Shown: piece after piece, positions 1 to 36,094 of the stretch
Layout of the letters: each line of letters opens with the position of its first letter
How positions within the stretch are numbered: position 1 is the first letter of the stretch
Virus record (IMG/VR): IMGVR_UViG_2869947659_000011
From: a virus
Taxonomy: Duplodnaviria > Heunggongvirae > Uroviricota > Caudoviricetes
Reading direction: 5' to 3' (one strand)
Length of the DNA stretch: 36,094 nucleotides
Notes under the pieces: model-generated
The model's input: the letters and a program-made list of their open reading frames with translations, nothing else
The model's database searches: none
What the model was told of the DNA's origin: nothing
Made by a program: the position numbers and the translations under genes

Positions 1-141
1 TTACTGCTTACACTGTAAGAACGCCGCAAACTCCGCTCCCCAGAAGCTCATCCGTATTTCGCACAGCGAACCGTGCAGCATCCAGATGATGAGGATTGCC
101 GTCACGCAGAACGTGATGGCCGTAAGCGATTTTTGCGACAT
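1..141 (-). CDS. Hok/Gef-family type I toxin (small membrane peptide)
   Basis: 46-aa minus-strand ORF (ATG top at 141, TAA at 1..3) translating to MSQKSLTAITFCVTAILIIWMLHGSLCEIRMSFWGAEFAAFLQCKQ: hydrophobic N-terminal helix followed by the SLCEIR and AAF(L/M)xC motifs I recall from Hok/SrnB/PndA peptides. Too short for the ORF track. Recognition is from memory. Confidence 0.6.
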   Translation of the reverse strand: MSQKSLTAITFCVTAILIIWMLHGSLCEIRMSFWGAEFAAFLQCKQ

Positions 142-492
142 AGCGCTTGCTCCTTTTTCGGGGAGGCGCTAACCTATCATTTGCTTAGGGTAGACGGTTA
201 GGGCCTCGGTTAAACAAAAATGTTTTCCGGGGCCTTTCCACATCTGGCCTTCAGGTATTCCCTCCGACCATCAGCCGAAAGGCACCCGCGCGTAATCTAT
301 CGCTTTTTTGTTACTCCGGCAATTCTGCTCGTTAATTCTGAGGTAAGGGCAAACTCATCTGATTGTTTCCTCTGTGTGAAGTTGGCAGTTCATGCCACGG
401 GTAGACTGGCCCCCTGAATCTCCAGACAACCAGTATCACTTAAATAAGTGATAGTCTTAATACTAGTTTTTAGACTAGTCATTGGAGTACAG

Positions 493-858
493 ATGATTGA
501 TGTCTTAGGGCCGGAGAAACGCAGACGGCGTACCACACAGGAAAAGATCGCAATTGTTCAGCAGAGCTTTGAACCGGGGATGACGGTCTCCCTCGTTGCC
601 CGGCAACATGGTGTAGCAGCCAGCCAGTTATTTCTCTGGCGTAAGCAATACCAGGAAGGAAGTCTTACTGCTGTGGCCGCCGGAGAACAGGTTGTTCCTG
701 CCTCTGAACTTGCTGCCGCCATGAAGCAGATTAAAGAACTCCAGCGCCTGCTCGGTAAGAAAACGATGGAAAATGAACTCCTCAAAGAAGCCGTTGAATA
801 TGGACGGGCAAAAAAGTGGATAGCGCACGCGCCCTTATTGCCCGGGGATGGGGAGTAA
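493..858 (+). CDS. insC: IS2 transposase OrfA (InsC)
   Basis: ORF-track protein [40 protein letters not shown]... matches IS2 InsC; start taken at the internal ATG (493) rather than the track start 448. Confidence 0.9.
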
Positions 859-1721
859 GCTTAGTCAGCCGTTGTCTCCGGGTGTCGCGTGCGCAGTTGC
901 ACGTCATTCTCAGACGAACCGATGACTGGATGGATGGCCGCCGCAGTCGTCACACTGATGATACGGATGTGCTTCTCCGTATACACCATGTTATCGGAGA
1001 GCTGCCCACGTATGGTTATCGTCGGGTATGGGCGCTGCTTCGCAGACAGGCAGAACTTGATGGTATGCCTGCGATCAATGCCAAACGTGTTTACCGGATC
1101 ATGCGCCAGAATGCGCTGTTGCTTGAGCGAAAACCTGCTGTACCGCCATCGAAACGGGCACATACAGGCAGAGTGGCCGTGAAAGAAAGCAATCAGCGAT
1201 GGTGCTCTGACGGGTTCGAGTTCTGCTGTGATAACGGAGAGAGACTGCGTGTCACGTTCGCGCTGGACTGCTGTGATCGTGAGGCACTGCACTGGGCGGT
1301 GACTACCGGCGGCTTCAACAGTGAAACAGTACAGGACGTCATGCTGGGAGCGGTGGAACGCCGCTTCGGCAACGATCTTCCGTCGTCTCCAGTGGAGTGG
1401 CTGACGGATAATGGTTCATGCTACCGGGCTAATGAAACACGCCAGTTCGCCCGGATGTTGGGACTTGAACCGAAGAACACGGCGGTGCGGAGTCCGGAGA
1501 GTAACGGAATAGCAGAGAGCTTCGTGAAAACGATAAAGCGTGACTACATCAGTATCATGCCCAAACCAGACGGGTTAACGGCAGCAAAGAACCTTGCAGA
1601 GGCGTTCGAGCATTATAACGAATGGCATCCGCATAGTGCGCTGGGTTATCGCTCGCCACGGGAATATCTGCGGCAGCGGGCTTGTAATGGGTTAAGTGAT
1701 AACAGATGTCTGGAAATATAG
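816..1721 (+). CDS. insD: IS2 transposase OrfB (InsD), expressed as InsCD by -1 frameshift
   Basis: 301-aa ORF with the IS2 InsD sequence (..HSDRGSQY-like DDE core, ends ..[11 protein letters not shown]); overlaps insC as in IS2. Confidence 0.9.
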
Positions 1722-1732
1722 GGGCAACTCCA

Positions 1733-1928
1733 ACGGGATGCCCTCTGATGAGTGAATGGGGGAGGCGTGCTTTGAAGTGAATTTGTGGAAGGCTTCCAGT
1801 GTTGAGAAACATACGCCGCATTCTAGATTGTTACACTGATAATACTTTTGTCTCACGGTGTTTGAATCATTTTCCGGACGACTGGTGCGGATACGGGCAG
1901 ATGCGCCACAAAGCGGACAACGGAACAT
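1733..1928 (-). pseudogene. ogr: Ogr/Delta-family zinc-finger late-gene activator, 3' end interrupted by IS2 (native C-terminal codons continue at 396..332)
   Basis: MFRCPLCGASARIRTSRPENDSNTVRQKYYQCNNLECGVCF.. has the CxxC..CxxxxC layout of P2 Ogr. The track ORF (1692..1928) runs 13 codons into the IS2 right end. Removing IS2 and one copy of the target duplication restores an in-frame continuation ..SSEGIPWHELPTSHRGNNQMSLPLPQN with TAA at 332..334. Confidence 0.8.
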
Positions 1929-2054
1929 AGCGACCTCTCTTATTGTAGTGCTTGCACTATTCTAGGTTGTATTCTCTAAGATTTAAACATGACTTTCTCG
2001 GTAATGCTGCCAACTTACTGATTTAGTGTATGATGGTGATTTTAAGGTGCTTGC

Positions 2055-2330
2055 GTGGCTTCCATTTCCATCAGATGTCCTTCCTGCTCCGCTACTGAAG
2101 GCGTGGTGCGTAACGGCAAAAGCACTGCCGGACATCAGCGCTATCTCTGCTCTCATTGCCGTAAAACATGGCAACTACAGTTCACTTACACCGCCTCTCA
2201 GCCCGGTACGCACCAGAAAATCATTGATATGGCCATGAATGGCGTCGGATGTCGCGCCAGTGCACGCATTATGGGCGTTGGCCTCAACACGGTTTTACGT
2301 CACTTAAAAAACTCAGGCCGCAGTCGGTAA
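2055..2330 (+). CDS. insA: IS1 InsA
   Basis: 91-aa [46 protein letters not shown].. matches IS1 InsA. Confidence 0.9.
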
Positions 2331-2752
2331 CCTCGCGCATACAACCGGGCAGTGATGTGATTGTCTGCGCTGAAATGGACGAACAGTGGGGCTACGTCGG
2401 TGCTAAATCACGTCAGCGCTGGCTGTTTTACGCGTATGACAGGATACGGAGGACGGTTGTGGCGCACGTCTTCGGTGAACGCACTCTGGCCACACTGGAG
2501 CGTCTTCTGAGCCTGCTGTCGGCCTTTGAGGTCGTGGTATGGATGACGGATGGCTGGCCGCTGTATGAATCACGCCTGAAGGGAAAGCTGCACGTTATCA
2601 GCAAGCGTTACACTCAGCGCATTGAGCGACATAATCTGAATCTGAGACAACATCTGGCAAGGCTGGGACGGAAGTCACTGTCGTTCTCAAAATCGGTGGA
2701 GCTGCATGACAAGGTCATCGGGCATTATCTGAACATAAAACACTATCAGTAA
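2249..2752 (+). CDS. insB: IS1 InsB (made as InsAB' by -1 frameshift)
   Basis: 167-aa ORF overlapping the insA 3' end, typical IS1 layout. Confidence 0.85.
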
Positions 2753-2810
2753 GTTGGAGTCATTACCGACTTTCTCTATATAATGATTTTTAGCATTAGT
2801 TAATAAACGA

Positions 2811-2832
2811 ACGGCACTCTAAGGAGCGCCGT
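2811..2832 (-). terminator. Putative stem-loop terminator downstream of the 1039-aa cargo gene
   Basis: Imperfect inverted repeat ACGGCACTCT-AA-GGAGCGCCGT 9 nt past the stop codon at 2841..2843, followed on the minus strand by a U-rich stretch. Confidence 0.35.
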
Positions 2833-2840
2833 CAAAGATA

Positions 2841-5800
2841 TTATTCTGATGTCACTCTTTGCGAGTGAGCTATTTTTAAATCAGCGTTTCCTTCAAATAC
2901 TATATTCAACTCATAGTTAAGAGTTAGCTTGAATTTATCTGAGTCACTTTTGATATTCTCTGAAGTGACATTTACTAACTTATTATTATCATATTCTCTA
3001 ATAATTAATTTAGTGAAGTAGTTATCCTTTACCACAAGAGAAAATGGTTGATTAACAAATGGTAAGAAGTAAACCTTACGGGTACCGGATTCAGTAGTTA
3101 TGTTCATAGAGCCATCATCATTTTTTCTCATTAGTTCTCTGAGGTTGGGATTATCGAAAAGCATACGATTATATTGCTGAAAGATCTCTTTACTCATCAC
3201 AAGAACCAGTTTGCCAGCCAAGTCAGCAGATGATTTTATGTGATCAATAAACATATTGAAATCTTCTATTACGGTATGTTGCGAACAGCCAGTGCTAAAT
3301 AAATTTGAAAGTATTATTCTCTGGATGTCCTTGAGAATTAAGTCTGCTTGAATATCACCTTCATTGATATAAGGGATGGATTCTATTCCTTCGGCATACG
3401 GTTCTTTATCTATCTTAATAGATATCTTATGTTTTGTGAAACAATCGCTAGCCTGCTTAAAATCAATAGATTTGAAAAGTGAAAGAGGGAGCGTTTTCTT
3501 GATGCGTTTACGAAGATGTTCTGATGTTTTACGTGCAGTGCTATCTAGTCGATGTACATCTATGGCAGCATCCTGAAGTCTCATATCAAGATCTTTCTTT
3601 AGCATGTTAATATGCTCTTGAAGCAACTTTCTTAAGTTTTCTTTTTTTGTTTGGAGATCGTCCAATGTTAAAGTCAGCTTGATTTTAGTGTATTCGATGG
3701 AGTTACAAATTTTTGATAATACTCCAATGAGTCGTTGCTTCTCACGATATGTTATATAGTTGTTTTCTATTGCTTCTTTTATTTCTTTTGATACGCTATC
3801 GTTCTTGTTAGAAAAAATTAATAATAGCTGAACCCATGATTGTTCCATATCAATAAATCCACAGTCAAAAACATTACTGTAAACTCTGCCCATCACCATG
3901 TCTGTTTTATCATAGTCACGTAAACGCCTTGCTAAACTATTCATCCACCCATTGTGCTCCATATTTTCAGACCATGTCCACAGGCAGATTCTAATTAATA
4001 TCTTGATTAGTTGGCTTGCATTATCAATTTCTTCAGTGGGAGTTTCATATCCACCGGTTTGGTCAATAAGTTTACCCTCTAAAATAAGTTTAATGTAATG
4101 TGTCATTAGTTTGTCAGAAGTATTGATTCTTGATGTCAGATAAAGACATGTGCATATACGCATGTCAGTCAACGCATTTATGATGGCAATATTGAACCAC
4201 TCTCTGTCTGAATTGAAGTTTAGTTTTTTGGATATGAAAAAAACCGGGTTAAAAAGCTGGCCTTTGTAACTGTATTTTTCTACCGAATGGCTGTCAATAT
4301 TCATTGAGTGCTGCCATCGGTTAATAAGATCGACGGCTGTATCAATAGTAGAAGGATCGCGAGTCTGTGTTGCATCAATAATCATCGATGGAAGTTCTTG
4401 TAGTTGCGTTTTGCAAAATAATTCAAATAAATCTGAATTCTCTGTATTGCAGAAACGAAAGTTTATGCTTTCTTGATATTGCTCCCAAACAGTGGTATAG
4501 GTTCTTAATATACGATTATAACGTGAACGAAGCGAGGCATTTAAGAGTGATTGGTTGTTTCGGAACCATTCTGTTAATATTGACCATTGTGAACGAGTAA
4601 TTCCCATATAGATACAAAGTTCATTGCTGATAAGATGTTTTCTATTATTGATAATACGCACTCCGCTCCAAAGACATAATTCAAAAAATCTTTCAGAAAG
4701 ATTAATTTTATCCATGGAATTATTTGATATTTTATAAACTTCATCTGAAAACTCATATTGAAAACTCCGTTCAAATAATTCTGTAGTGATCAGTAAGAAG
4801 TTATTGTTGGTATTATCATCTTGAAAAAAATACAAATCGCAGAGATTATTAAAGTTATTAATTAATGCAGAGATAGCATTGTCAAAACTAATGAGATCAG
4901 AATCCCGCAGATACATATACGTATCTGCTGTTATAGCCTGCATTGTAAGACTTACGGAAAAATCTCCTCCTTTAATCGGAGCCTTATAAAAACATTGCTT
5001 AAGTATTTTTATTAATAAGCTGTCTGGTTTGATATTTTTAACGCTAAAAAGTATCTTACCCGTGGATTCTGTTTCTTTTGTACGATTATCACCAATGACA
5101 AATGACGCAAAATGATTCTTCTTTTTTAGTTGGTAATTAATAAGATTAAGAGTAAGTTGAAAAGGACGGTGATATAAACTTAACTCATCTTCCTTAGAAT
5201 AACTGCTAGCCACAGATATGTATTCTCCTTTGTAATCGGCTTGCTTGATTTCTAAATTTGAATAGTTATGTTTTTGATAGATAGGGTATAACCTAAGCTT
5301 GGCTGAGATTTTGTTACAAATATGGGGCATTACTATTTCGAAGGCAATGTATCGCTTTATAATTATTTGCCGTTTTACATCATCAAGAATTTCAAGACTC
5401 ACGATAAAGAACCAAATAGAAAGAACTATGTTTATCAAAAGCCATAATATGCTGATTAGACAAGCTATACCATAAAGATAACTTCCAAAGACAGTTTTAA
5501 TTAGTACACTGAGAAGTATAAATCCTGATAAGAAAAGCCCGCTGAGTCCAGCAAGCATGAATCCTGAGTAACGCTGATAAGCAGTTTGGGCTATTTTTCT
5601 ATCTGCCTTTTTTTGGAATAAGACACTTACTAAACCTATAACAAGAGGGTATACAATACCAATAATTGTCAATTGGCCACTTAAAATGGTTGTTTGCCAT
5701 TCGGTTAATGAATGCCTAAACGGGAAATAATGTAAAAGATTATTTTTTATAAATAATTCGTTTAAATATCCAACATAAAGTAGTACAAATGAAAAAGCTG

Positions 5801-5960
5801 ATATGCAAAGTACTGATTTAACCGGTGAGGATGTTAATCTTATGATGTTTTTTTCAATAAAATTCCATTTTAAATTCGAATAAAATGGATTTTTAACCAT
5901 TTTATTACGAACATAGTTCTTTGCTAAAATCTCTGTTGCACTTAAAAATTGTCCAATCAT
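2841..5960 (-). CDS. Large hypothetical membrane-anchored protein (1039 aa), AT-rich cargo gene; candidate accessory/defence function, family unknown
   Basis: Uninterrupted 3120-nt ORF on the minus strand. Two sampled 60-nt lines give 28-33% GC against about 60% in a sampled tape-measure line. Four hydrophobic helix-length segments in the first 190 aa (e.g. SVLCISAFSFVLLYVGYL, LTIIGIVYPLVIGLVSVLF, FMLAGLSGLFLSGFILLSVLI, LYGIACLISILWLLINIVLSIWFFIVSL), then about 850 aa of soluble sequence with a coiled-coil-like stretch (..LTLDDLQTKKENLRKLLQEHINMLKKDLDMRLQDAAIDVHRLD..). No Walker A or other motif recognised by eye. Confidence 0.8.
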   Translation of the reverse strand: MIGQFLSATEILAKNYVRNKMVKNPFYSNLKWNFIEKNIIRLTSSPVKSVLCISAFSFVLLYVGYLNELFIKNNLLHYFPFRHSLTEWQTTILSGQLTIIGIVYPLVIGLVSVLFQKKADRKIAQTAYQRYSGFMLAGLSGLFLSGFILLSVLIKTVFGSYLYGIACLISILWLLINIVLSIWFFIVSLEILDDVKRQIIIKRYIAFEIVMPHICNKISAKLRLYPIYQKHNYSNLEIKQADYKGEYISVASSYSKEDELSLYHRPFQLTLNLINYQLKKKNHFASFVIGDNRTKETESTGKILFSVKNIKPDSLLIKILKQCFYKAPIKGGDFSVSLTMQAITADTYMYLRDSDLISFDNAISALINNFNNLCDLYFFQDDNTNNNFLLITTELFERSFQYEFSDEVYKISNNSMDKINLSERFFELCLWSGVRIINNRKHLISNELCIYMGITRSQWSILTEWFRNNQSLLNASLRSRYNRILRTYTTVWEQYQESINFRFCNTENSDLFELFCKTQLQELPSMIIDATQTRDPSTIDTAVDLINRWQHSMNIDSHSVEKYSYKGQLFNPVFFISKKLNFNSDREWFNIAIINALTDMRICTCLYLTSRINTSDKLMTHYIKLILEGKLIDQTGGYETPTEEIDNASQLIKILIRICLWTWSENMEHNGWMNSLARRLRDYDKTDMVMGRVYSNVFDCGFIDMEQSWVQLLLIFSNKNDSVSKEIKEAIENNYITYREKQRLIGVLSKICNSIEYTKIKLTLTLDDLQTKKENLRKLLQEHINMLKKDLDMRLQDAAIDVHRLDSTARKTSEHLRKRIKKTLPLSLFKSIDFKQASDCFTKHKISIKIDKEPYAEGIESIPYINEGDIQADLILKDIQRIILSNLFSTGCSQHTVIEDFNMFIDHIKSSADLAGKLVLVMSKEIFQQYNRMLFDNPNLRELMRKNDDGSMNITTESGTRKVYFLPFVNQPFSLVVKDNYFTKLIIREYDNNKLVNVTSENIKSDSDKFKLTLNYELNIVFEGNADLKIAHSQRVTSE

Positions 5961-6208
5961 GAATTACTCTTCTATAAAGTGTGGGTCTACTAACTAAACT
6001 GGAACTTTTACTATTGAGTCATATTCCCTTGGACGGGATGGACTGTGAAGATTATACTTGACTTCCTCTGTCATGTGGGAAAAACATCCGTATTATTGTT
6101 AGCATCTGGTTGATGCCCCAACCTCTGACATCTAGTGGGCTGATACATTATCTTTTGTTCTTACTGTCAGTGTAGAAGCACATCTCAAAAATAATATTTT
6201 TAAGAGAT

Positions 6209-7318
6209 TTATTCTGTTTCTGCTATCCATTCCGGGATTTTTGCTTCAAGTTCAAGCTGCGTGGTAAAGCCGCTGTTATCAATGGTGTGCTCGGCTTTTG
6301 CAATAGTCCAGTCCTGATAATCAATCTCGCTTTTAAAGCCTGTCACTGTGCCATGCATTTCGGGATAGAGTTCTGTACGACCACGCGCCAGCGTGATGGA
6401 GAATGATGCGGCTCCGCGTTGTAGCTGCTGCCACTTTGCCGCCGCTGCGCGTCTTGCTGCCTGCTCGTTCTGATAAGTCTTGCGTAACACAAACACGTTG
6501 CCTTCCGCACCTTCCATATAGTCGCCTTCCCGACTGCTGCTTTTCTCCTTTTTGGGTTTTGGCGGTTTGCGGCGTTTCACGCTGACTTTTTTCTTTTTCC
6601 CGTAATTAAGATCAAGCCAGTAGGCGCGTACCCCCGTATACGCCTCGCGGTCAGCAATGCGGAACTGATGGCGATCGCCGCTGCTGCGTGTAATGGCGAA
6701 CGAGGGCAACGGCTGCCCCTGTGCGTTCACGCCACCACCTGGCATGATGAATAACAGATTGCCGCTTTTTACCGTGGCGATTGCTCCCAGCATTTCCGCC
6801 ATGCGCGTAAGAAAGGACATGTCGCTTTCTTCGGTCTGGTCGGCGTGGTCGATTTCGATATCCATCAGCATTTCGCTGATTTGCGGTTTCAGACCGTACC
6901 GATGAGTGATGGCGGATACCACACGCTCAACGGTCACATCATGCCAGGACACCTCACGTTTAACGTTAAATTCATCCCGAAAATCTGCGCTTCTGGCTGA
7001 AACAGTCAGCCTGTCCGGCGGTCCTTCGTGAGCGATTTCATCAACAATGTAAGTGCCTTTTTCTGTCAGCGGTTCCCCTTTCCAGCCAATGAGAACCGTC
7101 AGACGCGCGCCCCGTGGCGGTAGCTGCAACTGACCATCCGCATCATCCAGCGTGATGGTGAGCTGGTCCGCCTCAAATCCCCGGTTGTCGGTCAGTTACA
7201 GGCTCATCAGGCGCTCCGCCACGCCTGACAGCGTTTTACCCTCCGAAAGAATATCAAAATCCGGCATTTTCACGGGGGCCGTGCCCTGACTGAGCAATTG
7301 CATGGTGGTGTCGGTCAT
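6209..7318 (-). pseudogene. D: P2 gpD-like tail protein with an in-frame TAA stop at 7196..7198
   Basis: Track ORFs 7196..7450 and 6209..7129 are in the same frame, separated only by one TAA. The downstream part (..GEPLTEKGTYIVDEIAHEGPP.. DMSFLTRMAEMLGAIATVKSGNLLF..) resembles P2 gpD. The probable start ATG at 7318 has a GGGAGGGAG Shine-Dalgarno just upstream. Confidence 0.7.
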
Positions 7319-7475
7319 CTGCTCCCTCCCTGTGCGGCATGGTCGCATGTGCGTGCGGAGGGGGTTACTGCTTTTTGTTGTCGCCGTGGCGGGAGAACGG
7401 CGCAGGGGTGAGATTACGCGCGTGGTGGGTGATGATTGTTGCTGAATCATTTAACGGATACAAGGGGCTGAAGCT

Positions 7476-8660
7476 ATGAGTGAAACTCGTTTTCATGGTG
7501 CCCGTGTTACGGAGAATACCGACCTGGTAACAGCGATTAACGATGTTGATTCCAGCGTTATCGGTATCGTGGCAACGGCGGATGATGCGGACGCGAAGCT
7601 GTTCCCGCTGAACAAGCCCACACTGCTGACCCGCGTCAATGACGTGCTGGGAAAATGCGGGACAACGGGGACGCTTTATCGTGCGCTTAAGGCCATCGCA
7701 GACCAGGTGAGCACAAAGGTGATCGTCGTTCGCGTGGCTGAACACAAAGAAGAAGACGGAAAGACGCAGGATCAACTGGTTATCGGTGGTTCTGAGGATG
7801 ACGGCAGCTATACGGGGATGTATGCGCTGCTTGTTGCAGAGCAGGATGAAAGCATCGGATACCGTCCGCGTATTCTGGCCGCGCCGGAGCTGGACACGGA
7901 GGCGGTAACAAAATCCCTGTGCGTGATTGCAGATAAACTGCGCGCGTTTGTGTATGCCTCATGTCATGGCTGTAACACGATGGCCGAGGCAATTACCTAC
8001 CGCCAGAAATTCAACGAACGTGAGGTGATGCTCTTATGGCCGGACTTCATCGCCTACAACCCGAAAAATGGCAAAAACGAAACGTTCCCCGCGCCTGCCT
8101 ATGCGTGCGGCCTTCGTGCGTACATTGACCATGAACAGGGATGGCACAAATCGCTGTCCAACGTTCCGGTTAAAAATGTGCTGGGGATGTCGAGGCATGT
8201 GTTCTGGTCGTTGCAGGCCGAAGACAGCGATGCCAACAGCCTCAACAACAAAGAAATCACGACCATTATTCGTCGCAACGGGTTCCGCTTCTGGGGTAAC
8301 CGCACACCGGAAACGAACGCCTACATCTTTGAGGTGTATACCCGAACCGCACAGGTGCTGGCTGATTCAATTGCGGAAGCGCAGTTTGAAACCATCGACA
8401 GTCCACTGACGCCTGCGAATGTGAAGGATGTTATCAGTGCCATCAGGGCAAAACTGGATTCACTGGTGACTGCCGGGAAACTGATTGGCGCGGAGTGCTG
8501 GTATGACGTGGTGGATAACAGCACCACGGATTTACGTCAGGGACGTGTGCGTATTCGCTACAAATATACGCCCGTTCCGCTACTGGAAGACATGGAGCTT
8601 TACCAGACGTTTACTGATGAATACTTTGAACCCGCATTTGCGGTGCTGGGAGGTGCCTGA
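7476..8660 (+). CDS. FI: Tail sheath protein (P2 gpFI-like)
   Basis: 394-aa ORF; the N-terminal region (..IGIVATADDADAKLFPLNKPTLLTRVND..) resembles P2 FI as remembered; size and position before the tail tube gene fit. Confidence 0.88.
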   Translation: MSETRFHGARVTENTDLVTAINDVDSSVIGIVATADDADAKLFPLNKPTLLTRVNDVLGKCGTTGTLYRALKAIADQVSTKVIVVRVAEHKEEDGKTQDQLVIGGSEDDGSYTGMYALLVAEQDESIGYRPRILAAPELDTEAVTKSLCVIADKLRAFVYASCHGCNTMAEAITYRQKFNEREVMLLWPDFIAYNPKNGKNETFPAPAYACGLRAYIDHEQGWHKSLSNVPVKNVLGMSRHVFWSLQAEDSDANSLNNKEITTIIRRNGFRFWGNRTPETNAYIFEVYTRTAQVLADSIAEAQFETIDSPLTPANVKDVISAIRAKLDSLVTAGKLIGAECWYDVVDNSTTDLRQGRVRIRYKYTPVPLLEDMELYQTFTDEYFEPAFAVLGGA

Positions 8661-9170
8661 TGGCTGTGCCAAAACATCTTCGCTTTTTTACGCTGTTTGT
8701 GGATGGTGAAAACGAAGTGGGTAATGTGACGTCCGTCACTCTGCCTAAGCTGACGCGCAAAACCGACAGCTACCGGGGTGGTGGCATGATGGGTGCGGTA
8801 AGTATTGATCTCGGTCTGGACGACTCCGCGCTTGATGCGAGCTTTGTCATGGGGGCGCAGTTCGTGAGCTGTTCCTTAAGTATGGCGGCACGATTGACGG
8901 CACGCTGCTGCGTTTTGCGGGTGAATACTACACCGATGCAGAAAGCGACCTGTATGAAGTCGAAATGCGCGGACGTGTGACGGAAATTGATATGGGGGAA
9001 GCCAAACAGGGCGAAGCCACATCACACACTTACGCCATTAAAACACCTACTACAAGCTGAGTGTTAACGATCGCCCGTTGTGGGAGATTGACCTGCTGAA
9101 CTTCATTTACCGGAAGGACGGCAAGGACATTGTGCCCGATCGCATCCGTTCCGCGCTTGGGCTTGGCTGA
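8660..9170 (+). pseudogene. FII: Tail tube protein (P2 gpFII-like), two frameshifts as sequenced
   Basis: P2 FII-like sequence is split over three frames: frame 1 to about 8855 (..LPKLTRKTDSYRGGGMMGAVSIDLGLDD..), frame 2 (..RFAGEYYTDAESDLYEVEMRGRVTEIDMGEAKQGE..), frame 3 (..TYYKLSVNDRPLWEIDLLNFIYRKDGKDIVPDRIRSALGLG*). The shifts sit at a G5 run (8851..8855) and an A4 run (9040..9043). Confidence 0.8.
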
Positions 9171-9225
9171 TAAGTAATATGCTGGCGGCGCAGTGCGTCG
9201 CCTCTGACTGAAAAGGAGACAACAG

Positions 9226-9600
9226 ATGAAAGACATCGATACTGAAACCCGGAATAACACCGTGGCGGATAATGTGACGGCAGTTGAGGATATGGCTGTC
9301 GAACGTGGCGTAAAACTGACCCGACCAATTGAGCGTGGTGGCGAAAAAATCACGTATGTGGAGATCACCGGGGCTATTGAGCAGGCTGGATCCCTGTGTG
9401 GTCTGTCGCTGTCTGATGTGCTGAATCTGAAAGCGGATACCATGTTCACGCTGTTGCCTCGCGTGACCTCGCCACGACTGGATGAAGTGATGATTAAAAA
9501 AATGTCGTCACGCGATTTTATTCAGTTGTGCGCTGTGGCTGTAAATTTTATGAGCGAGCCAGACTCTGGCGCGAAGAGCGTGCAGGAGACGGCAGCGTAA
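9226..9600 (+). CDS. E: Tail assembly chaperone (P2 gpE-like)
   Basis: 124-aa ORF between the tail tube and tape measure genes; the -1 frame ORF 9528..9764 overlaps its 3' end as expected for E/E'. Confidence 0.75.
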   Translation: MKDIDTETRNNTVADNVTAVEDMAVERGVKLTRPIERGGEKITYVEITGAIEQAGSLCGLSLSDVLNLKADTMFTLLPRVTSPRLDEVMIKKMSSRDFIQLCAVAVNFMSEPDSGAKSVQETAA

Positions 9601-9764
9601 TCACCCTGGTGTGCTTTGAGCACATCGAAGATCTGGTGGCGGATATTGCCGCCATTTTTAACTGGTCGCCCGCCGAAATCTTCATGATGACGCCCGGCGA
9701 AGTGGTTAGCTGGCGTGAGCGGGCGGCACTTCGTAGCGGGAATGCAGACAATGAAGACTCTTGA
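9528..9764 (+). CDS. E' extension, reached by programmed -1 frameshift from E (E+E' fusion)
   Basis: ORF in the -1 frame relative to E, opening just upstream of the slippery heptamer and ending inside the start of T. Confidence 0.55.
   Translation: MRCGCKFYERARLWREERAGDGSVITLVCFEHIEDLVADIAAIFNWSPAEIFMMTPGEVVSWRERAALRSGNADNEDS
9543..9549 (+). promoter_or_regulatory. Candidate -1 ribosomal slippery heptamer A_AAT_TTT for E to E'
   Basis: AAATTTT fits the X_XXY_YYZ pattern in the E frame (codons gta aat ttt) and lies 15 nt after the E' frame opens. Confidence 0.45.
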
Positions 9765-12558
9765 TATCCGGGTCGCTTTCAGCGCCGTTGACAGGCTGAC
9801 CCGGCCTGCCGAAAACGCCCGCCGCCTGATGGGGCAGTTTGGTGACTCCATCCAGCGAACGCAGGGGGCGATCAAAAATCTCGAGCGTCAGGCGCGATCA
9901 TTTGAGCGCGCCCGTGACGCTGTCAGTAAAGCGGATGCGGGCATCGTGAAAGCACGACGCCAGCTTAACGCCCTTAATCAGTTACAACGCACGGGTACAG
10001 TGCTCAGCGAAAAACAACAAAAGCTGATGCAGCAGTTAAGCACCCGGCTTGAACGCCTGAATGAATCGCGCACACGGGAAATTCAGAAAATGCGGGAGCT
10101 TGGCGGAGAGCTGAAACGCCACGGCATTTCCCTGACAGGCAGCGATAACACCATCCAGCAGGCCATCAGACGCACCGAACAGTACAACAACCAGCTTGAA
10201 CGCGAACGGCAGGCGCTTGCGCGTGTAACACGGGCGCGTGAGCGGTATTCGCGCGCGCAGGAAACAGCGGGAAAACTGAAAACAGGTGGTGCGCTGGCAA
10301 TTGGTGCGGCAGCGGCGGGCGGCTATGCTGCCGGGCGTTTTTTGCAGCCTGCGATCGGGTTCGGCAAAGAGATGTCCCGCGTTCAGGCACTGACGCGAAT
10401 CGACCAGAACAGCCTGCAGTTTAAGGCGCTGCGTGAGCAGGCGTTAAAACTTGGCTCTGAAACGCAGTTCACCGCAGGCGATGCCGCCAGTGGACAGGCA
10501 TTTCTTGCAATGGCTGGCTTTACACCACAGGCCATTCAGGCTGCGCTCCCTGGCGTACTGAGCATGGCAACGGCTGGCGGTATGGACCTCGGTGAGACGG
10601 CGGATATTGACTCAAATATTCTGACGCAGTTCGGTCTTTCTGCTGACCAGATGGACCGGGTCGGCGACACACTCACCGCAGCGTTTACCCGTACCAACAC
10701 TGACCTTCGCGCACTGGGTGAAACCATGAAATATGCAGGTCCGGTGGCGGGTAAGCTGGGAATATCTCTGGAGCAGGCCGCAGCGATGGCGGGCGTGCTG
10801 GCGAATATGGGTATCAGGGGGAGTGATGCTGGTACGGCAATGCGTGCCAGCCTGGCTCGTCTGGCATCACCGCCAAAGGCGGCAGCAGAGGCGCTGAAAG
10901 AGCTTGGCGTGTCTGTCTCGGATGCCGGGGGCAAAATGCGCCCGATGGAGGATGTGCTGGCTGACCTTTATAAAGCTACCCGCAAATACGGGGAAGTTGA
11001 CCGGGTATCGTTCTTTAAGGACATTGCCGGAGAAGAGGCTTTCACATCATTTATGGCCCTCGTTGATGCGGCAGGTGACGGCTCCTTACCCAAACTGAGA
11101 AAAGAACTTGAAGGCGCGCGCGGTGAGGCTGAACGCACGGCAAAGGTTATGGCCAACAACCTTGACGGCGATCTGAAATCACTCAGCAGTGCATGGGAAG
11201 GGTTGCGCATCCGCATTGCAGATCTGATTGACGGTCCGCTGCGTTCTGTCACGCAGTGGCTCACGCGTGTGGTATCAAAGGTGACGGCGCTGGCGCAGGC
11301 CCATCCCGCACTGACGCGCCAGCTACTGATTGCAGGCGGTGCATTGCTGGCAATGACTGCAACGGTTGGCTCGTTGTCGCTGGCTATTGGTGTGCTTGCT
11401 GGCCCGCTGGCAAAACTGCGTCTTGGTTTTTCCCTCCTGACCGGATCAATGAATGCTGTCAGGGTTCTGCCAGCACTATGGGGAATGGTGACGGGTTCCG
11501 TTTCTTTACTGGGAGGCGCTATCGGGGCGTTGTTCAGTCCGGTTGGTCTTATCGTGGCTGCGCTTGCCGGAGCTGCCGTTCTTATCTGGAAATACTGGGA
11601 TCCCATCAGGGCATTTTTTGCCGGGGTGTTCAGCGGGATTATGGAAAGGCTGACCCCGTTGCGCGAAACCTTTGAACGGTTTGGTCCTGTTTTTGACGCA
11701 ATCGCGAGTGGGATCAGCCAGGTGTTTAACTGGTTTAAATCGCTGCTGTCACCGATGGAGTCCAGCAAGGAAACTCTGGATAAATGTACCAGTGCTGGCG
11801 AGATATTCGGTAACGTTCTTGGCGGTGCGTTACAACTTGTTCTGACACCTGCAAAAATGTTGCTGGATACGCTGGCGTGGATACTTGAAAAGCTTGGTGT
11901 GCTTCCGGATGAAGCGGAAAGGGCGCGCAAGAAAATCGAAGACGCACAGCGTGCGGCCATTCTTCAGGACAAGGTTGCCTTGCTTCAGGGGGACCTGGCG
12001 AAAATCAATCCGCCGAAGCCTGTGGAAAATGGCAATGGCACCGGAGGTGATAACCCCAAAGACAATAAACCGCTCACAGACAGTAATACCGGTACGCTGC
12101 GCAGACTCAGCAAAATTGCTGATAACACAGGTAAGCTGGTTGAGGAGACGAAAAAACGCATTGGCCCCGGCGATATTGTCTTTAAAAACCTGCCCCGAGC
12201 ACTTGCTGTTCGTGGGGAGTGGCAGGAGCGGAAGATTGCGCAGGTCAGTAAGCCTGCCCCCGCAATTAATATCACACCCGTGGTTCCGGCTCCGCTGCCT
12301 CCGGCGCTGGTCCCTGTTGTTGCGGCCAGCTCCCGCCCGGTGGCGGAGGCTATACGATCTCCAGTGGCATCAGTTCCTGTAACTTCCCGTAACCGGGAGC
12401 CTGTTGCCTCCGGATTTGGTGGTGAAATTCATGTTCATCTGCATAACGTTGTTACGCAGAATCCCCGCGAACTGGCGAAACTGGTCGGTGAAATGGTCAG
12501 GGCAGAAATGGAACGGCGCGCCCGTGCCGGGCGTGGCTGTTTTTACGATAAAGATTGA
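9715..12558 (+). CDS. T: Tail tape measure protein (P2 gpT-like)
   Basis: 947-aa ORF; long coiled-coil N-terminal region and Gly/Ala-rich hydrophobic central block; position after E/E'. Confidence 0.88.
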   Translation: MSGRHFVAGMQTMKTLDIRVAFSAVDRLTRPAENARRLMGQFGDSIQRTQGAIKNLERQARSFERARDAVSKADAGIVKARRQLNALNQLQRTGTVLSEKQQKLMQQLSTRLERLNESRTREIQKMRELGGELKRHGISLTGSDNTIQQAIRRTEQYNNQLERERQALARVTRARERYSRAQETAGKLKTGGALAIGAAAAGGYAAGRFLQPAIGFGKEMSRVQALTRIDQNSLQFKALREQALKLGSETQFTAGDAASGQAFLAMAGFTPQAIQAALPGVLSMATAGGMDLGETADIDSNILTQFGLSADQMDRVGDTLTAAFTRTNTDLRALGETMKYAGPVAGKLGISLEQAAAMAGVLANMGIRGSDAGTAMRASLARLASPPKAAAEALKELGVSVSDAGGKMRPMEDVLADLYKATRKYGEVDRVSFFKDIAGEEAFTSFMALVDAAGDGSLPKLRKELEGARGEAERTAKVMANNLDGDLKSLSSAWEGLRIRIADLIDGPLRSVTQWLTRVVSKVTALAQAHPALTRQLLIAGGALLAMTATVGSLSLAIGVLAGPLAKLRLGFSLLTGSMNAVRVLPALWGMVTGSVSLLGGAIGALFSPVGLIVAALAGAAVLIWKYWDPIRAFFAGVFSGIMERLTPLRETFERFGPVFDAIASGISQVFNWFKSLLSPMESSKETLDKCTSAGEIFGNVLGGALQLVLTPAKMLLDTLAWILEKLGVLPDEAERARKKIEDAQRAAILQDKVALLQGDLAKINPPKPVENGNGTGGDNPKDNKPLTDSNTGTLRRLSKIADNTGKLVEETKKRIGPGDIVFKNLPRALAVRGEWQERKIAQVSKPAPAINITPVVPAPLPPALVPVVAASSRPVAEAIRSPVASVPVTSRNREPVASGFGGEIHVHLHNVVTQNPRELAKLVGEMVRAEMERRARAGRGCFYDKD

Positions 12559-12564
12559 GGAGTC

Positions 12565-13059
12565 ATGGCCATGATGATGATCTACGGCATGTTTGTTTTT
12601 GAGCTGCGCACGCTGCCGCATCAGCAGTTACAGCAAAACAAAAGCTGGCGGCATGTGAAAAATGAACGCGTTAACCGTTCAGCAAGCTGGCAGTATATCG
12701 GTGCAGGTGATGATCGCATCGTTCTTTCTGGTGTGCTTTATCCTGAAATTACAGGTGGCGAAGTGTCGCTGTCGCTGCTGACTACGCAGGCGTATACAGG
12801 ACGACCCTGGCCTTTGATTGATGGCGTCGGGCAGATTTACGGCATGTATGTCCTGACTGAAACGAATACGACCCGCTCCGAGTTTGATCGCTACGGTAAG
12901 GCGAAAAAGATAGAATTTTCACTGACTCTTGAACGCTGTGATGAGGATTTGCGGGAGCGCCTGCAATCCTCATCGTTCAGTGATATGCTGTCCGGCTTCA
13001 AAGATAAGGTGACATCATCTCTTAACAGCGCGGCCAGTTCAGTTAAAGGGCTGTTCTGA
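12565..13059 (+). CDS. U: Tail protein (P2 gpU-like)
   Basis: 164-aa ORF directly after T, same size class as P2 U and similar as remembered. Confidence 0.8.
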   Translation: MAMMMIYGMFVFELRTLPHQQLQQNKSWRHVKNERVNRSASWQYIGAGDDRIVLSGVLYPEITGGEVSLSLLTTQAYTGRPWPLIDGVGQIYGMYVLTETNTTRSEFDRYGKAKKIEFSLTLERCDEDLRERLQSSSFSDMLSGFKDKVTSSLNSAASSVKGLF

Positions 13060-13068
13060 TTTAACACA

Positions 13069-13098
13069 AAAACCGCTAATGGTCAGATTAGCGGTTTT
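13069..13098. terminator. Perfect 12-bp-stem hairpin between the convergent U and invertase genes (bidirectional terminator candidate)
   Basis: AAAACCGCTAAT-GGTCAG-ATTAGCGGTTTT; the right arm overlaps the last codons of the invertase gene. Confidence 0.5.
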
Positions 13099-13687
13099 CA
13101 TTTTCCTGAGTCTGCCCGGTTGTTTCTTCAGTCTGTATATCGCCTACAGGGTGATAACGATAAATCGTCGATGTGCCAATGCCGTAAATTATTGCCAGTT
13201 GTTTTCTGTCGTGCCCGTTTTTGATTAGCCTTGCTATTTGCTCATGCTGTTCTTTTGTCAGCTTCGGTCGACGTCCGCCTGTGCGCCCCCTTGCGCGCGC
13301 TGCCGCCAGCCCGGCCAGTGTACGTTCAACAATTAATTCACGTTCCATTTCAGCCAGGGCACCCATCACGTGGAAGAAAAAACGCCCCATTGGAGAAGAT
13401 GTGTCTATGCTGTCGGTCAGACTGCGAAAATTAATCCCTCGCTCCCGTAGTTCCCCGACGAGAGAAATCAGATGTTTCATGCTTCGCCCGAGGCGATCCA
13501 GTTTCCAGACAACCAGCGTGTCACCTTTTTGAAGGCGCTTTAAAGCGCGTTTTAATCCCGGTCGGTCTGTCTTTGTCCCGCTTAATTTATCTTCAAATAT
13601 TTGTTCACATCCTGCACAAACAAGAGCGTTTCGTTGCAGGTCTGTATTCTGGTCATTTGTTGATACCCTTACATAGCCAATCAGCAC
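13088..13687 (-). CDS. Serine DNA invertase, Gin/Cin/Pin/Hin family
   Basis: From the GTG at 13687 the product begins MLIGYVRVSTNDQNTDLQRNALVCAGCEQIFEDKLSGTKTDRPGLKRAL..., which closely matches the remembered N-termini of Mu Gin and e14 Pin (catalytic Ser in YVRVST, C-terminal HTH). The track start (TTG at 13705) is probably 6 codons too long. Confidence 0.9.
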   Translation of the reverse strand: MLIGYVRVSTNDQNTDLQRNALVCAGCEQIFEDKLSGTKTDRPGLKRALKRLQKGDTLVVWKLDRLGRSMKHLISLVGELRERGINFRSLTDSIDTSSPMGRFFFHVMGALAEMERELIVERTLAGLAAARARGRTGGRRPKLTKEQHEQIARLIKNGHDRKQLAIIYGIGTSTIYRYHPVGDIQTEETTGQTQENENR

Positions 13688-13741
13688 ACTGAATCTCCCG
13701 TCCAAAAGCGCAAATCATGCCATGCAGGCCAGAAACGGCCA

Positions 13742-13767
13742 TTATTTAAAACCTCGGTTTACAGGAA
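13742..13767. promoter_or_regulatory. Left inversion crossover site (gix/pix-like), between the invertase gene and the silent fibre cassette
   Basis: TTATTTAAAACCTCGGTTTACAGGAA differs at about 2 positions from Mu gixR as remembered and is the inverted partner of the site at 16417..16442 (shared 12-bp core ACCTCGGTTTAC / GTAAACCGAGGT). Confidence 0.7.
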
Positions 13768-14627
13768 ACGGTAAACAGGGCTGGTAACGCCGTGCAAAAA
13801 AATGGCGATACCTTGTCCGGTGGGCTTACTTTTGAAAATGACTCAATCCTTGCCTGGATTCGAAATACTGACTGGGCGAAGATTGGATTTAAAAATGATG
13901 CCGATGGTGACACTGATTCATACATGTGGTTTGAAACAGGCGACAACGGCAATGAATATTTCAAATGGAGAAGCCGCCAGAGCACCACAACAAAAGACCT
14001 GATGACGCTGAAATGGGATGCACTAAATATTCTTGTTAATGCTGTCATTAATGGCAGTCTTGGAGTTGGTTCGACGAATGCGTTAGGTGGTAGCTCTATT
14101 GTTCTTGGTGATAATGACACCGGATTTAAACAGAATGGAGACGGTATTCTGGATGTTTATGCTAATAGTCAGCGTGTATTCCGCTTTCAGAATGGAGTGG
14201 CTATTGCTTTTAAAAATATTCAGGCCGGGGATGGTAAAAAATTCACGCTATCCAGCTCCAACAACTCCACAAAGAATGCAACGTTTAATTTATGGGGTGC
14301 TTCAACCCGTCCAGTAGTTGCAGAGTTAGGCGATGAGGCAGGATGGCATTTCTATAGCCAGCGAAATACAGATAACTCGGTAATATTTTCTGTTAACGGT
14401 CAGATACAGCCCAGCAACTGGGGAATTTTGATTCACGCTATGTAAAAGATGTTCGCCTGGGTACGCGTGTTGTTCAATTGATGGCGCGTGGTGGTCGTTA
14501 TGAAAAAGCCGGACACGCAATTACCGGATTAAGAATCATTGGTGAAGTAGATGGCGATGATGAAGCCATCTTCAGACCAATACAAAAATACATCAATGGC
14601 ACATGGTATAACGTCGCACAGGTGTAA
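13768..14627 (+). pseudogene. Alternative tail-fibre C-terminal segment (Sv'-like), promoterless silent copy, frameshifted near 14424..14428
   Basis: The reading frame is open from the crossover site (..NLGLQETVNRAGNAVQKNGDTLSGGLTF..), in phase with H across the site. The conserved fibre C-terminus ..DSRYVKDVRLGTRVVQLMARGGRYEKAGHAITGLRIIGEVDGDDEAIFRPIQKYINGTWYNVAQV* is in the next frame after a missing base in GGAATTTT. Confidence 0.6.
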
Positions 14628-14630
14628 ATT

Positions 14631-15157
14631 ATGCAGCATTTAAAAAATATTAAGTCCGGAAATCCAAAAACAAAAGAACAATATCAGCTAACAAAGAATT
14701 TTGATGTTATCTGGTTATGGTCCGAAGACGGTAAAAACTGGTATGAGGAAGTAAATAACTTTCAGGACGACACCATAAAGATTGTATACGACGAAAATAA
14801 TATTATTGTTGCCATAACTAAAGATGCCTCAACGCTTAATCCGAAGGCTTTAGTGTCGTTGAGATTCCAGATATAACAGCCAATCGTCGTGCCGATGATT
14901 CAGGGAAGTGGATGTTTAAGGACGGAACTGTGGTTAAGCGGATTTATACAGCAGACGAACAGCAACAACAGGCCGAATCACAAAAGGTCGCGTTGCTTTC
15001 TGAAGCTGAAAGCGTTATTCAGCCACTGGAACGCGCTGTCAGGCTGAATATGGCGATGGATGAGGAACGCACACGACTGGAGTCATGGGAACGCTACAGC
15101 GTTCTGGTCAGCCGTGTGGATACAGCAAATCCCGAATGGCCACAAAAGCCTGAGTAA
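14631..15157 (+). pseudogene. Alternative tail fibre assembly chaperone (Tfa'), frameshifted near 14843..14848
   Basis: Track ORFs 14631..14876 and 14912..15157 together match the opposite-strand Tfa ([22 protein letters not shown].. then ..[28 protein letters not shown]). Reading continues in the +1 frame through ..[28 protein letters not shown]... Confidence 0.65.
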
Positions 15158-15162
15158 AAATT

Positions 15163-15182
15163 AAGGCCCAATATCGGGCCTT
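15163..15182. terminator. Hairpin between the convergent tfa' and tfa genes
   Basis: AAGGCCC-AATATC-GGGCCTT lies between the two stop codons (15155..15157 and 15186..15188). Confidence 0.5.
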
Positions 15183-15185
15183 CTC

Positions 15186-15719
15186 TCATTCTGGTTGTTC
15201 GGGAAACGTTACTGGCAGGCTGGAGGGGTCTGTAGATTCGACTTTCTGCGCATAGAGCATCCACTCGGTTAATTTTTGTTTATTCTCGTCGGAAATGATG
15301 CCCAGCCGTAGCTGTGAGTCCCATAGCTGGGTTTTATCCCTGACAAGTTGCAACAGGCTTTGCTTTTCATTTTCCGCTTGTTGCCTCTGCTCTTCCTCGG
15401 TATAAGTTCGCTTTATCACTACGCCATCTTTGAACAACCATTTCCCCGAAATATCAGCCCGGCGATTTGCTGTAATATCAGGTAATTCAACGACGCTTGC
15501 GCCTTCCGGATTAATTGCTGAAACATCCTTTTCAATACAAATAATAACGCCGTTATGGTAATAGACCATTTTCAAAGTGTCTGGCTGGAAATTCTTTTGT
15601 TCCTCATACCAGTTTTTTCCATCATCTGAATAAAGCCATTTGATGTTAAATTGCTTTGTTAGCTGGTATTGCTCTTTTGTTTTAGGGTTGCCAGCAGTAA
15701 TGTTTTTTAAGTGCATCAT
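15186..15719 (-). CDS. Tail fibre assembly chaperone (Tfa/gpG-like), expressed orientation
   Basis: 177-aa ORF directly after H; about 70% similar over its length to the tfa' copy; Tfa-like sequence as in Mu U and e14 TfaE. Confidence 0.8.
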   Translation of the reverse strand: MMHLKNITAGNPKTKEQYQLTKQFNIKWLYSDDGKNWYEEQKNFQPDTLKMVYYHNGVIICIEKDVSAINPEGASVVELPDITANRRADISGKWLFKDGVVIKRTYTEEEQRQQAENEKQSLLQLVRDKTQLWDSQLRLGIISDENKQKLTEWMLYAQKVESTDPSSLPVTFPEQPE

Positions 15720-15792
15720 CGTTAAATACTCCCCGCGTTATACCACGTCCCATTAATGCAATACTGAATTGGCCTTGCCTGTGTTGTATCAA

Positions 15793-17706
15793 TTAATTCA
15801 TCACGGTTTCCGTTAACTGAACCCGTAACGACATAACCTGACCTGTCAGACCAGCCGGACCATTCCATGTCTGAACAGATGACAGACCGCCAAGGCGAAT
15901 ACCTGTAATAAACCTTGAGTTACATTCTGCCCGCGTATATGCACCAACATCTCCCGCTGAAGGTTTTCGTGTCGTGGTATAGAAATCTGACCAACCTAAT
16001 TCAACCCCATAACCATCACGAGCCGACCTGTAGGAAATGCCACCATTTTTATAATTCACACGGAATTGTACGGCAGGACAGCTACCAGCATTTATATTAA
16101 AGTGAAGAATTAATGCAGATGCACCACCAATCAGGGCGTTATATGCACCACTATCCCAATTCCATCCAACGGATGTATCACCATTAACAGTATTACCTGT
16201 TTGTCGGAGTGCAAATGCATTGACATTTTTGGCACTAATTGAAATATCGCTAGAACCATCAAAACCAACTCCAGCAATTTTTCGTGCTGTTTTCAGCTTT
16301 GTTGCAGTAGCGGCATTGCCGGACAGTTCCCCAGAAAGGCCACCGCTGAATGTTTGTCGATTGGTCCAGGTATTCGCTGTACTGAGTAACGGTATTTTCT
16401 CCCCGCTTGTGCCGAGTTCTCGTAAACCGAGGTATTCGATAACGGCAGCAACGGTCGATTTCGCAAGAATATCCCGCCCGACTTTTGTCAGGGTTGCCAG
16501 GCTGGCGACATCATTCCCCGTAAAATACGGAAACCTGTCTGCCGCAGTAGCAAGCCCGGCCAGCGCCGTCAGGGTGGCATCTTTCGGTTGCTTACCCGCA
16601 AGCGCGTTAGTCATGGTGGTCGCAAAATTCGGGGCGTTTCCCAGCGCCGCCGCTAACTCGTTCAGCGTATTCAGTGCGTCAGGTGACGAATCTACAAGGG
16701 CGGCAATCGCAGCCATAACGAAAGCCGTGCTTGCGATTTGGGTATTATTCGTTCCCTGTCGCGCAGTTGGCGTTGTTGGCGTTCCGGTCAGCGCAGGACT
16801 GTTTAAGGGCGCTTTCTTGTTCGTTTCATCCATTACCGCCTTAACCGCTTTCGATGTCGCGGCCAGTGTTTCAGACGTGCTGTTGGTGGCACTACTGAGC
16901 TGGACTATCCCTTTTTGTGCCGTCGTGGCGTCCTGAGCGGTATATTTTGCGTTAGCAAGGTCATACGCGGCCTTTACTGCTTTCGGCGTTGCAGCCTGCG
17001 TTTCAGACGTGCTGTTGGTGGCGCTACTGAGCTGGACAAGGCCTTTTCGCGTCGTGCTGGCATCCTGCGCAGTATATTTACCGTTAGCAAGATCATACGC
17101 GGCCTTTACTGCTTTCGGCGTTGCAGCCTGCGTTTCAGACACGCTGTTAGTGGCGCTACTGAGTTGAACAAAGCCTTTTGCGGTCAGCGAGGCGTCCGGG
17201 TGACGTCGTGACTGTTCATGCTCTTTCAGTTTGTCATCCACGTAATCCACTGTGGCCATCACCATGGTGTTGTCCACGGTAAGCGCCACGGTGGCAGTGC
17301 TGGATACGGTCAGAATGGTGCGAAATGTTTGTGCACGACCGGACCCTTCGGCAACGGCTGGCTTGTAACTTTCGGCAGTATTTCCCACCGCGATTAAATC
17401 GCCGTGCTCATCAAATACACCAATTTCCCGGATCCAGAATCCGCCCGTTTCAGGAGGAATAACCAGCTCCGCAATAATGCGGTTCTGATGTGTTGCGTCC
17501 AGGATGACGCGATTAACAGTATGTCGCCACACCTCATGCACCAGACGGGTCTGCTTACTGTCTGGTGTGGGCAACGTGCCGCCACCGTCGCCCACGGCCA
17601 TATGAGTCAGGCGGACAGGCTTACCATCTGGCGCGGCTACCTGAGCTAATTTTTTTGCACCCGTATCGGTGATAATGGTTTTAAATTTTCGTGTTGTGGT
17701 ACTCAT
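15793..17706 (-). CDS. H: Tail fibre protein (P2 gpH-like): constant N-terminal part joined to the currently expressed variable C-terminal segment
   Basis: 637-aa ORF; three tandem 38-aa repeats of the phage tail-fibre repeat type (..KGLVQLSSATNSTSETQAATPKAVKAAYDLANAKYTAQDA..); the crossover site is embedded in frame at codon ~424. Confidence 0.88.
   Translation of the reverse strand: MSTTTRKFKTIITDTGAKKLAQVAAPDGKPVRLTHMAVGDGGGTLPTPDSKQTRLVHEVWRHTVNRVILDATHQNRIIAELVIPPETGGFWIREIGVFDEHGDLIAVGNTAESYKPAVAEGSGRAQTFRTILTVSSTATVALTVDNTMVMATVDYVDDKLKEHEQSRRHPDASLTAKGFVQLSSATNSVSETQAATPKAVKAAYDLANGKYTAQDASTTRKGLVQLSSATNSTSETQAATPKAVKAAYDLANAKYTAQDATTAQKGIVQLSSATNSTSETLAATSKAVKAVMDETNKKAPLNSPALTGTPTTPTARQGTNNTQIASTAFVMAAIAALVDSSPDALNTLNELAAALGNAPNFATTMTNALAGKQPKDATLTALAGLATAADRFPYFTGNDVASLATLTKVGRDILAKSTVAAVIEYLGLRELGTSGEKIPLLSTANTWTNRQTFSGGLSGELSGNAATATKLKTARKIAGVGFDGSSDISISAKNVNAFALRQTGNTVNGDTSVGWNWDSGAYNALIGGASALILHFNINAGSCPAVQFRVNYKNGGISYRSARDGYGVELGWSDFYTTTRKPSAGDVGAYTRAECNSRFITGIRLGGLSSVQTWNGPAGLTGQVMSLRVQLTETVMN
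16417..16442. promoter_or_regulatory. Right inversion crossover site (gix/pix-like) inside the tail fibre gene
   Basis: TTCTCGTAAACCGAGGTATTCGATAA is the inverted partner of 13742..13767 and encodes ..EYLGLRE.. in H; the Sv' frame reads ..NLGLQE.. across its partner, so inversion keeps the frame. Confidence 0.65.
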
Positions 17707-17708
17707 GC

Positions 17709-18239
17709 TTAATCGCCTGGATAAATGGTAATAACTTCACCGTCATAAGTTGCCGCCGCTGCGAAAATATCCCCCGGAATTTCCTGAATGATATTCAGCC
17801 CTGTCATGTGGCGGCTGACCGGGCGGGCATCAGCAATCAACCGCTCCATTTCCAGATACATTTCCTCCGTCACGCCACTGTCCAGCGTGCCGACTTCAAC
17901 GGTAAATGTTCCCGGTTCTCCGCCGAACTCCCACCACTCAGACACGCGAATGAGGTATCCCAGCGGCTCAATGGCCCAGCGCAGTGCGCTGATGGTCCCT
18001 TTGTGTCGGTGTATCAGCCATGCATCACGAATAACCTGTCGCTTTGTCTCTTCCGGCCAGTTGCGATCCCAGCGGTCAACGGAAAACGCCCAGGCGAGAT
18101 AAGGCAGCAGATGCACCGGGCAGGTGTCCGGCGACCACAGCGTGTTGAGGTCTACCGGAATGTCTGTAATGCGTGTTCCGACGGCTTCGGCACAACGCAT
18201 GAAATTGCTGGCTGATGGTGGTAACAACGAATTACTCAT
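17709..18239 (-). CDS. I: Baseplate assembly protein (P2 gpI-like)
   Basis: Track ORF 17709..18272; start taken at the ATG at 18239 (MSNSLLPP..), giving 176 aa as in P2 I; position between J and H. Confidence 0.78.
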   Translation of the reverse strand: MSNSLLPPSASNFMRCAEAVGTRITDIPVDLNTLWSPDTCPVHLLPYLAWAFSVDRWDRNWPEETKRQVIRDAWLIHRHKGTISALRWAIEPLGYLIRVSEWWEFGGEPGTFTVEVGTLDSGVTEEMYLEMERLIADARPVSRHMTGLNIIQEIPGDIFAAAATYDGEVITIYPGD

Positions 18240-19128
18240 TGCGTCCACCTTCGCTGATGGTGAATGACTCACAGCGCGCCGCCTGTATGTCGCTGATGGC
18301 CATATTCTGTGTGGGTTCGATTATCTCCACGCGTTGCACACCGTGCACATGCAGTGCGGCAGCAATGGCGGACAACGCCACGTCCTGACCGATAAGCCCC
18401 TGCTCAGCCAGCCACTTCCTGAACGACGATTCAGCCGCGGCCAGAATAGGTTCGGATTCCGGGCCGGGGTAAAAGTACAGTTTTGCATTCAGCCGCCATG
18501 TCACGATTCTGGCACTCTGTACGGTCAGGCGGTCGGCCACCGGGCGGGTATCCTCTGCATTCAGAACGGCGCGAACGGTATTAAGCAACGCCTCCGTTGC
18601 TGTGCCGTCGCCCTCAGTGGACAGGATGGAAACCGTCACGTTGGCCGGAGACGGGCTGATGGCCCGCGCATCGCGTACCAGACCGCTGGCGCTGCGTGCA
18701 AAATACTCGTATGCACCTGACGGGCCAGCAACACTCAGACCGTCATATGCCCGTTGCGCCCGTAGTCTCAGCGAGGTGTCACTTTCCATCACTGCATCGG
18801 TGGTATCCGTTGCCGGAGTGATAACCAGGCGCTTTGTGTTCATATTGCCCGCGAGGTTGTCCAGGTCTGTCCCGGCGCTGTGGCTTAGCATGCAGGCGCG
18901 TGCACCCTCATTGACCCGCTGGCGTAACAGCATTTCACGAAACGACATGGTTTGAGCGATAACGTTAAGGGGTTCCGATTCCAGCTCCAGCGCGGCGGAA
19001 ACGGCTTCACGCTGTTCGGCGGGATAGGACGCAATCATCATGGCCTTTGTGTCAGCCAGAATTGCCTCAAAGTCAGGCTCCGCGATGATGGCGGGTTCCG
19101 GTAACTGTGAAAGGTCAACGGCAGGCAT
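18232..19128 (-). CDS. J: Baseplate assembly protein (P2 gpJ-like)
   Basis: 298-aa ORF; size and position in the V-W-J-I-H block. Confidence 0.82.
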   Translation of the reverse strand: MPAVDLSQLPEPAIIAEPDFEAILADTKAMMIASYPAEQREAVSAALELESEPLNVIAQTMSFREMLLRQRVNEGARACMLSHSAGTDLDNLAGNMNTKRLVITPATDTTDAVMESDTSLRLRAQRAYDGLSVAGPSGAYEYFARSASGLVRDARAISPSPANVTVSILSTEGDGTATEALLNTVRAVLNAEDTRPVADRLTVQSARIVTWRLNAKLYFYPGPESEPILAAAESSFRKWLAEQGLIGQDVALSAIAAALHVHGVQRVEIIEPTQNMAISDIQAARCESFTISEGGRNE

Positions 19129-19131
19129 GAT

Positions 19132-19482
19132 TTACTCCCTCAGCGTGATGGTTAATTCAACATTCTGCATGGTCTGCATGACAGTGCCCGACAGCGTCAC
19201 CCCGGCGCGGCCTCCTGCCTTCCAGACAACGTCGATAGCGTCCAGGGCAATGCGGGGTTCCCATCGTGTCAGCGCAATCACGGCAGCACTCATGCATTGC
19301 AGACGCGTGGTGTTATTCATGGGTTCGTCAATCAAATCAGGCACAAGGCTGCCATATTCCCGTCGCATAACCCGGCTTGCCAGCGGGGTGGTCAGGATGT
19401 CCCTGACTGACTGTTTCAGGTGCTCCATATCGTTCAGGTTTCCCGTTCCGTCCGGGTTCATTCCTGTGTAGCGGGTTGTCAC
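19132..19482 (-). CDS. W: Baseplate wedge protein (P2 gpW-like)
   Basis: 116-aa ORF; size and position match P2 W. Confidence 0.82.
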   Translation of the reverse strand: MTTRYTGMNPDGTGNLNDMEHLKQSVRDILTTPLASRVMRREYGSLVPDLIDEPMNNTTRLQCMSAAVIALTRWEPRIALDAIDVVWKAGGRAGVTLSGTVMQTMQNVELTITLRE

Positions 19483-20060
19483 TGCGGGCCTCCTGTCGAA
19501 TCGCTGCCACCTTTAACGCCACCGTGTTTATGCGTATGCACTGTGATGCCGTTTGAGGTGAAATTGCCGCCGCTGTGCGTGATATTGCCGCTCATCTTTC
19601 CCCCTTTTGTGACGTCAAGCGTCGCCGTTCTCAGAAGGTCTGTGCATTCCACGACGGGTGTATCCAGTGTCACGCTGACGGATGCCTGCAGGGTGGCTGT
19701 TTTCATGCCGCTGGCGCTCAGTGCGCCTGCGTCCGCGTCGTAGCGGAACACCGCGCCATCCGGCGCGCTGACCACGATTTCTTTCAGGCTTTTGCCGGGG
19801 GCCGGAATGGCATCACTCCACAGGCTGCCAATTATCATGGCGGTTTCCGGGTTGCCGCCAATGCAGGCAATTACCACCTGTTCGCCTGGTGATGGCGGCA
19901 GCCACACATTGAAGGCTCCCGCGCGAGAGGTGTTCCAGCGCAGCCAACCTGTTTCCAGTTCGCCGCTGCGAACGCGCACGCGCCAGGACTTCTCATCAAC
20001 TTCAGAGATGATCCCGGTGCGGATGATATTGCTCAGTAGCCGCATGAGTTCTGCGCTCAC
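19479..20060 (-). CDS. V: Baseplate spike protein (P2 gpV-like)
   Basis: 193-aa ORF; OB-fold-like N-terminus and Gly-rich C-terminal tip (..HTHKHGGVKGGSDSTGGPQ); position before W. Confidence 0.82.
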   Translation of the reverse strand: MSAELMRLLSNIIRTGIISEVDEKSWRVRVRSGELETGWLRWNTSRAGAFNVWLPPSPGEQVVIACIGGNPETAMIIGSLWSDAIPAPGKSLKEIVVSAPDGAVFRYDADAGALSASGMKTATLQASVSVTLDTPVVECTDLLRTATLDVTKGGKMSGNITHSGGNFTSNGITVHTHKHGGVKGGSDSTGGPQ

Positions 20061-20701
20061 CGTACAGCCTCCGCAATCCGGCCCAGCACCGTGTTATAAA
20101 TCAGGCGCTCATCTGCCTGGCTGATACCCAGCAGCTCACGTACCGGGTAATCGGTGAAAATGCCCGGCGCAACCTGATCGCGCTCACCGAACTGATGAAC
20201 GCGTGCAATACGTGCGGCCACGCCGCTGTAACCCACCGTCACACCGGAAGCATCTGCACGGGCTTTCAGGTAGCGGGCGGTGCGCAGTTTTACGAACATG
20301 GGGACGCGCTTTGTGCTGTCCTGGTTGATGCGCCGGGTGCGTATTTCCAGAAAGCGGTCGATGTCATCCCGGTAAAACGTGCGGATGCTGTTTTTATCCT
20401 CATCCCACCCGGTGATGGTTCGCCCGTATTTCCCCGTGTCGTGATGCCAGTTTTTCAGCGTGCGTGCTTCGTTATTCCAGATAAAGCGAATGCGCTCCTG
20501 TATCCGGGTTACGTGGCGTCTGCGTGGTGTCCATGCGGTCCCGTCCGGCGCTTTCTGTGACCGGATACGTGCCTGCTGGGCGCGGCGTAAATCCTGTGCC
20601 AGCTTTCTGGCGATGTTATTGATGGCCTGCTGATTCAGGCTGTCGCGGATGGCCTCAAAGGTTTCATCCACGCGAGTGAATGCCTTATCCATCGCTTTCA
20701 C
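20057..20701 (-). CDS. S: Tail completion / virion morphogenesis protein (P2 gpS-like)
   Basis: 214-aa ORF between R and V; longer than P2 S (150 aa), assigned mainly by position. Confidence 0.65.
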   Translation of the reverse strand: MKAMDKAFTRVDETFEAIRDSLNQQAINNIARKLAQDLRRAQQARIRSQKAPDGTAWTPRRRHVTRIQERIRFIWNNEARTLKNWHHDTGKYGRTITGWDEDKNSIRTFYRDDIDRFLEIRTRRINQDSTKRVPMFVKLRTARYLKARADASGVTVGYSGVAARIARVHQFGERDQVAPGIFTDYPVRELLGISQADERLIYNTVLGRIAEAVR

Positions 20702-21152
20702 CCCACGTCACATCCTGGAATACATGCGACCAGTCGCCTTCGGAAGATGGCAGGCGGGGTTTTGGCTCCAGCAGGTGTTCTGCCTGCGGTGTGCCCTGAC
20801 TGCTGCGCGTGATGCGAACGCGTTCCCGCAGGGGGAGCGTAAACAGGAGATCGGCGCTGTCATCGTCATTGATAACGGCGGAAAATTTGATGTCCTGATT
20901 ACGCTCAGGGTTGAGCAACAACTGTGGCTGATTTTCGGATAACCACGCCAGCAGCGGCAGCGTGAGGTCGTCCAGCTCCCCGGCGTAATCCATGACAAAC
21001 ATCACCATCTGATAGCGGTAAACAAACGATGGGGTTTCTCCGGTCGTTTCAATGTTGCCGCTCTCCACGAAAATGGTGAATTTTTCCGGGTTAGCCTGAC
21101 ACCATCGGCATGAACGGGTCATGGCTTCACGCAGGGAATCAGTTTTCAGCAT
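20685..21152 (-). CDS. R: Tail completion protein (P2 gpR-like)
   Basis: 155-aa ORF, the same length as P2 R, directly after the lysis cassette. Confidence 0.7.
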   Translation of the reverse strand: MLKTDSLREAMTRSCRWCQANPEKFTIFVESGNIETTGETPSFVYRYQMVMFVMDYAGELDDLTLPLLAWLSENQPQLLLNPERNQDIKFSAVINDDDSADLLFTLPLRERVRITRSSQGTPQAEHLLEPKPRLPSSEGDWSHVFQDVTWGESDG

Positions 21153-21429
21153 GGTTGTTATCCTCGTTGTTCAGTCGTTGCAGCCTGCGCTGTTCCAGTA
21201 ATTCAATGGCCCGTTTATCCGCGTTACAGGTTTCCAGTGCATCCAGAAGGCGGTCGCCCCATATACCGAGATTTCCCCATGTGGGAGTGTCAGGGAAGGG
21301 GGGAGGCGTTACCGGTATGGTCAGCGTCTGCGGTATAAGCCGGACTGACGGCGCTGGCAGTGGCGCGTTCTGCGTGCCTGCGCAGCCTGTCAGTAAAACG
21401 AGCGTCAGGCAAAGCGTGGGCGCATTCAT
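21139..21429 (-). CDS. lysC: o-spanin (LysC/Rz1-like outer-membrane lipoprotein), overlapping the i-spanin gene
   Basis: From the internal ATG at 21429: MNAPTLCLTLVLLTGCAG.. (signal peptide with LTGC lipobox) followed by a Pro-rich region; overlaps the 3' half of lysB in another frame and extends beyond it, as in P2 lysB/lysC. Confidence 0.65.
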   Translation of the reverse strand: MNAPTLCLTLVLLTGCAGTQNAPLPAPSVRLIPQTLTIPVTPPPFPDTPTWGNLGIWGDRLLDALETCNADKRAIELLEQRRLQRLNNEDNNHAEN

Positions 21430-21697
21430 CTTTTGCAATATCGTTGCGTAGCTGTTCACGTCTTACCTCTCCGTCCTGATTGCGTTGCTGATTTTCCACG
21501 CGGAGTTGCGCCAGCACCTGCTGCATATCCTGTACCCCGGCGCTGATGATATTCAGGGTGTCGGCGGTACTTTTCAGGGTGCTGGCCTGCGCTTCGTTTC
21601 TGGCGTTCTCCCGGCCCAGCGACCACGACAGACGCATGGATGTTCCCCATCCGGCAGTCAGAAGGAAAGCGACGCCAAGCGTGGGCCAGAGCTTCAT
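21290..21697 (-). CDS. lysB: i-spanin (LysB/Rz-like)
   Basis: From the ATG at 21697: MKLWPTLGVAFLLTAGWG.. (N-terminal transmembrane helix) then a coiled-coil-like region; start overlaps the endolysin stop. Confidence 0.65.
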   Translation of the reverse strand: MKLWPTLGVAFLLTAGWGTSMRLSWSLGRENARNEAQASTLKSTADTLNIISAGVQDMQQVLAQLRVENQQRNQDGEVRREQLRNDIAKDECAHALPDARFTDRLRRHAERATASAVSPAYTADADHTGNASPLP

Positions 21698-22086
21698 GCC
21701 GGATAGGCTCCGTGTGGTAACTGAAAATGCGGTCCGTCTTTCAGGGTCTTCCAGTCGCCGCCCCATTCCACCGGAATATTCAGTTCCCGGCTGGCCTGTC
21801 TGAATGCTGCTGCGATTTTTTCGTACAGCGGCCATTCCCATGACATCTGGCTGCCGATATAAGCCACAACATCCACGGCATGCCCCGTAAGGTGGCGGCT
21901 GTTCATGGTCTGGCTCTTACCCGTGGCCACCAGTTGCTTCTGGCGGTAACGGCTGCGCAACCCTTCGGTGATACCAAAATCCACTTCCGAGATTTCCAGT
22001 GCCCGTCGGGTCACTTTCACCAGATCAGGATTTACACCCTGCAAATTCTTTTCGCTCCGGCTGCTGAATTTAAATGTGTTGCTCAT
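21694..22086 (-). CDS. Endolysin, peptidase M15 (L-alanyl-D-glutamate peptidase / VanY-like) type
   Basis: 130-aa ORF with SRHLTGHAVDV.. and a later His, the H-x6-D...H zinc site arrangement I associate with M15 peptidases such as the T5 endolysin; sits where P2 has lysozyme K. Confidence 0.7.
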   Translation of the reverse strand: MSNTFKFSSRSEKNLQGVNPDLVKVTRRALEISEVDFGITEGLRSRYRQKQLVATGKSQTMNSRHLTGHAVDVVAYIGSQMSWEWPLYEKIAAAFRQASRELNIPVEWGGDWKTLKDGPHFQLPHGAYPA

Positions 22087-22406
22087 TCGTCCTTCTCCTT
22101 CACCCTGCGATTAAAGGCCGCAATAACCTTGTCGCGTGCTTTCTCTGCACCCATAAAACCGATTGATGCGCCGATAAACGTCACGGCATCTTCAGGAAAC
22201 CCGAAGAAGCGCAACGACCCGGCCACGGCCATGGCAAGAACGCCGCACGCCAGCGATCCCGTTACGGTCTGAACCAGTGTTCGTCCGTCATAAAGGCTCA
22301 TCAGCGCGGAAATGCTGACCGCCGCGCCTACTGCATACACCGTTGGCAGGTGGTCAAAGAGCCACGCAATAACCTGCTCTGTGATCCCTGTTTGAATGGT
22401 GCTCAC
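22083..22406 (-). CDS. Holin (P2 gpY position)
   Basis: Track ORF 22083..22625 is over-extended. Start taken at the GTG at 22406, which has a GGGGGGAG Shine-Dalgarno 5 nt upstream. The product has two or three hydrophobic helices (..AVSISALMSLY.., ..GSLACGVLAMAVAGSL.., ..TFIGASIGFMG..) and a basic C-terminus. Confidence 0.6.
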   Translation of the reverse strand: MSTIQTGITEQVIAWLFDHLPTVYAVGAAVSISALMSLYDGRTLVQTVTGSLACGVLAMAVAGSLRFFGFPEDAVTFIGASIGFMGAEKARDKVIAAFNRRVKEKDE

Positions 22407-22408
22407 TG

Positions 22409-22609
22409 CTACTCCCCCCACAACTGAATCATTTCTCGTTTCTTCTTCTCCGGCTCCGGCATCTCCACTTCCTGCCCGGCGTCCAGAAATACCTGCTGAC
22501 AGAGTCCGGGGTTGGCATCCAGCACCTTTTCGGTGACGCCCTGCGTCGTGCCGTAGTACCGGAAACAGAGCGAATCCACGGTGTCGCCTTCCAGTGCCTT
22601 CACTTTCAT
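22409..22609 (-). CDS. X: Tail protein X (P2 gpX-like, LysM-like)
   Basis: From the ATG at 22609: MKVKALEGDTVDSLCFRYYGTTQGVTEKVLDANPGL.. resembles P2 X (..GDTLDAICVRYYGRTEGVVETVLAANPGL..); 66 aa. Confidence 0.75.
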   Translation of the reverse strand: MKVKALEGDTVDSLCFRYYGTTQGVTEKVLDANPGLCQQVFLDAGQEVEMPEPEKKKREMIQLWGE

Positions 22610-23103
22610 CAGCACAACTCCGCAAAGATTCGCGGGCGGCACAGAATGTCAGAGATGGCCCAGCTCACATCACGCCACAAATCCGATGTCTGTATATCCA
22701 GAGCGTCTGCCCGGCGGTCGCCCTTGTCCGTAGTGTCTGCATCACGATAACGCTCCAGAATCAGGGCGCGCGTGGCGGTATAAACAGCATTGCGCCAGTG
22801 CCAGAGATTGACGCTTTCTCCGTTAATTACGGGTGCCGGAACATCGGCCAGCGTCTGATGGCCAGCTGCCTGCTGTTCCTGCTGCCATGCTTCCAGCTCG
22901 CGGGTAACGTGTGCCACAGCCCCGGTGGCAGTATGCAGCAGGCGGGAGGTGGTCACGCGCCCCGGCAGTCGTACCGCCAGACGCAGCTCGCGCAGCACAA
23001 TATCCGGCCAGAATGCACCCGCTGAAATGCGGGTATCGCCATCATCGGTATCGGTGATGTCGTCCTCTGCGGGTCCGGGTTCAGTTCTGGCAACCATAGT
23101 CAT
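22609..23103 (-). CDS. L: Head completion/stabilisation protein (P2 gpL-like)
   Basis: Start taken at the ATG at 23103 (MTMVARTEP..), about 164 aa; position between M and X. Confidence 0.75.
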   Translation of the reverse strand: MTMVARTEPGPAEDDITDTDDGDTRISAGAFWPDIVLRELRLAVRLPGRVTTSRLLHTATGAVAHVTRELEAWQQEQQAAGHQTLADVPAPVINGESVNLWHWRNAVYTATRALILERYRDADTTDKGDRRADALDIQTSDLWRDVSWAISDILCRPRIFAELC

Positions 23104-23199
23104 GGGGTTCACTCCTGAAAAAAAATCGGGCGGTGGGTGCGCGGTGTAAACGGTCACGGAGTCAAACCGGAACACCGCGCACGCCGCCCGCTGACGGGG

Positions 23200-24027
23200 T
23201 CAGTCGTTAACCGCGCTTCGCCTTCTGCGTCGCGGTGGTTTTTCGTGTTGCAGGCTTCCGCGTTGTCTTTTTACTTTTGCTGCTTTTTGCTGCTTTTTGC
23301 TGCTTTCGTCCTGCGCCTGCTGTGCGCTGGCGTCTTCTGGTTCGGCTGCGGAATCGGCTTTTTTCAGGGCGCGGGAAAGGGTTGCAATCTCGCGTTTCAC
23401 ACCTGCGTTCGGGTTCAGGTGCATTGCTTCGCGCAGCAGCTTCAGTGACAGGGCCATGCTGTCCGCATCACTCAGGCCACGGCGGGCAAAGGCGCACGCT
23501 TTGCATAATTTGGCGCGCACTTCGTCCGGCATGTCCTGGTCGGTGACAATCTCCCGGAGGGTGTCCAGTGGTTCGATAAAGGCGGACAAATCCGCGTCGG
23601 CATCCGTCCCGGCCTGCGTCAGTACCGGATTACAGATTTCTTCGGTCAGTACCGTGGCAGCAGTACGGCCAAAGTTATCCGGCATGATGAGGTTGTGACG
23701 GACTACATACGCGCCGATACGCAGCGCAAGCGGAAGATCGCCACAGTCAATCGCCCACACCATCAGCGTGGCAATCACTTCATCCTGCTGCCCGCCGTCA
23801 GCCTCCAGCGTTCCCTCAATCCAGCCGGAAAAATCCGGCAACAACTCTTTTTTGATGGCGGCTTTCGCGCTTCTGGCCTGTACGCCCTTAAGCCGGGCCT
23901 GTGCCAGACGCAGACGATACAGCACCTCTTCATGCGCGGTACGCGCGGCGTGGTCCACGCCTTCATTCGCCCGGCCTGCGCGCTGTGCCATCACGTTCTG
24001 CCAGTGTTGTTGTGCAGGAGTAATCAT
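23200..24027 (-). CDS. M: Terminase small (endonuclease) subunit (P2 gpM-like)
   Basis: 275-aa ORF after the capsid gene; basic Lys/Arg-rich C-terminal tail encoded partly by a 10-bp tandem repeat (23274..23305). Confidence 0.78.
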   Translation of the reverse strand: MITPAQQHWQNVMAQRAGRANEGVDHAARTAHEEVLYRLRLAQARLKGVQARSAKAAIKKELLPDFSGWIEGTLEADGGQQDEVIATLMVWAIDCGDLPLALRIGAYVVRHNLIMPDNFGRTAATVLTEEICNPVLTQAGTDADADLSAFIEPLDTLREIVTDQDMPDEVRAKLCKACAFARRGLSDADSMALSLKLLREAMHLNPNAGVKREIATLSRALKKADSAAEPEDASAQQAQDESSKKQQKAAKVKRQRGSLQHEKPPRRRRRSAVND

Positions 24028-24072
24028 TTTTGCTCTCCGTTACAGGCGGGCATGATGCCCGCCGTGAGTTGA

Positions 24073-25124
24073 TTAGCTGTCGGCGAACTTCAGGCCAGTA
24101 ACCATCGCGCACTTGCCATAGTCTTCAACGACATAAGCGTCATTGATGGACTGGTAGGTGGCGATGCGGTTGTATTCCGGCTCGTCTTTCATCAGGCGAC
24201 GCATTGAACCTTTCTGCCAGTAAATCGACAGGTTGTTGAACGAGGTGATCAGCATCGTTGCATCCGGGAAGAACGGCGCAAGGAACACGCCCAGCCCGCC
24301 AATGGTGCGCGATGACAGGATGAGCTGCCCGGCGAGTAATTCCGCATTGGGATTCTGGCCGCTGATGCTGTTCAGCACGGGCAGACGCAGCGAGTTAAAC
24401 AGGTTGCGCCCCATAATCACCACGAGGTCGTCAGCTTCCTTGTGCCATTCATCCAGCAGGGATGAACGCGCGTCCTGTACCAGTGCATCAGCGTTCGCAT
24501 ACTTACCCGCGTGCGCCACGGTGTTGTCCATGTTGCGGGAGGTCAGCGTCACGTCATTCATAACGCGTTCGCTGGCGTCGGTTCTGATGTGCTCCAGCCA
24601 GCCCACGTTAACGTCCTGAAGCAGCTTGTTGGTGCTGAAGTTGGACTCATCCGCGTGAGACGTGCCGTTGAAACCGATCATGATGCGGTCAAGCGCCACC
24701 TGTCGGGCAATCTGTGCGCTGATGCGGGACTGAAAATCAGGGTGTGCCGACCAGGCATCAAGCTGCGGATACGAAATAAACGTGTCGTAGTTCACCTGTT
24801 CACACTGATATTTGCGGTTTTTCAGATCAACCACGTTATTCGGGTTACGGCGTTTTGTGCCGTCATAACTGGTATTCGTGCGCGCAATCGGTCCTGTGGT
24901 ATCCAGGAGGATTTTTTCGCCTTTCTGGTCGGTCACGCCGATCACGTTATTTTTTTCGTAAATTCGGTACTTTCCTTTGAGGCGTTTTCAAAACGCTGCT
25001 GCACCGCGGGTTCCACGGTAAATCGCGACACCAGTGCAGATACCGGGATATTATTAAGCGACGCCTGCTGCGCCATATAGCAACCCAGCTTGTTGCGGGT
25101 AATATCTGACATCACCAGATTCAT
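24073..25124 (-). pseudogene. N: Major capsid protein (P2 gpN-like), frameshifted near 24942..24960
   Basis: Track ORFs 24942..25124 (60 aa, ..SALVSRFTVEPAVQQ..) and 24073..24945 (290 aa, ..MIGFNGTS.., ..VGWLEH..) resemble the N- and C-terminal parts of P2 N. The frame change falls at or beside a T7/A7 homopolymer (24950..24956). Confidence 0.8.
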
Positions 25125-25147
25125 AAAAAATTTGCTCCTTTGTCTAA

Positions 25148-25978
25148 TCAGAAGTCGGCCAGCTGGTCGGAGGCTGCGCCCGTTGCGGTGAAGCGGTTCT
25201 GCGGATCGCCGTCCTGCGTGCGCAGTTTTTCCTTCAGTGCTGCCAGCTCTGTGGTCAGTGACGTAATTTTCTGGCGGTCCTGCTGATGGCGGGTTTCCAG
25301 CACATTAAAACGGTCGATAATGTCGGCCTGTGACGTTGCGACGCCTTCCACCGCTTCCTGAATACGGGAAAAACTGGCGTCATCCGCTTTGCGGCCACGG
25401 CCAATAATCCCCATTACGCGGTTAAACCACTGGGTGCCTTCTTCCTGGTGTTGTTCTGCCATTTCGATGATTTCAGACTCGATGGCTTCGGAGATAAGCG
25501 GCGCTTCACCCTGGATACTGTTAAACGTCATCACCGCCTGACGTTGCTGTGCCGTGAATTTCAGGCGCTCAGTGCCCAGGCTTGCCGGGGTGTCGGTCAT
25601 CGCCAGCCCGACCAGATAGGCGCGCCCGTTAACGGAGAACTGCGGGTGCAGTTCGATACTGGAATAGATTTTCTTGCCGTCCGCAACAAGCTGCTTCATG
25701 CGCTCGGTCGGTTCGATTTCTGCATACAGCGCAGTACGTCCGGCCAGCGGACCTTCCGTAATGTCTTCCGTACTCAGTGCGGTGACATCGCCCATTGCGG
25801 AAAATTCGCTTGACGGGCATGGCGAGAGATAGTGCTCAACGTTCACGCGGGCAGCGTAAACATCCGGGTTGAAGTTCTCGGCGGCTTCACGCAGATGCAC
25901 CGGACTGATTTCACGGCCATCAACAGTTGATCCGGAGACAGCCACGCGAAACTTTTTGCGGGATGTCTTTTTTTTCAT
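25148..25978 (-). CDS. O: Capsid scaffolding protein (P2 gpO-like)
   Basis: 276-aa ORF divergent from the terminase gene; size matches P2 O (284 aa). Confidence 0.82.
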   Translation of the reverse strand: MKKKTSRKKFRVAVSGSTVDGREISPVHLREAAENFNPDVYAARVNVEHYLSPCPSSEFSAMGDVTALSTEDITEGPLAGRTALYAEIEPTERMKQLVADGKKIYSSIELHPQFSVNGRAYLVGLAMTDTPASLGTERLKFTAQQRQAVMTFNSIQGEAPLISEAIESEIIEMAEQHQEEGTQWFNRVMGIIGRGRKADDASFSRIQEAVEGVATSQADIIDRFNVLETRHQQDRQKITSLTTELAALKEKLRTQDGDPQNRFTATGAASDQLADF

Positions 25979-26139
25979 TAGCCATAGTTTTTGCCCCTCT
26001 GACTGGTTCTTCAGTTATGATGGCAAAGCGTAACAGGCTGATACAAAGGGCTTTTGTTGTAAGAAAACGGCCAGAACAGAGGGTTAAGGAGAACAGTTTC
26101 GCGCGCGGGTAATCTTCCTGTAATTACTCAGGGGGAGCA

Positions 26140-27891
26140 ATGATTCAGGACGCTTTTGTGCGCCAGCGTGCGCGGCAACTTTACTGGCAGGGTTATCCGC
26201 CCGCAGAAATATCACGTCTGATGGGAATAAACCCGAACACGATTTATGCGTGGAAAAAACGTGACCAGTGGGATGAAACGCCACCCGGGCAGCGTGTCAC
26301 GCAGTCCATCGATGCGCGCCTCATCCAGCTTACTGAAAAACAGAATAAAACAGGCGGTGACTTTAAGGAAATAGACCTGCTGACCCGGCAGCTTAAAAAG
26401 CTGCATGATGGCCAGCCGGATGTGATGGCCGCAGGAAAGAAAGGCCGGGCGAAAAAACTCAAAAATCATTTCACGCCGGAACAGATTGCCGCACTGCGGG
26501 AAAAAATCATCAGCAGGCTGGAGTGGCATCAGCGGGGCTGGTTTGACTCCCTGACCCTTTGCAGGGAAGCCGGGATACGTAACAGGATGATCCTGAAATC
26601 CCGACAGATTGGGGCGACCTGGTATTTTGCACAGGAAGTACTGCTGATGGCGCTGCGTGACGATGTGGCGCAACCTTACCAGCGTAACCAGATTTTTTTG
26701 TCTGCGTCGCGTCGTCAGGCGTTCCAGTTTAAAAGCATTATTCAGAAGGCCGCGGCTGAAGTTGATGTGGAGCTGAAAGGGGGCGATAAAATCATCCTCT
26801 CCAACGGCGCAGAGCTGCATTTTCTCGGCACTTCTGCTGCGTCGGCACAGTCCTATACGGGCAATTTTTATTTTGATGAATTTTTCTGGGTCAGTCGCTT
26901 TGCTGAACTGCGCAAGGTGGCTGGCGCTATGGCAACCCTCAGCGGACTGCGGCGCACCTACTTCTCCACGCCATCCACCGAAACGCACGAGGCATACGCC
27001 TACTGGAACGGCGACCGCTGGAACGAGAAAAAGGCCTCGCATAAACGCCAGCGTTTTTCTGTGGACTGGAAAACGCTGCATAACGGGCTTATCTGCCCTG
27101 ACCGGACGTGGCGGCAAATTGTCACGCTGGAAGATGTGGTTAATCACGGCTGGAAACACACCGATATCGACGAAATTCGTGATGAAAACACCGAAGACGA
27201 GTTCCTCAATCTCTATATGTGTGAGTTTGTCCGCGAAGGGGAATCGGCATTTAACCTGAATATCCTGATTGGCTGCGGCGTTGACGGATACGACGACTGG
27301 AAAGACTGGAAACCTTTTGCTCCCCGCCCGATGGGGAATCGTCCGGTATGGATTGGGTATGACGCAAACGGCAGCAGTGGCAACGGCGACAGCGGCGCTG
27401 TGTCCGTGGTGGTTCCTCCGTCTGTTCCTGGTGGCCGTTTTCGAACGGTGGAGACGCGACGCGTTCAGGGGCTGGAGTTTGAAGAACAGGCCAGAGTCAT
27501 TGAAGAGTTCACGTGTCGCTACAACGTGGAACACATCGGCATTGATGTGACGGGCGGGAACGGGGAGGCTGTTTATCAGATAGTGAAACGGTTTTTCCCT
27601 GCCGCTATTCCGTACACCTTCACGCTGTCATCAAAACGGTCGCTGGTACTGAAAATGCTGCAAATAATGCGTGCCGGGCGGTGGGAATACGATCGCGCCG
27701 AACGCGAGCTGGTCGCGGCCTTTAACGCCGTGCGTAAGGTGAAAACACCGGGCGGCTTTATCACTTACGAAACGGACCGAGCGAGGGGGATCAGCCACGG
27801 CGACCTTGCGTGGGCAACCATGCTTGCTGTCATTAACGAACCGATTGGCGGCGAAGGAGAAAACGAGCGTTTCACGGTTATGGAGTTCTGA
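26140..27891 (+). CDS. P: Terminase large (ATPase) subunit (P2 gpP-like)
   Basis: 583-aa ORF (P2 P is about 590 aa) with an N-terminal HTH-like region and a central ATPase/nuclease region; divergent from O as in P2. Confidence 0.88.
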   Translation: MIQDAFVRQRARQLYWQGYPPAEISRLMGINPNTIYAWKKRDQWDETPPGQRVTQSIDARLIQLTEKQNKTGGDFKEIDLLTRQLKKLHDGQPDVMAAGKKGRAKKLKNHFTPEQIAALREKIISRLEWHQRGWFDSLTLCREAGIRNRMILKSRQIGATWYFAQEVLLMALRDDVAQPYQRNQIFLSASRRQAFQFKSIIQKAAAEVDVELKGGDKIILSNGAELHFLGTSAASAQSYTGNFYFDEFFWVSRFAELRKVAGAMATLSGLRRTYFSTPSTETHEAYAYWNGDRWNEKKASHKRQRFSVDWKTLHNGLICPDRTWRQIVTLEDVVNHGWKHTDIDEIRDENTEDEFLNLYMCEFVREGESAFNLNILIGCGVDGYDDWKDWKPFAPRPMGNRPVWIGYDANGSSGNGDSGAVSVVVPPSVPGGRFRTVETRRVQGLEFEEQARVIEEFTCRYNVEHIGIDVTGGNGEAVYQIVKRFFPAAIPYTFTLSSKRSLVLKMLQIMRAGRWEYDRAERELVAAFNAVRKVKTPGGFITYETDRARGISHGDLAWATMLAVINEPIGGEGENERFTVMEF

Positions 27892-28937
27892 TGAGCAGAA
27901 AAAATAAAAAAGTGCGCATGAGTTCACGCATTGATCTCGCTGATGCGCTCAGGAAAGAATCATCGCTCAGTGCATTCACATTTGATGGTCCTTATCGCCT
28001 GACCGGGCATGACCTGCTGGACAATATGTACTGTGCTGATAACGGGCGGTGGTATGAAACCCCGGTGGACTGGTACGGTCTGGCAAGAGCTGCCCGGCAA
28101 ACGTCCTGGCATCAGTCTGCGCTTTATTTTAAGCGCAATGTATTGCTCGGTTGCTACATCCCGCACCCGCTGCTTTCCCGGCAGGATTTCTCGGCGCTGG
28201 CGCTGGACTGGTTTGTGTTCGGTAACGCATTCCTTGAGCTTCGAAGCAATATGCTCGGCGAACCGCTTAAATTACGGCACGCCCTGGCGAAATACATGCG
28301 ACGCGGAAGCGATCTTGAATCATGGAGGTATGTGCAGGATGGCAAGGATGCGTTTCAGTTTCGCCCAGGCAAAGTGTGTCACCTGATGAATCCTGACATT
28401 AACCAGGAAATCTACGGCATGCCGGAATATCTCGGCGCATTACTCTCGGCCAGCCTGTCTCATTCGGCGGACATGTTCAGAAAACTGTATTACGACAACG
28501 GATCCCACGCCGGGTGCATCATCTACATCGGTGCCGCGCAGGTAAACCGCGAAAGCATGGACTCCCTGAAAGAAACGCTACAGGGTGCGCGTGGTGGTGG
28601 TGCGTTTAAAAACGTGCTCATTCATGCGCCCAACGGGGGCAAAGAGGGGGTGCAAATTTTGCCGTTCCAGCAGATCACCGCAAAGGATGAGTTCATGAAT
28701 GTTAAGGCGGCATCCCGTGATGATGTGCTGGCTGCGCACCGCGTTCCGCCGCAACTGATGGGGGCGATGCCGGGTGAAAAAAGTGCGTTTGGTGATGTGG
28801 AGAAGGCCGCGCGGGTTTACGCAATTAACGAGCTGATGCCCGTCATGGAGGCCATGAAGCACATCAATGACTGGCTTGGCGAAGAGGTGATCCGCTTTAA
28901 CCCTTACGCACTGTTAGACATCCAGCCCACATCCTGA
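27891..28937 (+). CDS. Q: Portal protein (P2 gpQ-like)
   Basis: 348-aa ORF starting on the P stop (ATGA overlap); P2 Q is 344 aa. Confidence 0.85.
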   Translation: MSRKNKKVRMSSRIDLADALRKESSLSAFTFDGPYRLTGHDLLDNMYCADNGRWYETPVDWYGLARAARQTSWHQSALYFKRNVLLGCYIPHPLLSRQDFSALALDWFVFGNAFLELRSNMLGEPLKLRHALAKYMRRGSDLESWRYVQDGKDAFQFRPGKVCHLMNPDINQEIYGMPEYLGALLSASLSHSADMFRKLYYDNGSHAGCIIYIGAAQVNRESMDSLKETLQGARGGGAFKNVLIHAPNGGKEGVQILPFQQITAKDEFMNVKAASRDDVLAAHRVPPQLMGAMPGEKSAFGDVEKAARVYAINELMPVMEAMKHINDWLGEEVIRFNPYALLDIQPTS

Positions 28938-29427
28938 CGCGCTTCGCTTGTCTGCTGCTTCGCCGGGGCATAAAAAATTTATGCCCCGACTCTCCAGCTC
29001 CTGTATCAGTCAGATAATTTCACGACGCCTTCCAGTTTATCGCCACCATCGACGGTCAGACTCTTACGCAATCCCACCGCGTTGACTGCATGTTCTCGCC
29101 GCCTCAGTGCGATTTTGACGGCCTTACCTTTCACCCCATCAAATCAGAATCCCTCACGTATTTTTCACGCTCAGCGTGAGAAATACGGCCATTCTGTCGT
29201 GTCGCTGCGACATCGTTAAGGGAACGCTATTTACCCCCTGAAACGCGGGCTGTTCCCCCGTCACCTGCGCGCAGAAAAAGCGCGTTTTTTTGTGCACGCA
29301 CGGATCCTTGACGGATCCAGCCGCCACGCGGGCTGGAAGGGCAAAAATTCGTTCAAAAAAATTGTGCAAATTTGTGCACTATTGTGCAGCAGGGCGATGT
29401 GCGATTATCGCCCTGGTTTGAGGGGGA

Positions 29428-30018
29428 TCAGGTGTTATTTTTATCTGTCGTCAGTGGGCTAAACCATCCACAATTTACATCGCATGACTGATGCGTTCTG
29501 TCCTCGTGTTTCTCCTGCCACAATGCTTTTCCGCCAGCCTTTATGATGGCTCTTTCAACATCCCGCTCGTATCGCAAGGGCTGAAATACGTCATTAATGA
29601 AATATTCGCTTATGTCCGGAAGCGATACTGCAAAATTATTTGTTTGTTGCGCCGTCCTGCTATGCAGCAAAGCGGCATGCTTTAATGCGTCCTGTGCTTT
29701 CTGGAATTTAAGTGCATAGTCAGTGGCGATTTTTTCCAGTTCAGCGATTCGGTTGTCTTTGGTTTCCAGCCAATCAAGTAGCGCCAATACTTCAGGATCC
29801 CCGACATCCAACACTGTTACGCGTGATTTTTCATAATGTTCGTCAGCAAGAGTTCGGCCAATTTTGAAATCTCCATCATCACCATAACCGGAGCAGGCAT
29901 AAACAACCTGTGCTCCAGATATTCGCTGAATTGACATTTCCTCGCCGCAAATAGGGCATTTCGGTACTGGCACAGGTGAATAACGTTCACGTAATGCCTG
30001 ATAGTTGATTTCGCTCAT
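29428..30018 (-). CDS. Hypothetical protein with N-terminal CPIC zinc-ribbon-like motif (196 aa)
   Basis: ORF with a strong Shine-Dalgarno (AAGGAG 9 nt upstream of the ATG at 30018); MSEINYQALRERYSPVPVPKCPICGEEM..; 63 nt downstream of the ParR-like gene on the same strand. Confidence 0.5.
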   Translation of the reverse strand: MSEINYQALRERYSPVPVPKCPICGEEMSIQRISGAQVVYACSGYGDDGDFKIGRTLADEHYEKSRVTVLDVGDPEVLALLDWLETKDNRIAELEKIATDYALKFQKAQDALKHAALLHSRTAQQTNNFAVSLPDISEYFINDVFQPLRYERDVERAIIKAGGKALWQEKHEDRTHQSCDVNCGWFSPLTTDKNNT

Positions 30019-30081
30019 TAAGTCGTTCTCCTTGTTTATGTTCTGAGGTGGAGAGCAGGGCGAACTCGCCCTGATGTTGTG

Positions 30082-30393
30082 TTATTCAGGAAATAACGCC
30101 CGGATATTTCCGGCCATCTGACTGGTTATCTGTGCGGTTGATACTGGCTGTGATGCGGGGCGTTCTGTCCTGGTTTGTGTCACTGATAACGCTTCATCAC
30201 CAGCCCATGCAGCCAGTCGATAAGCCTCTGCCGGATTCATTTTCAGAAGTGCCAGCCCGGCCAGAAAAGCCACGCGTTGGCCGCTTTTGCGGGCTTCTGG
30301 TGTAAGGCTGTCCAGCCAGGCGCATGCTTCTCCTTCGTTCTTGACGGCGGTGGGCTTCAGATAGAAACTTATCCGTCTGGTTGGAGTCGTCAT
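30082..30393 (-). CDS. ParR/StbB-like DNA-binding partner of the ParM-like gene
   Basis: From the ATG at 30393 (GGAG Shine-Dalgarno upstream, overlaps the parM-like stop): MTTPTRRISFYLKPTAVKNEGEACAWLDSLTPEARKSGQRVAFLAGLALL.. resembles R1 ParR (..FKLNPDVNQ.., ..RSRLNRAALTAGLALY..) as remembered. Confidence 0.5.
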   Translation of the reverse strand: MTTPTRRISFYLKPTAVKNEGEACAWLDSLTPEARKSGQRVAFLAGLALLKMNPAEAYRLAAWAGDEALSVTQTRTERPASQPVSTAQITSQMAGNIRALFPE

Positions 30394-30397
30394 TGGT

Positions 30398-31003
30398 TTA
30401 CTCCTTGTCCATTGCGTACAGCCCATTAACCAGAGCAAACTGTGGCACCCCGTCCGCGATGAAAGTCGCATTAACTCCGCAGGCTTCGCGGATAGCGGGT
30501 GCCACAATCTCCGCCCCTCCACCGACAACCATCACCCGCCCGTAACCCGAAAAACCTGCCAGCGCGCGGATCACGCGTTGTTTCAGTGTTTCTTCCTTTT
30601 CACGAATTACCGCCATCAGGCTGGCGTAATGCGCGTCATTGTGGATGTGCTGGCGCAGCCAGGCTTCATCATGGCGATGTTCGATAATGGTATTGGCGAT
30701 GTGGTGACTGGTGCGCATACCGTTAGTGGCCATCACCGACAGTACGGCATCGGCCATCAGAGAAACGCCCACGTGTGGATCGCAAAACACCTGGCTGATA
30801 CCTGCCAGTTGCCCCTGAACCTTTGCCACATCCAGCGTGGTTCCGCCCAAATCCACAATCAGCAGGGATTCAAACGGACTCATGTCAGCCAGTGCCTTAA
30901 AGCCAGCCGGAATGGATTCAGGCATAACCCGTACGTTACGGATAGTGAATGCTTCGCCGTTCTGGTACTCCACCGGGCGCATGACGTTCGCTTTTTTGCG
31001 GTT
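30398..31003 (-). pseudogene. ParM/StbA-like actin-family ATPase, N-terminal third removed by the IS911 boundary
   Basis: ..LIVDLGGTTLDVAKVQGQLAGISQVFCDPHVGVSLMADAV.. ..RVMVVGGGAEIVAPAIRE.. ..FALVNGLYAM.. matches the C-terminal about 200 aa of ParM as remembered; the track ORF begins inside the IS911 terminus. Confidence 0.7.
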
Positions 31004-31011
31004 TGAAGTGG

Positions 31012-32180
<1,169 letters not shown>

Positions 32181-32253
32181 TGGAGCACCTGTGTTGTTCT
32201 GAGGTGAGCATATCACCTCTGTTCAGGTGGCCAAATTCAGTGTGCCACTTCAA

Positions 32254-32517
32254 ACCGAAGAACACGGCGGTGCGGAGTCCGGAGAGTAACGGAATAGCAG
32301 AGAGCTTCGTGAAAACGATAAAGCGTGACTACATCAGTATCATGCCCAAACCAGACGGGTTAACGGCAGCAAAGAACCTTGCAGAGGCGTTCGAGCATTA
32401 TAACGAATGGCATCCGCATAGTGCGCTGGGTTATCACTCGCCACGGGAATATCTGCGGCAGCGGGCTTGTAATGGGTTAAGTGATAACAGATGTCTGGAA
32501 ATATAGGGGCAAATCCA
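32254..32517 (+). mobile_element. Truncated IS2 copy (3'-terminal 264 bp only)
   Basis: Sequence from AACCGAAGAACACGGCGGTGCGGAG.. to ..GGAAATATAGGGGCAAATCCA matches the IS2 right end (compare 1469..1732, a few substitutions); the left 1067 bp are absent and IS911 abuts the break. Confidence 0.9.
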
Positions 32518-32716
32518 CTGCGGCACAGATCAGCTCGGAAAGTTCGTTAAGTGCATCCAGATCATCAGCGTAAAAAGCCACCTCATACAGACTTCGGATT
32601 GCTCTGGTCAATGAGTCACGGGCCGCACGTTCAGCATGAGCGCCTGATGCACTTAAGCGAAAATAAAAACGCTCAAGTGCTTTGTTAATGAGAGTTTTAT
32701 ATTCTTTGCCCATCAC
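32518..32716 (-). pseudogene. Hypothetical early-region gene, 3' end truncated by the IS2 right end
   Basis: Track ORF 32477..32716 (MMGKEYKTLINKALERFYFRLSASGAHAERAARDSLTRAIRSLYEVAFYADDLDALNELSELICAAVD..) runs into IS2 and ends with the same IS2-derived tail ([11 protein letters not shown]) seen on the disrupted ogr. Confidence 0.4.
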
Positions 32717-32724
32717 AACGCCCT

Positions 32725-33015
32725 TTAATCTGCTTTCTGTATTTCAGCTTCTGAATCCATACAAATAATTTCGATATAGGGTTCATCGCCATTAACCTGG
32801 CGTGCCTTTTCAGCTTCGCTAATGATTTCTCGTACGGTCTGGTACGGAAGTTCCACAAGCAGTCGCGTGCCGTTCAGATAAACGTAAGTGGCTTCGTCGG
32901 CTCCGTTTTTACCCGCCGGAGTCACTCCGTCAATAGCGGATGCACGTAATAACAGTTCACCGCGAAAATCAATAAAACGGATAAATACACCTTGTGCATG
33001 GTCTTTGGTCATAAA
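32725..33015 (-). CDS. Hypothetical early-operon protein
   Basis: Start taken at the ATG at 33015 (MTKDHAQGVFIRFIDFRGELLL..); co-directional with cox-like gene; no family recognised. Confidence 0.35.
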   Translation of the reverse strand, partial: FMTKDHAQGVFIRFIDFRGELLLRASAIDGVTPAGKNGADEATYVYLNGTRLLVELPYQTVREIISEAEKARQVNGDEPYIEIICMDSEAEIQKAD

Positions 33016-33022
33016 GCACCTG

Positions 33023-33361
33023 TTATAAATCAGTCTGTTTAATAAAACTTTGCCCGCGAAGCAGACGATCAACCGTGCGAAGTGCTTCGTATAATGTGAA
33101 ATCCTGCCCGAACTGATTGTCGCCACAGCTCAATGCAAAAATGCGGTTTCCGGTAAACGGATTGCGTGGGCATTTGTGGATCACGATTCCAGCTTTCTCA
33201 ATCAGCCAGGTGTGCTCGCCGATTTGTTTTACTGGGTAGCCATCCTGCGTTGCGTGTGTATCACTCAGGCTGTAGCGGATGTTGCTGCGTGATGCACTGG
33301 TAGTGAAACGGTTAGCGTGGCGTTCTGTTCCGGTACGAAAATTACGGCGTTGCTTCAGCAT
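33023..33361 (-). CDS. Hypothetical early-operon protein
   Basis: 112-aa ORF directly after the cox-like gene; no family recognised. Confidence 0.4.
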   Translation of the reverse strand: MLKQRRNFRTGTERHANRFTTSASRSNIRYSLSDTHATQDGYPVKQIGEHTWLIEKAGIVIHKCPRNPFTGNRIFALSCGDNQFGQDFTLYEALRTVDRLLRGQSFIKQTDL

Positions 33362-33375
33362 AAAATGACACCTCG

Positions 33376-33654
33376 TTATTTTGTCATCTGCACGTATTTT
33401 TCTGCGCTCCTGATTGTTTTCAGGAAAAGAGCGAAGAGATTTACTGTGCGTCTTGAGTTCTTTTCATCTTGGTTGATGGGAATTGAACCTCTGTCAGCCT
33501 GTCTTTTCACTGTGTTAACAGCTTGGTTGGTACGCTTTGCGTAATCTTTCAGGCTTTCTTCAAGTACTGGTAACCCATGCTCATCGCGGTAGGGATAGAA
33601 CGCTGCTAAACGCTCAAAGTCTGCCTGTTCGTGTGTGTTCAGGACTTTTGCCAT
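33376..33654 (-). CDS. Cox/Apl-like early regulator (assigned by position)
   Basis: 92-aa ORF transcribed divergently from the C repressor, where P2 has cox (91 aa); sequence not recognisably P2 Cox. Confidence 0.4.
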   Translation of the reverse strand: MAKVLNTHEQADFERLAAFYPYRDEHGLPVLEESLKDYAKRTNQAVNTVKRQADRGSIPINQDEKNSRRTVNLFALFLKTIRSAEKYVQMTK

Positions 33655-33750
33655 GTGTGATAACCTGCGCTATCTGTGGTTGTTTGTGACTTGGTGTACT
33701 TATAAGTACACCTTGTGCGCAAGCTTAGTGTACTTATAGGGACACTGTCA
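33655..33750. promoter_or_regulatory. Immunity switch region with direct-repeat operator candidates
   Basis: Two copies of GTGTACTTATA (33694..33704 and 33728..33738), the first inside the palindrome GGTGTACTTATAAGTACACC, lie between the divergent C and cox-like starts. Confidence 0.45.
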
Positions 33751-34059
33751 ATGCTTATCGGTGAAAAAATTAGAGTGATTCGTGAATCAGAGGATTTAAC
33801 GCGCGAAGAATTTTGCGGCCTGATTGATGTGCCTATCGGCACTTTGCGTCGTTATGAAACGGGGCGGATTGAAAACATAGGGGGCGAAGTGCTTATCAAG
33901 ATTGTTAATCACCCTCGCTTTTTTAAGTACATGAATTGGCTTATGACGGGAAAAACAAATGAGGCTGCTGGGCAGATCAGTCCCTCTCTCTCCCCTGATG
34001 GGCCAGAAAACACATCGTCTTCTCAAAAATCCCGCAAGACTGGTACACAGCCCGGCTAA
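33751..34059 (+). CDS. C: Immunity repressor (P2 C-like)
   Basis: From the ATG at 33751: MLIGEKIRVIRESEDLTREEFCGLIDVPIGTLRRYETGR.. (HTH) with the C-terminus ..FFKYMNWLMTGKTNEAAGQISPSL..SSQKSRKTG, resembling P2 C (..FTKYTLWFMTNQIAPESGQIAPAL..SGQKTG) as remembered. Confidence 0.78.
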   Translation: MLIGEKIRVIRESEDLTREEFCGLIDVPIGTLRRYETGRIENIGGEVLIKIVNHPRFFKYMNWLMTGKTNEAAGQISPSLSPDGPENTSSSQKSRKTGTQPG

Positions 34060-34108
34060 TCATAGAACGCTGGGGGCATGGTGGTCTTGTAACGCTGGGG
34101 TTTCACGA

Positions 34109-35086
34109 ATGAGCATAAAATCAATTCCGGGAGGGTATCTTCTTGACATGTGCCCTGAGGGGCGTAAAGGCAAACGCATTCGCAAAAAATTTAAAACGAA
34201 ATCGGATGCAGTTTTATATGAGCGGTGGGTGCTGGCGCAACAGCATAACAATGAGTGGAAAGGAAACTCTATTGATCGCCGTCCTCTGTCAGTGCTTATT
34301 GACTTGTGGTGGAAATACCACGGCCAGCTAATGAAGTCAGGGCATAACACGCGCCTTAAATTGCTGCGCTTGAGTGAAGCAATGGATGACCCGTGCGTGC
34401 ATAAACTTAATACAACGATGCTCACCGAGCTACGTGTGTCCAGGATAGAGCAGGGGATACAGCCCAGCACCATAAATCGAGAGATTGGGGCGTTAAGCGC
34501 GATGTTTACCGCACTCATCTCATCCGGCCATTTTCTTAACGATAACCCCGTTCAAGGCCTTAAAGGAATGAAGGTTAACGAGCGCGAAATGGGATATCTG
34601 AGTAAGTCTGAATGTGTTCAGTTGCTGGATGCACTGGCTGAAAATCCCGATGAACGACTGGCTGTCGAAATCCTTCTGTCGACCGGGGCGCGATGGGGCG
34701 AGGTAGCGGCACTGGAGCAGCGCCGTGTTCTTCATTGTCGAATCACTTTTTCAAAAACGAAGAACAGCAAAAACCGTACCGTTCCTATTTCTGAAAGCCT
34801 GTTTGAAAAGATCAAAAAACGGGGCGGGAAACTGGTGTTTCCGACGCTGGATTATTCATTGGTTCGCGATGTCATCAAAACGGTCGCACCTGATGTTCCT
34901 GACGGCCAGGCTGTTCATGCGCTGCACCACACCTTCGCCAGTCATTTCATGATGAACGGCGGCAATATTCTGACGCTCCAGAAAATTCTGGGGCACGCAA
35001 AGATTCAGACAACGATGATTTATGCCCATCTTGCGCCGGATTACCTGCAGGATGCGGTGAGGTTTAATCCACTAGGAGGTGCTTAA
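34109..35086 (+). CDS. int: Tyrosine integrase (P2 Int-like)
   Basis: From the ATG at 34109 (MSIKSIPGGY..), 325 aa; C-terminal catalytic region with ..HALHHTFASH.. and ..LGHAKIQTTMIYAHL.. (R-H-R-Y type); co-transcribed after C as in P2. Confidence 0.9.
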   Translation: MSIKSIPGGYLLDMCPEGRKGKRIRKKFKTKSDAVLYERWVLAQQHNNEWKGNSIDRRPLSVLIDLWWKYHGQLMKSGHNTRLKLLRLSEAMDDPCVHKLNTTMLTELRVSRIEQGIQPSTINREIGALSAMFTALISSGHFLNDNPVQGLKGMKVNEREMGYLSKSECVQLLDALAENPDERLAVEILLSTGARWGEVAALEQRRVLHCRITFSKTKNSKNRTVPISESLFEKIKKRGGKLVFPTLDYSLVRDVIKTVAPDVPDGQAVHALHHTFASHFMMNGGNILTLQKILGHAKIQTTMIYAHLAPDYLQDAVRFNPLGGA

Positions 35087-35237
35087 GAGTGAAGTTTCAT
35101 TTAGATGAACTTAAAAGAATGGCAACGCTCGATAATTTTGCGCGTTTTCTCAATGAGTCGTCTACGAATGAAAAATGTTTGTCGTGTGGCGATACGGATA
35201 TGTACATGTATTTGACGAATATTGTTGAGGTGTGAGG

Positions 35238-36094
35238 TGTACTGGCAATAGCGGACACTACCATTTGTTCTTTTTTTAAGCAGCCATCTGATGATATTTT
35301 TCCCTGAAGGCTGCCGGGGATATATTCCCCAGACGAGAGTGACGACGCTGACGATTGTAGAAAATCTCAATGTATTCCCGTATTACTGAGATGGCTTCAT
35401 CCCGGTTATTAAAACGATAGTGGCTCAGGCTCTCATTTTTCAGCGTTCCCCAGAAGCTTTCCATCGGAGCGTTGTCGTAACAGTGACCTTTACGCGACAT
35501 TGATGTTTTCAGACCAGACTGCTCCTGTATGACCCGGTAATCGTATGCGCAGTACTGTGAACCTCGATCAGAGTGGTGGATTAGCCCGGTAGGTGGGCGC
35601 TGGCTCCTGAGCGCCATAAACAGGGCTTTACCTGTCAGCTCTTTTGTCATGCGCTCTCCCATGGTGTAGCCGACAATTTCGCACGTATAAACATCTTTGA
35701 TGCCAGCGAGGTACAACCATCCCTCCTGTGTGGCAACATACGTCAGGTCCGCCACCCAGACCTGATTTGGTGCTGTAGGAGCGAACGTCTGGTTCAGCAG
35801 ATTTGGCGCAACTGGCAGATTGTGGTTCGGGTTCGTAGTCGCTCTGAACTTGCGTTTCTGCTTACAGCGTAGCCTTAGCTCCTTACGAAGACGTGCCAGT
35901 CGGTCACGACCAACGATGATGCCATTCTCTGCCAGCTCCGTCTGGAGCCGCCGGGTTCCATATGTTTCGCGAGTGCGGATATGTGCCACCTTAATCTCCA
36001 GTTTTAGCCGCTCATCACTTTGTTTTCTGTCTGAGGGTTCATGCTGTACCCAGTTGTAATAACCGCTCCTGGATACACCAAATACCTGACACAT
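35238..36094 (-). mobile_element. IS3-family insertion sequence (IS150-like), truncated by the window edge
   Basis: The terminus begins TGTACTGG.. about 40 bp beyond the transposase stop; only the OrfB side is in the window. The end coordinate is approximate. Confidence 0.75.
35276..36094 (-). CDS. IS3-family transposase OrfB (DDE integrase domain), partial at window edge
   Basis: 272-aa ORF with ..QVWVADLTYVATQEGWLYLAGIKDVYTCEIVGY.. HHSDRGSQYCA.. CYDNAPMESFW.., typical IS3-family OrfB. Confidence 0.85.
   Translation of the reverse strand: MCQVFGVSRSGYYNWVQHEPSDRKQSDERLKLEIKVAHIRTRETYGTRRLQTELAENGIIVGRDRLARLRKELRLRCKQKRKFRATTNPNHNLPVAPNLLNQTFAPTAPNQVWVADLTYVATQEGWLYLAGIKDVYTCEIVGYTMGERMTKELTGKALFMALRSQRPPTGLIHHSDRGSQYCAYDYRVIQEQSGLKTSMSRKGHCYDNAPMESFWGTLKNESLSHYRFNNRDEAISVIREYIEIFYNRQRRHSRLGNISPAAFREKYHQMAA

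Follow-up and report, generated by a model that had tools for sequence, protein, structure and literature searches.

Two separate insertion-sequence transpositions, IS2 and then IS1, at ogr in a cryptic P88-like Shigella boydii prophage

Two insertion sequences lie at the late activator gene ogr of the prophage described here: an IS2 within the coding region and an IS1 upstream of the start codon. Activators of the Ogr/Delta family act at late promoters by way of a dyad element upstream and RNA polymerase's alpha subunit. Ogr-type proteins are needed for late transcription in P2-related phages (PMC5694545). In the genome considered here, the gene is interrupted. The locus, part of a 36,094-nucleotide stretch of viral DNA (hereafter, the window), raises the question of whether the two insertions are real and in what order they occurred, whether they removed the activator, its promoter, or both, and whether this loss would have mattered to the prophage.

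The structural genes of the prophage are collinear with those of Xuanwuvirus P88_4B11 over ~20 kb at 96–99% DNA identity, and on such similarity the prophage is classified as P88-like (Xuanwuvirus, Peduoviridae). Its gene order is the one common to P88_4B11 and phage phiSM, in which the FI–U tail operon faces away from D–ogr, whereas in Peduovirus P2 the genes FI-FII-E-T-U-D-ogr lie on one strand. The opposite orientation of FI–U, together with an Ogr protein only ~38% identical to that of P2, places the prophage outside P2 proper (Peduovirus), and the P2/186 frame of comparison used in an earlier note on this DNA gives way to a P88-like one. An inversion of the FI–U tail operon mediated by insertion sequences was considered and ruled out, the arrangement being native to P88-like phages. 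Also Xuanwuvirus-like are the position of hok after ogr, the parMR genes, and an invertible tail-fibre segment. The immunity and integrase module differs, with 43–47% identity to P88_4B11; a 3.1-kb cargo gene lies between D and ogr, unlike in P88_4B11; and this prophage further departs from the Xuanwuvirus phages in having five IS-related segments, in the loss of gene A by deletion, and in several mutations of the nonsense or frameshift kind. The lysis genes (holin and endolysin) are intact and 99–100% identical to those of P88_4B11, which leaves room for selection against a functional activator. The prophage adjoins ihfA, as in its E. coli relatives, where btuC lies on the opposite side, and its location in Shigella boydii is between ihfA and btuC. 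No Rfam family was found in the window, and no Sok-type RNA could be assigned beside hok.

Joining positions 1928..1733 to 396..332 reconstructs an 86-residue Ogr/Delta zinc-finger protein. The reconstructed protein matches the Pfam family PF04606 (Ogr_Delta) over residues 3–49, scoring 52.3 bits (curated cutoff 26.3; E = 5e-14), in agreement with the earlier reading of the gene as a homologue of the late activators, and it also matches PHROG 603, ‘transcriptional regulator’. Homologues of the same length align with it from end to end, C-terminus included, at 96.5% identity in Citrobacter phage phiSM and Escherichia phage 500465-2 and at 89.5% in Xuanwuvirus P88_4B11; the reconstructed C-terminus is the native end of the protein, as had been proposed. 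Like P2 Ogr, 186 B, and P4 Delta, it is a small zinc-ribbon protein with four cysteines. Across 17 homologues that include P2 Ogr, C4, C32, and C37 never vary, and C7 is almost as constant (kept in ≥90%), with glycine in its place in a single homologue, P0031. The spacing is C-X2-C-X24-C-X4-C, as opposed to a middle spacer of X22 in P2 Ogr. The P2 protein is also shorter (72 residues), and the protein here has a conserved C-terminal motif of its own. A search for a solved structure of the Ogr/Delta family returned none, the best match in the PDB being the zinc ribbon of NrdR (E = 0.03). The gene sits near the prophage end, proximal to att, in the position after tail gene D that is usual in the P2 family, except that a cargo gene intervenes here; in P88_4B11 and phiSM, 43 bp separate D from the ogr start.

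Sites at which such an activator might work were sought in the two divergent late control regions. Exact copies of TTGTTGT-N12-AGAAC occur in both, between D and FI (7375..7398) and between O and P (26054..26077). We regard these elements as candidate operators, which fit the role of a late activator and differ from the TGT-N12-ACA of P2. The P2 consensus itself was not enriched (10 occurrences against 9 expected) and had no occurrence in the late control regions, and a search for dyads with 4-nt half-sites found nothing shared.

The anatomy of the locus is summarized in Table 1. Both elements have the features expected of their class. The element within ogr has the length of IS2, inverted repeats of ~40 bp at its ends that match imperfectly, a 5-bp target duplication, and two intact transposase genes of the IS3-family type, orfA (HTH_Tnp_1) and orfB (rve, 301 residues); matching DNA in E. 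coli genomes is annotated as an IS2-family transposase. The upstream element has the length of IS1, terminal repeats of ~23 bp that match at 20 of 23 positions, a 9-bp target duplication, and intact insA (91 residues) and insB' (167 residues), and its sequence recurs at 100% identity in annotated IS1 copies of E. coli chromosomes. The coordinates first given for the two elements and their duplications proved exact, the duplications are intact, and the distance of 71 bp between IS1 and the ogr start codon was right.

Table 1. Features of the interrupted ogr locus (positions in the window)
Feature	Position	Strand	Basis and remarks
IS2, complete, 1331 bp	402..1732	+	Ends and length, orfA/orfB domains; transposase opposed to the direction of ogr
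IS2 target duplication ACGGG	397..401 (left copy), 1733..1737 (right copy)	n/a	Letters; single copy at the E. coli empty site
IS1, complete, 768 bp	2000..2767	+	insA and insB' pointing away from ogr
IS1 target duplication GACTTTCTC	1991..1999 (left copy), 2768..2776 (right copy)	n/a	Letters; single copy in CP026731.1 and E. coli
ogr, detached 3' end	332..396	-	Last two bases of codon 66, codons 67–86, and stop; with 1733..1928, an 86-residue reading frame
ogr chimera, truncated, 78 residues	1692..1928	-	65 native residues (whole zinc-ribbon domain) and 13 from the right end of IS2
Predicted ogr promoter, TTTAAA-17-TAGAAT	1987..1959	-	Promoter scan; intact; 12 bp from the IS1 end
Terminator-like hairpin, 3' of the upstream cargo gene	2810..2833	-	Scan; with IS1 absent, would still limit read-through toward ogr

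Three observations bear on these insertions. First, deleting each element together with one copy of its duplication leaves an empty-site reconstruction of 1187 nt, which matches five E. coli chromosomes end to end as one ungapped piece at 99.4–99.7% identity. There, the annotated order is Hok/Gef, an ogr/Delta-like zinc finger protein, and a large open reading frame. Because the 1187 nt are found ungapped in five chromosomes, both insertions are proven by their empty site and are no pattern of chance; ogr was struck twice, on separate occasions, by simple transposition, and each target duplication is still intact. Second, two draft assemblies contain contigs of 415 and 467 bp identical to the segment running from the end of IS2 through ogr to the end of IS1, from which it follows that the double-insertion allele is real and shared within a lineage. 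Third, the protein WP_073691803.1, named ‘ogr/Delta-like zinc finger family protein [Shigella boydii]’, has exactly the sequence of the 78-residue chimera; it is encoded on the S. boydii chromosome CP026766.1 (GCA_002949475.1, 4.68 Mb), whose region is 100% identical to positions 1..11928 of the window. Copies of insertion sequences are difficult to assemble, and an assembly error or chimeric reads could in principle set them beside ogr; against this stand the perfect target duplications of both elements and the recurrence of the same junctions in a complete genome and two independent drafts, with the IS2 junction present in a fourth genome as well, so that an artefact is extremely improbable.

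The order of the two events can be read from a sister genome, CP026731.1 (GCA_002946735.1), which harbors the same prophage with the same IS2 junction, the same stop codon in D, and the same frameshift in FII. At the IS1 site, this genome has a single GACTTTCTC and no IS1. Because CP026731.1 has IS2 in place while its IS1 site is vacant, IS2 inserted first, and IS1 came later, in the lineage of the window specifically.

The insertion of IS2 alters the C-terminal end of Ogr. The native tail across the junction reads ...SSEGIP-WHELPTSHRGNNQMSLPLPQN, and the break falls after codon 65 of 86. The earlier count of 13 residues supplied by IS2 was correct, while the number of native residues lost is 21, one more than the 20 codons first given. 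None of the four cysteines is affected, nor is the Pfam domain, and the zinc-ribbon domain (residues 1–50) stays whole. The structural weight of the two parts was gauged on an AlphaFold model of a 95%-identical homologue, P0001, used in place of the reconstructed protein. Residues 1–48 of P0001 are predicted with confidence as a three-stranded zinc ribbon (pLDDT ~90; block means 87–94), and the tail is weakly predicted (pLDDT 49–65). By chance, the chimera keeps an ‘ELP’ at the IS2 junction. The 21 lost residues include the motif IPWxxLPxSHRGxxQ, which is conserved in homologues down to 54% identity and absent from a subgroup of Salmonella homologues of 71–75 residues. Since this conserved tail motif is lost, it is plausible that late-gene activation is impaired through the chimeric protein.

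The insertion of IS1 concerns the transcription of ogr. A sigma-70 scan of the ogr strand returned one good candidate, TTTAAA-17-TAGAAT, which matches the consensus at 9 of 12 positions and lies wholly within the 71 bp retained between IS1 and the ogr ATG; we infer that it is the ogr promoter. It is the top candidate with and without IS1, and nothing better was removed by the insertion. The -10 hexamer TAGAAT is kept at an equal distance from the ATG in all relatives examined (P88_4B11, phiSM, 500465-2, and STEC384), and P2 has TAAAAT at a comparable position upstream of its ogr. Homology among the relatives stops ~43 bp upstream of the ATG, beyond which lies either D or variable cargo. The view that IS1 sits where the ogr promoter should be is thus not borne out, the only good candidate being intact on the ogr side of the element. 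What IS1 does replace is AT-rich, UP-like DNA lying upstream of position -47 or so, counted from the predicted start, and it cuts ogr off from read-through arriving from upstream. These changes would likely leave a weaker promoter, not an absent one. A hybrid or outward promoter formed by the IS1 end was also considered: a TTGGCA hexamer is present, with no usable -10 at 16–18 bp, and the site was not reported by the scans; this candidate was rejected.

Both insertions might even have left activation of the late promoters essentially unaffected, with the whole zinc ribbon and the core promoter retained. Residue 49 is the last of the Pfam domain, and the part that AlphaFold folds with confidence stops at about residue 48; the natural homologues without the tail motif, the retained promoter, and the ‘ELP’ at the junction point the same way. 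Part of the C-terminus of P2 Ogr is reportedly dispensable, in which case the chimera could still be active. Conservation of IPWxxLPxSHRGxxQ down to 54% identity, however, implies constraint on the tail, the distal upstream DNA and any read-through are lost, and transcription of the IS2 transposase would run antisense into ogr. Weighing these points, we consider a functional ogr possible, though unlikely, and favor the reading in which the activator has probably been weakened through the loss of the tail motif and perhaps through a weaker promoter.

Whether a weakened activator had any consequence depends on the state of the remaining prophage, which was compared with P88_4B11 and with E. coli VG38-53E1 to identify lesions. 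Codon 41 of D is a stop, the FII sequence is spread across three reading frames, and frameshifts are present in N and M. Early DNA amounting to about 4.4 kb is gone, including replication gene A, its neighbours, and the first 118 codons of parM; its place is taken by a complete IS911 (31004..32253, at 99.8% identity) and by the final 264 bp of another IS2 copy (32254..32517). A further IS3-family element starts at ~35233, and the IS-related segments number five in 36 kb. The proposal that the insertions were simple and not followed by IS-mediated rearrangement accordingly holds for the IS2 and IS1 at ogr and fails elsewhere in the prophage, where IS911 and the IS2 remnant replace early genes. 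The prophage is already dead from these other lesions. For phage production, the damage to ogr is moot, given the deletion of replication gene A and the nonsense or frameshift mutations in D, FII, N, and M. The persistence of an ogr homologue in a phage-defective prophage has precedent in ogrK and other cryptic P2-family remnants of E. coli; the K-12 ogrK is an intact orphan, whereas here most of the prophage remains and ogr itself is broken by an insertion sequence. Shigella genomes hold about 200–300 IS copies, mostly IS1, IS2, IS4, IS600, and IS911 (Hawkey et al. 2020, PMC7373316). The IS-driven pseudogenisation described for Shigella involves the same elements seen here (IS1, IS2, and IS911) and has the same outcomes, namely interrupted genes and deletions adjacent to insertion sequences (PMC7373316). 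There is no substantial difference between the two, and the present locus is another instance, in a prophage regulator, of a known type of event, ordinary insertion-sequence decay.

A second IS2 insertion in ogr bears on whether these events were selected. In E. coli STEC384 and its near-twin STEC379, ogr is interrupted by an IS2 of the same orientation, which lies 9 bp away from the S. boydii insertion and has the duplication GTTCA. Their prophage has a different ogr allele and different cargo (hxsDBCA), and by these differences the insertion is independent of the one in S. boydii. The two nearby insertions hint at a target preference of IS2 or, less likely, at selection. Across complete E. 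coli genomes with this ogr type, the gene is contiguous in 1192 of 1195 and not contiguous in 3; STEC384 belongs to the few exceptions in E. coli. We consider it doubtful that the last third of ogr in P88-like prophages is a preferred landing site of IS2 or a selected point of knockout. A rival reading is that the insertions were selected, a knockdown of the late activator locking in a prophage with intact holin and endolysin and useful cargo (hok and a gene of 1039 residues), with the 3' end of ogr as a recurrent target. The independent IS2 in STEC384 and STEC379, the near-identity of the lysis genes to those of P88_4B11, and the many differently broken alleles of this ogr in databases all speak for such selection. 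Yet the rarity of non-contiguous ogr among the 1195 genomes speaks against it; the IS-related segments of the prophage number at least five and its point lesions are numerous, as drift predicts; recurrence may equally reflect a target preference of IS2; and the prophage is unable to replicate anyway. Selection for these insertions is on balance very unlikely.

The reading that we prefer is that of two independent simple transpositions, IS2 and then IS1, in the ogr locus of a cryptic P88-like prophage undergoing neutral decay, which is very likely correct as a whole. In this sequence of events, IS2 inserted first, after codon 65, yielding a chimera that keeps the folded zinc-ribbon DNA-binding domain and has the last 21 residues, with IPWxxLPxSHRGxxQ, swapped for 13 encoded by IS2. 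Later, and in this lineage only, IS1 landed 71 bp upstream of the ATG and 12 bp upstream of the -35 hexamer, with the core promoter left intact. Both events are best taken as neutral decay, in an IS-expanded genome, of a prophage that was dead already. Neutrality of the insertions is an assumption of this scheme, and we infer the loss of Ogr activity from the sequence.

The significance of these findings lies mostly in annotation: the prophage of S. boydii is a P88-like remnant inactivated several times over, and the idea that its ogr promoter was destroyed is corrected. The succession of IS2 and then IS1 could serve as a lineage marker. That the 3' end of ogr drew IS2 twice independently is a mildly useful lead, which bears on the target-site preference of this element. 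If selection were nevertheless at work, knocking out the late activator would recur as a step by which cargo-carrying P2-family prophages become domesticated.

In E. coli STEC384, whose related prophage carries a different ogr allele, IS2 has also entered this late-activator gene. The insertion there is flanked by the duplication GTTCA and lies 9 bp from the IS2 site of the Shigella boydii prophage, and a contiguous copy of ogr is missing in only three of the 1195 E. coli genomes having this ogr type. In the window, IS2 lies ~260 bp upstream of the hok/gef-family toxin gene and probably outside the hok locus; a search with Rfam found no Sok-type RNA in the window.

Point lesions affect four late genes (table), and those in D and FII are shared by the sister genome CP026731.1, which holds the same prophage with the same IS2 insertion. 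IS911 and the remnant of a second IS2 copy together (31004..32517) stand in place of ~4.4 kb of prophage DNA, an IS-associated deletion that removed replication gene A and also left parM without its 5' part. In the P88-like reference phage P88_4B11, parR/parM-type partition genes likewise reside within the phage genome. Another IS3-family element (35233..36094) breaks the gene next after the integrase and continues past the window end, and one alternative tail-fibre assembly gene in the window carries a frameshift. The TTGTTGT-N12-AGAAC elements, which may act as operators of the P88-type Ogr, are unlike the P2 operator, TGT-N12-ACA.

Features of the S. boydii prophage (window positions) and of the STEC384 insertion
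Feature	Position	Strand	Remarks
hok/gef-family toxin gene	1..141	-	Intact; next after ogr; 100% identity to P88_4B11
1039-aa ORF	2841..5960	-	Between tail gene D and ogr
D	6209..7318	-	Stop at codon 41
TTGTTGT-N12-AGAAC	7375..7398	+	Exact; D|FI divergent control region
FII (tail tube)	8660..9167	+	Two frameshifts
Serine invertase gene	13091..13687	-	Intact; 100% identical to P88_4B11
Tail-fibre invertible segment	13738..16446		Orientation opposite to P88_4B11
M	23210..24027	-	Frameshift near gene end
N (capsid)	24076..25124	-	Frameshift
TTGTTGT-N12-AGAAC	26054..26077	+	Exact; O|P divergent control region
parR and truncated parM	30082..31003	-	Plasmid-type partition genes inside prophage
IS911	31004..32253		Complete; adjoins IS2 remnant
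Second IS2 copy	32254..32517		Last 264 bp; adjoins IS911
IS3-family element	35233..36094	- (transposase)	rve-domain transposase
IS2 in ogr, STEC384	NZ_CP091029.1 4803..6133 (window equivalent 388..392)		Independent insertion; orientation as in S. boydii

The 1039-aa ORF matched nothing in Pfam, PADLOC or PHROG, and the version in relatives is labelled 'MFS transporter' by PGAP. It is AT-rich (31–36% GC), with a membrane-like N-terminus. Its counterpart in CP026731.1 is broken into 713 and 254 aa, and P88_4B11 and the Citrobacter phage phiSM lack it, the gap between D and ogr there being 43 bp. Because the same slot in STEC384 holds hxsDBCA, the D/ogr junction looks like a cargo hotspot.

Follow-up and report, generated by a model that had tools for sequence, protein, structure and literature searches.

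A prophage-borne membrane protein with a predicted capsid-like domain may be a single-protein anti-phage system of an undescribed family

Proteins with the HK97 fold typically build capsomers with fivefold and sixfold symmetry. To our knowledge, the fold has so far been found only in the capsids of tailed phages and herpesviruses and in encapsulins. Mammalian restriction factors derived from Gag, such as Fv1 and enJS56A1, are viral capsid-type proteins that are held by the host and used against incoming viruses. The satellite SaPIbov5 encodes Ccm (7rwz_A), a soluble and complete paralogue of a capsid protein, which co-assembles with the capsid protein of its helper phage and makes small satellite capsids. 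Capsid proteins are also established triggers of bacterial immunity, for example of CapRel SJ46 (PMC9712102); Lit likewise belongs to the capsid-sensing systems, which have the phage major capsid protein as their trigger. The sensors of both systems are soluble enzymes that are not capsid-like. Lambda RexB, Kiwa KwaA, and the transmembrane effectors of CBASS, Pycsar and retron systems are short inner-membrane proteins with several transmembrane helices, which are encoded by mobile elements and need a separate sensor. The transmembrane proteins of such systems are regarded as suicide effectors (PMC9122126). Genes of the PrrC type are located within Type I restriction-modification (R-M) operons.

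The gene described here was found in a window of 36,094 nucleotides, the whole stretch of DNA that was analyzed, in which it is carried by a P2-like prophage. Its product shares with RexB, KwaA, and the CBASS-type effectors a multi-helix inner-membrane module encoded by a mobile element; however, it joins sensor-like and transmembrane domains in one chain of 1039 residues. Homology of the KwaA or RexB type was ruled out, because there was no HMM signal. The C-terminal part of the protein was compared with the HK97-fold proteins of encapsulins (9bhu_A and 6x8m_A), HK97 (gp5), lambda (gpE), and the P2-family phage phiRSA1 (7oz4_A). Unlike these shell proteins, it is not a free subunit but a domain of predicted fold that ends a membrane protein. 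Ccm has neither a membrane domain nor a solenoid, and a similarity of mechanism to it is putative. The class of trigger proposed below is that of CapRel SJ46 and Lit, although neither is homologous to the window protein. The likeness to Fv1 and enJS56A1 is conceptual only, since those factors have another fold, belong to another kingdom, and lack a membrane effector. Three distant homologues (L027, L034, and L040; 24–26% identical to the window protein) resemble PrrC-type genes in being embedded in Type I R-M operons, where they have hsdS on one side and hsdR on the other and where their reading frames abut or overlap those of their neighbors (junctions of −40 to +8 bp). By contrast, the window copy is solitary in its prophage, lies outside any hsdM-hsdS-hsdR operon, and encodes no P-loop, no anticodon-nuclease domain, and no match to the PrrC HMM. 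The reading preferred here, to which a probability of about 0.4 is given, is that the protein is by itself an anti-phage system, both sensor and effector, and works by capsid mimicry, as its predicted structure and genomic context suggest.

The gene occupies an island that is mobile cargo in the variable slot between gpD and ogr of the prophage. The limits of the island have been set by alignment with two sequences, the empty D-ogr junction of E. coli DFK.1 and a copy from VG38-53E1 that lacks IS1 (Table 1). A previous reading of the sequence only had pointed out an AT-rich block with one gene between tail gene D and ogr, and this is borne out by the gene calls and by 300-bp windows, which have GC contents of 0.27–0.36 across positions 2700–6150 and of 0.51–0.62 in the flanks. 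The uninterrupted frame of 1039 codons that was reported at the same time is intact. About 79 stop codons would be expected in that number of codons at the composition of the island, and the probability of the frame being open is ~1.6e-36. In the remaining five frames of the island, the longest open run is 72 codons. Between the reading frame and the stop codon of D (6209–6211) lie 248 bp of the AT-rich island, in which a scan for small open reading frames found nothing beyond chance size. The hairpin noticed just beyond the stop codon of the gene begins 7 nt past it, and an Rfam search of positions 1–8000 of the window gave no match. A sequence look-up identified the exact gene sequence on CP026766.1 as well.

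Table 1 Features of the cargo island and its surroundings (positions in the window).
Feature	Position	Strand	Basis or remark
AT-rich cargo island, main part	2777..6208	.	GC 0.33 versus 0.53 elsewhere in the window
Single open reading frame, 1039 aa	2841..5960	-	ATG start; stop codon 2841-2843
Four-helix transmembrane domain, residues ~45-195, N-in/C-in, proposed effector	5376..5828	-	Hydropathy, K+R counts, conservation
Juxtamembrane beta/alpha module, residues ~226-335	4956..5285	-	Strands 236-326 and helix 264-281 in the AlphaFold model
All-helical cytoplasmic region, residues 336-821	3498..4955	-	Alpha-solenoid/helical repeat, then long paired helices 738-820
C-terminal predicted HK97-fold (capsid/encapsulin-like) domain, residues 822-1039, proposed specificity/sensing module	2844..3497	-	
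Promoter-like site TCTACA-18-GATAAT, candidate own promoter	6147..6176	-	Consensus match only, within the 248-bp upstream spacer
Terminator-like hairpin	2810..2833	-	10-bp stem with 6 GC pairs, 4-nt loop, T-rich tail; CGTTTATTAA
IS1	2000..2767	+	Between cargo-gene terminator and ogr; outside the island proper
Tail gene D, forming the slot's right border	6209..7318	-	Codon 41 (7196-7198) is a TAA nonsense codon
ogr 5' part, left border of the slot	1733..1928	-	Split by IS2

The slot was surveyed in other P2-like prophages. Within the same prophage lineage, the D-ogr junction is empty, as in DFK.1, or holds an unrelated gene, which agrees with the earlier proposal that the island was acquired horizontally. 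O104:H4 FWSEC0009 has a DUF3800 gene there, TUM2820 a DUF2971 gene, and 00_3230 a gene of the YecA family. In PADLOC, the DUF2971 gene corresponds to the candidate PDC-S31 (E 5.6e-27), the DUF3800 gene has no match, and the matches of the YecA-family gene are E2-like and weak. The content of the slot therefore varies between conserved core genes among similar prophages, which is the property that defines cargo hotspots of P2-like phages; a third P2 hotspot, adjoining a tail protein, has been described (bioRxiv 10.1101/2024.10.15.618418). Among 5426 complete E. coli genomes, 1108 have gene D at a coverage of at least 80%, and only five have the cargo gene.

Alignment with the IS1-free copy indicates that ~22 bp of the island (about 1978–1999) lie to the left of the IS1 insertion, which is flanked by the 9-bp target-site duplication GACTTTCTC at 1991–1999 and 2768–2776. 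The distance of 9 bp previously given between IS1 and the hairpin was wrong; the gap is 42 bp, and 9 bp is the length of the duplication. Relatives without IS1 have an uninterrupted junction, and therefore the island predates the insertion, as had been proposed. The host prophage is now defective. IS2 at 402–1732, with a 5-bp duplication ACGGG, interrupts ogr, the last 22 codons of which are at 335–400. D, which carries the nonsense codon, has an intact counterpart in E. coli RIVM_C040348, with 97% identity over 369 residues, and the gpN-like reading frame contains in-frame stops. The cargo reading frame is intact amid this decay, which is counted in favor of an anti-phage role.

The four hydrophobic, helix-length segments that had been seen near the N-terminus of the protein are located at residues of about 47–66, 90–114, 133–157, and 162–191, all of them before residue 195 and helical in the AlphaFold model. 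Lysine and arginine residues number seven in the N-terminus, five in loop 2, and four after the fourth helix, in contrast to two in loop 1 and none in loop 3. The protein is predicted to reside in the inner membrane with both termini in the cytoplasm, and according to the topology prediction 80% of it is cytoplasmic, with ~850 residues following the transmembrane domain. The model of the transmembrane domain is of low confidence (pLDDT of 50–65); therefore, a function as a pore or channel is a guess. The juxtamembrane module in the model is possibly a bacterial PH-like domain; four of 19 family members have weak matches to Pfam bPH_10 (best E 0.0033), and the window protein has none. The solenoid that follows spans ~400 residues in the model, and its terminal paired helices agree with the coiled-coil-like stretch of the sequence-only reading. 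Walker A, HNH, HExxH, and GxSxG motifs are all absent, in keeping with the earlier statement that the protein has no Walker A or nuclease motif. A nuclease or NTPase effector was ruled out on the basis of these missing catalytic motifs.

The C-terminal 218 residues are predicted to adopt the HK97 capsid fold, and the model includes the E-loop hairpin, spine helix, and A and P domains that characterize it. This assignment is derived from AlphaFold models built from shallow alignments of 19–24 sequences, and the Foldseek TM-scores normalized to the query are only 0.38–0.57. The sequence identity to capsid proteins is 4–12%. The capsid models of Pfam and PHROGs (Phage_capsid, Linocin_M18, and P2-type) were not matched, and hhalign against the gpN-like capsid protein of the prophage itself gave a non-significant probability of 1.5%. 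In the soluble part of the protein, the earlier reading had noticed the coiled-coil-like stretch but had missed the C-terminal domain, whose predicted HK97 fold changes the mechanistic picture.

In the proposed mechanism, the capsid-like domain would act together with the solenoid as a bait or mimic, which at a late stage of infection would bind proteins with which the invader assembles its capsid. Candidate partners are the portal, the scaffold, and the major capsid protein itself or capsomers made of it. Binding would cluster or rearrange the protein, whereupon the conserved transmembrane domains would open the inner membrane or disrupt it, so that the infected cell would halt before progeny mature, as in abortive infection. 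Capsid subunits tethered to the membrane may add direct poisoning of assembly. The specific proposal that an exapted HK97 capsid protein provides the specificity domain, and that binding of capsid-assembly intermediates activates the conserved four-helix membrane effector, is put forward tentatively, with the odds against it.

It is rather unlikely that the protein interferes with assembly without abortive infection, as a dominant-negative subunit that would co-assemble with the major capsid protein of the invader and would cap the growing procapsid or tether it to the membrane, while the transmembrane domain would be an anchor only and the cell would survive. The transmembrane domain is the most conserved part of the protein, with 51–55% identity between subfamilies, compared to 13–25% elsewhere and 13–21% in the capsid-like domain. 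Moreover, it has polar residues inside the helices that are nearly invariant among 103 diverse members (Q96, T98, P105, S132, G138, S140, W173, N177, and S/T188), which exceeds the needs of a passive anchor. A stoichiometric poison would require high expression, yet the gene is AT-rich.

Alternatively, the capsid-like domain might be a self-assembly module that forms pentamers or hexamers of a multimeric membrane complex, in which the solenoid or the membrane domain would sense, for example, DNA injection or a perturbation of the envelope, as in superinfection exclusion or Kiwa-like systems. The capsomer-forming habit of HK97-fold proteins speaks for such a module, the low pLDDT of the transmembrane domain when a single chain is modelled is in keeping with a protein that must oligomerize, and the solenoid contains a cluster of near-invariant residues (W549, R692, N595, and D599). 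The complete set of near-invariants in the helical region is W492-E493, D544, W549, N595, D599, R657, and G691-R692-x-Y694. However, an oligomerization module should be conserved, whereas the capsid-like domain is the most divergent and fastest-changing one of the family, and the PADLOC models link the window protein at E ≤ 1 neither to KwaA, ZorA, or RexB nor to any other membrane component of defense systems. A self-assembly module is considered improbable.

The window protein is the founding member, in this analysis, of a family of unannotated membrane proteins of 1030–1130 residues. One homologue search returned 183 proteins and another 239 clusters at 50% identity; a second word-indexed search using the alignment found the same 183 proteins and added none. 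The family had been thought to be unrecognized, and no profile library that was tried contains a match. Searches of Pfam, NCBIfam, PADLOC, and PHROGs with the window protein, 19 family members, and nine remote members gave nothing significant. Of the PADLOC v2 models, none reaches E ≤ 1 with the window protein, and the 19 members have single-member matches only, with E of at least 0.012, including ZorA2 (E 0.031). A sequence profile search of the PDB and a tblastn search of 50,697 phage records provided no match. A weak match to a SLAC1 profile was set aside as noise. A description of the family was sought in the literature using four RefSeq accessions, the DefensePredictor supplements, and capsid-like defense domains, and none was found.

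Homologues are carried by 377 plasmid records of PLSDB, 216 of them conjugative. The carriers are mostly Enterobacterales, and many of the records are IncF plasmids that are conjugative and come from E. coli, Klebsiella, or Enterobacter; if the predicted function holds, this bears on phage therapy directed at such strains. Other contexts are prophages, satellite-like islands, loci with a P4-like primase, and ICEs, and the gene is usually solitary. Its neighbors change in every context, which rules out a conserved partner gene. They include matches to the PADLOC candidates PDC-S06 (3e-286), HEC-04 (8e-42), PDC-S35 TIR (2e-64), and PDC-S66/ThsB-like TIR, together with RES, FRG, Mrr-like, HNH, VapBC, and DUF3800 genes. 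The hsdM and hsdR genes of the three R-M-embedded loci are homologous to each other, and the three cases may stem from one event. A role in phage defense, as suspected from the sequence, fits this context and is probable because relatives sit among anti-phage genes; the protein is probably a new kind of phage-defense protein. Guilt by association is weaker on plasmids, because these carry many types of cargo, and in marine bacteria many of the chromosomal neighbors are housekeeping genes.

There is a low probability that the gene is non-immune cargo, with a function in transport, lysogenic conversion or the envelope, plasmid maintenance, competition between elements, or anti-defense. Some members are labelled MFS transporters by PGAP and UniRef, and plasmid copies are located near the maintenance genes ccdAB, parM, resolvase, and vapBC. 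However, no profile of MFS or other transporters matches the window protein at E ≤ 1, and none of the MFS profiles of Pfam and NCBIfam matches the 19 members at E ≤ 0.1. The PGAP name (WP_264716223.1) was ruled out since the mostly cytoplasmic protein has four transmembrane helices rather than 12; what it has in common with MFS transporters is that it is a membrane protein. Furthermore, relatives lie inside Type I R-M operons and are flanked by PADLOC candidates, and a patchy distribution such as this one, with five carriers among 5426 E. coli genomes, is what accessory immune genes typically show. It is very improbable that the fold assignment is an artefact of the models or reflects convergence on a similar alpha/beta arrangement, in which case the protein would simply be a membrane-anchored helical protein of no assigned role; the shallow alignments, low TM-scores, and lack of a significant sequence signal would point to this.

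The present analysis documents that the gpD-ogr junction functions as a slot for cargo in a lineage of P2-like prophages that is widespread in E. coli and Shigella. If the structure prediction holds, the HK97 fold has a third cellular role, as a domain of a membrane protein borne by plasmids and prophages. A sensor-effector function based on capsid mimicry, if true, would be the first case of cells using the fold for anything other than capsids and encapsulins, and it would provide a function for a family whose members are now named "hypothetical" or "MFS transporter". Virus-derived capsid mimicry would then join the sensing principles of bacterial immunity, as a counterpart of the restriction factors derived from Gag, such as Fv1.

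The 1039-codon cargo gene of this P2-like prophage lies between tail gene D and the late-gene activator ogr. At the base composition of the island, ~79 stops are expected in its frame, which corresponds to a probability of ~1.6e-36 that the frame stays open, and the longest run in the remaining five frames is at most 72 codons. The GC content is 0.27–0.36 across positions 2700–6150 and 0.51–0.62 on both flanks; overall it is 0.33 in the island and 0.53 in the remainder of the window. The sequence-only reading of an uninterrupted ORF in an AT-rich block, flanked by D and ogr and with a hairpin just past its stop codon, is confirmed with one minor correction. IS1 was said to lie 9 bp beyond the hairpin; however, the distance is 42 bp, and 9 bp is the length of the target duplication GACTTTCTC. 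About 22 bp of island sequence sits on the far side of IS1. The D–ogr junction is uninterrupted in relatives without IS1; therefore, the island predates the IS1 insertion, as had been claimed.

The P2-like lineage to which this prophage belongs has integration sites in E. coli adjoining ihfA, serS, flk or tRNA genes. Of 5426 complete E. coli genomes, 1108 have gene D at ≥80% coverage and only five have the cargo gene, always in the order hok–ogr–cargo gene–D. Sister prophages, inspected along the lines that the earlier reading had suggested, differ in the content of the slot: strain DFK.1 has an empty slot with 40 bp separating ogr and D, O104:H4 FWSEC0009 carries a DUF3800 gene, TUM2820 a DUF2971 gene, and 00_3230 a YecA-family gene. 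For the DUF2971 gene, PADLOC gives a match to the candidate defence model PDC-S31 (E = 5.6e-27), and bioRxiv 10.1101/2024.10.15.618418 reports a third hotspot in P2 that adjoins a tail protein. Therefore, the D–ogr junction is a genuine slot for variable cargo.

The prophage around the cargo gene is decaying, yet the 3.1-kb AT-rich ORF is intact. IS2 splits ogr, D carries a nonsense codon, and stops early in the major capsid gene suggest that the prophage is probably unable to make capsids. The interrupted D allele may be widespread, because the annotations of most of the E. coli copies recovered list a fragment alongside a shortened 'VgrG/Pvc8 family' protein. Relative to the canonical order of P2 late genes, the tail block FI-FII-E-T-U is inverted with respect to D, ogr and the rest of the late genes; D and FI are divergent across a 157-bp spacer, and all relatives inspected share this layout.

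Features of the window, of the cargo protein and of loci bearing its homologues
Feature	Location	Strand	Details
ogr	1733-1928 and 335-400	-	starts at 1928; island flank opposite D; last 22 codons beyond IS2
IS2	402-1732		5-bp duplication ACGGG; splits ogr after ~codon 64
IS1	2000-2767		9-bp target duplication GACTTTCTC
Hairpin	2810-2833	-	10-bp; 3' of cargo ORF stop codon
Cargo ORF	2841-5960	-	single; 1039 codons; ATG start
Tail gene D	6209-7318	-	island flank
Nonsense codon TAA	7196-7198	-	D codon 41; Ser in intact relative
P2 gpN-like major capsid gene	24073-25146	-	several stops within first ~70 codons of frame
Tail block FI-FII-E-T-U	7476-13059	+
D and other late genes	6209-7318 and 13088-25978	-
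Hydrophobic helices	residues ~47-66, 90-114, 133-157, 162-191
Beta/alpha module	residues 236-330		model
All-helical region	residues 336-820		model
Alpha/beta domain	residues 831-1032		model
R-M operon region	6890-16529 of L027		viral contig; homologue embedded
R-M operon region	7001-16449 of L034		Aliikangiella; homologue embedded
R-M operon region	6985-16460 of L040		Kangiella; homologue embedded
DUF3800 genes beside homologues	L015 3735-4904; L004 9383-10516; L006 16408-17208; L012 4716-5486		four unrelated contexts

The family was unrecognised from sequence, and profile searches agree: the window protein has no match in Pfam, NCBIfam, PADLOC, PHROGs or PDB sequences, and 19 relatives and 9 remote relatives gave nothing significant in the same profile libraries. 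The name 'MFS transporter' carried by PGAP and UniRef is rejected, as the protein has four hydrophobic helices, all within roughly the first 190 residues as previously noted, and matches no MFS profile. A word-indexed search identified 183 homologues, and an exhaustive search 239 clusters at 50% identity, nearly all 1030–1130 residues long and aligned end to end. Close relatives (50–71% identity) occur in Erwinia and Pantoea, and relatives at 22–29% identity throughout Enterobacterales; other hosts are Pseudoalteromonas, Shewanella, Alteromonas, Psychrobacter, Acinetobacter, Vibrio, Kangiella and a Desulforhopalus. Plasmid records with homologues number 377, of which 216 are conjugative and mostly IncF. 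Shigella contributes several of the short proteins in the 90% cluster; a five-piece match (86% identity, residues 1–645) at 24773–26700 of a 26.7-kb S. boydii record typed as a plasmid (H6, NZ_CP049283.1) probably reflects a copy that is degraded or was misassembled.

A full-length AlphaFold model built from a 19-sequence alignment has a mean pLDDT of 75.6, with values of 50–65 in the TM region and mostly 80–93 from residue 230 onward. The C-terminal 218 residues (822–1039) are predicted to group by fold with HK97-type shell proteins: HK97 gp5 (10.0), lambda gpE (9.7), the capsid protein of P2-family phiRSA1 (9.0), SaPIbov5 Ccm (8.8), T5, T4 gp24, herpesvirus floor domains and a GTA capsid protein, with 175–201 of the 218 residues aligned. 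The structural check suggested earlier thus yielded capsid matches by fold but not membership of their sequence family: identity is only 4–12%, and comparing profiles with the capsid protein encoded in the window itself gave no significant result. Therefore, the assignment rests on predicted structure. A Foldseek search of predicted viral structures gave 117 matches at E ≤ 1e-3, and the descriptively named ones are all phage capsid or structural proteins, nearly all major capsid proteins (two labels are generic).

Positive charges at the N-terminus, in loop 2 and in the segment after TM4 indicate that the 850-residue soluble part faces the cytoplasm. Identity between subfamilies is 51–55% in the TM domain and 13–25% in the cytoplasmic domains, with the capsid-like domain lowest (13–21%). 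Conservation of the membrane module alongside rapid divergence of the cytoplasmic part is what would be expected if an effector were coupled to a region for specificity or sensing. In the mechanism that we propose, the capsid-like domain and the helical solenoid would engage the capsid-assembly proteins of an invader late in infection, the protein would cluster or re-arrange, and its TM domains would then breach the inner membrane, aborting the infection. Assembly may, in addition, be poisoned directly by the tethering of capsid subunits to the membrane. We give this inferred mechanism a probability of about 0.4. The nearest precedents by proposed action are an HK97-fold protein from a mobile element that acts on a phage capsid (SaPIbov5 Ccm), CapRel SJ46, which senses capsid (PMC9712102), and Tai systems, which block tail assembly (PMC11364771). 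Further precedents of this kind are 4-TM abortive-infection components such as RexB and KwaA, to which the window protein has no detectable homology.

Pure dominant-negative interference with assembly, with the TM domain merely an anchor, is unlikely; among 103 diverse members, near-invariant positions inside the TM helices (Q96, T98, P105, S132, G138, S140, W173, N177 (100%) and S/T188) include polar and helix-shaping residues. It is quite improbable that the capsid-like domain is a capsomer-type self-assembly module with sensing located elsewhere. The solenoid of the same members has its own near-invariants, W492-E493, D544, W549 (100%), N595, D599, R657 and G691-R692(100%)-x-Y694. The last motif lies in loop 685–699 (window ~3864–3908; pLDDT <50), which is a candidate site for contact with a ligand, a partner or another subunit.

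A non-immune function of the cargo is similarly improbable. Wherever the family gene was examined in a prophage, plasmid, island or ICE, it is solitary, and many of its varying neighbours are of defence type: ATPases matching PDC-S06 (3e-286) and HEC-04 (8e-42), TIR proteins matching PDC-S35 (2e-64) and PDC-S66/ThsB-like models, and RES, FRG, Mrr-like, HNH, VapBC and recurrent DUF3800 proteins, together with P4-like primase, integrases and ICE transfer genes. Some marine chromosomal copies lie amid housekeeping genes, settings that are compatible with small islands and add no weight to defence. DUF3800 genes recur beside family members in four unrelated contexts, one occupies the same D–ogr slot in E. 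coli O104:H4, and the two scanned (L015 and L004) lack a PADLOC match, so that DUF3800 may represent a further defence-island family that is uncharacterised. The suggestion of horizontal cargo, possibly a membrane-acting abortive-infection effector, gains from the variable slot and these neighbours support that is computational rather than experimental. A modelling artefact of the capsid-like fold is very improbable.

Three homologues sit inside a Type I R-M operon, with hsdS on one side and hsdR on the other; the junctions measure −40 to +8 bp, and PrrC is a precedent for this arrangement. Between these loci hsdM and hsdR are 70–79% identical, whereas the embedded gene is only 35–57% identical, and the flanks of a 67%-identical Shewanella copy are without homologues of those hsdM, hsdS or hsdR genes. 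These comparisons point to a fast-evolving gene that enters and leaves the operon. In L027, hsdR is broken into two ORFs.

There is precedent for defence proteins with phage structural folds, but the literature searched gave none with a capsid fold. What the analysis mainly adds to the earlier reading is the prediction of a domain with this fold and the wide distribution of the family across plasmids and within R-M operons; with function and fold both predicted, we place the family outside all known kinds of system.

Follow-up and report, generated by a model that had tools for sequence, protein, structure and literature searches.

Introduction

In the P2-like phages P2 and Fels-2, the tail genes form the F operon, pF-FI-FII-E/E′-T-U-D-ogr, which includes an E/E′ pair linked by a −1 frameshift and a gene for an Ogr-type activator. 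A TGT-N12-ACA activator site is located ~80 nt upstream of FI, and in Fels-2 the tail-fibre segment is separated from the F operon by an invertase gene. A second P2 control region, pP/pO, serves the genes P and O from one central dyad, with the annotated transcription starts each positioned 55.5 nt from the dyad centre. The G segment of Mu, the C segment of P1, and the Hin segment of Salmonella are associated with a Gin-family invertase and a pair of gix-like sites. Closer relatives with a reordered tail region are P88 and phiSM (Xuanwuvirus), which are functional phages, P88 being inducible and phiSM spontaneously active (PMC5285337; PMC6456863).

Here, we analyse a 36,094-nt stretch of viral DNA (IMG/VR record IMGVR_UViG_2869947659_000011), referred to as the window, in which FI through U are flipped compared to P2 and Fels-2.

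Results

Organization of the tail block

Gene calls were made across the window by tblastn with P2 proteins and by Pfam profiles (Table 1). By homology, the window has a P2-like (Peduoviridae) tail module comprising FI, FII, E/E′, T, U, and D. FI-FII-E/E′-T-U occupy the plus strand between 7476 and 13059 in an order flipped relative to P2, while O through H, D, and ogr are encoded on the minus strand and P and Q again on the plus strand. These gene identities and strands agree with a preliminary description of the locus, as does the 157-bp distance it gave for D and FI: exactly 157 nt lie between the two ATG codons, whose first bases are 7318 (D) and 7476 (FI). It had also named D and ogr together as flanking late genes; both are on the minus strand, but they are not adjacent in the window, where 4.2 kb of cargo separates them. 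The ogr product scores 44 bits with NCBIfam NF007241, under the cut-off of that model.

The co-directional order FI-FII-E-T-U-D has no match in the window, where D is opposite in strand to FI. As a result of the inversion of FI-U, D forms a transcription unit of its own that diverges from FI, and the FI operon closes with U and a putative terminator of its own. Flipping the block yields the Fels-2 order H-G-G′-H′-invertase-FI-FII-E-T-U-D-ogr, in line with the earlier expectation that a P2-type order would be restored. Further, an E/E′ −1 frameshift is plausible: the slippery heptamer reads A AAT TTT in the frame of E, and the −1 frame remains open until 9764. The P88 annotation includes two CDS matching E and E′.

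Table 1. Features of the tail block and its surroundings in the window (promoter elements and activator sites are predictions)
Feature	Position	Strand	Basis and remarks
ogr-type late activator gene	1928..1731	−	tblastn with P2 Ogr: 38% identity, E 2.6e-11
D, tail spike/hub ("late control D")	7318..6209	−	Phage_GPD; 48% identity to P2 D, 97% to P88 D
D–FI divergent control region	7319–7475	.	157 bp
Putative D-promoter −10, GACCAT after TG	7339–7344	−	43.5 nt from dyad centre; predicted start ~7332
Dyad GTTGT-N12-AGAAC, putative Ogr-type activator site	7377–7398	.	Centre 7387.5
Putative FI-promoter −10, GATGAT	7431–7436	+	43.5 nt from dyad centre; predicted start ~7443
FI, tail sheath	7476–8660	+	Phage_sheath_1; 45% identity to P2 FI
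FII, tail tube	8660–~9170	+	Phage_tube; broken in window copy
E, chaperone	9226–9600	+	Phage_TAC_7, weak match
E′, extension of E	to 9764	+	Putative −1 slippery heptamer AAATTTT, 9543–9549
T, tape measure protein	9751–12558	+	PhageMin_Tail; 98% identity to P88 T, 33% to P2 T
U, last gene of inverted operon	12565–13059	+	Phage_P2_GpU, E 5.5e-39; 99% identity to P88 U
Gin/Cin/Hin-type serine DNA invertase, convergent with U	13088–13687	−	Pfam Resolvase and HTH_7; 99% identity to P88 invertase
Invertible tail-fibre segment	13742–16442	.	gix-like pair 13742–13767 and 16417–16442; adjoins the block, outside it
Second dyad GTTGT-N12-AGAAC	26056–26077	.	Centre of O–P divergent spacer; internal comparison for late-promoter type

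The inverted order is shared by a clade of P2-like phages

Between D and Q, including the invertase gene, P88 and phiSM display the same order and strands as the window, together with the same D–FI spacer and hairpin. Identity between P88 and the window reaches 96% over 6213–13779 and 98% over 16422–29388, while the integrase/repressor module differs (43% and 37% identity). In total, ~25 kb of the 35.8 kb of P88 match the window, with a collinear structural region that is 96–98% identical; the match is limited to ~25 kb because the window has a different early/immunity region, into which IS elements have inserted. For membership in one genus, ICTV requires ~70% nucleotide identity over the full length.

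A single collinear megablast alignment from D through the invertase is obtained with P88, P884B11, phiSM, 500465-2, PhiR44_2, and Chuche at 93–98% identity, and the annotations of P88-like phages place these genes on the same strands as in the window. The inverted order is the norm in the reference phages P88, phiSM, P884B11, ST16-OXA48phi5.4, SEN5, and phiT5282H and occurs in four ICTV genera, Xuanwuvirus, Reipivirus, Senquatrovirus, and Novemvirus. As these are genera of the Peduoviridae, the non-canonical order does not exclude the window phage from this family. Among complete E. coli genomes, a quarter (1356 of 5426, at a coverage of at least 80%) carry the D–FI junction; it is intact in 1358 of the 1382 matching E. 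coli records, the other 24 being without full coverage.

A scan of species-representative genomes extends this pattern to diverged prophages; it was evaluated for the best 80 of 459 confirmed loci, which leaves room for exceptions. Within these 80, 53 loci from ~25 genera of Enterobacterales encode a D at least 61% identical to P88 D, and all 53 are inverted, with FI on the opposite strand ~150–165 bp from D. Conversely, every locus of this set with a D at most 54% identical to P88 D and an identified FI is co-directional, and both orientations were not found among close relatives, all 53 clade loci sharing one orientation.

When D and FI were each analysed by neighbour joining, a plain distance method applied here with no support values, all inverted loci grouped in one clade, and no canonical locus was nested within it. 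The co-directional order is kept in P2, Fels-2, and Gegavirus as well as in the outgroups Burkholderia KS5 and a VHML-like Vibrio phage; with canonical outgroups, the inverted order was rejected as the primitive state. One ancient inversion is the best reading of this combined clade and outgroup pattern. The inverted order is thus the fixed, ancestral layout of a common P88-like group and ordinary for the window phage. The preliminary description had allowed that the order might be ancestral to the lineage, which is borne out by the P88-like references and a quarter of the complete E. coli genomes; its description of the block as inverted stands with respect to P2, but within the lineage P88-like reference genomes show the order as the norm. 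The gene order cleanly marks a deep P2-like subclade and might be of use in taxonomy or annotation. The Xuanwuvirus, P88, and phiSM papers, a survey of the diversity of P2-like viruses from 2026, and tailocin papers were checked, and none was found to describe the inversion explicitly; the arrangement is not peculiar to the window genome.

A conserved dyad at the centre of the D–FI spacer

The preliminary description had pointed to the D–FI spacer as a place to look for promoters, and a conserved, symmetric layout of putative late promoters is present there. Spacer length varies only between 145 and 164 bp in 25 aligned relatives. By eye, no perfect TGT-N12-ACA was found in the D–FI spacer; a site with one mismatch emerged via phylogenetic footprinting. 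In the clade, the dyad consensus is GTTGT-N12-ACAAC, i.e., TGT-N12-ACA of the P2 Ogr-box type, from which the window copy deviates by its AGAAC arm. The dyad scores 6–10 of 10 in all 55 inverted-order sequences (the window and 54 loci) and at least 7 in 54 of them. A pattern search of the window returned five matches versus 1.28 expected, two of which fall in the middle of the spacers between D and FI and between O and P. In the window, a homologue of the Ogr/Delta-type zinc-finger activators is accompanied by two TGT-N12-ACA-type late-promoter dyads with one mismatch each, both putative sites predicted from sequence.

Candidate −10 hexamers flank the dyad symmetrically. On the FI side, loci of the inverted clade and canonical pF regions alike conserve gAnnAT at this offset; in canonical relatives (the annotated pF of P2, Fels-2, and others), the dyad is 77–84 nt upstream of FI and the hexamer at +43.5. 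On the D side, dyad-anchored alignments reveal nAnnAT preceded by TG, as well as a GCGCGCG block, at a constant distance. The hexamers carry 1.4–1.6 bits of information at positions 2 and 6, compared to a background of 0.45–0.6 bits. In the window, an identical layout is found in the O–P spacer, with a central dyad and hexamers on either side. The same symmetry characterizes pP/pO of P2, the spacers measuring 157–173 bp; while pP/pO serves P and O, the window pair would serve D and FI as putative promoters.

From this conservation and by analogy to P2, we infer that one activator bound at the single dyad drives FI through U rightward and D, then ogr, leftward. Alternatively, D could lie outside the control of the dyad, which would serve FI only, and be transcribed from an independent promoter, e.g., a constitutive or early one, or by read-through. 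In the window, the D side offers only GACCAT as a −10, which is a poor match, and a generic sigma-70 scan of the D–FI spacer detected no strong promoter, both of which can be taken in favour of this alternative, although the latter result is also expected for activator-dependent promoters, since these have no −35 element. We consider independent transcription of D rather unlikely: the D-side element keeps its mirror-symmetric offset clade-wide with TG, A2, and T6 conserved, the length of the spacer is maintained, and pP/pO is a documented case of one site with two divergent late promoters. Moreover, read-through into D has no upstream source and is impossible because FI points away from D. If control by the shared dyad is true, the D–FI spacer would be a compact example of one activator site governing two divergent late promoters after operon inversion.

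The U–invertase junction and the tail-fibre segment

At the other end of the block, U and the invertase gene converge at a perfect hairpin, as had been noted previously. The hairpin (13069–13098; AAAACCGCTAAT-GGTCAG-ATTAGCGGTTTT) has a perfect 12-bp stem and a dG of −16.2 kcal/mol. It is flanked by AAAAA upstream and TTTTCATTTT downstream, i.e., by a 5′ A-run and a 3′ T-run, and is positioned between the stop codons of U (13057–13059) and the invertase (13088–13090), the latter within the 3′ arm. This putative bidirectional intrinsic terminator would serve both U and the invertase gene. Many relatives have a strong but non-homologous hairpin directly after U.

Just 5 of the 53 loci with the inverted order (among the best 80 of 459 confirmed loci) have an invertase gene near U. 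The site where the tail-fibre genes meet U is a hot spot of variable cargo, with the invertase in the window, a DUF262 gene in Reipivirus, and nothing in SEN5 and phiT5282H. As in Fels-2, the invertase gene of the window separates the tail-fibre segment from the F genes. The tail-fibre segment encodes alternative H C-termini and G genes on opposite strands. A search for the gix core with up to three mismatches over the whole window detected only 13748–13764 and 16420–16436 and none at the block junctions; likewise, no inverted repeat joining 7319–7475 with 13059–13100 was found. Both searches corroborate the earlier report of junctions free of such elements. Like the Mu G, P1 C, and Hin segments, the window thus combines a Gin-family invertase with a gix-like pair, but here the sites flank the tail-fibre segment, whereas FI-U is without sites and has a fixed orientation in all relatives. 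Flipping of FI-U by the invertase was rejected on account of the absent crossover sites and of the lack of the invertase in most clade members. The FI-U block is not switchable, and the neighbouring Gin-type invertase serves the tail-fibre segment only.

Origin of the inversion

Taken together, the window very probably represents a P88-like, Xuanwuvirus-type prophage in which the F unit was inverted once in an ancestor and fixed since, with the single dyad driving the promoters of D and FI, and in which the individual copy is decaying. The inverted unit would have comprised pF, FI, FII, E/E′, T, and U in the ancestor of a large enterobacterial P2-like clade. As pF moved with the inversion, its dyad-symmetric Ogr-type site came to lie beside the 5′ end of D, where one activator could define two mirror-image late promoters. 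The rightward transcript would run from FI to U and end at the hairpin, while the leftward transcript would cover D and, in intact relatives, ogr. With less assurance, we lean towards the broader reading of a single, ancient, clade-defining inversion in Peduoviridae (at least four ICTV genera and ~25 host genera), viable through conversion of the pF dyad to bidirectional use as a mirror of pP/pO, which would leave D (with ogr) as a separate Ogr-activated unit.

A sheath-to-U module acquired in opposite orientation from another P2-like phage by mosaic exchange is a distinctly improbable source of the block. Phage genomes are mosaic, a hot spot of variable cargo lies next to U, and T is the most diverged gene at 33% identity to P2; however, FI, FII, and U resemble P2 and canonical relatives to the same degree as D, J, and I outside the block, FI and D yield the same clade in their trees, and the pF-type promoter travelled with FI. 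A foreign tail module was rejected, as block genes (33–48% identity to P2) and flanking virion genes (26–70%) diverge from P2 to a similar extent.

An assembly artefact or a recent strain-specific inversion, for instance via IS elements or the adjacent invertase, has next to no probability: three IS elements and several homopolymer indels could mean an error-prone assembly or a plastic locus and a serine invertase gene abuts one junction, but the same order is present in isolated phages, in the 1356 complete E. coli genomes, and in the 53 diverged prophages (among the best 80 of 459 loci), the junctions contain neither inverted repeats nor gix-like sites, none of the three IS elements is at a junction, and the invertase is near U in so few inverted loci of that set. 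Misassembly and recent inversion were rejected because of this conservation. As P88-like references and a quarter of E. coli genomes match, the block is neither a strain anomaly nor a candidate misassembly or recent rearrangement, and its "inverted" order gives no ground for flagging it as any of these or as an invertase substrate.

In-place inversion and module exchange lead to the same present-day architecture, and the junction sequences are too diverged to discriminate between them.

State of the window copy

Compared to P88 and phiSM, the window copy is without the replication gene A, harbours three IS elements, has 4.2 kb of inserted DNA separating D from ogr, and has apparently inactivated D, FII, N, and M genes. 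D is interrupted by an in-frame TAA at codon 41 (7196–7198), which is TCA in relatives and constitutes one stop inside the P88/P2 HSP. FII has lost one base in each of two homopolymers, G6 to G5 near 8850–8855 and A5 to A4 near 9039–9043. N and M contain indels as well, and homopolymer sequencing errors may be an alternative source of these changes. The window copy thus appears to be a defective, decaying prophage. The cargo between D and ogr consists of IS1 and a 1039-aa orphan ORF, for which sequence searches of Pfam, PADLOC, NCBIfam, and PDB returned no match. Beyond this cargo, 1735–1968 of the window, the ogr region, aligns to the P88 DNA immediately downstream of D.

Orientation of the FI-U block in the window

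The window contains a P2-like prophage in reverse orientation, as determined by tblastn with P2 proteins and by Pfam searches. FI to U lie on the strand opposite to D, with 157 nt between the start codons of D and FI. On the 3' side of U lies a perfect 12-bp hairpin (13069-13098, dG -16.2 kcal/mol), and the convergent invertase gene reaches into its 3' arm with the stop codon. The preliminary description, made from the sequence alone, had the opposed strands, the gap, and the hairpin right, except that D and ogr are not adjacent in the window but are separated by 4.2 kb of cargo. The reading frame of E includes a slippery heptamer, A AAT TTT (9543-9549).

Positions of genes, insertion elements, and promoter-like elements in the window
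Feature	Position	Strand	Basis
IS3-family element	448-1721
ogr	1928..1731	-	tblastn with P2 proteins / Pfam
IS1	~2055-2752
D	7318..6209	-	tblastn with P2 proteins / Pfam
D-side -10-like hexamer GACCAT	reverse complement of 7339-7344	-
RefSeq small CDS, probably spurious	7365-7496 region (2529-2660 in comparison locus L001)
FI-side -10-like hexamer GATGAT	7431-7436	+
FI	7476-8660	+	tblastn with P2 proteins / Pfam
FII	8660-~9170	+	tblastn with P2 proteins / Pfam
E	9226-9600; E' frame open to 9764	+	tblastn / Pfam
T	9751-12558	+	tblastn with P2 proteins / Pfam
U	12565-13059	+	tblastn with P2 proteins / Pfam
Serine invertase	13687..13088	-	tblastn / Pfam
H-G tail-fibre genes, I, J, W, V, S, R, lysis genes, X, L, M, N, O	up to 25978	-	tblastn / Pfam
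P and Q	26140-28937	+	tblastn with P2 proteins / Pfam
IS3-family element	31012-31851
C and int	33745-35089	+	tblastn with P2 proteins / Pfam

The inverted order is an old trait of P88-type phages

Megablast of 6000-14500 against phage genomes returned one collinear alignment each for P88, P884B11, phiSM, 500465-2, PhiR44_2, and Chuche, extending from D through the invertase gene at 93-98% identity. In the annotations of P88 and phiSM, the strands are the same as in the window. Since P88 is inducible and phiSM spontaneously active (PMC5285337; PMC6456863), the inverted order is compatible with function. Of 5426 complete E. coli genomes, 1356 cover at least 80% of a 1-kb probe spanning the D|FI junction; among the 1382 records that matched, all but 24 cover it in full. 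The U|invertase junction is found in 621 genomes. This collinearity in phages and complete genomes excludes both a misassembly and a recent strain-specific inversion. Hence, the inversion pointed out in the preliminary description is confirmed. It is no oddity of this genome, the same order being common to P88-type phages and E. coli prophages. The alternative raised in that description, an arrangement ancestral to the lineage, proved correct, so that the earlier interpretation as a whole is supported only in part.

In the phage collection, the D proteins that come next in similarity (62-76% identical) are those of Reipivirus, Novemvirus, and Senquatrovirus, all three of which carry FI-U inverted against D; in Gegavirus, with a D 51% identical, the order is canonical. 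Species-representative genomes were scanned with an alignment of D, and the loci were typed by tblastn. Among the best 80 of 459 loci, all those whose D shares 61% identity or more with that of P88 are inverted (n = 53), the start of FI lying ~150-165 bp away from D on the opposite strand; wherever D is 54% identical or less and FI was found, the two are co-directional. Inverted loci occur in Salmonella, Klebsiella, Enterobacter, Citrobacter, Kosakonia, Pantoea, Erwinia, Pectobacterium, Brenneria, Serratia, Yersinia, Hafnia, Edwardsiella, Providencia, Morganella, Xenorhabdus, Photorhabdus, and others. Neighbour-joining trees built from D and from FI both group them into one clade without any canonical locus inside. 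Because the canonical order is that of P2, Fels-2, Burkholderia KS5, and a VHML-like Vibrio phage, it is the ancestral one, and the inverted order is derived. The arrangement of Fels-2 is exactly that before the inversion, down to an invertase that separates the tail-fibre segment from FI. An origin by module exchange instead of inversion in place is improbable, as the block genes (33-48% identity to P2 by tblastn) are about as diverged as the flanking virion genes (26-70%), with no sign of a foreign module.

The inverted order can be read directly from the annotation of many reference genomes, yet a search of the papers on P88, phiSM, Xuanwuvirus, and tailocins and of a 2026 survey of P2-like virus diversity found no discussion of the inversion. 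Only mildly new are the inferred bidirectional promoter with a shared dyad and the use of gene order as a clade marker.

A 226-kb contig labelled Vagococcus sp. WN89Y, a Firmicute (NZ_JBQPOM010000071.1, locus L007 of the comparison), carries a P88-like prophage with a D 99% identical to P88 D and the same U-proximal hairpin. This assembly is probably contaminated or mislabelled.

The FI-U block is not an invertible segment

A search for an inverted repeat linking both block junctions found none, and the only gix-like sequences in the window (13742-13767 and 16417-16442) lie away from the block borders, in line with what had been noted for the junctions. This inverted pair instead brackets a 2.65-kb invertible tail-fibre segment; its left site contains CTGTAAACCGAGGTTTT, the core of the Mu gix site. 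The segment encodes alternative H C-termini and G chaperones, and the copies nearest to their P2 counterparts are now frameshifted and in the non-expressed orientation. Most members of the inverted clade have no invertase gene. The FI-U block is no switch, and the inversion event is too old for the sequence to reveal its mechanism.

A conserved dyad between D and FI

In an alignment of 25 diverse members of the inverted clade, the D|FI spacer is constrained to 145-164 bp and contains a few conserved blocks amid diverged sequence. Its centre is formed by a single dyad, GTTGT-N12-ACAAC, a putative Ogr-type activator site present in the window with one mismatch (7377-7398, centre 7387.5). Its TGT-N12-ACA form is that of the activator sites annotated in P2 late promoters. 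Gap-free, dyad-anchored alignment places a -10-like hexamer, nAnnAT, with its start 43.5 nt from the dyad centre on both sides, positions 2 and 6 reaching 1.4-1.6 bits of information content versus 0.45-0.6 bits background. In relatives, the D-side hexamer follows a conserved TG and a GCGCGCG block. Thus, the stretch 7319-7475, proposed earlier as a place to look for promoters, yielded a conserved dyad with mirror-placed -10-like hexamers.

The same dyad-N32-hexamer layout is found in the O|P spacer of the window (dyad 26056-26077) and in the P2 pP/pO region; there, the distance between the dyad centre and the annotated transcription start is 55.5 nt in either direction. In canonical relatives, P2 pF and Fels-2 among them, the dyad precedes FI by 77-84 nt and the hexamer stands at +43.5; the FI side of the inverted layout (78.5-88.5 nt) agrees with this.

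Judged from these motifs, the simplest reading would be a bidirectional late promoter serving D and FI-U from a shared dyad. pF would have moved along with the inverted block, and its symmetric activator site may have gained a mirror promoter for D. The late genes would then have a second bidirectional promoter, its starts predicted near 7443 (+) and 7332 (-). U would now close the FI operon at its own putative terminator, the hairpin; many relatives possess a strong, non-homologous hairpin at the same place. As ogr directly follows D in intact relatives, late read-through into ogr would be preserved.

In P88 and many E. coli genomes, RefSeq lists a short “hypothetical protein” within the spacer between D and FI. 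This CDS is probably spurious, because its conservation resembles promoter elements rather than coding sequence.

State of the prophage copy and its cargo

Several essential late genes of this copy are inactivated. D carries a nonsense mutation at codon 41 (TCA>TAA, 7196-7198), FII two 1-bp deletions, both in homopolymer runs, N a deletion of 1 bp, and M a tandem duplication of 20 bp; the changes in these last two genes are at positions 23275 and 24948. Moreover, three IS elements lie within the prophage, the P2 A-type replication gene A is absent from the window, and ParM is truncated. Either the prophage is decaying or defective, or part of the indels are (homopolymer) sequencing errors; the shared inverted arrangement holds in both cases. 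Repressor C and integrase share just 37% and 43% identity with their P88 counterparts and 40% and 45% with those of P2, and therefore a P88-type structural module is joined to a different immunity and integration module.

The cargo between D and ogr contains a 1039-aa ORF (2841-5960, - strand) that lies in an island of 31-34% GC. The N-terminal region of its product has several hydrophobic, transmembrane-like stretches, and a large soluble part comes after them. Sequence searches of Pfam, PADLOC, NCBIfam, and PDB gave no match. The ORF belongs to an uncharacterised family of ~1040-1070 aa seen in Enterobacterales only, and its closest cluster (99% identical, 692 member sequences) bears the source name “MFS transporter [Shigella boydii]”. 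Together with the IS load, this naming suggests a Shigella-like host. Among 5426 complete E. coli genomes, just 5 have the same cargo at the D-ogr site. The ORF is a candidate moron or defence gene.

Follow-up and report, generated by a model that had tools for sequence, protein, structure and literature searches.

The tail tube gene FII of a P2-like prophage raises the question of whether the two frameshifts that interrupt it, both of them at homopolymer runs, are errors of the assembly or real decay of the gene. We refer to the whole stretch of DNA analyzed here, the 36,094 nucleotides of virus record IMGVR_UViG_2869947659_000011, as the window. An initial annotation, made from the sequence alone, had grouped the FII frameshifts with lesions in D, N, Sv', and tfa' and had offered two explanations for all of them, systematic homopolymer error or the decay of a defective prophage, between which it could not decide on the sequence alone.

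The window is a defective P2-like prophage that adjoins ihfA/pheT in the clade formed by Shigella boydii and S. flexneri serotype 6. It comes from record CP026766.1, with 100% identity over positions 1..18980 and 15148..35978. Its gene layout was established from lists of open reading frames (ORFs), from annotated E. coli relatives, and by tblastn with each reference protein (Table 1). As in P2, the order is D (on the opposite strand), FI, FII, E/E', T, and U. FII starts at position 8660, between FI on one side and E/E' and T on the other, which is its place in P2, and the annotated relatives show the same order.

Table 1. Features of the 36,094-nucleotide window; positions are counted from its first nucleotide.
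Feature	Position	Strand	Remarks
hok, ogr remnant, IS elements			First block in the gene order of the window
IS block: IS3-family element, second ogr-like copy, IS1	402..2767		ogr region disrupted
1039-aa cargo gene	2841..5960	-	Between ogr and D
D pseudogene	6209..7318	-	Nonsense mutation at codon 41 (TCA to TAA, 7196..7198)
FI, sheath	7476..8660	+	Directly before FII
FII, major tail tube pseudogene	8660..9170	+	Three frames; tblastn, alignment, restored ORF, Pfam PF04985
FII, G5 run (G6 in the intact allele)	8851..8855	+	First 1-base deletion, after codon 65
FII, premature TGA	8978..8980	+	Closes the 106-aa truncated product
FII, A4 run (A5 in the intact allele)	9040..9043	+	Second 1-base deletion
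FII, native stop codon	9168..9170	+	Now in the third frame; tblastn, restored ORF
E-like gene, 124 aa	9226..9600		After FII
GpE (E')	9609..9764		Frame open from 9528
T, tape measure	9751..12558		Followed by U
cin invertase	13088..13705	-	Followed by the invertible tail-fibre segment
Cin-invertible tail-fibre segment, 2.7 kb	13738..16446		Imperfect inverted repeats 13738-13767 and 16417-16446
Sv' deletion, G5 to G4	14420..14423
tfa' deletion, C3 to C2	14841..14842
H 3' end deletion, G3 to G2	15857..15858		637 aa instead of 661 aa in relatives; last ~44 residues replaced
H, I, J, W, V, S, R, lysis genes, X, L, M, N, O (minus strand), then P, Q			After the invertible segment
Capsid gene N pseudogene	24073..25124	-	1-base deletion at ~24948 (TT to T on the coding strand); split into 60 + 290 aa
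IS3-family element	31004..32517		At the site of a ~4.45-kb loss: 5' part of parM, replication gene A, small early genes
Early region, truncated, then integrase			End of the window

When the intact 170-aa E. coli tube protein was compared with the window by tblastn, it matched in three pieces that together cover residues 1 to 170: residues 1-66 in frame 2 (8660..8857), residues 60-129 in frame 1 (8836..9045), and residues 122-170 in frame 3 (9015..9167). The switches of frame thus lie exactly at the G and A runs to which the initial annotation had assigned them, and the same kind of search bore out that D, N, Sv', and tfa' are broken as well. In an alignment with the FII allele of E. coli 95-3192, the sole differences were G6 to G5, A5 to A4, and one substitution. 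The two deletions sit in the longest G run of the ancestral gene and in its only A5 run. Reinsertion of one G and one A restored an ORF of 513 nucleotides, the 170-aa product of which is identical to WP_000290450.1 except for K22N.

FII is therefore no longer one continuous reading frame of about 170 codons but contains two frame changes. The ORF that starts at the native ATG encodes 65 native residues followed by 41 out-of-frame residues, and it ends at position 8980 after 106 codons. This 106-aa product matches only profile positions 1-61 of the 165 positions of the Pfam family Phage_tube (PF04985). The likeness of the restored window protein to P2 gpFII was judged by the intact E. coli relative that differs from it by K22N alone, and this relative matches the profile over its full length (positions 1-165 of 165, 159.6 bits, E value of 7.5e-47). 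FII of the window differs from P2 gpFII in being cut by two one-base deletions, and it is a pseudogene of the PF04985 tube family rather than a functional member.

The initial annotation had proposed a comparison with closely related prophages, and this comparison proved decisive. We aligned 14 sequences over the region corresponding to 6213..13730, namely, the window, nine other assemblies of the Shigella clade, and four intact E. coli prophages. Both FII deletions were present in all ten Shigella-clade sequences, and all four E. coli references had the intact allele. Among the carriers of both deletions are S. boydii Sb227 (CP000036), S. boydii ATCC 8700 (CP026731), and S. flexneri 6 strain 64-5500 (CP026811), and the lesions were also found in S. 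boydii 3594-74 and in the WGS records UAUR01 and UAUO01. These carriers are independent sequencing projects; we take Sb227 to be Sanger sequenced, and UAUR01 and UAUO01 are presumably NCTC PacBio assemblies. PMC8767353 describes serotype 6 of S. flexneri as nearer to S. boydii than to the rest of S. flexneri. The exact 106-aa product was encoded in 1068 blocks of the collection and on 953 public contigs, most of them 5 to 20 kb long, and includes ABB66010.1 of S. boydii Sb227 as well as a protein of S. boydii 3594-74. A look-up of the 31-aa middle-frame ORF (8965..9060) in the collection returned no gene record, so that the A4 site was confirmed at the DNA level, through the loci that encode the D product.

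Read-level support for the FII alleles was obtained indirectly, through Logan contigs, which we assume to be mostly derived from short reads. The exact D remnant of the window retrieved contigs of two read sets, ERR6005793 (with 20 similar places) and SRR6373751. Both assemblies contained the G5 and A4 alleles and lacked G6 and A5. Over 8.4 kb they were 99.98% and 100% identical to the window with no indels, and the SRR6373751 contig, the nearest stand-in for reads of the sequenced strain itself, matched it without a single difference over 2742..11129. Both contigs stop about 26 bases inside an IS1 end, which we read as typical of short-read k-mer assembly.

We then considered whether the frameshifts might be homopolymer under-calls of a long-read assembly that hide an intact gene. 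Both lesions are indeed one-base homopolymer deletions, and such artefacts do occur in related assemblies. Three sister assemblies of the same series, CP026797.1, CP026731.1, and CP026866.1, have lost bases from numerous G/C runs, which disrupts D, T, the cargo gene, and other genes, and these losses look like uncorrected long-read consensus errors. Similarly, the FII run of E. coli RM12275-C1 is G5, compared with G6 in the other O145 assemblies, and the annotation of this genome marks a frameshift in the tape-measure gene too. The FII deletions resemble these artefacts in being short-homopolymer deletions that break an ORF, but they differ from them in distribution and in kind. Apart from the FII deletions, every indel in the 7.5-kb alignment occurred in a single assembly, or once in two (CP026797, CP026731, CP026866), and all were deletions in G/C runs. 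The FII deletions, on the other hand, are clade-wide, include an A run, recur in assemblies of different projects and in two independent read-set assemblies, and yield a truncated product that is found on hundreds of contigs.

The E. coli background argues in the same direction. Among 5426 complete genomes, 1088 records matched the site of the G run and 895 that of the A run; the exact G5 context was found in 3 of the former, and the exact A4 context in none of the latter. The FII sites are therefore not systematically miscalled, and the A4 site in particular is not error prone. Furthermore, the window assembly showed no private indel relative to its relatives over about 27 kb outside the invertible segment. 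The suggestion of a systematic homopolymer error was not supported by this comparison: there was no private indel with respect to the Shigella relatives across 2768..13730, and the window was 100% identical to Logan assemblies over 2742..11129 and 17111..31032. The ten-assembly alignment and the two read-set assemblies thus ruled out an assembly error in FII, a reading that we regard as extremely improbable.

The two deletions do not carry equal weight. The change from G6 to G5 recurs on several E. coli allele backgrounds (product variants P0003 and P0012-P0014), including the three complete genomes mentioned above, which represent different strains, and 98 contigs encode the truncated product in its K22 form (P0003). 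The FII G tract is a recurrent deletion site, and since it shortens sporadically in unrelated E. coli assemblies, G5 alone is weaker evidence than G5 together with A4.

A G tract of recurrently changing length could also point to a gene that is still expressed, either through ribosomal or transcriptional slippage or through reversible changes in tract length that leave FII full length in part of the population. The tail gene pair directly downstream lends this some plausibility, since, as read by eye, it probably uses a programmed -1 frameshift: A AAT TTT at 9543..9549 is a canonical -1 slippery heptamer located in the 124-aa E-like gene, and the GpE frame is open over 9528..9764. This heptamer is probably no lesion but the site at which the tail assembly chaperone pair normally undergoes its programmed frameshift. 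In FII, however, the frame-change sites read GTC ATG GGG GCG and ATT AAA ACA CCT, and inspection of the sequence revealed no slippery heptamer of the form X XXY YYZ at either of them. For slippage to be productive, runs of five G or four A are short. A full-length product would call for two separate corrections of a net shift of -2. G5 and A4 were present without length variation in all 12 sequences of the Shigella lineage examined. A tube protein produced in this way would also lack its assembly partners, as D and N are nonfunctional and gene A is gone. With no slippery motif, no tract variation in 12 sequences, and dead partner genes, programmed frameshifting and phase variation were rejected, and continued expression of full-length FII appears to us hardly credible.

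Mutual compensation of the two frameshifts was ruled out as well. Both are one-base deletions that add up to a shift of -2, and since the first is followed by a stop codon at 8978..8980, the second cannot make up for it. Judging from the sequence, no functional tail tube would be possible.

The remainder of the prophage was found to be damaged in a similar way. The 306-aa remnant of D was called in nearly all Shigella loci, and its exact product was present on 54 contigs. At the N site, none of nine related contigs (L018-L026, including two Logan contigs) showed an indel relative to the window; the split into 60 and 290 aa was called in seven of the nine, and the 290-aa product was found on 690 contigs. 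The initial annotation had not made use of the structural lesions, namely, the missing gene A and the IS elements in the ogr region, which show defectiveness independently. When the 940-aa A protein was used as a tblastn query, no match was found anywhere in the window. parM has lost its 5' third and is truncated next to the IS3-family element, and draft contigs of related strains end at the boundaries of the IS elements at 402..2767 and 31004..32517. The nonsense mutation in D, the loss of gene A, and the IS-interrupted ogr region thus render the prophage defective independently of any homopolymer.

FII itself has been hit again in other strains. Four other Shigella assemblies (L007, L010, CP026866, and CP026797) carry an IS1 copy within the 3' end of the pseudogene, at 9113..9121. 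The stretch 9113..9121 of the window aligns to both flanks of the inserted element, as if a 9-bp target site had been duplicated. The landing of IS1 in FII of four strains is as expected for neutral sequence.

Two further differences from E. coli are neither errors nor clear inactivations. In the 3' end of M, the small terminase gene, a 10-bp unit (TTTTGCTGCT on the plus strand; 23275..23306, with M on the minus strand) is repeated in tandem, with three copies in the window, one copy in E. coli, and two to four copies in other Shigella isolates. The copy number alters the C-terminal frame, with predicted products of 248, 275, or 276 aa. At the start of gene O (25968..25975, minus strand), an extra A in an A7 run shifts the frame and an overlapping ATG restores it, so that the product starts with MKKKTSRKK instead of MANEKKTSRKK. 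This change is common to all Shigella relatives and may be tolerated.

Taken together, these data indicate that FII of this defective P2-like prophage is almost certainly a true pseudogene that was inherited and that both deletions are real and became fixed in the common ancestor of the lineage. Of the two explanations originally offered, real decay is the one that applies to FII, D, and N, because their lesions are shared by descent among numerous independent assemblies and read sets, and the intact E. coli prophages do not have them. As to the mechanism, two independent one-base deletions, G6 to G5 and A5 to A4, could have arisen by replication slippage in short homopolymers. The G-run deletion shifts the frame after codon 65, so that only the 106-aa fragment that ends at the TGA can be made, and the A-run deletion lies downstream of it. 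Given the nonsense mutation in D, the frameshift in N, the IS elements in the ogr region, and the missing gene A, FII was presumably no longer under selection, and replication slippage in an unselected gene would be the simplest cause. Because FII differs from the intact E. coli alleles by only one substitution, its inactivation is recent. This fits with the young age of the Shigella lineages.

The lesions had initially been pooled as one kind. They fall into two classes: the two FII deletions and the lesions of D and N are inherited, and this part of the list stands as decay, whereas the deletions in Sv', tfa', and H are not shared by relatives. H had been listed among the intact genes together with T and the 1039-aa gene. 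The latter two are intact, but H carries the one-base deletion given in Table 1. All three unshared deletions lie in the Cin-invertible segment, which is in the opposite orientation in Sb227, CP026866, and UAUO01. None of them was found in any related Shigella assembly covering the sites, including drafts that are 99.9 to 99.98% identical to the window. Consistently, a look-up in the collection returned the frameshifted 637-aa H and the N-terminal tfa' fragment from CP026766.1 only; the C-terminal tfa' fragment also occurred in an error-prone sister assembly and at the start of a contig. Unlike the FII sites, these deletions are thus largely private to one assembly, the exception being Sv'.

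These features are what would be expected if the three deletions were consensus errors from a culture containing both orientations of the segment. All are deletions of G or C, the signature of the evident errors in the sister assemblies, and all fall within 2.7 kb of the approximately 30 kb assessed (p ~7e-4 under random placement), while elsewhere the window agrees exactly with read-set assemblies over the two regions given above. This suggests that mixed segment orientation may have caused the errors. On the other hand, the Sv' G4 allele is also present in a Logan contig of the independent run ERR10497656 that is 100% identical to 13527..14571, so that this deletion at least may be real in some strain, and the Sv' deletion was found again in the diverged Mu-like prophage of AP024518.1. 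Real lineage-specific indels do occur within the segment, as illustrated by an additional A near 14640 in Sb227, UAUO01, and CP026811. On balance, we lean slightly toward consensus errors for Sv', tfa', and H. These deletions are the only candidates for assembly error here, and they could instead be strain-specific mutations.

A different view of the FII lesion itself is that the loss of the tail tube through the G tract is recurrent and selected and that the element persists as a disarmed vehicle for a gene useful to the host, possibly one for defence. This view builds on the occurrence of G6 to G5 on several independent E. coli and Shigella backgrounds and on the preservation of the 1039-aa cargo gene in the well-assembled strains examined. 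Among the Shigella loci, only that of CP026731, an error-prone assembly, has a broken copy. One E. coli relative annotates the gene as "MFS transporter," and its copy is 99.5% identical to that of the window; searches of the protein against Pfam and PADLOC returned no match. We consider such a selected loss very unlikely.

Pseudogenes, expanded IS elements, and cryptic prophages are known features of Shigella genomes. The inherited pseudogene favored here resembles the gene decay described for Shigella (PMC3218036) in that frameshift, nonsense, and IS lesions are inherited by the clade and the genes are intact in the E. coli relatives. It differs in its target, since that literature centers on chromosomal metabolic or virulence-related genes and the gene concerned here belongs to a prophage. 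We found no paper on this prophage FII gene; public annotation records it solely as a CDS that is truncated or frameshifted. In that form the truncated FII has been publicly annotated from the Sb227 genome onward, and it is a case of ordinary cryptic-prophage decay.

Overall, these data indicate that the choice between error and decay can be made without raw reads, by testing whether independent genome assemblies and read-set assemblies have a lesion in common by descent. For the annotation of this genome, FII, D, and N should be treated as pseudogenes, and the frameshifts in Sv', tfa', and H should be marked as unverified. The biological weight of the finding is small, and its value is practical.

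Follow-up and report, generated by a model that had tools for sequence, protein, structure and literature searches.

A decayed copy of a known inversion switch: a likely PinB-type tail-fibre cassette in a P88-like prophage of the Shigella lineage

The window analysed here, a stretch of 36,094 nucleotides that forms part of the Shigella-lineage chromosome CP026766.1 (a literature search for a paper on CP026766 found none), very probably contains a DNA inversion switch of the Gin family (Din subfamily), of the Shigella PinB/B-segment type and carried by a P88-like Xuanwuvirus prophage. The segment inverts in nature at exactly the two crossover sites described below. The system is an already known one, and what the window holds is a decayed copy of it that is probably still flipping. 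Its parts, by position in the window, are:

13088–13687, minus strand: serine DNA invertase of the PinB/Gin type, 199 aa, GTG start, intact
13598–13669: putative recombinational enhancer (sis, Fis-bound) in the 5′ end of the invertase gene, by homology to cin
13742–13767: crossover site 1, TTATTTAAAACC TC GGTTTACAGGAA, with two mismatches to Mu gix
13754–16430: invertible segment, from core dinucleotide to core dinucleotide, 2677 bp
13756–14627, plus strand: silent alternative fibre C-terminus, Mu S / G(+) type, its own start absent, frameshifted at 14419
14631–15157, plus strand: silent chaperone, Mu U type, frameshifted at 14840 to give 81 + 81 aa
15163–15182, minus strand: hairpin between the convergent chaperone genes, an 8-bp stem followed by AATTTTT
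15186–15719, minus strand: chaperone of the joined set, Mu U′ type, 177 aa, intact (Pfam Caudo_TAP, phrog_136)
15722–16428, minus strand: currently joined fibre C-terminus, Mu S′ / G(-) type, frameshifted at 15856
16417–16442: crossover site 2, TTCTCGTAAACC GA GGTATTCGATAA, in frame in H at codons about 422–430
16431–17706, minus strand: N-terminal constant region of the tail-fibre gene H (P2 H type, about 425 aa), with 99.4% identity to H of P88

The initial annotation of this DNA had proposed a pair of 26-bp sites at 13742–13767 and 16417–16442, and both lie exactly there, forming a 30-nt inverted repeat with 80% complementarity. Scanning the whole 36 kb window with a Din-site pattern returned only these two sites, against an expectation of 0 from 100 shuffles. 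Their core dinucleotides, TC and GA, are reverse complements of one another, as needed for inversion, and the pair has the makeup of a Din system: two inverted, imperfectly symmetric 26-bp sites with the same central dinucleotide. The proposal was to stand or fall with an alignment to gix-family sites, and here it stands: both sites carry the gix core dinucleotide, align with gix, cix, pix and bix, and are gix-type. Among the sites in a published table (PMC3241671), those nearest to both are bixL and bixR of PinB. Site 1 differs by one mismatch from the bixR of that table; the outer half of site 2, GGTATTCGATAA, is that of the tabulated bixL, and the whole of site 2 becomes bixL after inversion; one inner half-site in the bix comparison is TTCTCG here versus TTCCTG in the bix system, two bases apart.

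The serine invertase gene reported as adjoining site 1 is an intact ORF (13088–13687), 54 bp from it. Its product, with the N-terminus MLIGYVRVSTNDQNTDLQRNAL, has the layout of a small serine recombinase, with a catalytic N-terminal domain containing Ser9 and a C-terminal helix-turn-helix (Pfam Resolvase, 1.4e-50, and HTH_7, 4e-13). Alignment to Gin, Cin and Pin, suggested earlier as a check, places it among the Gin-family serine recombinases: it matches the PDB Gin structures 4m6f and 3uj3 at E = 3e-100, the 4m6f alignment spanning invertase residues 1–183 with the active-site S9 present in YVRVSTNDQ, and protein identity is 94% to the P88 invertase, 81% to Gin, 77% to PinE and 72% to Cin. 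The catalytic domain is almost identical to that of wild-type Gin, from which residues 1–134 differ only by K39R, V120I and L124M. Residue 114 is the wild-type Met; the 4m6f chain has V at this position, presumably the Fis-independent mutant allele of Gin. At least 1000 contigs encode exactly this protein, and the DNA is identical to the UTI89 allele. As to the enhancer, positions 13598–13669 correspond to cin nt 19–90, annotated as enhancer in the P1 record, and Mu gin is 100% identical to this stretch in alignment; both enhancer function and Fis dependence are predicted here from this homology.

At the other end of the cassette, the constant part of H contains the Pfam domain Phage_tail_fib and Phage_fiber_2 repeats. 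The claim that the H frame is kept across the site in both orientations holds, the product reading ..EYLGL|RE.. now and ..EYLGL|QETVNRAGNAV.. after in-silico inversion. The layout is that of a fibre switch, with two opposed fibre ends, each with its own chaperone, in frame with the constant N-terminus in both orientations. The silent fibre end has a Pfam Gp34_trimer domain and is about 91% identical to Mu S over 13742–14055. The silent chaperone, 175 aa long in relatives, matches Pfam Caudo_TAP in its second half only; the chaperone of the joined set has the length seen in relatives and is the sole intact ORF among the four of the cassette. A hairpin said to be shared by the two converging sets is indeed present between the chaperone genes, but its T-run is on the minus strand only, and it is terminator-like for that strand. 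A promoter scan gave fewer matches than in shuffles and is uninformative on promoters inside the segment. GC content in the segment is 41–47%, below that of the rest of the prophage.

In the mechanism we propose, the invertase would bind both 26-bp sites, with Fis occupying the enhancer within the 5′ end of the invertase gene, and strand exchange at the central GA/TC dinucleotide would flip the 2.68-kb segment. Each flip would join the constant 425-codon part of H to one of the two alternative C-terminal exons, and would also put the matching chaperone downstream of the joined fibre end.

Judged by its genes, the element that carries the cassette is a P88-like Xuanwuvirus (Peduoviridae), and its description as a P2-like prophage is borne out: P2-type structural genes match those of relatives (P88, 503458) gene by gene, the invertase and a double fibre set follow H, and FI-U is on the opposite strand. 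This FI-U tail block (7476–13059) is inverted with respect to P2, an orientation common to the other genus members examined. No further Din-type sites were found in the window, the borders of the block at 7476 and 13059 included, and the block is therefore not a second invertible segment. P2 itself has no invertase at this point, as had been stated, and has fun(Z) after gene G. The location had also been described as a known variable slot of P2; since all of FI-U lies on the opposite strand in this genus, the arrangement is more than the P2 order with an insertion. A 1039-aa ORF had no match in Pfam, NCBIfam, PHROGs, PADLOC or PDB. This is a defunct prophage: an IS2 interrupts ogr, gene A is missing, and D and the genes for tube and capsid are broken, leaving it with no functional ogr, A, D, FII or N. 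Its defunct state, the inverted FI-U block and the three small deletions discussed below were all overlooked in the initial annotation.

A search for assemblies with the segment in the opposite orientation, recommended with the original reading, was strongly positive. Among complete E. coli genomes, 79 have the orientation of the window and 62 the opposite one; of ten Shigella-lineage genomes with the same dead prophage (recognised by the truncated tube gene and, where visible, sharing the same IS2 in ogr and a truncated D), six match the window in orientation and four have the reverse. As in a Din system, the segment occurs both ways round, with the exchange at the core. One might still picture a static mosaic of fibre genes, assembled by recombination and not by site-specific inversion, as fibre genes are notoriously mosaic and the low GC content of the segment would fit; this explanation retains next to no probability. 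The sites match the experimentally defined gix and tabulated bix sites, and a Gin-like invertase is the neighbouring gene. What refutes the mosaic is that the half-sites of flipped genomes are exactly as expected from exchange of the 2-bp core (the recombinant half-sites in the four flipped Shigella-lineage copies are precisely those predicted), and that UTI89 and NU14, with 1974 mismatches as deposited, have 0 after in-silico inversion between the cores, their sole difference in 9.7 kb being a precise inversion from one core dinucleotide to the other. For the copy in the window, the intact invertase, enhancer region and both sites make it most likely that the segment still flips. The prophage is otherwise inactive, and it could be argued that the segment is a frozen fossil in this strain, with sites and invertase that look intact, inversion that has ceased and orientation differences among relatives that are old; we consider this improbable. 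The invertase DNA is the allele of UTI89, which is separated from NU14 in those 9.7 kb by the clean inversion alone. Orientation varies among Shigella-lineage copies with the same lethal lesions, and even among three copies with one common IS1 inside the segment. A short-read contig from ERR200311, 100% identical to window positions 3251–13762, ends exactly at the branch point, 13762 being the last base shared by both orientations, although such a break could also reflect a second copy of the region or low coverage. Contigs in the short-read assemblies of sister strains end at the segment or short of it.

Compared with every close relative examined, the cassette has three single-base deletions. 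That at 14419 (G5 to G4) stops the silent fibre end after 217 of its 278 aa, that at 14840 (C3 to C2) splits the silent chaperone, and that at 15856 (G3 to G2) results in a joined H of 637 aa, versus 661 in relatives, which diverges at residue 618 and has lost the last 45 native residues. The picture of an expressed fibre and chaperone accordingly fails for this copy, which has frameshifts in three of its four cassette ORFs and belongs to a dead prophage; usable fibres from both alternatives in a virion-making phage are a property of UTI89, NU14 and P88. There is a lesser but appreciable chance that the real cassette is intact, with two usable fibre ends, and that the deletions are assembly errors, perhaps from polishing of a mixed-orientation culture. 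All three are in homopolymer runs inside the 2.7-kb segment, those at 14840 and 15856 occur in one PacBio assembly only and in no other assembly on record, and two sister copies (L037 and L040) have a 661-aa H and a 278-aa silent end; other CP0267xx assemblies have many private, scattered frameshifts, so that the 14840 and 15856 deletions could be consensus errors. Against this, independent short-read contigs are 100% identical to the assembly over 10.5 kb and 1.05 kb, including the homopolymer differences at 8850, 9039 and 14419 (the last also in an independent Logan contig) and the SNP 14332G, specific to the window. The assembly is therefore correct wherever a check is possible, and one or more of the three deletions are real. 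The lineage also has real homopolymer frameshifts, such as a +A at 14639 in Sb227 and the frameshift of the tube gene, which 1068 collection blocks share, Sb227 among them; dismissal of all the window frameshifts as sequencing noise is rejected for the tube gene and for 14419. Even with a repaired cassette, the prophage would be without ogr, gene A, D, tube and capsid.

These losses, together with the frameshifts in both fibre ends and one chaperone, leave the switch in this copy without a phage phenotype any longer. The invertase is intact in all ten Shigella-lineage copies, in which other prophage genes are variably destroyed. One possibility is that it has outlived the phage through some use to the host: an invertase intact in ten decayed copies, and apparently still flipping, could act in trans on other chromosomal Din-type sites, but we hold this to be quite improbable. 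As a discovery the locus has little weight, since public phage records already annotate invertible fibre segments for prophages of the P88 type. Its value is in annotation: it should be labelled an invertible segment, lest assemblies that differ in orientation be taken for misassemblies, and the split fibre and chaperone ORFs should be labelled pseudogenes. It would also be a clean example from nature of an invertase still at work on its segment long after its prophage died.

Switches of the Gin, Cin, Pin and PinB kind have stood in textbooks since the 1980s and 1990s. The locus had initially been equated with the host-range switch of the Mu G, P1 C and e14 P segments; the kind of system was rightly named, but a host-range role does not apply to this copy, and PinB seems nearer. 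Tominaga's pinB study of 1991 is said to describe an interior resembling G/gin, next to a constant region that is different and larger. On the evidence of the sites, the nearest described system appears to be the Shigella B segment with pinB (GenBank D00660; Tominaga, Ikemizu, Enomoto 1991, J Bacteriol 173:4079; bix sites in PMC3241671), not Mu, P1 or e14: it has a GA core, as here, a likeness drawn through the published site table. In P88, a member of the same genus whose invertase is 94% identical, the sites are exactly the bixL and bixR of that table, and the segment is about 3.07 kb versus 2.68 kb here.

The Mu G segment has the same order as the cassette (constant fibre, site, S-type end and U, U′ and S′-type end, site, invertase), and in both the invertase reads away from the segment. 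Mu DNA is about 90% identical to the interior over 13742–14055 and 14592–16219, with no DNA match for 14056–14591 and 16220–16416. The constant part in Mu is Sc, whereas here it is P2 H-like and about 425 aa, and Mu is a transposable phage, whereas the host element here is P2-like. The C-terminal helix-turn-helix domain of Mu Gin is only about half identical to that of the invertase in the window, which also has a different tail; on the improbable reading above of an action in trans, this divergence in DNA binding, combined with a catalytic domain of Gin type, might give the enzyme its own site preference. P1 C/Cin and e14 P/PinE have invertases of the same family (72% and 77% identical) and the same 26-bp site architecture, and the P1 C-segment interior is about 88% identical to this one in DNA; the tabulated cix and pix cores are AA, versus GA here, and segment sizes and constant regions are unlike those of the window. 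The classic precedent for an invertase that stays active in a defective prophage is e14.

Xuanwuvirus members such as P88, Escherichia phages 503458 and 520873, and Citrobacter phage phiSM share the gene order of the prophage: as here, they have the invertase and the double fibre/chaperone set, and their FI-U block lies on the opposite strand. Unlike P88, which can be induced and is viable (PMC6456863), the copy in the window is full of IS elements and frameshifts.

The two 26-bp crossover sites lie exactly where the initial annotation placed them, the first next to a serine invertase gene that is likewise where it was claimed to be:

13088-13687, minus strand: serine invertase ORF, GTG start behind a GGAG motif, 199 aa, N-terminus MLIGYVRVSTNDQNTDLQRNAL
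13742-13767: site 1, on the invertase side, TTATTTAAAACC TC GGTTTACAGGAA
16417-16442: site 2, in frame in the tail-fibre gene, TTCTCGTAAACC GA GGTATTCGATAA

A repeat finder returned the sites as a 30-nt inverted repeat, and a loose Din-family pattern matched them and nothing else in 36 kb, with no match in any of 100 shuffles. Their core dinucleotides are mutual reverse complements, which puts the two sites in inverted orientation to each other. The invertase has Resolvase catalytic and HTH_7 domains and belongs to the Gin family, matching both Gin crystal structures (E = 3e-100); its overall identity is 94% to the P88 enzyme, 81% to Gin, 77% to PinE and 72% to Cin. Residues 1-134 differ from wild-type Gin only by K39R, V120I and L124M, and the C-terminal DNA-binding domain is far more diverged, with an acidic tail of its own. 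The gene (13088-13687) reads as a mosaic: nearly Gin over 1-134, about half identical in the HTH region from around residue 135, and ending in a 16-residue acidic tail; the P88 invertase shares the HTH domain and has a different tail. The region of near-identity to Mu gin takes in the gene's first 200 nt and the spacer up to site 1, and with them, by homology, the counterpart of the enhancer annotated in P1 cin. Parts list, family and exact crossover points are established.

The element adjoins pheT-ihfA and is a P2-like prophage, with GPO, the P2 capsid protein, gpL, X, R, S, V, W, J, I and H, followed by FI, FII, E, T, U, D and ogr; the nearest named phages are P88, 503458 and 520873, all of the genus Xuanwuvirus. 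The copy in the window is dead, with the following lesions:

402-1732: IS2-like element splitting ogr, with a 5-bp duplication
ca. 2000-2768: IS1 between ogr and a 1039-aa gene
7196-7198: stop at codon 41 of D
8850 and 9039: two single-base deletions, frameshifting FII (tube)
24948: deletion, frameshifting N (capsid)
25968: extra T near the start of O, frameshift
ca. 31003-32518: IS3-family element in place of replication gene A
35232-36094: second IS3-family element, running past the right window end

Across the assembly collection, 1068 blocks have the truncated tube product, Shigella boydii Sb227 (CP000036.1) among them; this decay is therefore real and old. The 1039-aa ORF (2841-5960, minus strand, between D and ogr) is intact, and whole in nine of ten decayed Shigella-lineage copies; it has 31-34% GC in a prophage of 53-59%, its N-terminal part is hydrophobic, and some RefSeq records name it “MFS transporter”. 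Searches of Pfam, NCBIfam, PHROGs, PADLOC and PDB returned nothing for it; we regard it as a candidate for cargo or defence. Among the short-read assemblies examined that encode an identical tape-measure protein, several (L022-L024) depart from the window at the point matching 13081, which falls within the terminator hairpin separating U from the invertase, and run on into the end of an IS3-family element (TGAACCGCCCCGGGAATCC...), indicating an insertion there in those strains that the window lacks.

Inversion occurs in nature at the exact crossover points, and assemblies in the opposite orientation, proposed as the check on the cassette, were readily found. A search of every complete E. coli genome found 79 that contain 80% or more of the length of the region as it stands; when the query segment was inverted in silico from core to core, the count was 62. 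The sister strains UTI89 and NU14, compared over 9704 bp, show 1974 differences in their deposited orientations, and none after in-silico inversion. Ten Shigella-lineage genomes carry the prophage with the truncated tube gene; as far as their contigs reveal, they also share with the window the IS2 in ogr and the truncation of D. The invertase is full-length (199 aa) in every one of them. The window orientation is found in six; the other four, Sb227 among them, are flipped, with recombinant half-sites exactly as predicted for exchange at the core. Three of these copies have one IS1 within the segment in common, and are not uniform in orientation. Since orientation varies among copies sharing prophage lesions and this IS1, flipping must have gone on after the prophage died. 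A short-read contig from ERR200311 is identical to 3251-13762 and ends at 13762, the last base common to both orientations, as expected of a culture containing both; this is suggestive, not proof.

As initially described, the reading frame of H is kept across site 2 in both orientations, now as ..AAVIEYLGL/RELG.. and, after in-silico inversion, as ..EYLGL/QETVNRAGNAVQKNGDTLSGG... The silent plus-strand set resembles Mu S/U and the joined minus-strand set Mu U'/S', at about 90% DNA identity, with two interior stretches lacking a DNA match to Mu. The convergent sets were said to share a hairpin: it is present, but looks terminator-like on the minus strand only. Working fibre ends and chaperones, implied by the same account, are not what the cassette holds: relative to the closest E. 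coli relatives and sister Shigella copies, single bases are lost at three homopolymers, breaking both fibre ends and the silent chaperone.

14419: G5 to G4; silent fibre end truncated to 217 of 278 residues
14840: C3 to C2; silent chaperone split into two 81-aa pieces
15163-15182: hairpin between the convergent chaperone genes
15186-15719: chaperone of the joined set, 177 aa, the only whole ORF of the cassette's four
15856: G3 to G2; joined H of 637 aa instead of 661, diverging at residue 618 and losing the last 45 native residues

The 217-aa fragment also occurs in AP024518.1, adjoining a 193-aa Gin, com and mom in a Mu-like prophage; the frameshifted allele is therefore not limited to P88-like prophages. 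At the A-run where the U-type chaperone starts (14639), the window has the E. coli length, and sister Shigella copies (L034, L037, L039 and L040, including Sb227) have an extra A, so that gene callers predict a protein of 187 aa or 75 aa rather than 175 aa. Within the constant part of H lie three tandem 132-bp repeats (16838-17197), 75-83% identical, which correspond to the Phage_fiber_2 repeats.

Another possibility is that the three deletions are assembly errors. CP026766.1 (GCA_002949475.1, 4.68 Mb), the Shigella-lineage chromosome from which the window comes, is the sole record of the frameshifted H product and of the deletions at 14840 and 15856; all three deletions fall within the invertible segment, and sister assemblies of the same accession series have scattered private frameshifts. 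Against this, stretches of 10.5 kb and 1.05 kb of the assembly are 100% identical in independent short-read contigs; the shorter stretch includes the 14419 deletion and a SNP at 14332 that is specific to the window. The independently sequenced Sb227 also has frameshifts at homopolymers, both in this cassette and in its tube gene. The 14419 deletion is rated as real, and those at 14840 and 15856 as probably real; in either case, the prophage cannot produce virions.

By analogy with the Gin/Hin paradigm, invertase dimers would bind the two sites and meet at a Fis-bound enhancer within the 5' end of the invertase gene, the 2-bp core being cleaved through Ser9, rotated and religated. In an intact relative, each flip would fuse one or other receptor-binding end to the constant part of H (425 codons), with the cognate chaperone placed behind that end, and a lysogen population would release phage with two host ranges. 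In the window copy, a flip merely swaps one broken fibre end for another.

The cassette had been assigned to a variable P2 slot lacking an invertase in P2. In P2, gene G is indeed followed by fun(Z) and an invertase is absent, but the genus has not simply gained one: in P2 the tail block, H and D/ogr are all on one strand, whereas in the window, as in P88 and phage 503458, the FI-U block is opposite H and D/ogr, which looks like a shared genus trait. FI-FII-E-E'-T-U (7476-13059) is on the plus strand, with 6209-7318 and 15722-25985 on the minus strand; D and FI diverge from a 157-bp spacer. The Din-family pattern found no sites at the FI-U block borders in the window.

The system is already known: the value of this copy lies in correct annotation and as a tidy example of an invertase outliving its phage, and is otherwise small. 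When aligned to known sites, site 1 departs from Mu gix at two positions; among the published Din sites tabulated in PMC3241671, PinB's bixL and bixR come closest. Site 2 has the outer half of bixL and becomes bixL exactly after inversion, site 1 differs from bixR by one base, and P88 has both exactly. Judging by these sites, the switch of the P88 phage genus is probably the B-segment/pinB system that was described from Shigella in 1991, with a close allele of it in the window. The proposed system type is borne out by invertase, sites and natural inversion, which work as elsewhere in the Gin/Cin/Pin/PinB group, where the system belongs; the sole departure from that group is that this particular copy lacks a usable fibre, its ends being frameshifted.

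What the first reader, a model, noticed from the sequence alone, without database searches (positions are those of the whole stretch)
13768..15157. Both genes of the silent-orientation fibre cassette carry single-base frameshifts while the expressed copies are intact
Seen in sequence: the alternative fibre C-terminus loses frame near 14424..14428 (GGAATTTT where the conserved reading ..WGNFDSRYVKDV.. needs one more A), and the alternative chaperone loses frame near 14843..14848 (CCGAAGGCT against CCGGAAGGC in the expressed paralogue). Inference: either the unexpressed orientation is decaying, so inversion would now yield a non-functional fibre set, or these are homopolymer indel errors of the same kind seen in FII and N.
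Basis: seen in the sequence. Interest (0 to 1): 0.45.

Follow-up and report, generated by a model that had tools for sequence, protein, structure and literature searches.

The report
Likely assembly-error frameshifts in flipping fibre cassette
The frameshifts in the phage tail-fibre switch are in the sequence, but there are three, one of them in the expressed fibre gene, and they are most likely consensus errors of a long-read assembly in a DNA segment that flips, not gene decay.

Summary
The window is a defective P2-like prophage of a Shigella chromosome (CP026766.1). It carries a Mu G / P1 C-type invertible tail-fibre segment, bounded by crossover sites at 13743-13768 and 16417-16442, with the invertase at 13088-13687.

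The two reported frameshifts exist:
- G5->G4 at 14416-14419 in Sv'.
- C3->C2 at 14839-14840 in U'.

The claim that the expressed copies are intact is wrong. The expressed fibre gene H lacks one base at 15855-15856 and loses its last 45 residues.

Five fragmented draft or read-run assemblies (taken to be short-read) that carry the window's private U allele differ from the window across the 2.65-kb segment only by these three bases. All four cassette genes are intact there. Sanger-sequenced Sb227 is also intact at these three sites.

Outside the segment, 17,016 nt of the window match such contigs exactly. That stretch includes the FII and N frameshifts and the D nonsense codon, so those lesions are real.

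Other assemblies taken to be long-read-only show the same picture in this segment: S. boydii ATCC 8700 and two E. coli O145 clones carry deletion-only differences concentrated there.

Best reading: these are long-read consensus artefacts in a segment present in both orientations. Only the G4 allele stays ambiguous, because it also occurs in one contig from a run of unknown platform.

The parts
13088..13687 (-). Serine DNA invertase (Gin/Cin/Pin family), 199 aa, intact ORF, next to the invertible segment
   Evidence: Pfam Resolvase (1.4e-50) and HTH_7 (4e-13). Annotated 'recombinase family protein' in relatives.
13743..13768 (.). Invertase-proximal crossover site (gix/cix-like); its reverse complement reads TTCCTGTAAACCGAGGTTTTAAATAA
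   Evidence: Inverted-repeat arm I3. Shares the AAACC-NN-GGTTT core of the annotated P1 cix sites. Fragmented draft and read-run contigs end here. The outer half-sites are swapped in flipped relatives.
13792..14627 (+). Sv', the alternative fibre C-terminus, silent in this orientation. One base short in the G run 14416-14419 (G4 versus G5), at codon 209 of 278.
   Evidence: Pfam Gp34_trimer. G5 in L013-L017, Sb227, UTI89 and 127 of 129 complete E. coli genomes carrying this module.
14631..15157 (+). U', the alternative tail-fibre assembly chaperone (silent). One base short at 14839-14840 (C2 versus C3), at codon 70 of 175.
   Evidence: Caudo_TAP on the C-terminal fragment. The 81-aa N-terminal fragment exists in no other assembly on record. 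C3 in every other locus fetched that matched the site pattern.
15186..15719 (-). U, the chaperone of the expressed orientation, 177 aa, intact. It carries a private allele (15227 G) that identifies the closest relatives.
   Evidence: Caudo_TAP 1.9e-35. The exact protein is found in 5 independent fragmented draft or read-run assemblies.
15722..17706 (-). Fibre gene H: constant part 17706->16443 joined to Sv 16416->15722 in the expressed orientation. One base short at 15855-15856 (C3->C2 on the coding strand), at codon 617 of 661. The ORF ends early at 15793.
   Evidence: Pfam Phage_tail_fib and Phage_fiber_2. The 637-aa product exists only in CP026766.1. G3 in every other locus fetched that matched the site pattern.
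16417..16442 (.). Distal crossover site inside H (TTCTCGTAAACCGAGGTATTCGATAA)
   Evidence: Inverted-repeat arm I3. 22 of 26 bases identical to the reverse complement of the annotated P1 cixR (my count on the sequences printed; features). Draft and read-run contigs end here.
8660..9171 (+). Context: tail tube gene FII with two genuine frameshifts (8850 G6->G5, 9039 A5->A4)
   Evidence: The same bases occur in 9 independent assemblies taken to be short-read, 8 of them 100% identical over 4976-11160, and in Sb227.
402..2767 (.). Context: IS2-like element (402-1732) inserted in ogr and an IS1 (2000-2767). Together with the D nonsense codon (codon 41) and the N frameshift (about 24948) they show a genuinely defective prophage.

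Best explanation
The region is an ordinary Gin/Cin/Pin-type invertible tail-fibre switch. It has one constant fibre N-terminus, two opposed Sv-U cassettes and an adjacent serine invertase. It sits in a P2-like prophage of a Shigella chromosome (CP026766.1), and that prophage is already dead for other, genuine reasons.

The three single-base deletions inside the switch (14416-14419, 14839-14840, 15855-15856) are most likely consensus errors of a long-read-only assembly, not mutations.

Shown:
- They are private to this assembly, or in the case of G4 recur mainly in assemblies taken to be long-read.
- They are deletions in G/C runs.
- They are the only differences from the nearest relatives taken to be short-read.
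- All of them lie in the 2.65-kb invertible segment, while 17 kb around it is error-free.

Inferred:
- The culture that was sequenced held both orientations of the segment. Fragmented draft and read-run assemblies of the lineage break exactly at the crossover sites, and near-identical genomes carry either orientation.
- During polishing, long reads from the minority orientation are anchored by both flanks and forced through the equal-length reverse-complement segment. This would add noise to the pile-up and leave homopolymer deletions in the consensus.
For: (1) Five independent fragmented draft or read-run assemblies (taken to be short-read) carry the window's private U allele. They differ from window 13751-16433 only by +G, +C and +G at the three sites, plus 0-1 SNP. 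L017 has 0 mismatches in 2644 nt.

(2) The truncated U' fragment (81 aa) and the truncated H (637 aa) occur in no other assembly of the 153-billion-gene index. C2 and G2 are unique among all loci fetched that matched the site patterns.

(3) Logan contigs from run ERR200311 are 100.000% identical to window 4976-11160 and 20148-30978, 17,016 nt in all. So there are 0 private differences outside the segment against 3 inside 2.65 kb. The chance of that under a uniform distribution is about 0.0025 (my calculation).

(4) The same signature appears in other assemblies of this segment taken to be long-read-only.
- S. boydii ATCC 8700 (CP026731.1) against Sanger-sequenced Sb227: 9 single-base deletions, 8 of them inside the segment.
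- E. coli O145 RM12275-C1 against its sister clone RM8995-C1: 20 deletions and 0 substitutions, 17 of the deletions inside the segment.
- RM8988-C1: 2 deletions, both inside the segment, one being the same G5->G4.

(5) Sb227 and CP182558.1 share the window's FII and N frameshifts but have G5, C3 and G3 at the cassette sites.

(6) G4 occurs in only 2 of 129 complete E. coli genomes that carry this module.

(7) Evidence for flipping. The draft and read-run contigs end at the crossover sites although the exact inverted repeat is only about 12 nt. The window and L037 have one orientation, Sb227 and ATCC 8700 the other.

[quoted passage not shown] CP026832 is cited to that paper in PMC10132075. CP026731.1 is S. 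boydii ATCC 8700 according to PMC9430107.
Against: - No reads of the sequenced strain could be examined, so a real, very recent private mutation cannot be excluded for any of the three sites.
- The prophage is genuinely defective (ogr::IS2, D nonsense codon, FII and N frameshifts), so its fibre genes are under no selection and could decay.
- The G4 allele also occurs in a Logan contig of run ERR10497656 (L006), which is 100% identical to window 13527-14571. The platform of that run is unknown. If it is Illumina, G4 exists in nature.
- That CP026766.1 is PacBio-only is inferred from the accession block, not read from its record.
- That the comparator draft and Logan assemblies are short-read, and that the O145 and NCTC-series assemblies are long-read-only, is also inferred (fragmentation, accession series, my own knowledge), not read from their records.
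- The polishing mechanism is inferred, not shown.
Confidence: 0.8

Rival explanations
1. Mixed case. The 14840 and 15856 deletions are artefacts, but G4 at 14416-14419 is a genuine allele: a real slip in a G5 run that truncates the alternative fibre.
For: G4 is found in six independent assemblies: CP026766.1, CP026731.1, AP024518.1 (in a Mu-like prophage), CP035770.1, PSSS01000001.1 and the Logan contig of ERR10497656. The Logan contig is number 4206 of its assembly, which suggests a metagenome or a very fragmented data set rather than the same long-read project.
Against: - The five closest assemblies taken to be short-read, Sb227 and 127 of 129 complete E. coli genomes have G5.
- In the O145 clones the same run reads G5, G4 and G3 in sister genomes that differ by no substitution, which points to an error hot spot.
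- AP024518.1 also has its expressed S gene split into 226-aa and 182-aa ORFs.
Confidence: 0.2
2. All three deletions are real, recent, private mutations. The fibre switch of an already dead prophage is decaying neutrally in this strain.
For: The prophage has lost ogr (IS2 insertion), D (nonsense at codon 41), FII (two frameshifts) and N (one frameshift). All these are confirmed in independent assemblies, so there is no purifying selection on H, U, Sv' or U'.
Against: - Three private indels and no substitution in 2.65 kb, against no difference of any kind in 17 kb of equally unselected prophage DNA.
- The same localised, deletion-only pattern, at other positions, appears in three unrelated assemblies taken to be long-read-only.
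Confidence: 0.1
3. One reading: only the silent cassette decays because it is not expressed, so an inversion would now yield a non-functional fibre set.
For: Both silent genes are frameshifted in the sequence as given.
Against: - The expressed fibre gene H is frameshifted as well, so there is no asymmetry.
- The segment flips in this lineage, so neither cassette is permanently silent.
- Relatives are intact at these sites.
Confidence: 0.02

Closest known systems
Phage Mu G segment with Gin, and phage P1 C segment with Cin
   Same: - Adjacent serine invertase.
- Two inverted ~26-bp crossover sites with the AAACC-NN-GGTTT core.
- Constant fibre N-terminus outside the segment; opposed Sv-U and U'-Sv' cassettes inside.
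- 89-94% DNA identity over 41-48% of the 4.8-kb query to D108, SfMu, P1 and D6. The P1 record annotates cixL, cixR and the crossover points.
   Different: Here the switch sits in a P2-like (Peduoviridae-type) prophage, joined to a P2-type H gene with an N-terminal Phage_tail_fib domain. The host prophage is defective. The frameshifts themselves are not a feature of the family.
Shigella boydii invertible B segment with pinB (GenBank D00660, locus SHFPINB; Tominaga et al. 1991, cited from memory)
   Same: A Shigella chromosomal Pin-type invertase with an invertible fibre segment. The P1 record notes 93% identity of its U/U'/Sv' region to SHFPINB. The same prophage is present in S. boydii Sb227 and ATCC 8700. 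This locus may well be the B segment itself.
   Different: D00660 was not available for alignment here, so identity with the B segment is a lead, not a test.
Residual homopolymer deletion errors of long-read-only (PacBio RS II / early nanopore) consensus assemblies
   Same: Single-base deletions in short G/C or A/T runs, no accompanying substitutions, and absence from Sanger or apparent short-read assemblies of near-identical genomes.
   Different: The errors are not spread evenly. They cluster about 10-fold in the invertible segment, which suggests that orientation heterogeneity in the sequenced culture degrades the consensus locally. That link is inferred.

Membership tests
Gin/Cin/Pin/Hin-type invertible tail-fibre segment | Adjacent serine recombinase with resolvase catalytic domain and C-terminal HTH | tested here: met
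   13088-13687(-): Pfam Resolvase 1.4e-50 and HTH_7 4e-13
Gin/Cin/Pin/Hin-type invertible tail-fibre segment | Two crossover sites in inverted orientation with the conserved AAACC-NN-GGTTT core | tested here: met
   13738-13767 and 16417-16446 are 80% complementary over 30 nt. The distal site matches 22 of 26 bases of the annotated P1 cixR (my count on the sequences printed; features).
Gin/Cin/Pin/Hin-type invertible tail-fibre segment | Constant fibre N-terminus outside the segment; two opposed variable C-terminus plus chaperone cassettes inside | tested here: met
   H reads through the distal site into Sv and U. Sv' and U' lie on the other strand.
Gin/Cin/Pin/Hin-type invertible tail-fibre segment | Segment found in both orientations in otherwise identical DNA | tested here: met
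   ATCC 8700 and Sb227 are flipped relative to the window and CP182558.1, with identical flanks and swapped outer half-sites. Draft and read-run contigs break at the crossover sites.
Gin/Cin/Pin/Hin-type invertible tail-fibre segment | Fis-dependent recombinational enhancer in the 5' part of the invertase gene | not tested
   No scan for Fis sites or enhancer homology was run.
Genuinely pseudogenised silent cassette | Frameshifts present in independent high-accuracy assemblies of the same lineage | tested here: not met
   L013-L017 (taken to be short-read), Sb227 (Sanger) and CP182558.1 all have G5, C3 and G3.
Genuinely pseudogenised silent cassette | Damage confined to the unexpressed orientation | tested here: not met
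   Expressed H lacks a base at 15855-15856.
Long-read consensus indel artefact | Only single-base homopolymer deletions, without substitutions, relative to the nearest accurate assemblies | tested here: met
   L017: 0 mismatches and 3 one-base gaps in 2644 nt.
Long-read consensus indel artefact | Pattern recurs, at varying positions, in other long-read-only assemblies of the same DNA | tested here: met
   CP026731.1: 9 deletions, 8 in the segment. RM12275-C1: 20 deletions, 17 in the segment. RM8988-C1: 2 deletions, both in the segment. That these assemblies are long-read-only is inferred.
Long-read consensus indel artefact | Raw reads or an independent accurate run of the same strain contradict the consensus | not testable with these tools
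   No read data were accessible. The platform of CP026766.1 is inferred from the accession block.

The most novel reading that the evidence does not exclude
The G5 run at 14416-14419 is a genuine, recurrent slip-strand hot spot that switches the alternative fibre Sv' off in some natural strains. That would be a second, mutational layer of variation on top of inversion. This would explain why G4 (and G3) turns up in six or seven independent assemblies, including one contig from a run of unknown platform.
Probability: 0.08. Interest if true: 0.35.

Novelty: not a real feature. Interest (0 to 1): 0.08.

Why it matters
Biologically it matters little. The locus is a textbook Mu G / P1 C-type fibre switch in a dead Shigella prophage, and the reported asymmetric decay does not exist.

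There are two practical points.

1. Pseudogene calls inside invertible segments of long-read-only genomes should not be trusted without accurate reads. In four independent assemblies examined here, single-base deletions were concentrated about tenfold in this one 2.7-kb flipping segment.

2. The frameshifts of FII and N, the D nonsense codon and the IS2 insertion in ogr are genuine in this window. The prophage is dead, although its invertase ORF is intact and the segment evidently still flips.

Tried and rejected
- Searched papers for CP026766, GCA_002949475, ERR10497656, AP024518, ERR200312 and SRR5306569. Only CP026731 was found, so the strain name and platform of the source record could not be read directly.
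- The Kim et al. 2018 announcement (PMC5897796) is not held.
- The ShigaPass paper has no supplements held as text.
- The Logan preprint does not mention sequencing platforms, so the nature of ERR10497656 stays unknown.
- A look-up of the 49-aa TTG-start version of the Sv' tail ORF gave only an unrelated context. The 48-aa ATG version gave mostly assemblies that look like long-read ones (NCTC series, by my reading of the accessions), with frameshifts at varied positions in Sv'.
- I considered that the short contigs L013-L017 might come from a second copy of the segment. I rejected this because they carry the window's private U allele, and the same assembly (GCA_013972985.1) is 100% identical to the window in the 6.2-kb tail region and differs only by one 10-nt repeat unit in the 10.8-kb head-and-lysis region.
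- I considered programmed frameshifting. I rejected it because relatives encode the proteins in a single frame.
- A literature search for a description of the artefact (invertible segments plus PacBio homopolymer errors) found nothing relevant.
- A PADLOC scan of the 1039-aa accessory ORF found nothing.

Full report
**What is there**

The window is a P2-like prophage next to pheT-ihfA. Its closest complete relative in the E. coli collection is strain GDSC2BY4G, at 99.7% over 13000-17800. The window itself is found base for base in GCA_002949475.1, record CP026766.1, a 4.68-Mb chromosome.

That accession lies in a block of Shigella reference genomes:
- CP026731.1 is S. boydii ATCC 8700 (PMC9430107).
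- CP026768.1 is S. flexneri 93-3063 (PMC9455713).
- CP026832 is cited to Kim et al. [quoted passage not shown]

That the source is a PacBio-only assembly is therefore inferred, not read from the record.

**Anatomy of the region**

- A serine invertase (13088-13687, minus strand; Resolvase and HTH_7) lies next to a 2.65-kb segment.
- The segment is bounded by inverted crossover sites at 13743-13768 and 16417-16442. These have the AAACC-NN-GGTTT core of the annotated cix sites of P1.
- The fibre gene H starts at 17706 on the minus strand and reads through the distal site into Sv, followed by chaperone U (15719->15186).
- The opposite strand carries the alternative Sv' (13792->14627) and U' (14631->15157).
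- The DNA is 89-94% identical, over 41-48% of the 4.8-kb query, to the invertible segments of D108, SfMu, P1 and D6.

This is a standard Mu G / P1 C-type fibre switch.

**Checking the observation**

Against GDSC2BY4G and UTI89, the window lacks exactly three bases between 12000 and 18800:
- a G in the run at 14416-14419 (G4 versus G5; Sv' codon 209 of 278);
- a C at 14839-14840 (C2 versus C3; U' codon 70 of 175);
- a G at 15855-15856 (G2 versus G3, which is CCC->CC on the coding strand; H codon 617 of 661).

Putting one base back at each site restores a 278-aa Sv' identical to WP_019841410.1, a 175-aa U' and a 661-aa H ending in ...PIQYCINGTWYNAGSI.

The claim that the expressed copies are intact is false for the fibre gene. 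Only chaperone U is intact.

**Are the deletions mutations or errors?**

I looked up the exact truncated products in a public index of called genes.
- The 637-aa H and the 81-aa U' N-terminal fragment exist only in CP026766.1.
- The window's U protein carries a private substitution (15227 G). It was found in five independent fragmented assemblies, which I take to be short-read: Logan assemblies of runs ERR200312 and SRR5306569, and NCBI drafts GCA_013996715.1, GCA_013998775.1 and GCA_013972985.1.
- In each case the contig is a stand-alone piece of 2.64-2.69 kb ending at the crossover sites.
- Aligned to the window, these contigs differ only by +G, +C and +G at the three sites, plus 0-1 SNP. 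L017 has no mismatch in 2644 nt.
- In those genomes all four cassette genes are therefore intact.
- S. boydii Sb227 (CP000036.1; Sanger-sequenced, from my own knowledge) and CP182558.1 also have G5, C3 and G3.

**The rest of the window behaves differently**

Logan contigs of run ERR200311 are 100.000% identical to window 4976-11160 and 20148-30978, 17,016 nt in all. Several NCBI drafts match equally well or nearly so. These stretches contain:
- both FII frameshifts (8850 and 9039);
- the nonsense codon at codon 41 of D;
- the N frameshift near 24948;
- the A8 and T8 runs at 23118 and 25968-25975.

Sb227 shares the FII and N frameshifts. So these lesions are genuine and lineage-wide. Together with an IS2-like element inserted in ogr and an adjacent IS1, they show a truly defective prophage.

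**Localisation of the private differences**

The assembly has no private difference in 17 kb outside the invertible segment, and three, all single-base deletions in G/C runs, within 2.65 kb inside it. If private differences fell uniformly, the chance of this is about (2.65/19.7)^3, roughly 0.0025 (my calculation).

**The same localised, deletion-only pattern recurs in other assemblies I take to be long-read-only**

| Assembly | Compared with | Deletions | Inside segment |
|---|---|---|---|
| CP026731.1 (S. boydii ATCC 8700) | Sb227, same orientation | 9 | 8 |
| E. coli O145 RM12275-C1 | sister clone RM8995-C1 | 20 (0 substitutions) | 17 |
| E. coli O145 RM8988-C1 | sister clone RM8995-C1 | 2 | 2 |

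One of the two RM8988-C1 deletions is the same G5->G4, and RM12275-C1 reads G3 at that run. Assemblies whose accession numbers suggest the NCTC series also show Sv' broken at assorted positions.

Real decay would not produce different deletion sets, without substitutions, in sister clones, and it would not confine them to one 2.7-kb segment.

**Why this segment? (inference)**

The segment flips in these cultures.
- The exact inverted repeat at the crossover sites is only about 12 nt. Even so, five draft or read-run assemblies break precisely there, as expected when reads support both junctions.
- Near-identical genomes carry either orientation, with the outer half-sites swapped.

Long reads from the minority orientation are anchored by both flanks. 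Because the inverted segment has the same length, they can be forced through it. They then add what is essentially noise: the segment is 57% identical to its own reverse complement, against 52% for a shuffled control. This would lower consensus quality locally and leave homopolymer deletions. I could not test this step.

**The one loose end: G4**

Besides the window, G4 occurs in:
- CP026731.1;
- CP035770.1;
- PSSS01000001.1;
- AP024518.1, where it sits in a Mu-like prophage whose expressed S gene is also split;
- a 1045-nt Logan contig of run ERR10497656, which is 100% identical to window 13527-14571.

That contig is number 4206 of its assembly. It is equally free of mismatches against E. coli GDSC2BY4G, apart from the one-base gap. 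So it may come from a metagenome or a noisy data set, and its platform could not be established.

Only 2 of 129 complete E. coli genomes with this module have G4. I put the probability that G4 in the window is an artefact at about 0.75, and that the 14840 and 15856 deletions are artefacts at about 0.9.

**Comparison with what is known**

The element meets every tested defining feature of the Gin/Cin/Pin family of invertible fibre segments. The Fis-dependent enhancer was not tested.

It is probably the S. boydii pinB / B segment. The P1 record notes 93% identity of its U/U'/Sv' region to locus SHFPINB, but D00660 could not be aligned here.

**Verdict**

- The frameshifts are in the sequence, but there are three of them, not two.
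- They show no silent-versus-expressed asymmetry.
- They are best explained as long-read consensus errors concentrated in a flipping segment.
- Interest is low.
- The decisive test is accurate reads of the CP026766.1 strain across 13700-16500.

Noticed in passing
window 15855-15856 (H gene, minus strand): A third single-base deletion, in the expressed fibre gene. The H ORF ends at 15793 (637 aa) instead of 15722 (661 aa).
   Followed up: yes
window 8850, 9039 (FII); about 24948 (N); D codon 41 (about 7196-7198, minus strand): These lesions are genuine. They occur base for base in up to nine independent assemblies taken to be short-read; Sb227 shares the FII and N frameshifts. The prophage lacks a working tail tube, capsid protein and gpD.
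   Followed up: yes
window 402-1732 and 2000-2767: A 1331-bp IS2-like element (HTH_Tnp_1 and rve ORFs) interrupts the ogr late-gene activator, with a 5-bp overlap in the alignment to L003. A 768-bp IS1 (InsA/InsB) lies 267 bp away, with a 9-bp overlap. Late genes, including the 'expressed' fibre operon, would lack their activator.
   Followed up: partly
window 13751-13772 and 16412-16433; loci L013-L017: Five independent fragmented draft or read-run assemblies yield the invertible segment as a stand-alone 2.64-2.69-kb contig ending at the crossover sites, although the exact inverted repeat is only about 12 nt. This implies that both orientations were present in the cultures, so the invertase of this dead prophage is still active.
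   Followed up: partly
window 23287-23306 (3' part of gene M, minus strand): A 10-nt tandem unit (TTGCTGCTTT) varies in copy number between otherwise identical assemblies: one unit fewer in L052, L054, L057, L058, Sb227 and L037, and one unit more in L053. This shifts the frame of the gpM C-terminus (248, 275 or 276 aa). It looks like a real length polymorphism in a terminase small-subunit gene.
   Followed up: no
window 14639-14645; L033 (Sb227), L037, L009: The sister lineage has A7 instead of A6 in codons 5-6 of U'. This destroys the normal start region, and gene callers then pick a 187-aa ORF starting inside the end of Sv'. It is shared by a Sanger genome and two others, so this cassette frameshift appears to be genuine.
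   Followed up: partly
window 25968-25975 (start of gene O, minus strand): T8 against T7 in more distant relatives. It is genuine, being present in 78 index blocks of assemblies. It moves the scaffold gene onto an ATG two codons downstream (276 aa instead of 278 aa).
   Followed up: partly
window 6209-13059 versus 15186-25978: The FI-FII-E-T-U tail block is on the plus strand, while D, ogr and the H-I-J-W-V, lysis and head genes are on the minus strand. The block is therefore inverted relative to canonical P2 order, and D is divergent from FI. The arrangement is the same in all relatives, so it is a stable trait of this phage group.
   Followed up: no
window 2841-5960 (minus strand): A 1039-aa ORF lies between ogr and D. 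It has no precomputed Pfam hit on record in the gene index and no PADLOC hit. PGAP labels it 'MFS transporter' in GDSC2BY4G. It is an accessory gene of unknown function in a prophage cargo position.
   Followed up: partly
L004 (AP024518.1, E. coli E148) 9541-12654: The Sv'-U' module (window 13800-15100) is almost identical, with 6 differences in about 1300 nt, between this P2-like prophage and a Mu-like prophage whose Sv and invertase are 5-25% divergent. This indicates recent exchange of a single cassette between unrelated myophage backbones.
   Followed up: no

Follow-up and report, generated by a model that had tools for sequence, protein, structure and literature searches.

An IS-truncated copy of a common ParMR cassette in a P88-like prophage

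Organisation of the locus

The window, by which we mean the whole analysed stretch of 36,094 nucleotides, carries on its minus strand the 3' part of a parM gene followed by parR, with a cargo gene, the expected cos site and the portal and terminase genes on one side and two insertion sequences on the other (Table 1). A preliminary description of this DNA had recognised a ParM-like ATPase by two sequence motifs, LIVDLGGTTLDVA and VMVVGGGAEIV. Both are present in the minus-strand open reading frame 30398..31018, and the assignment is confirmed by Pfam: residues 46-203 of the reading frame correspond to the C-terminal domain of ParM (PF21523, 232 bits) and residues 6-44 to the final 39 positions of PF06406, its N-terminal domain. 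In an NCBIfam search the matches to ParM and PRTRC models were far below threshold and none was obtained for ParR. The fragment covers 63% of the 319-aa protein, which agrees with the 'C-terminal two-thirds' given earlier. It has no start codon and lacks DDGSTN (residues 6-11 of ParM), the phosphate-1 motif, whereas intact relatives possess all four motifs of the actin-fold ATPases (phosphate-1, catalytic, phosphate-2 and adenosine). Within the end of IS911, an in-frame TTG (31018) opens a reading frame of 206 aa. Compared with the corresponding part of the E. coli M19 prophage (locus L001, 13099-13704), a single synonymous difference was found in 606 nt.

Table 1. Features of the parM-parR remnant and its neighbourhood, in coordinates of the window.
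Feature	Position	Strand	Remarks
Terminase large subunit	26140-27891	+	P2-family prophage context
Portal	27891-28937	+	P2-family prophage context
Intergenic stretch, portal to cargo	28938..29427		Expected cos site; conserved in all Xuanwuvirus records
Ead/Ea22-like gene	29428..30018	-	PF13935, E 2.1e-32; variable hotspot cargo
parR	30082..30393	-	Intact 103-aa ORF; ribbon-helix-helix-type adaptor, StbB/ParR family
3' parM fragment	30398..31003	-	Codons 119-319 and stop; PF21523, E 4.6e-69
IS911	31004..32252	-	1249 bp; orfA 31878-32216, orfB 31012-31851
3' part of IS2	32253..32517	+	265 bp (IS2 positions 1067-1331); IS911 inserted in IS2
Surviving early-operon genes past the deletion	32518..33327	-	98.1% identity to L001 18939-19748

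The second gene encodes an adaptor of the StbB family directly 3' of parM. It matches PF10784 (Plasmid_stab_B, E 3.4e-23) and PHROG 2515 ('partition protein', E 1.7e-57) and is 100% identical to ParR of the M19 prophage. Its description as an overlapping ParR-like gene was thus correct in the identity of the product but not in the overlap, since the stop codon of parM (30398-30400) and the ATG of parR (30393) are separated by a gap of 4 nt, as they are in the RefSeq calls of intact copies. For comparison with plasmid R1 we used the R1 ParR sequence, which has 100% matches to a widespread plasmid protein that is encoded beside parM (for example at locus L013). The phage ParR is 31% identical to this sequence over the first 67 aa (E 1e-8), and a C-terminal tail of the type (K)N(I/V/A)xxL(F/I)P is common to the phage, R1 and IncL/M proteins in the alignment and may be the peptide that docks on ParM. 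A sequence search of the PDB with ParR gave no match, and the AlphaFold2 model calculated from the single sequence (pLDDT 49.8) was too low in confidence to be used.

The P2-family prophage context proposed earlier is borne out by 97.7% identity between positions 17278-31003 of the window and positions 1-13704 of L001, and together with the match past the deletion the window is collinear with a P88-like backbone, in the gene order of P88, from which gpA itself is deleted. Since the window contains no host gene, it does not by itself show that the prophage is integrated. The gene that follows parR had been taken for a zinc-ribbon ORF, but all zinc-ribbon matches of the reading frame 29428-30018 in Pfam are sub-threshold and the product is Ead/Ea22-like. 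Nor is it the third member of a three-gene unit: the gene after parR belongs to 19 unrelated sequence clusters among 70 IMG/VR loci (17 of the 70 have an Ead-like gene), and other genes take its place in P88, phiSM, pZ1323PEC0009-2 and the ST131 and EcPF14 prophages. The G+C content is 45% for the Ead-like gene, 55% for parMR and 56% for the structural-gene backbone. The Ead-like gene is a separate cargo and not a part of the par cassette.

In the stretch that separates portal and cargo, the heptamer TTGTGCA is repeated three times with a spacing of 10 bp (29362-29388), with a further copy at 29290. These repeats were considered as an alternative parC and rejected; they adjoin cos in every Xuanwuvirus record and occur as well in Enterobacter phage phiT5282H, in which the stretch is partly conserved and parMR is absent. 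A 186-type cos 19-mer had no match within three mismatches, and cos is therefore placed to the interval only. Rousset et al. 2022 likewise located cos between portal and cargo (PMC9122126). A scan of the whole window with Rfam at gathering thresholds returned no family and hence no hok/sok RNA model.

Loss of the 5' part of parM by an IS-associated deletion

The element next to parM is a complete IS911 with terminal inverted repeats (TGAAGTGG), orfA and orfB. It is 99.7% identical to a sequence that carries the RefSeq label 'IS3-like element IS911 family transposase' and contains the Pfam domains HTH_Tnp_1 and rve. Its end at 31004 adjoins the parM fragment directly, and in this respect the truncation by IS911 was described correctly; a simple insertion of IS911 into parM, however, is not what we find. 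The nucleotides flanking the element are GTT and AAC, and a target-site duplication is absent. One flank is parM and the other is the interior of an IS2, and since these are unrelated, the junction must have arisen by deletion or recombination rather than by simple insertion. The IS2 piece is labelled as IS2 in RefSeq, has an rve_3 domain and is 99.2% identical to the end of a complete IS2 at positions 402-1732 of the window.

Beyond the two insertion sequences the match to the M19 prophage resumes at position 32518 (L001 18939), so that synteny is broken between L001 13704 and 18939 and ~5.2 kb are lost relative to the intact prophage. The lost segment comprises codons 1-118 of parM, the 76-bp upstream region with both palindromes described below, the 2.8-kb gene A for the replication endonuclease and about seven early genes. 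The surviving early genes, among them a DUF4761 gene (33023-33361, E 3.4e-68), mark the far edge of the loss. Because a Shigella boydii contig has the same parM/IS911 junction, the deletion is a feature of a lineage and not an assembly accident of one window. The one synonymous difference from M19 indicates that the event was recent. Without gene A the prophage cannot replicate as a phage.

ParM cannot be made from the locus in the window. With an incomplete ATPase and no upstream region left, the module is dead and does not belong to a working ParMRC system, in accordance with the earlier statement that it is inactivated. The prophage as a whole is rich in IS elements, decaying and replication-defective.

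The intact cassette is a conserved part of P88-like phages

Intact versions of the cassette, for which the preliminary description had suggested to look, were found in P88-like phages and in hundreds of E. coli prophages. In every P88-like (Xuanwuvirus) phage that we examined, parM-parR is located 76 bp 3' of gpA, and the complete order is gpA, 76 bp, parM (319 aa), parR (103-104 aa), one or more variable genes, cos and portal. This order is shared by E. coli M19, P88, Citrobacter phage phiSM, 503458 and pZ1323PEC0009-2 as well as by O157:H7, ST131 and EcPF14 prophages, and the position assigned earlier to the module, between the replication gene A and cos, is therefore the regular one. P88 is the type of the genus Xuanwuvirus. 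The DNA of the cassette in the window is 93-100% identical to that of P88, P884B11, phiSM, 520873 and 503458.

A parMR query was present in 1308 of 5426 complete E. coli genomes (24%), and of the 1456 places at which it matched 1454 were chromosomal. In IMG/VR, 249 viral contigs encode the ParM protein, counted in a scan whose matches were all 99% or more identical. In a set of 50,697 phage records, an R1-like ParM is confined to members of Xuanwuvirus and the phage-plasmid D6. The seven parM alleles sampled are all intact, with pairwise dN/dS values of 0.0-0.17, and parM is under strong purifying selection. ParR varies to a larger degree: its allele classes are mosaic and only 51% identical to one another, yet the first 14 residues (MTTPTRRISFYLKP) are identical in all of them.

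These data show that parM-parR is a fixed and selected part of the phage lineage, situated at the inner edge of a variable slot. The assumption of an unexpected plasmid-derived intruder does not hold in view of its presence in 24% of E. coli genomes, its backbone-like G+C content and the purifying selection; the cassette is native to the backbone. It is also already known: RefSeq and PHROGs annotate it, and it has been mentioned in print. Rousset et al. 2022 noted a 'putative plasmid partitioning system' in about one quarter of P2-like phages (PMC9122126), which is the same element at the same position between gpA and cargo; the copy in the window differs from it and from the other intact P88-like cassettes in being cut at codon 119 by the IS911/IS2-associated 5.2-kb deletion. 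The finding itself is ordinary, an IS-truncated copy of a common cassette.

Relation to plasmid and prophage segregation systems

A close relative among known systems is ParMRC of plasmids R1 and R100 (StbA/StbB, parA locus), whose gene order, parC-parM-parR, recurs in the phage cassette if the upstream palindromes are taken as a candidate parC. Over its whole extent, phage ParM can be aligned with R1 ParM at 46% identity (314 bits, E 1e-92 in a search against structures), and the motifs DDGSTN, PESIPAG, DLGGTT and GGGAE are at equivalent positions. The likeness of the ParR proteins concerns the N-terminal domain (31% identity) and the C-terminal KN(I/A)xxL(F/I) tail. On these grounds positions 30082-31003 of the window very probably represent what is left, in inactive form, of a type II (actin-like, R1 ParMRC/StbAB-type) partition system whose cassette is conserved in the P88-like backbone. 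[quoted passage not shown]

The nearest ParM of a true plasmid has ~52% protein identity and ~66% DNA identity. It is of the kind found on an IncL/M plasmid (52% identity to phage ParM), in which TATTTTTCT-type iteron repeats are present; such an array is lacking in the phages. The StbA-type ParM of the P1-like phage-plasmid D6 is 47.5% identical, but D6 is a 91-kb extrachromosomal plasmid prophage, whereas P88-like phages possess int and attP and occur in the integrated state. A further system, AlpA/AlpC/alpS of the Corynebacterium glutamicum prophage CGP3, likewise consists of an actin-like ATPase and a DNA-binding adaptor in an integrated prophage. It belongs to another host phylum and another phage type, and it serves here as a model for the possible function of the P88-like cassette. 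AlpAC acts on the excised, replicating phage DNA and not on a plasmid, and it is needed for efficient replication and transport of the phage DNA (PMC4446434, PMC5539076).

Candidate centromere upstream of parM

A parC-like iteron array had been expected upstream of intact copies of parM. An R1-style array is absent there, and intact copies show two palindromes only. These are part of a 38-nt direct repeat that occurs twice, 73 bp apart, with one copy in the 76-bp gap and the other inside the 3' end of gene A, so that the pair straddles the stop codon of A. Each repeat holds an imperfect 20-bp palindrome, aCGGGAyTyAnrAATCCyGT. The pair is unique in the 25.7 kb of the prophage (0 expected by chance). 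Comparison of 49 distinct upstream sequences shows hardly any change in the arms of the palindromes but variation at the central bases, and the palindromes do not change with the ParR allele. As the pair is unique, its arms are conserved and the alleles that share it also share the same ParR N-terminus, the two palindromes are reasonable candidates for ParR operators or for a minimal parC, a proposal drawn from sequence comparison. They are far fewer than the sites in characterised type II centromeres. The distal palindrome may not be specific for par because it forms part of the reading frame of A and is still there in a strain that has lost parM-parR by a precise deletion. In the window both palindromes are deleted and no other copy is present. 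A crude consensus scan of the coding strand between A and parM detected neither a sigma-70-like promoter nor an intrinsic terminator.

Possible role of the intact cassette and alternative explanations

Conserved, selected R1-type ParMR together with hok in integrative phages of the P2 family, in about one quarter of E. coli strains, raises the question of its role there. This question has been raised in the literature before and the truncated copy adds nothing to it. As our literature search found no experiment on any P2-family ParMR, the role can only be inferred. ParR dimers would bind the two 20-bp palindromes 73 bp apart, and ParM filaments capped by the ParR-DNA complexes may then drive copies of the circular phage genome away from each other. 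Of the roles considered, the likeliest, although short of probable, is that the cassette positions or disperses phage circles as they replicate following infection or induction, for which AlpAC in CGP3 is the demonstrated precedent. In the annotation of P88, the early transcription unit (cox...A) ends with parMR, and a replication-coupled role is favoured because expression is seemingly tied to the replication operon and because lysogens are integrated. In a wider form, which we hold more tentatively, the cassette may provide actin-driven DNA segregation from a minimal two-palindrome centromere, either as an AlpAC-like spindle or, in combination with hok, during a facultative plasmid-like stage. 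If this is true, an integrative rolling-circle phage of the P2 family gains an actin-driven segregation step.

The same cassette could serve plasmid maintenance proper, in that the prophage facultatively persists as a plasmid, ParMR segregates the episome and Hok kills cured cells. The window would then carry what remains of a phage-plasmid-type module. To our knowledge, plasmid segregation is the sole demonstrated function of R1-type ParMR, and hok/gef genes are present in the same phages (P88 gp52, pZ1323PEC0009-2 and positions 4-141 of the window). This explanation was suggested by Rousset et al. (PMC9122126), and the relationship to ParM of the phage-plasmid D6 is in agreement with it. A 34.5-kb circular PLSDB record, pZ1323PEC0009-2, was moreover deposited as a plasmid and contains an entire P88-like genome, int and attP included. 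It is the exception to a general lack of signs of extrachromosomal lysogeny, and a lone circular contig can come from spontaneous induction. A 700-bp query spanning attP of this circular record was split in all 440 matching genomes and intact in none, so that none of these genomes has an unsplit attP for this integrase type. The almost exclusively chromosomal places of parMR point in the same direction, as do the P88 annotation, in which the rolling-circle endonuclease A is present and a plasmid-type initiator is absent, and the apparent location of parMR in the C-repressed early operon. We therefore consider stable plasmid maintenance unlikely and on account of the attP result favour replication-coupled positioning over it.

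Other explanations have much less in their favour. The preliminary description had also considered an accessory system that uses an actin-like ATPase, and one might think of an anti-phage or anti-plasmid function of the P2 hotspot, for example exclusion by partition incompatibility. The cassette adjoins the gpA-gpQ defence hotspot (PMC9122126), and the mosaic ParR alleles with identities down to 51% resemble what is often seen in defence or specificity genes. However, none of the three products (ParM, ParR, Ead-like) has a match in PADLOC, parMR stays the same from phage to phage while the adjoining cargo varies, and ParM is strongly conserved, so that neither likeness to a known defence system nor variable presence is observed. 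The palindromes are unlike the iterons of R1 or IncL/M plasmids and cross-binding to these plasmids is thus not indicated. A defence role is improbable. A transfer of plasmid DNA into the prophage by the activity of IS911 and IS2 might be assumed from the IS elements flanking the fragment and from the typical occurrence of ParMR on IncF and IncL/M plasmids, but we regard it as next to impossible: IS-free intact copies reside at the same position in hundreds of prophages, the window remains collinear with intact prophages right up to the end of IS911, and no true plasmid ParM is closer than the distant relative mentioned above. Synteny with the intact prophages rules out capture by an IS element. 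Finally, the remnant itself could be active, with ParR and possibly an N-terminally truncated ParM being expressed by read-through from IS911 and acting as a regulator. The orfAB genes of IS911 share the strand with parM and parR, the TTG inside the IS end would provide a start for the 206-aa product, and parR is undamaged and does not differ from functional alleles. Its candidate target palindromes are nevertheless deleted, the truncated ParM lacks elements of domain I in addition to the phosphate-1 motif, and the near-zero divergence (1 nt) shows recency only and not selection, which makes an active remnant very improbable. The locus in the window is a pseudogene remnant for which 'parM (truncated) / parR of a P88-like prophage' is the fitting annotation.

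Variation and loss of the parM-parR cassette

The alleles of ParR were compared between three loci with divergent copies (L010 2241-2555, L011 2241-2555 and L012 2332-2646) and the intact prophage of E. coli M19 (L001 12783-13094). ParR falls into mosaic allele classes with a between-class identity of only 51%; the first 14 residues are identical in all classes, and all of them end in the C-terminal sequence NIxxLFPE. At the DNA level the similarity among the parR alleles stops ≈55 nt into the gene. The divergent ParR alleles adjoin near-identical ParM genes, and the palindromes upstream of parM are unchanged.

In one relative the cassette is missing altogether. The P88-like prophage of E. coli CUVET19-1704 precisely lacks parM-parR together with the proximal palindrome (positions 3484-3540 of locus L095), and the stop codon of gene A abuts the Ead-like gene at its ribosome-binding site. 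As this precise absence shows, the ≈1.4-kb cassette forms a discrete unit and is subject to loss.

A P88-like genome in circular form and the hok/gef gene

The circular 'plasmid' record pZ1323PEC0009-2 (NZ_CP148288.1; 34,461 bp), from an E. coli isolate of a cat, amounts to the whole genome of a P88-like phage: it has int and attP, a hok gene and a com/methyltransferase pair. The record may represent either an episome that is maintained in the isolate or the assembly of an induction product. Its Hok protein shares 97.8% identity with the product of the hok/gef-family toxin gene in the window (Table), and P88 has a hok/gef gene of its own, gp52. Since P88-like phages carry hok/gef as well as parM-parR, both classical stability loci of R1, parMRC and hok/sok, have counterparts there. 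A scan of the window against Rfam found neither the Sok nor the hok RNA family.

Table. Positions of further features of the prophage (window coordinates unless stated otherwise)
Feature	Position	Strand	Remarks
hok/gef-family toxin gene	4-141	-	Pfam HOK_GEF, E 4e-7
Complete IS2	402-1732		1331 bp; between hok and ogr; 5-bp duplication ACGGG
IS1	1998-2768
Large ORF	2841-5960	-	1039 aa; 33% G+C; N-terminal region hydrophobic
Serine DNA invertase gene	13088-13705
Tail-fibre segment	13738-16007		adjoins invertase gene
Single (fourth) TTGTGCA	29290		72 bp from triple array
Triple TTGTGCA	29362-29388		exactly 10-bp spacing; adjoins presumed cos
IS911-in-IS2 junction	31004-32517
Further IS3-family element	35276-36094		adjoins int
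TTGTGCA copies in L001	11991 and 12063-12089		L001 coordinates

Other features of the prophage

The closest match to the window prophage is a Shigella boydii contig, and the heavy load of insertion sequences fits the expectation for a Shigella-type genome. The tail-fibre segment has opposite orientations in the window and in this contig; together with the adjacent invertase gene it looks like a Gin/Cin-type host-range switch of which both orientations have been captured.

A second cargo site, between ogr and gpD, is occupied by the 1039-aa ORF, for which no match was found in Pfam, PADLOC, NCBIfam, PHROGs or the PDB sequences. Only 5 of the 5426 E. coli genomes carry it; the RefSeq label there is 'MFS transporter' or hypothetical. 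The ORF represents an uncharacterised accessory gene of the prophage and possibly a candidate defence gene.

The TTGTGCA repeats are kept in all Xuanwuvirus records and also in Enterobacter phage phiT5282H, which is devoid of parMR; their probable role is that of an accessory site in packaging or for the terminase.
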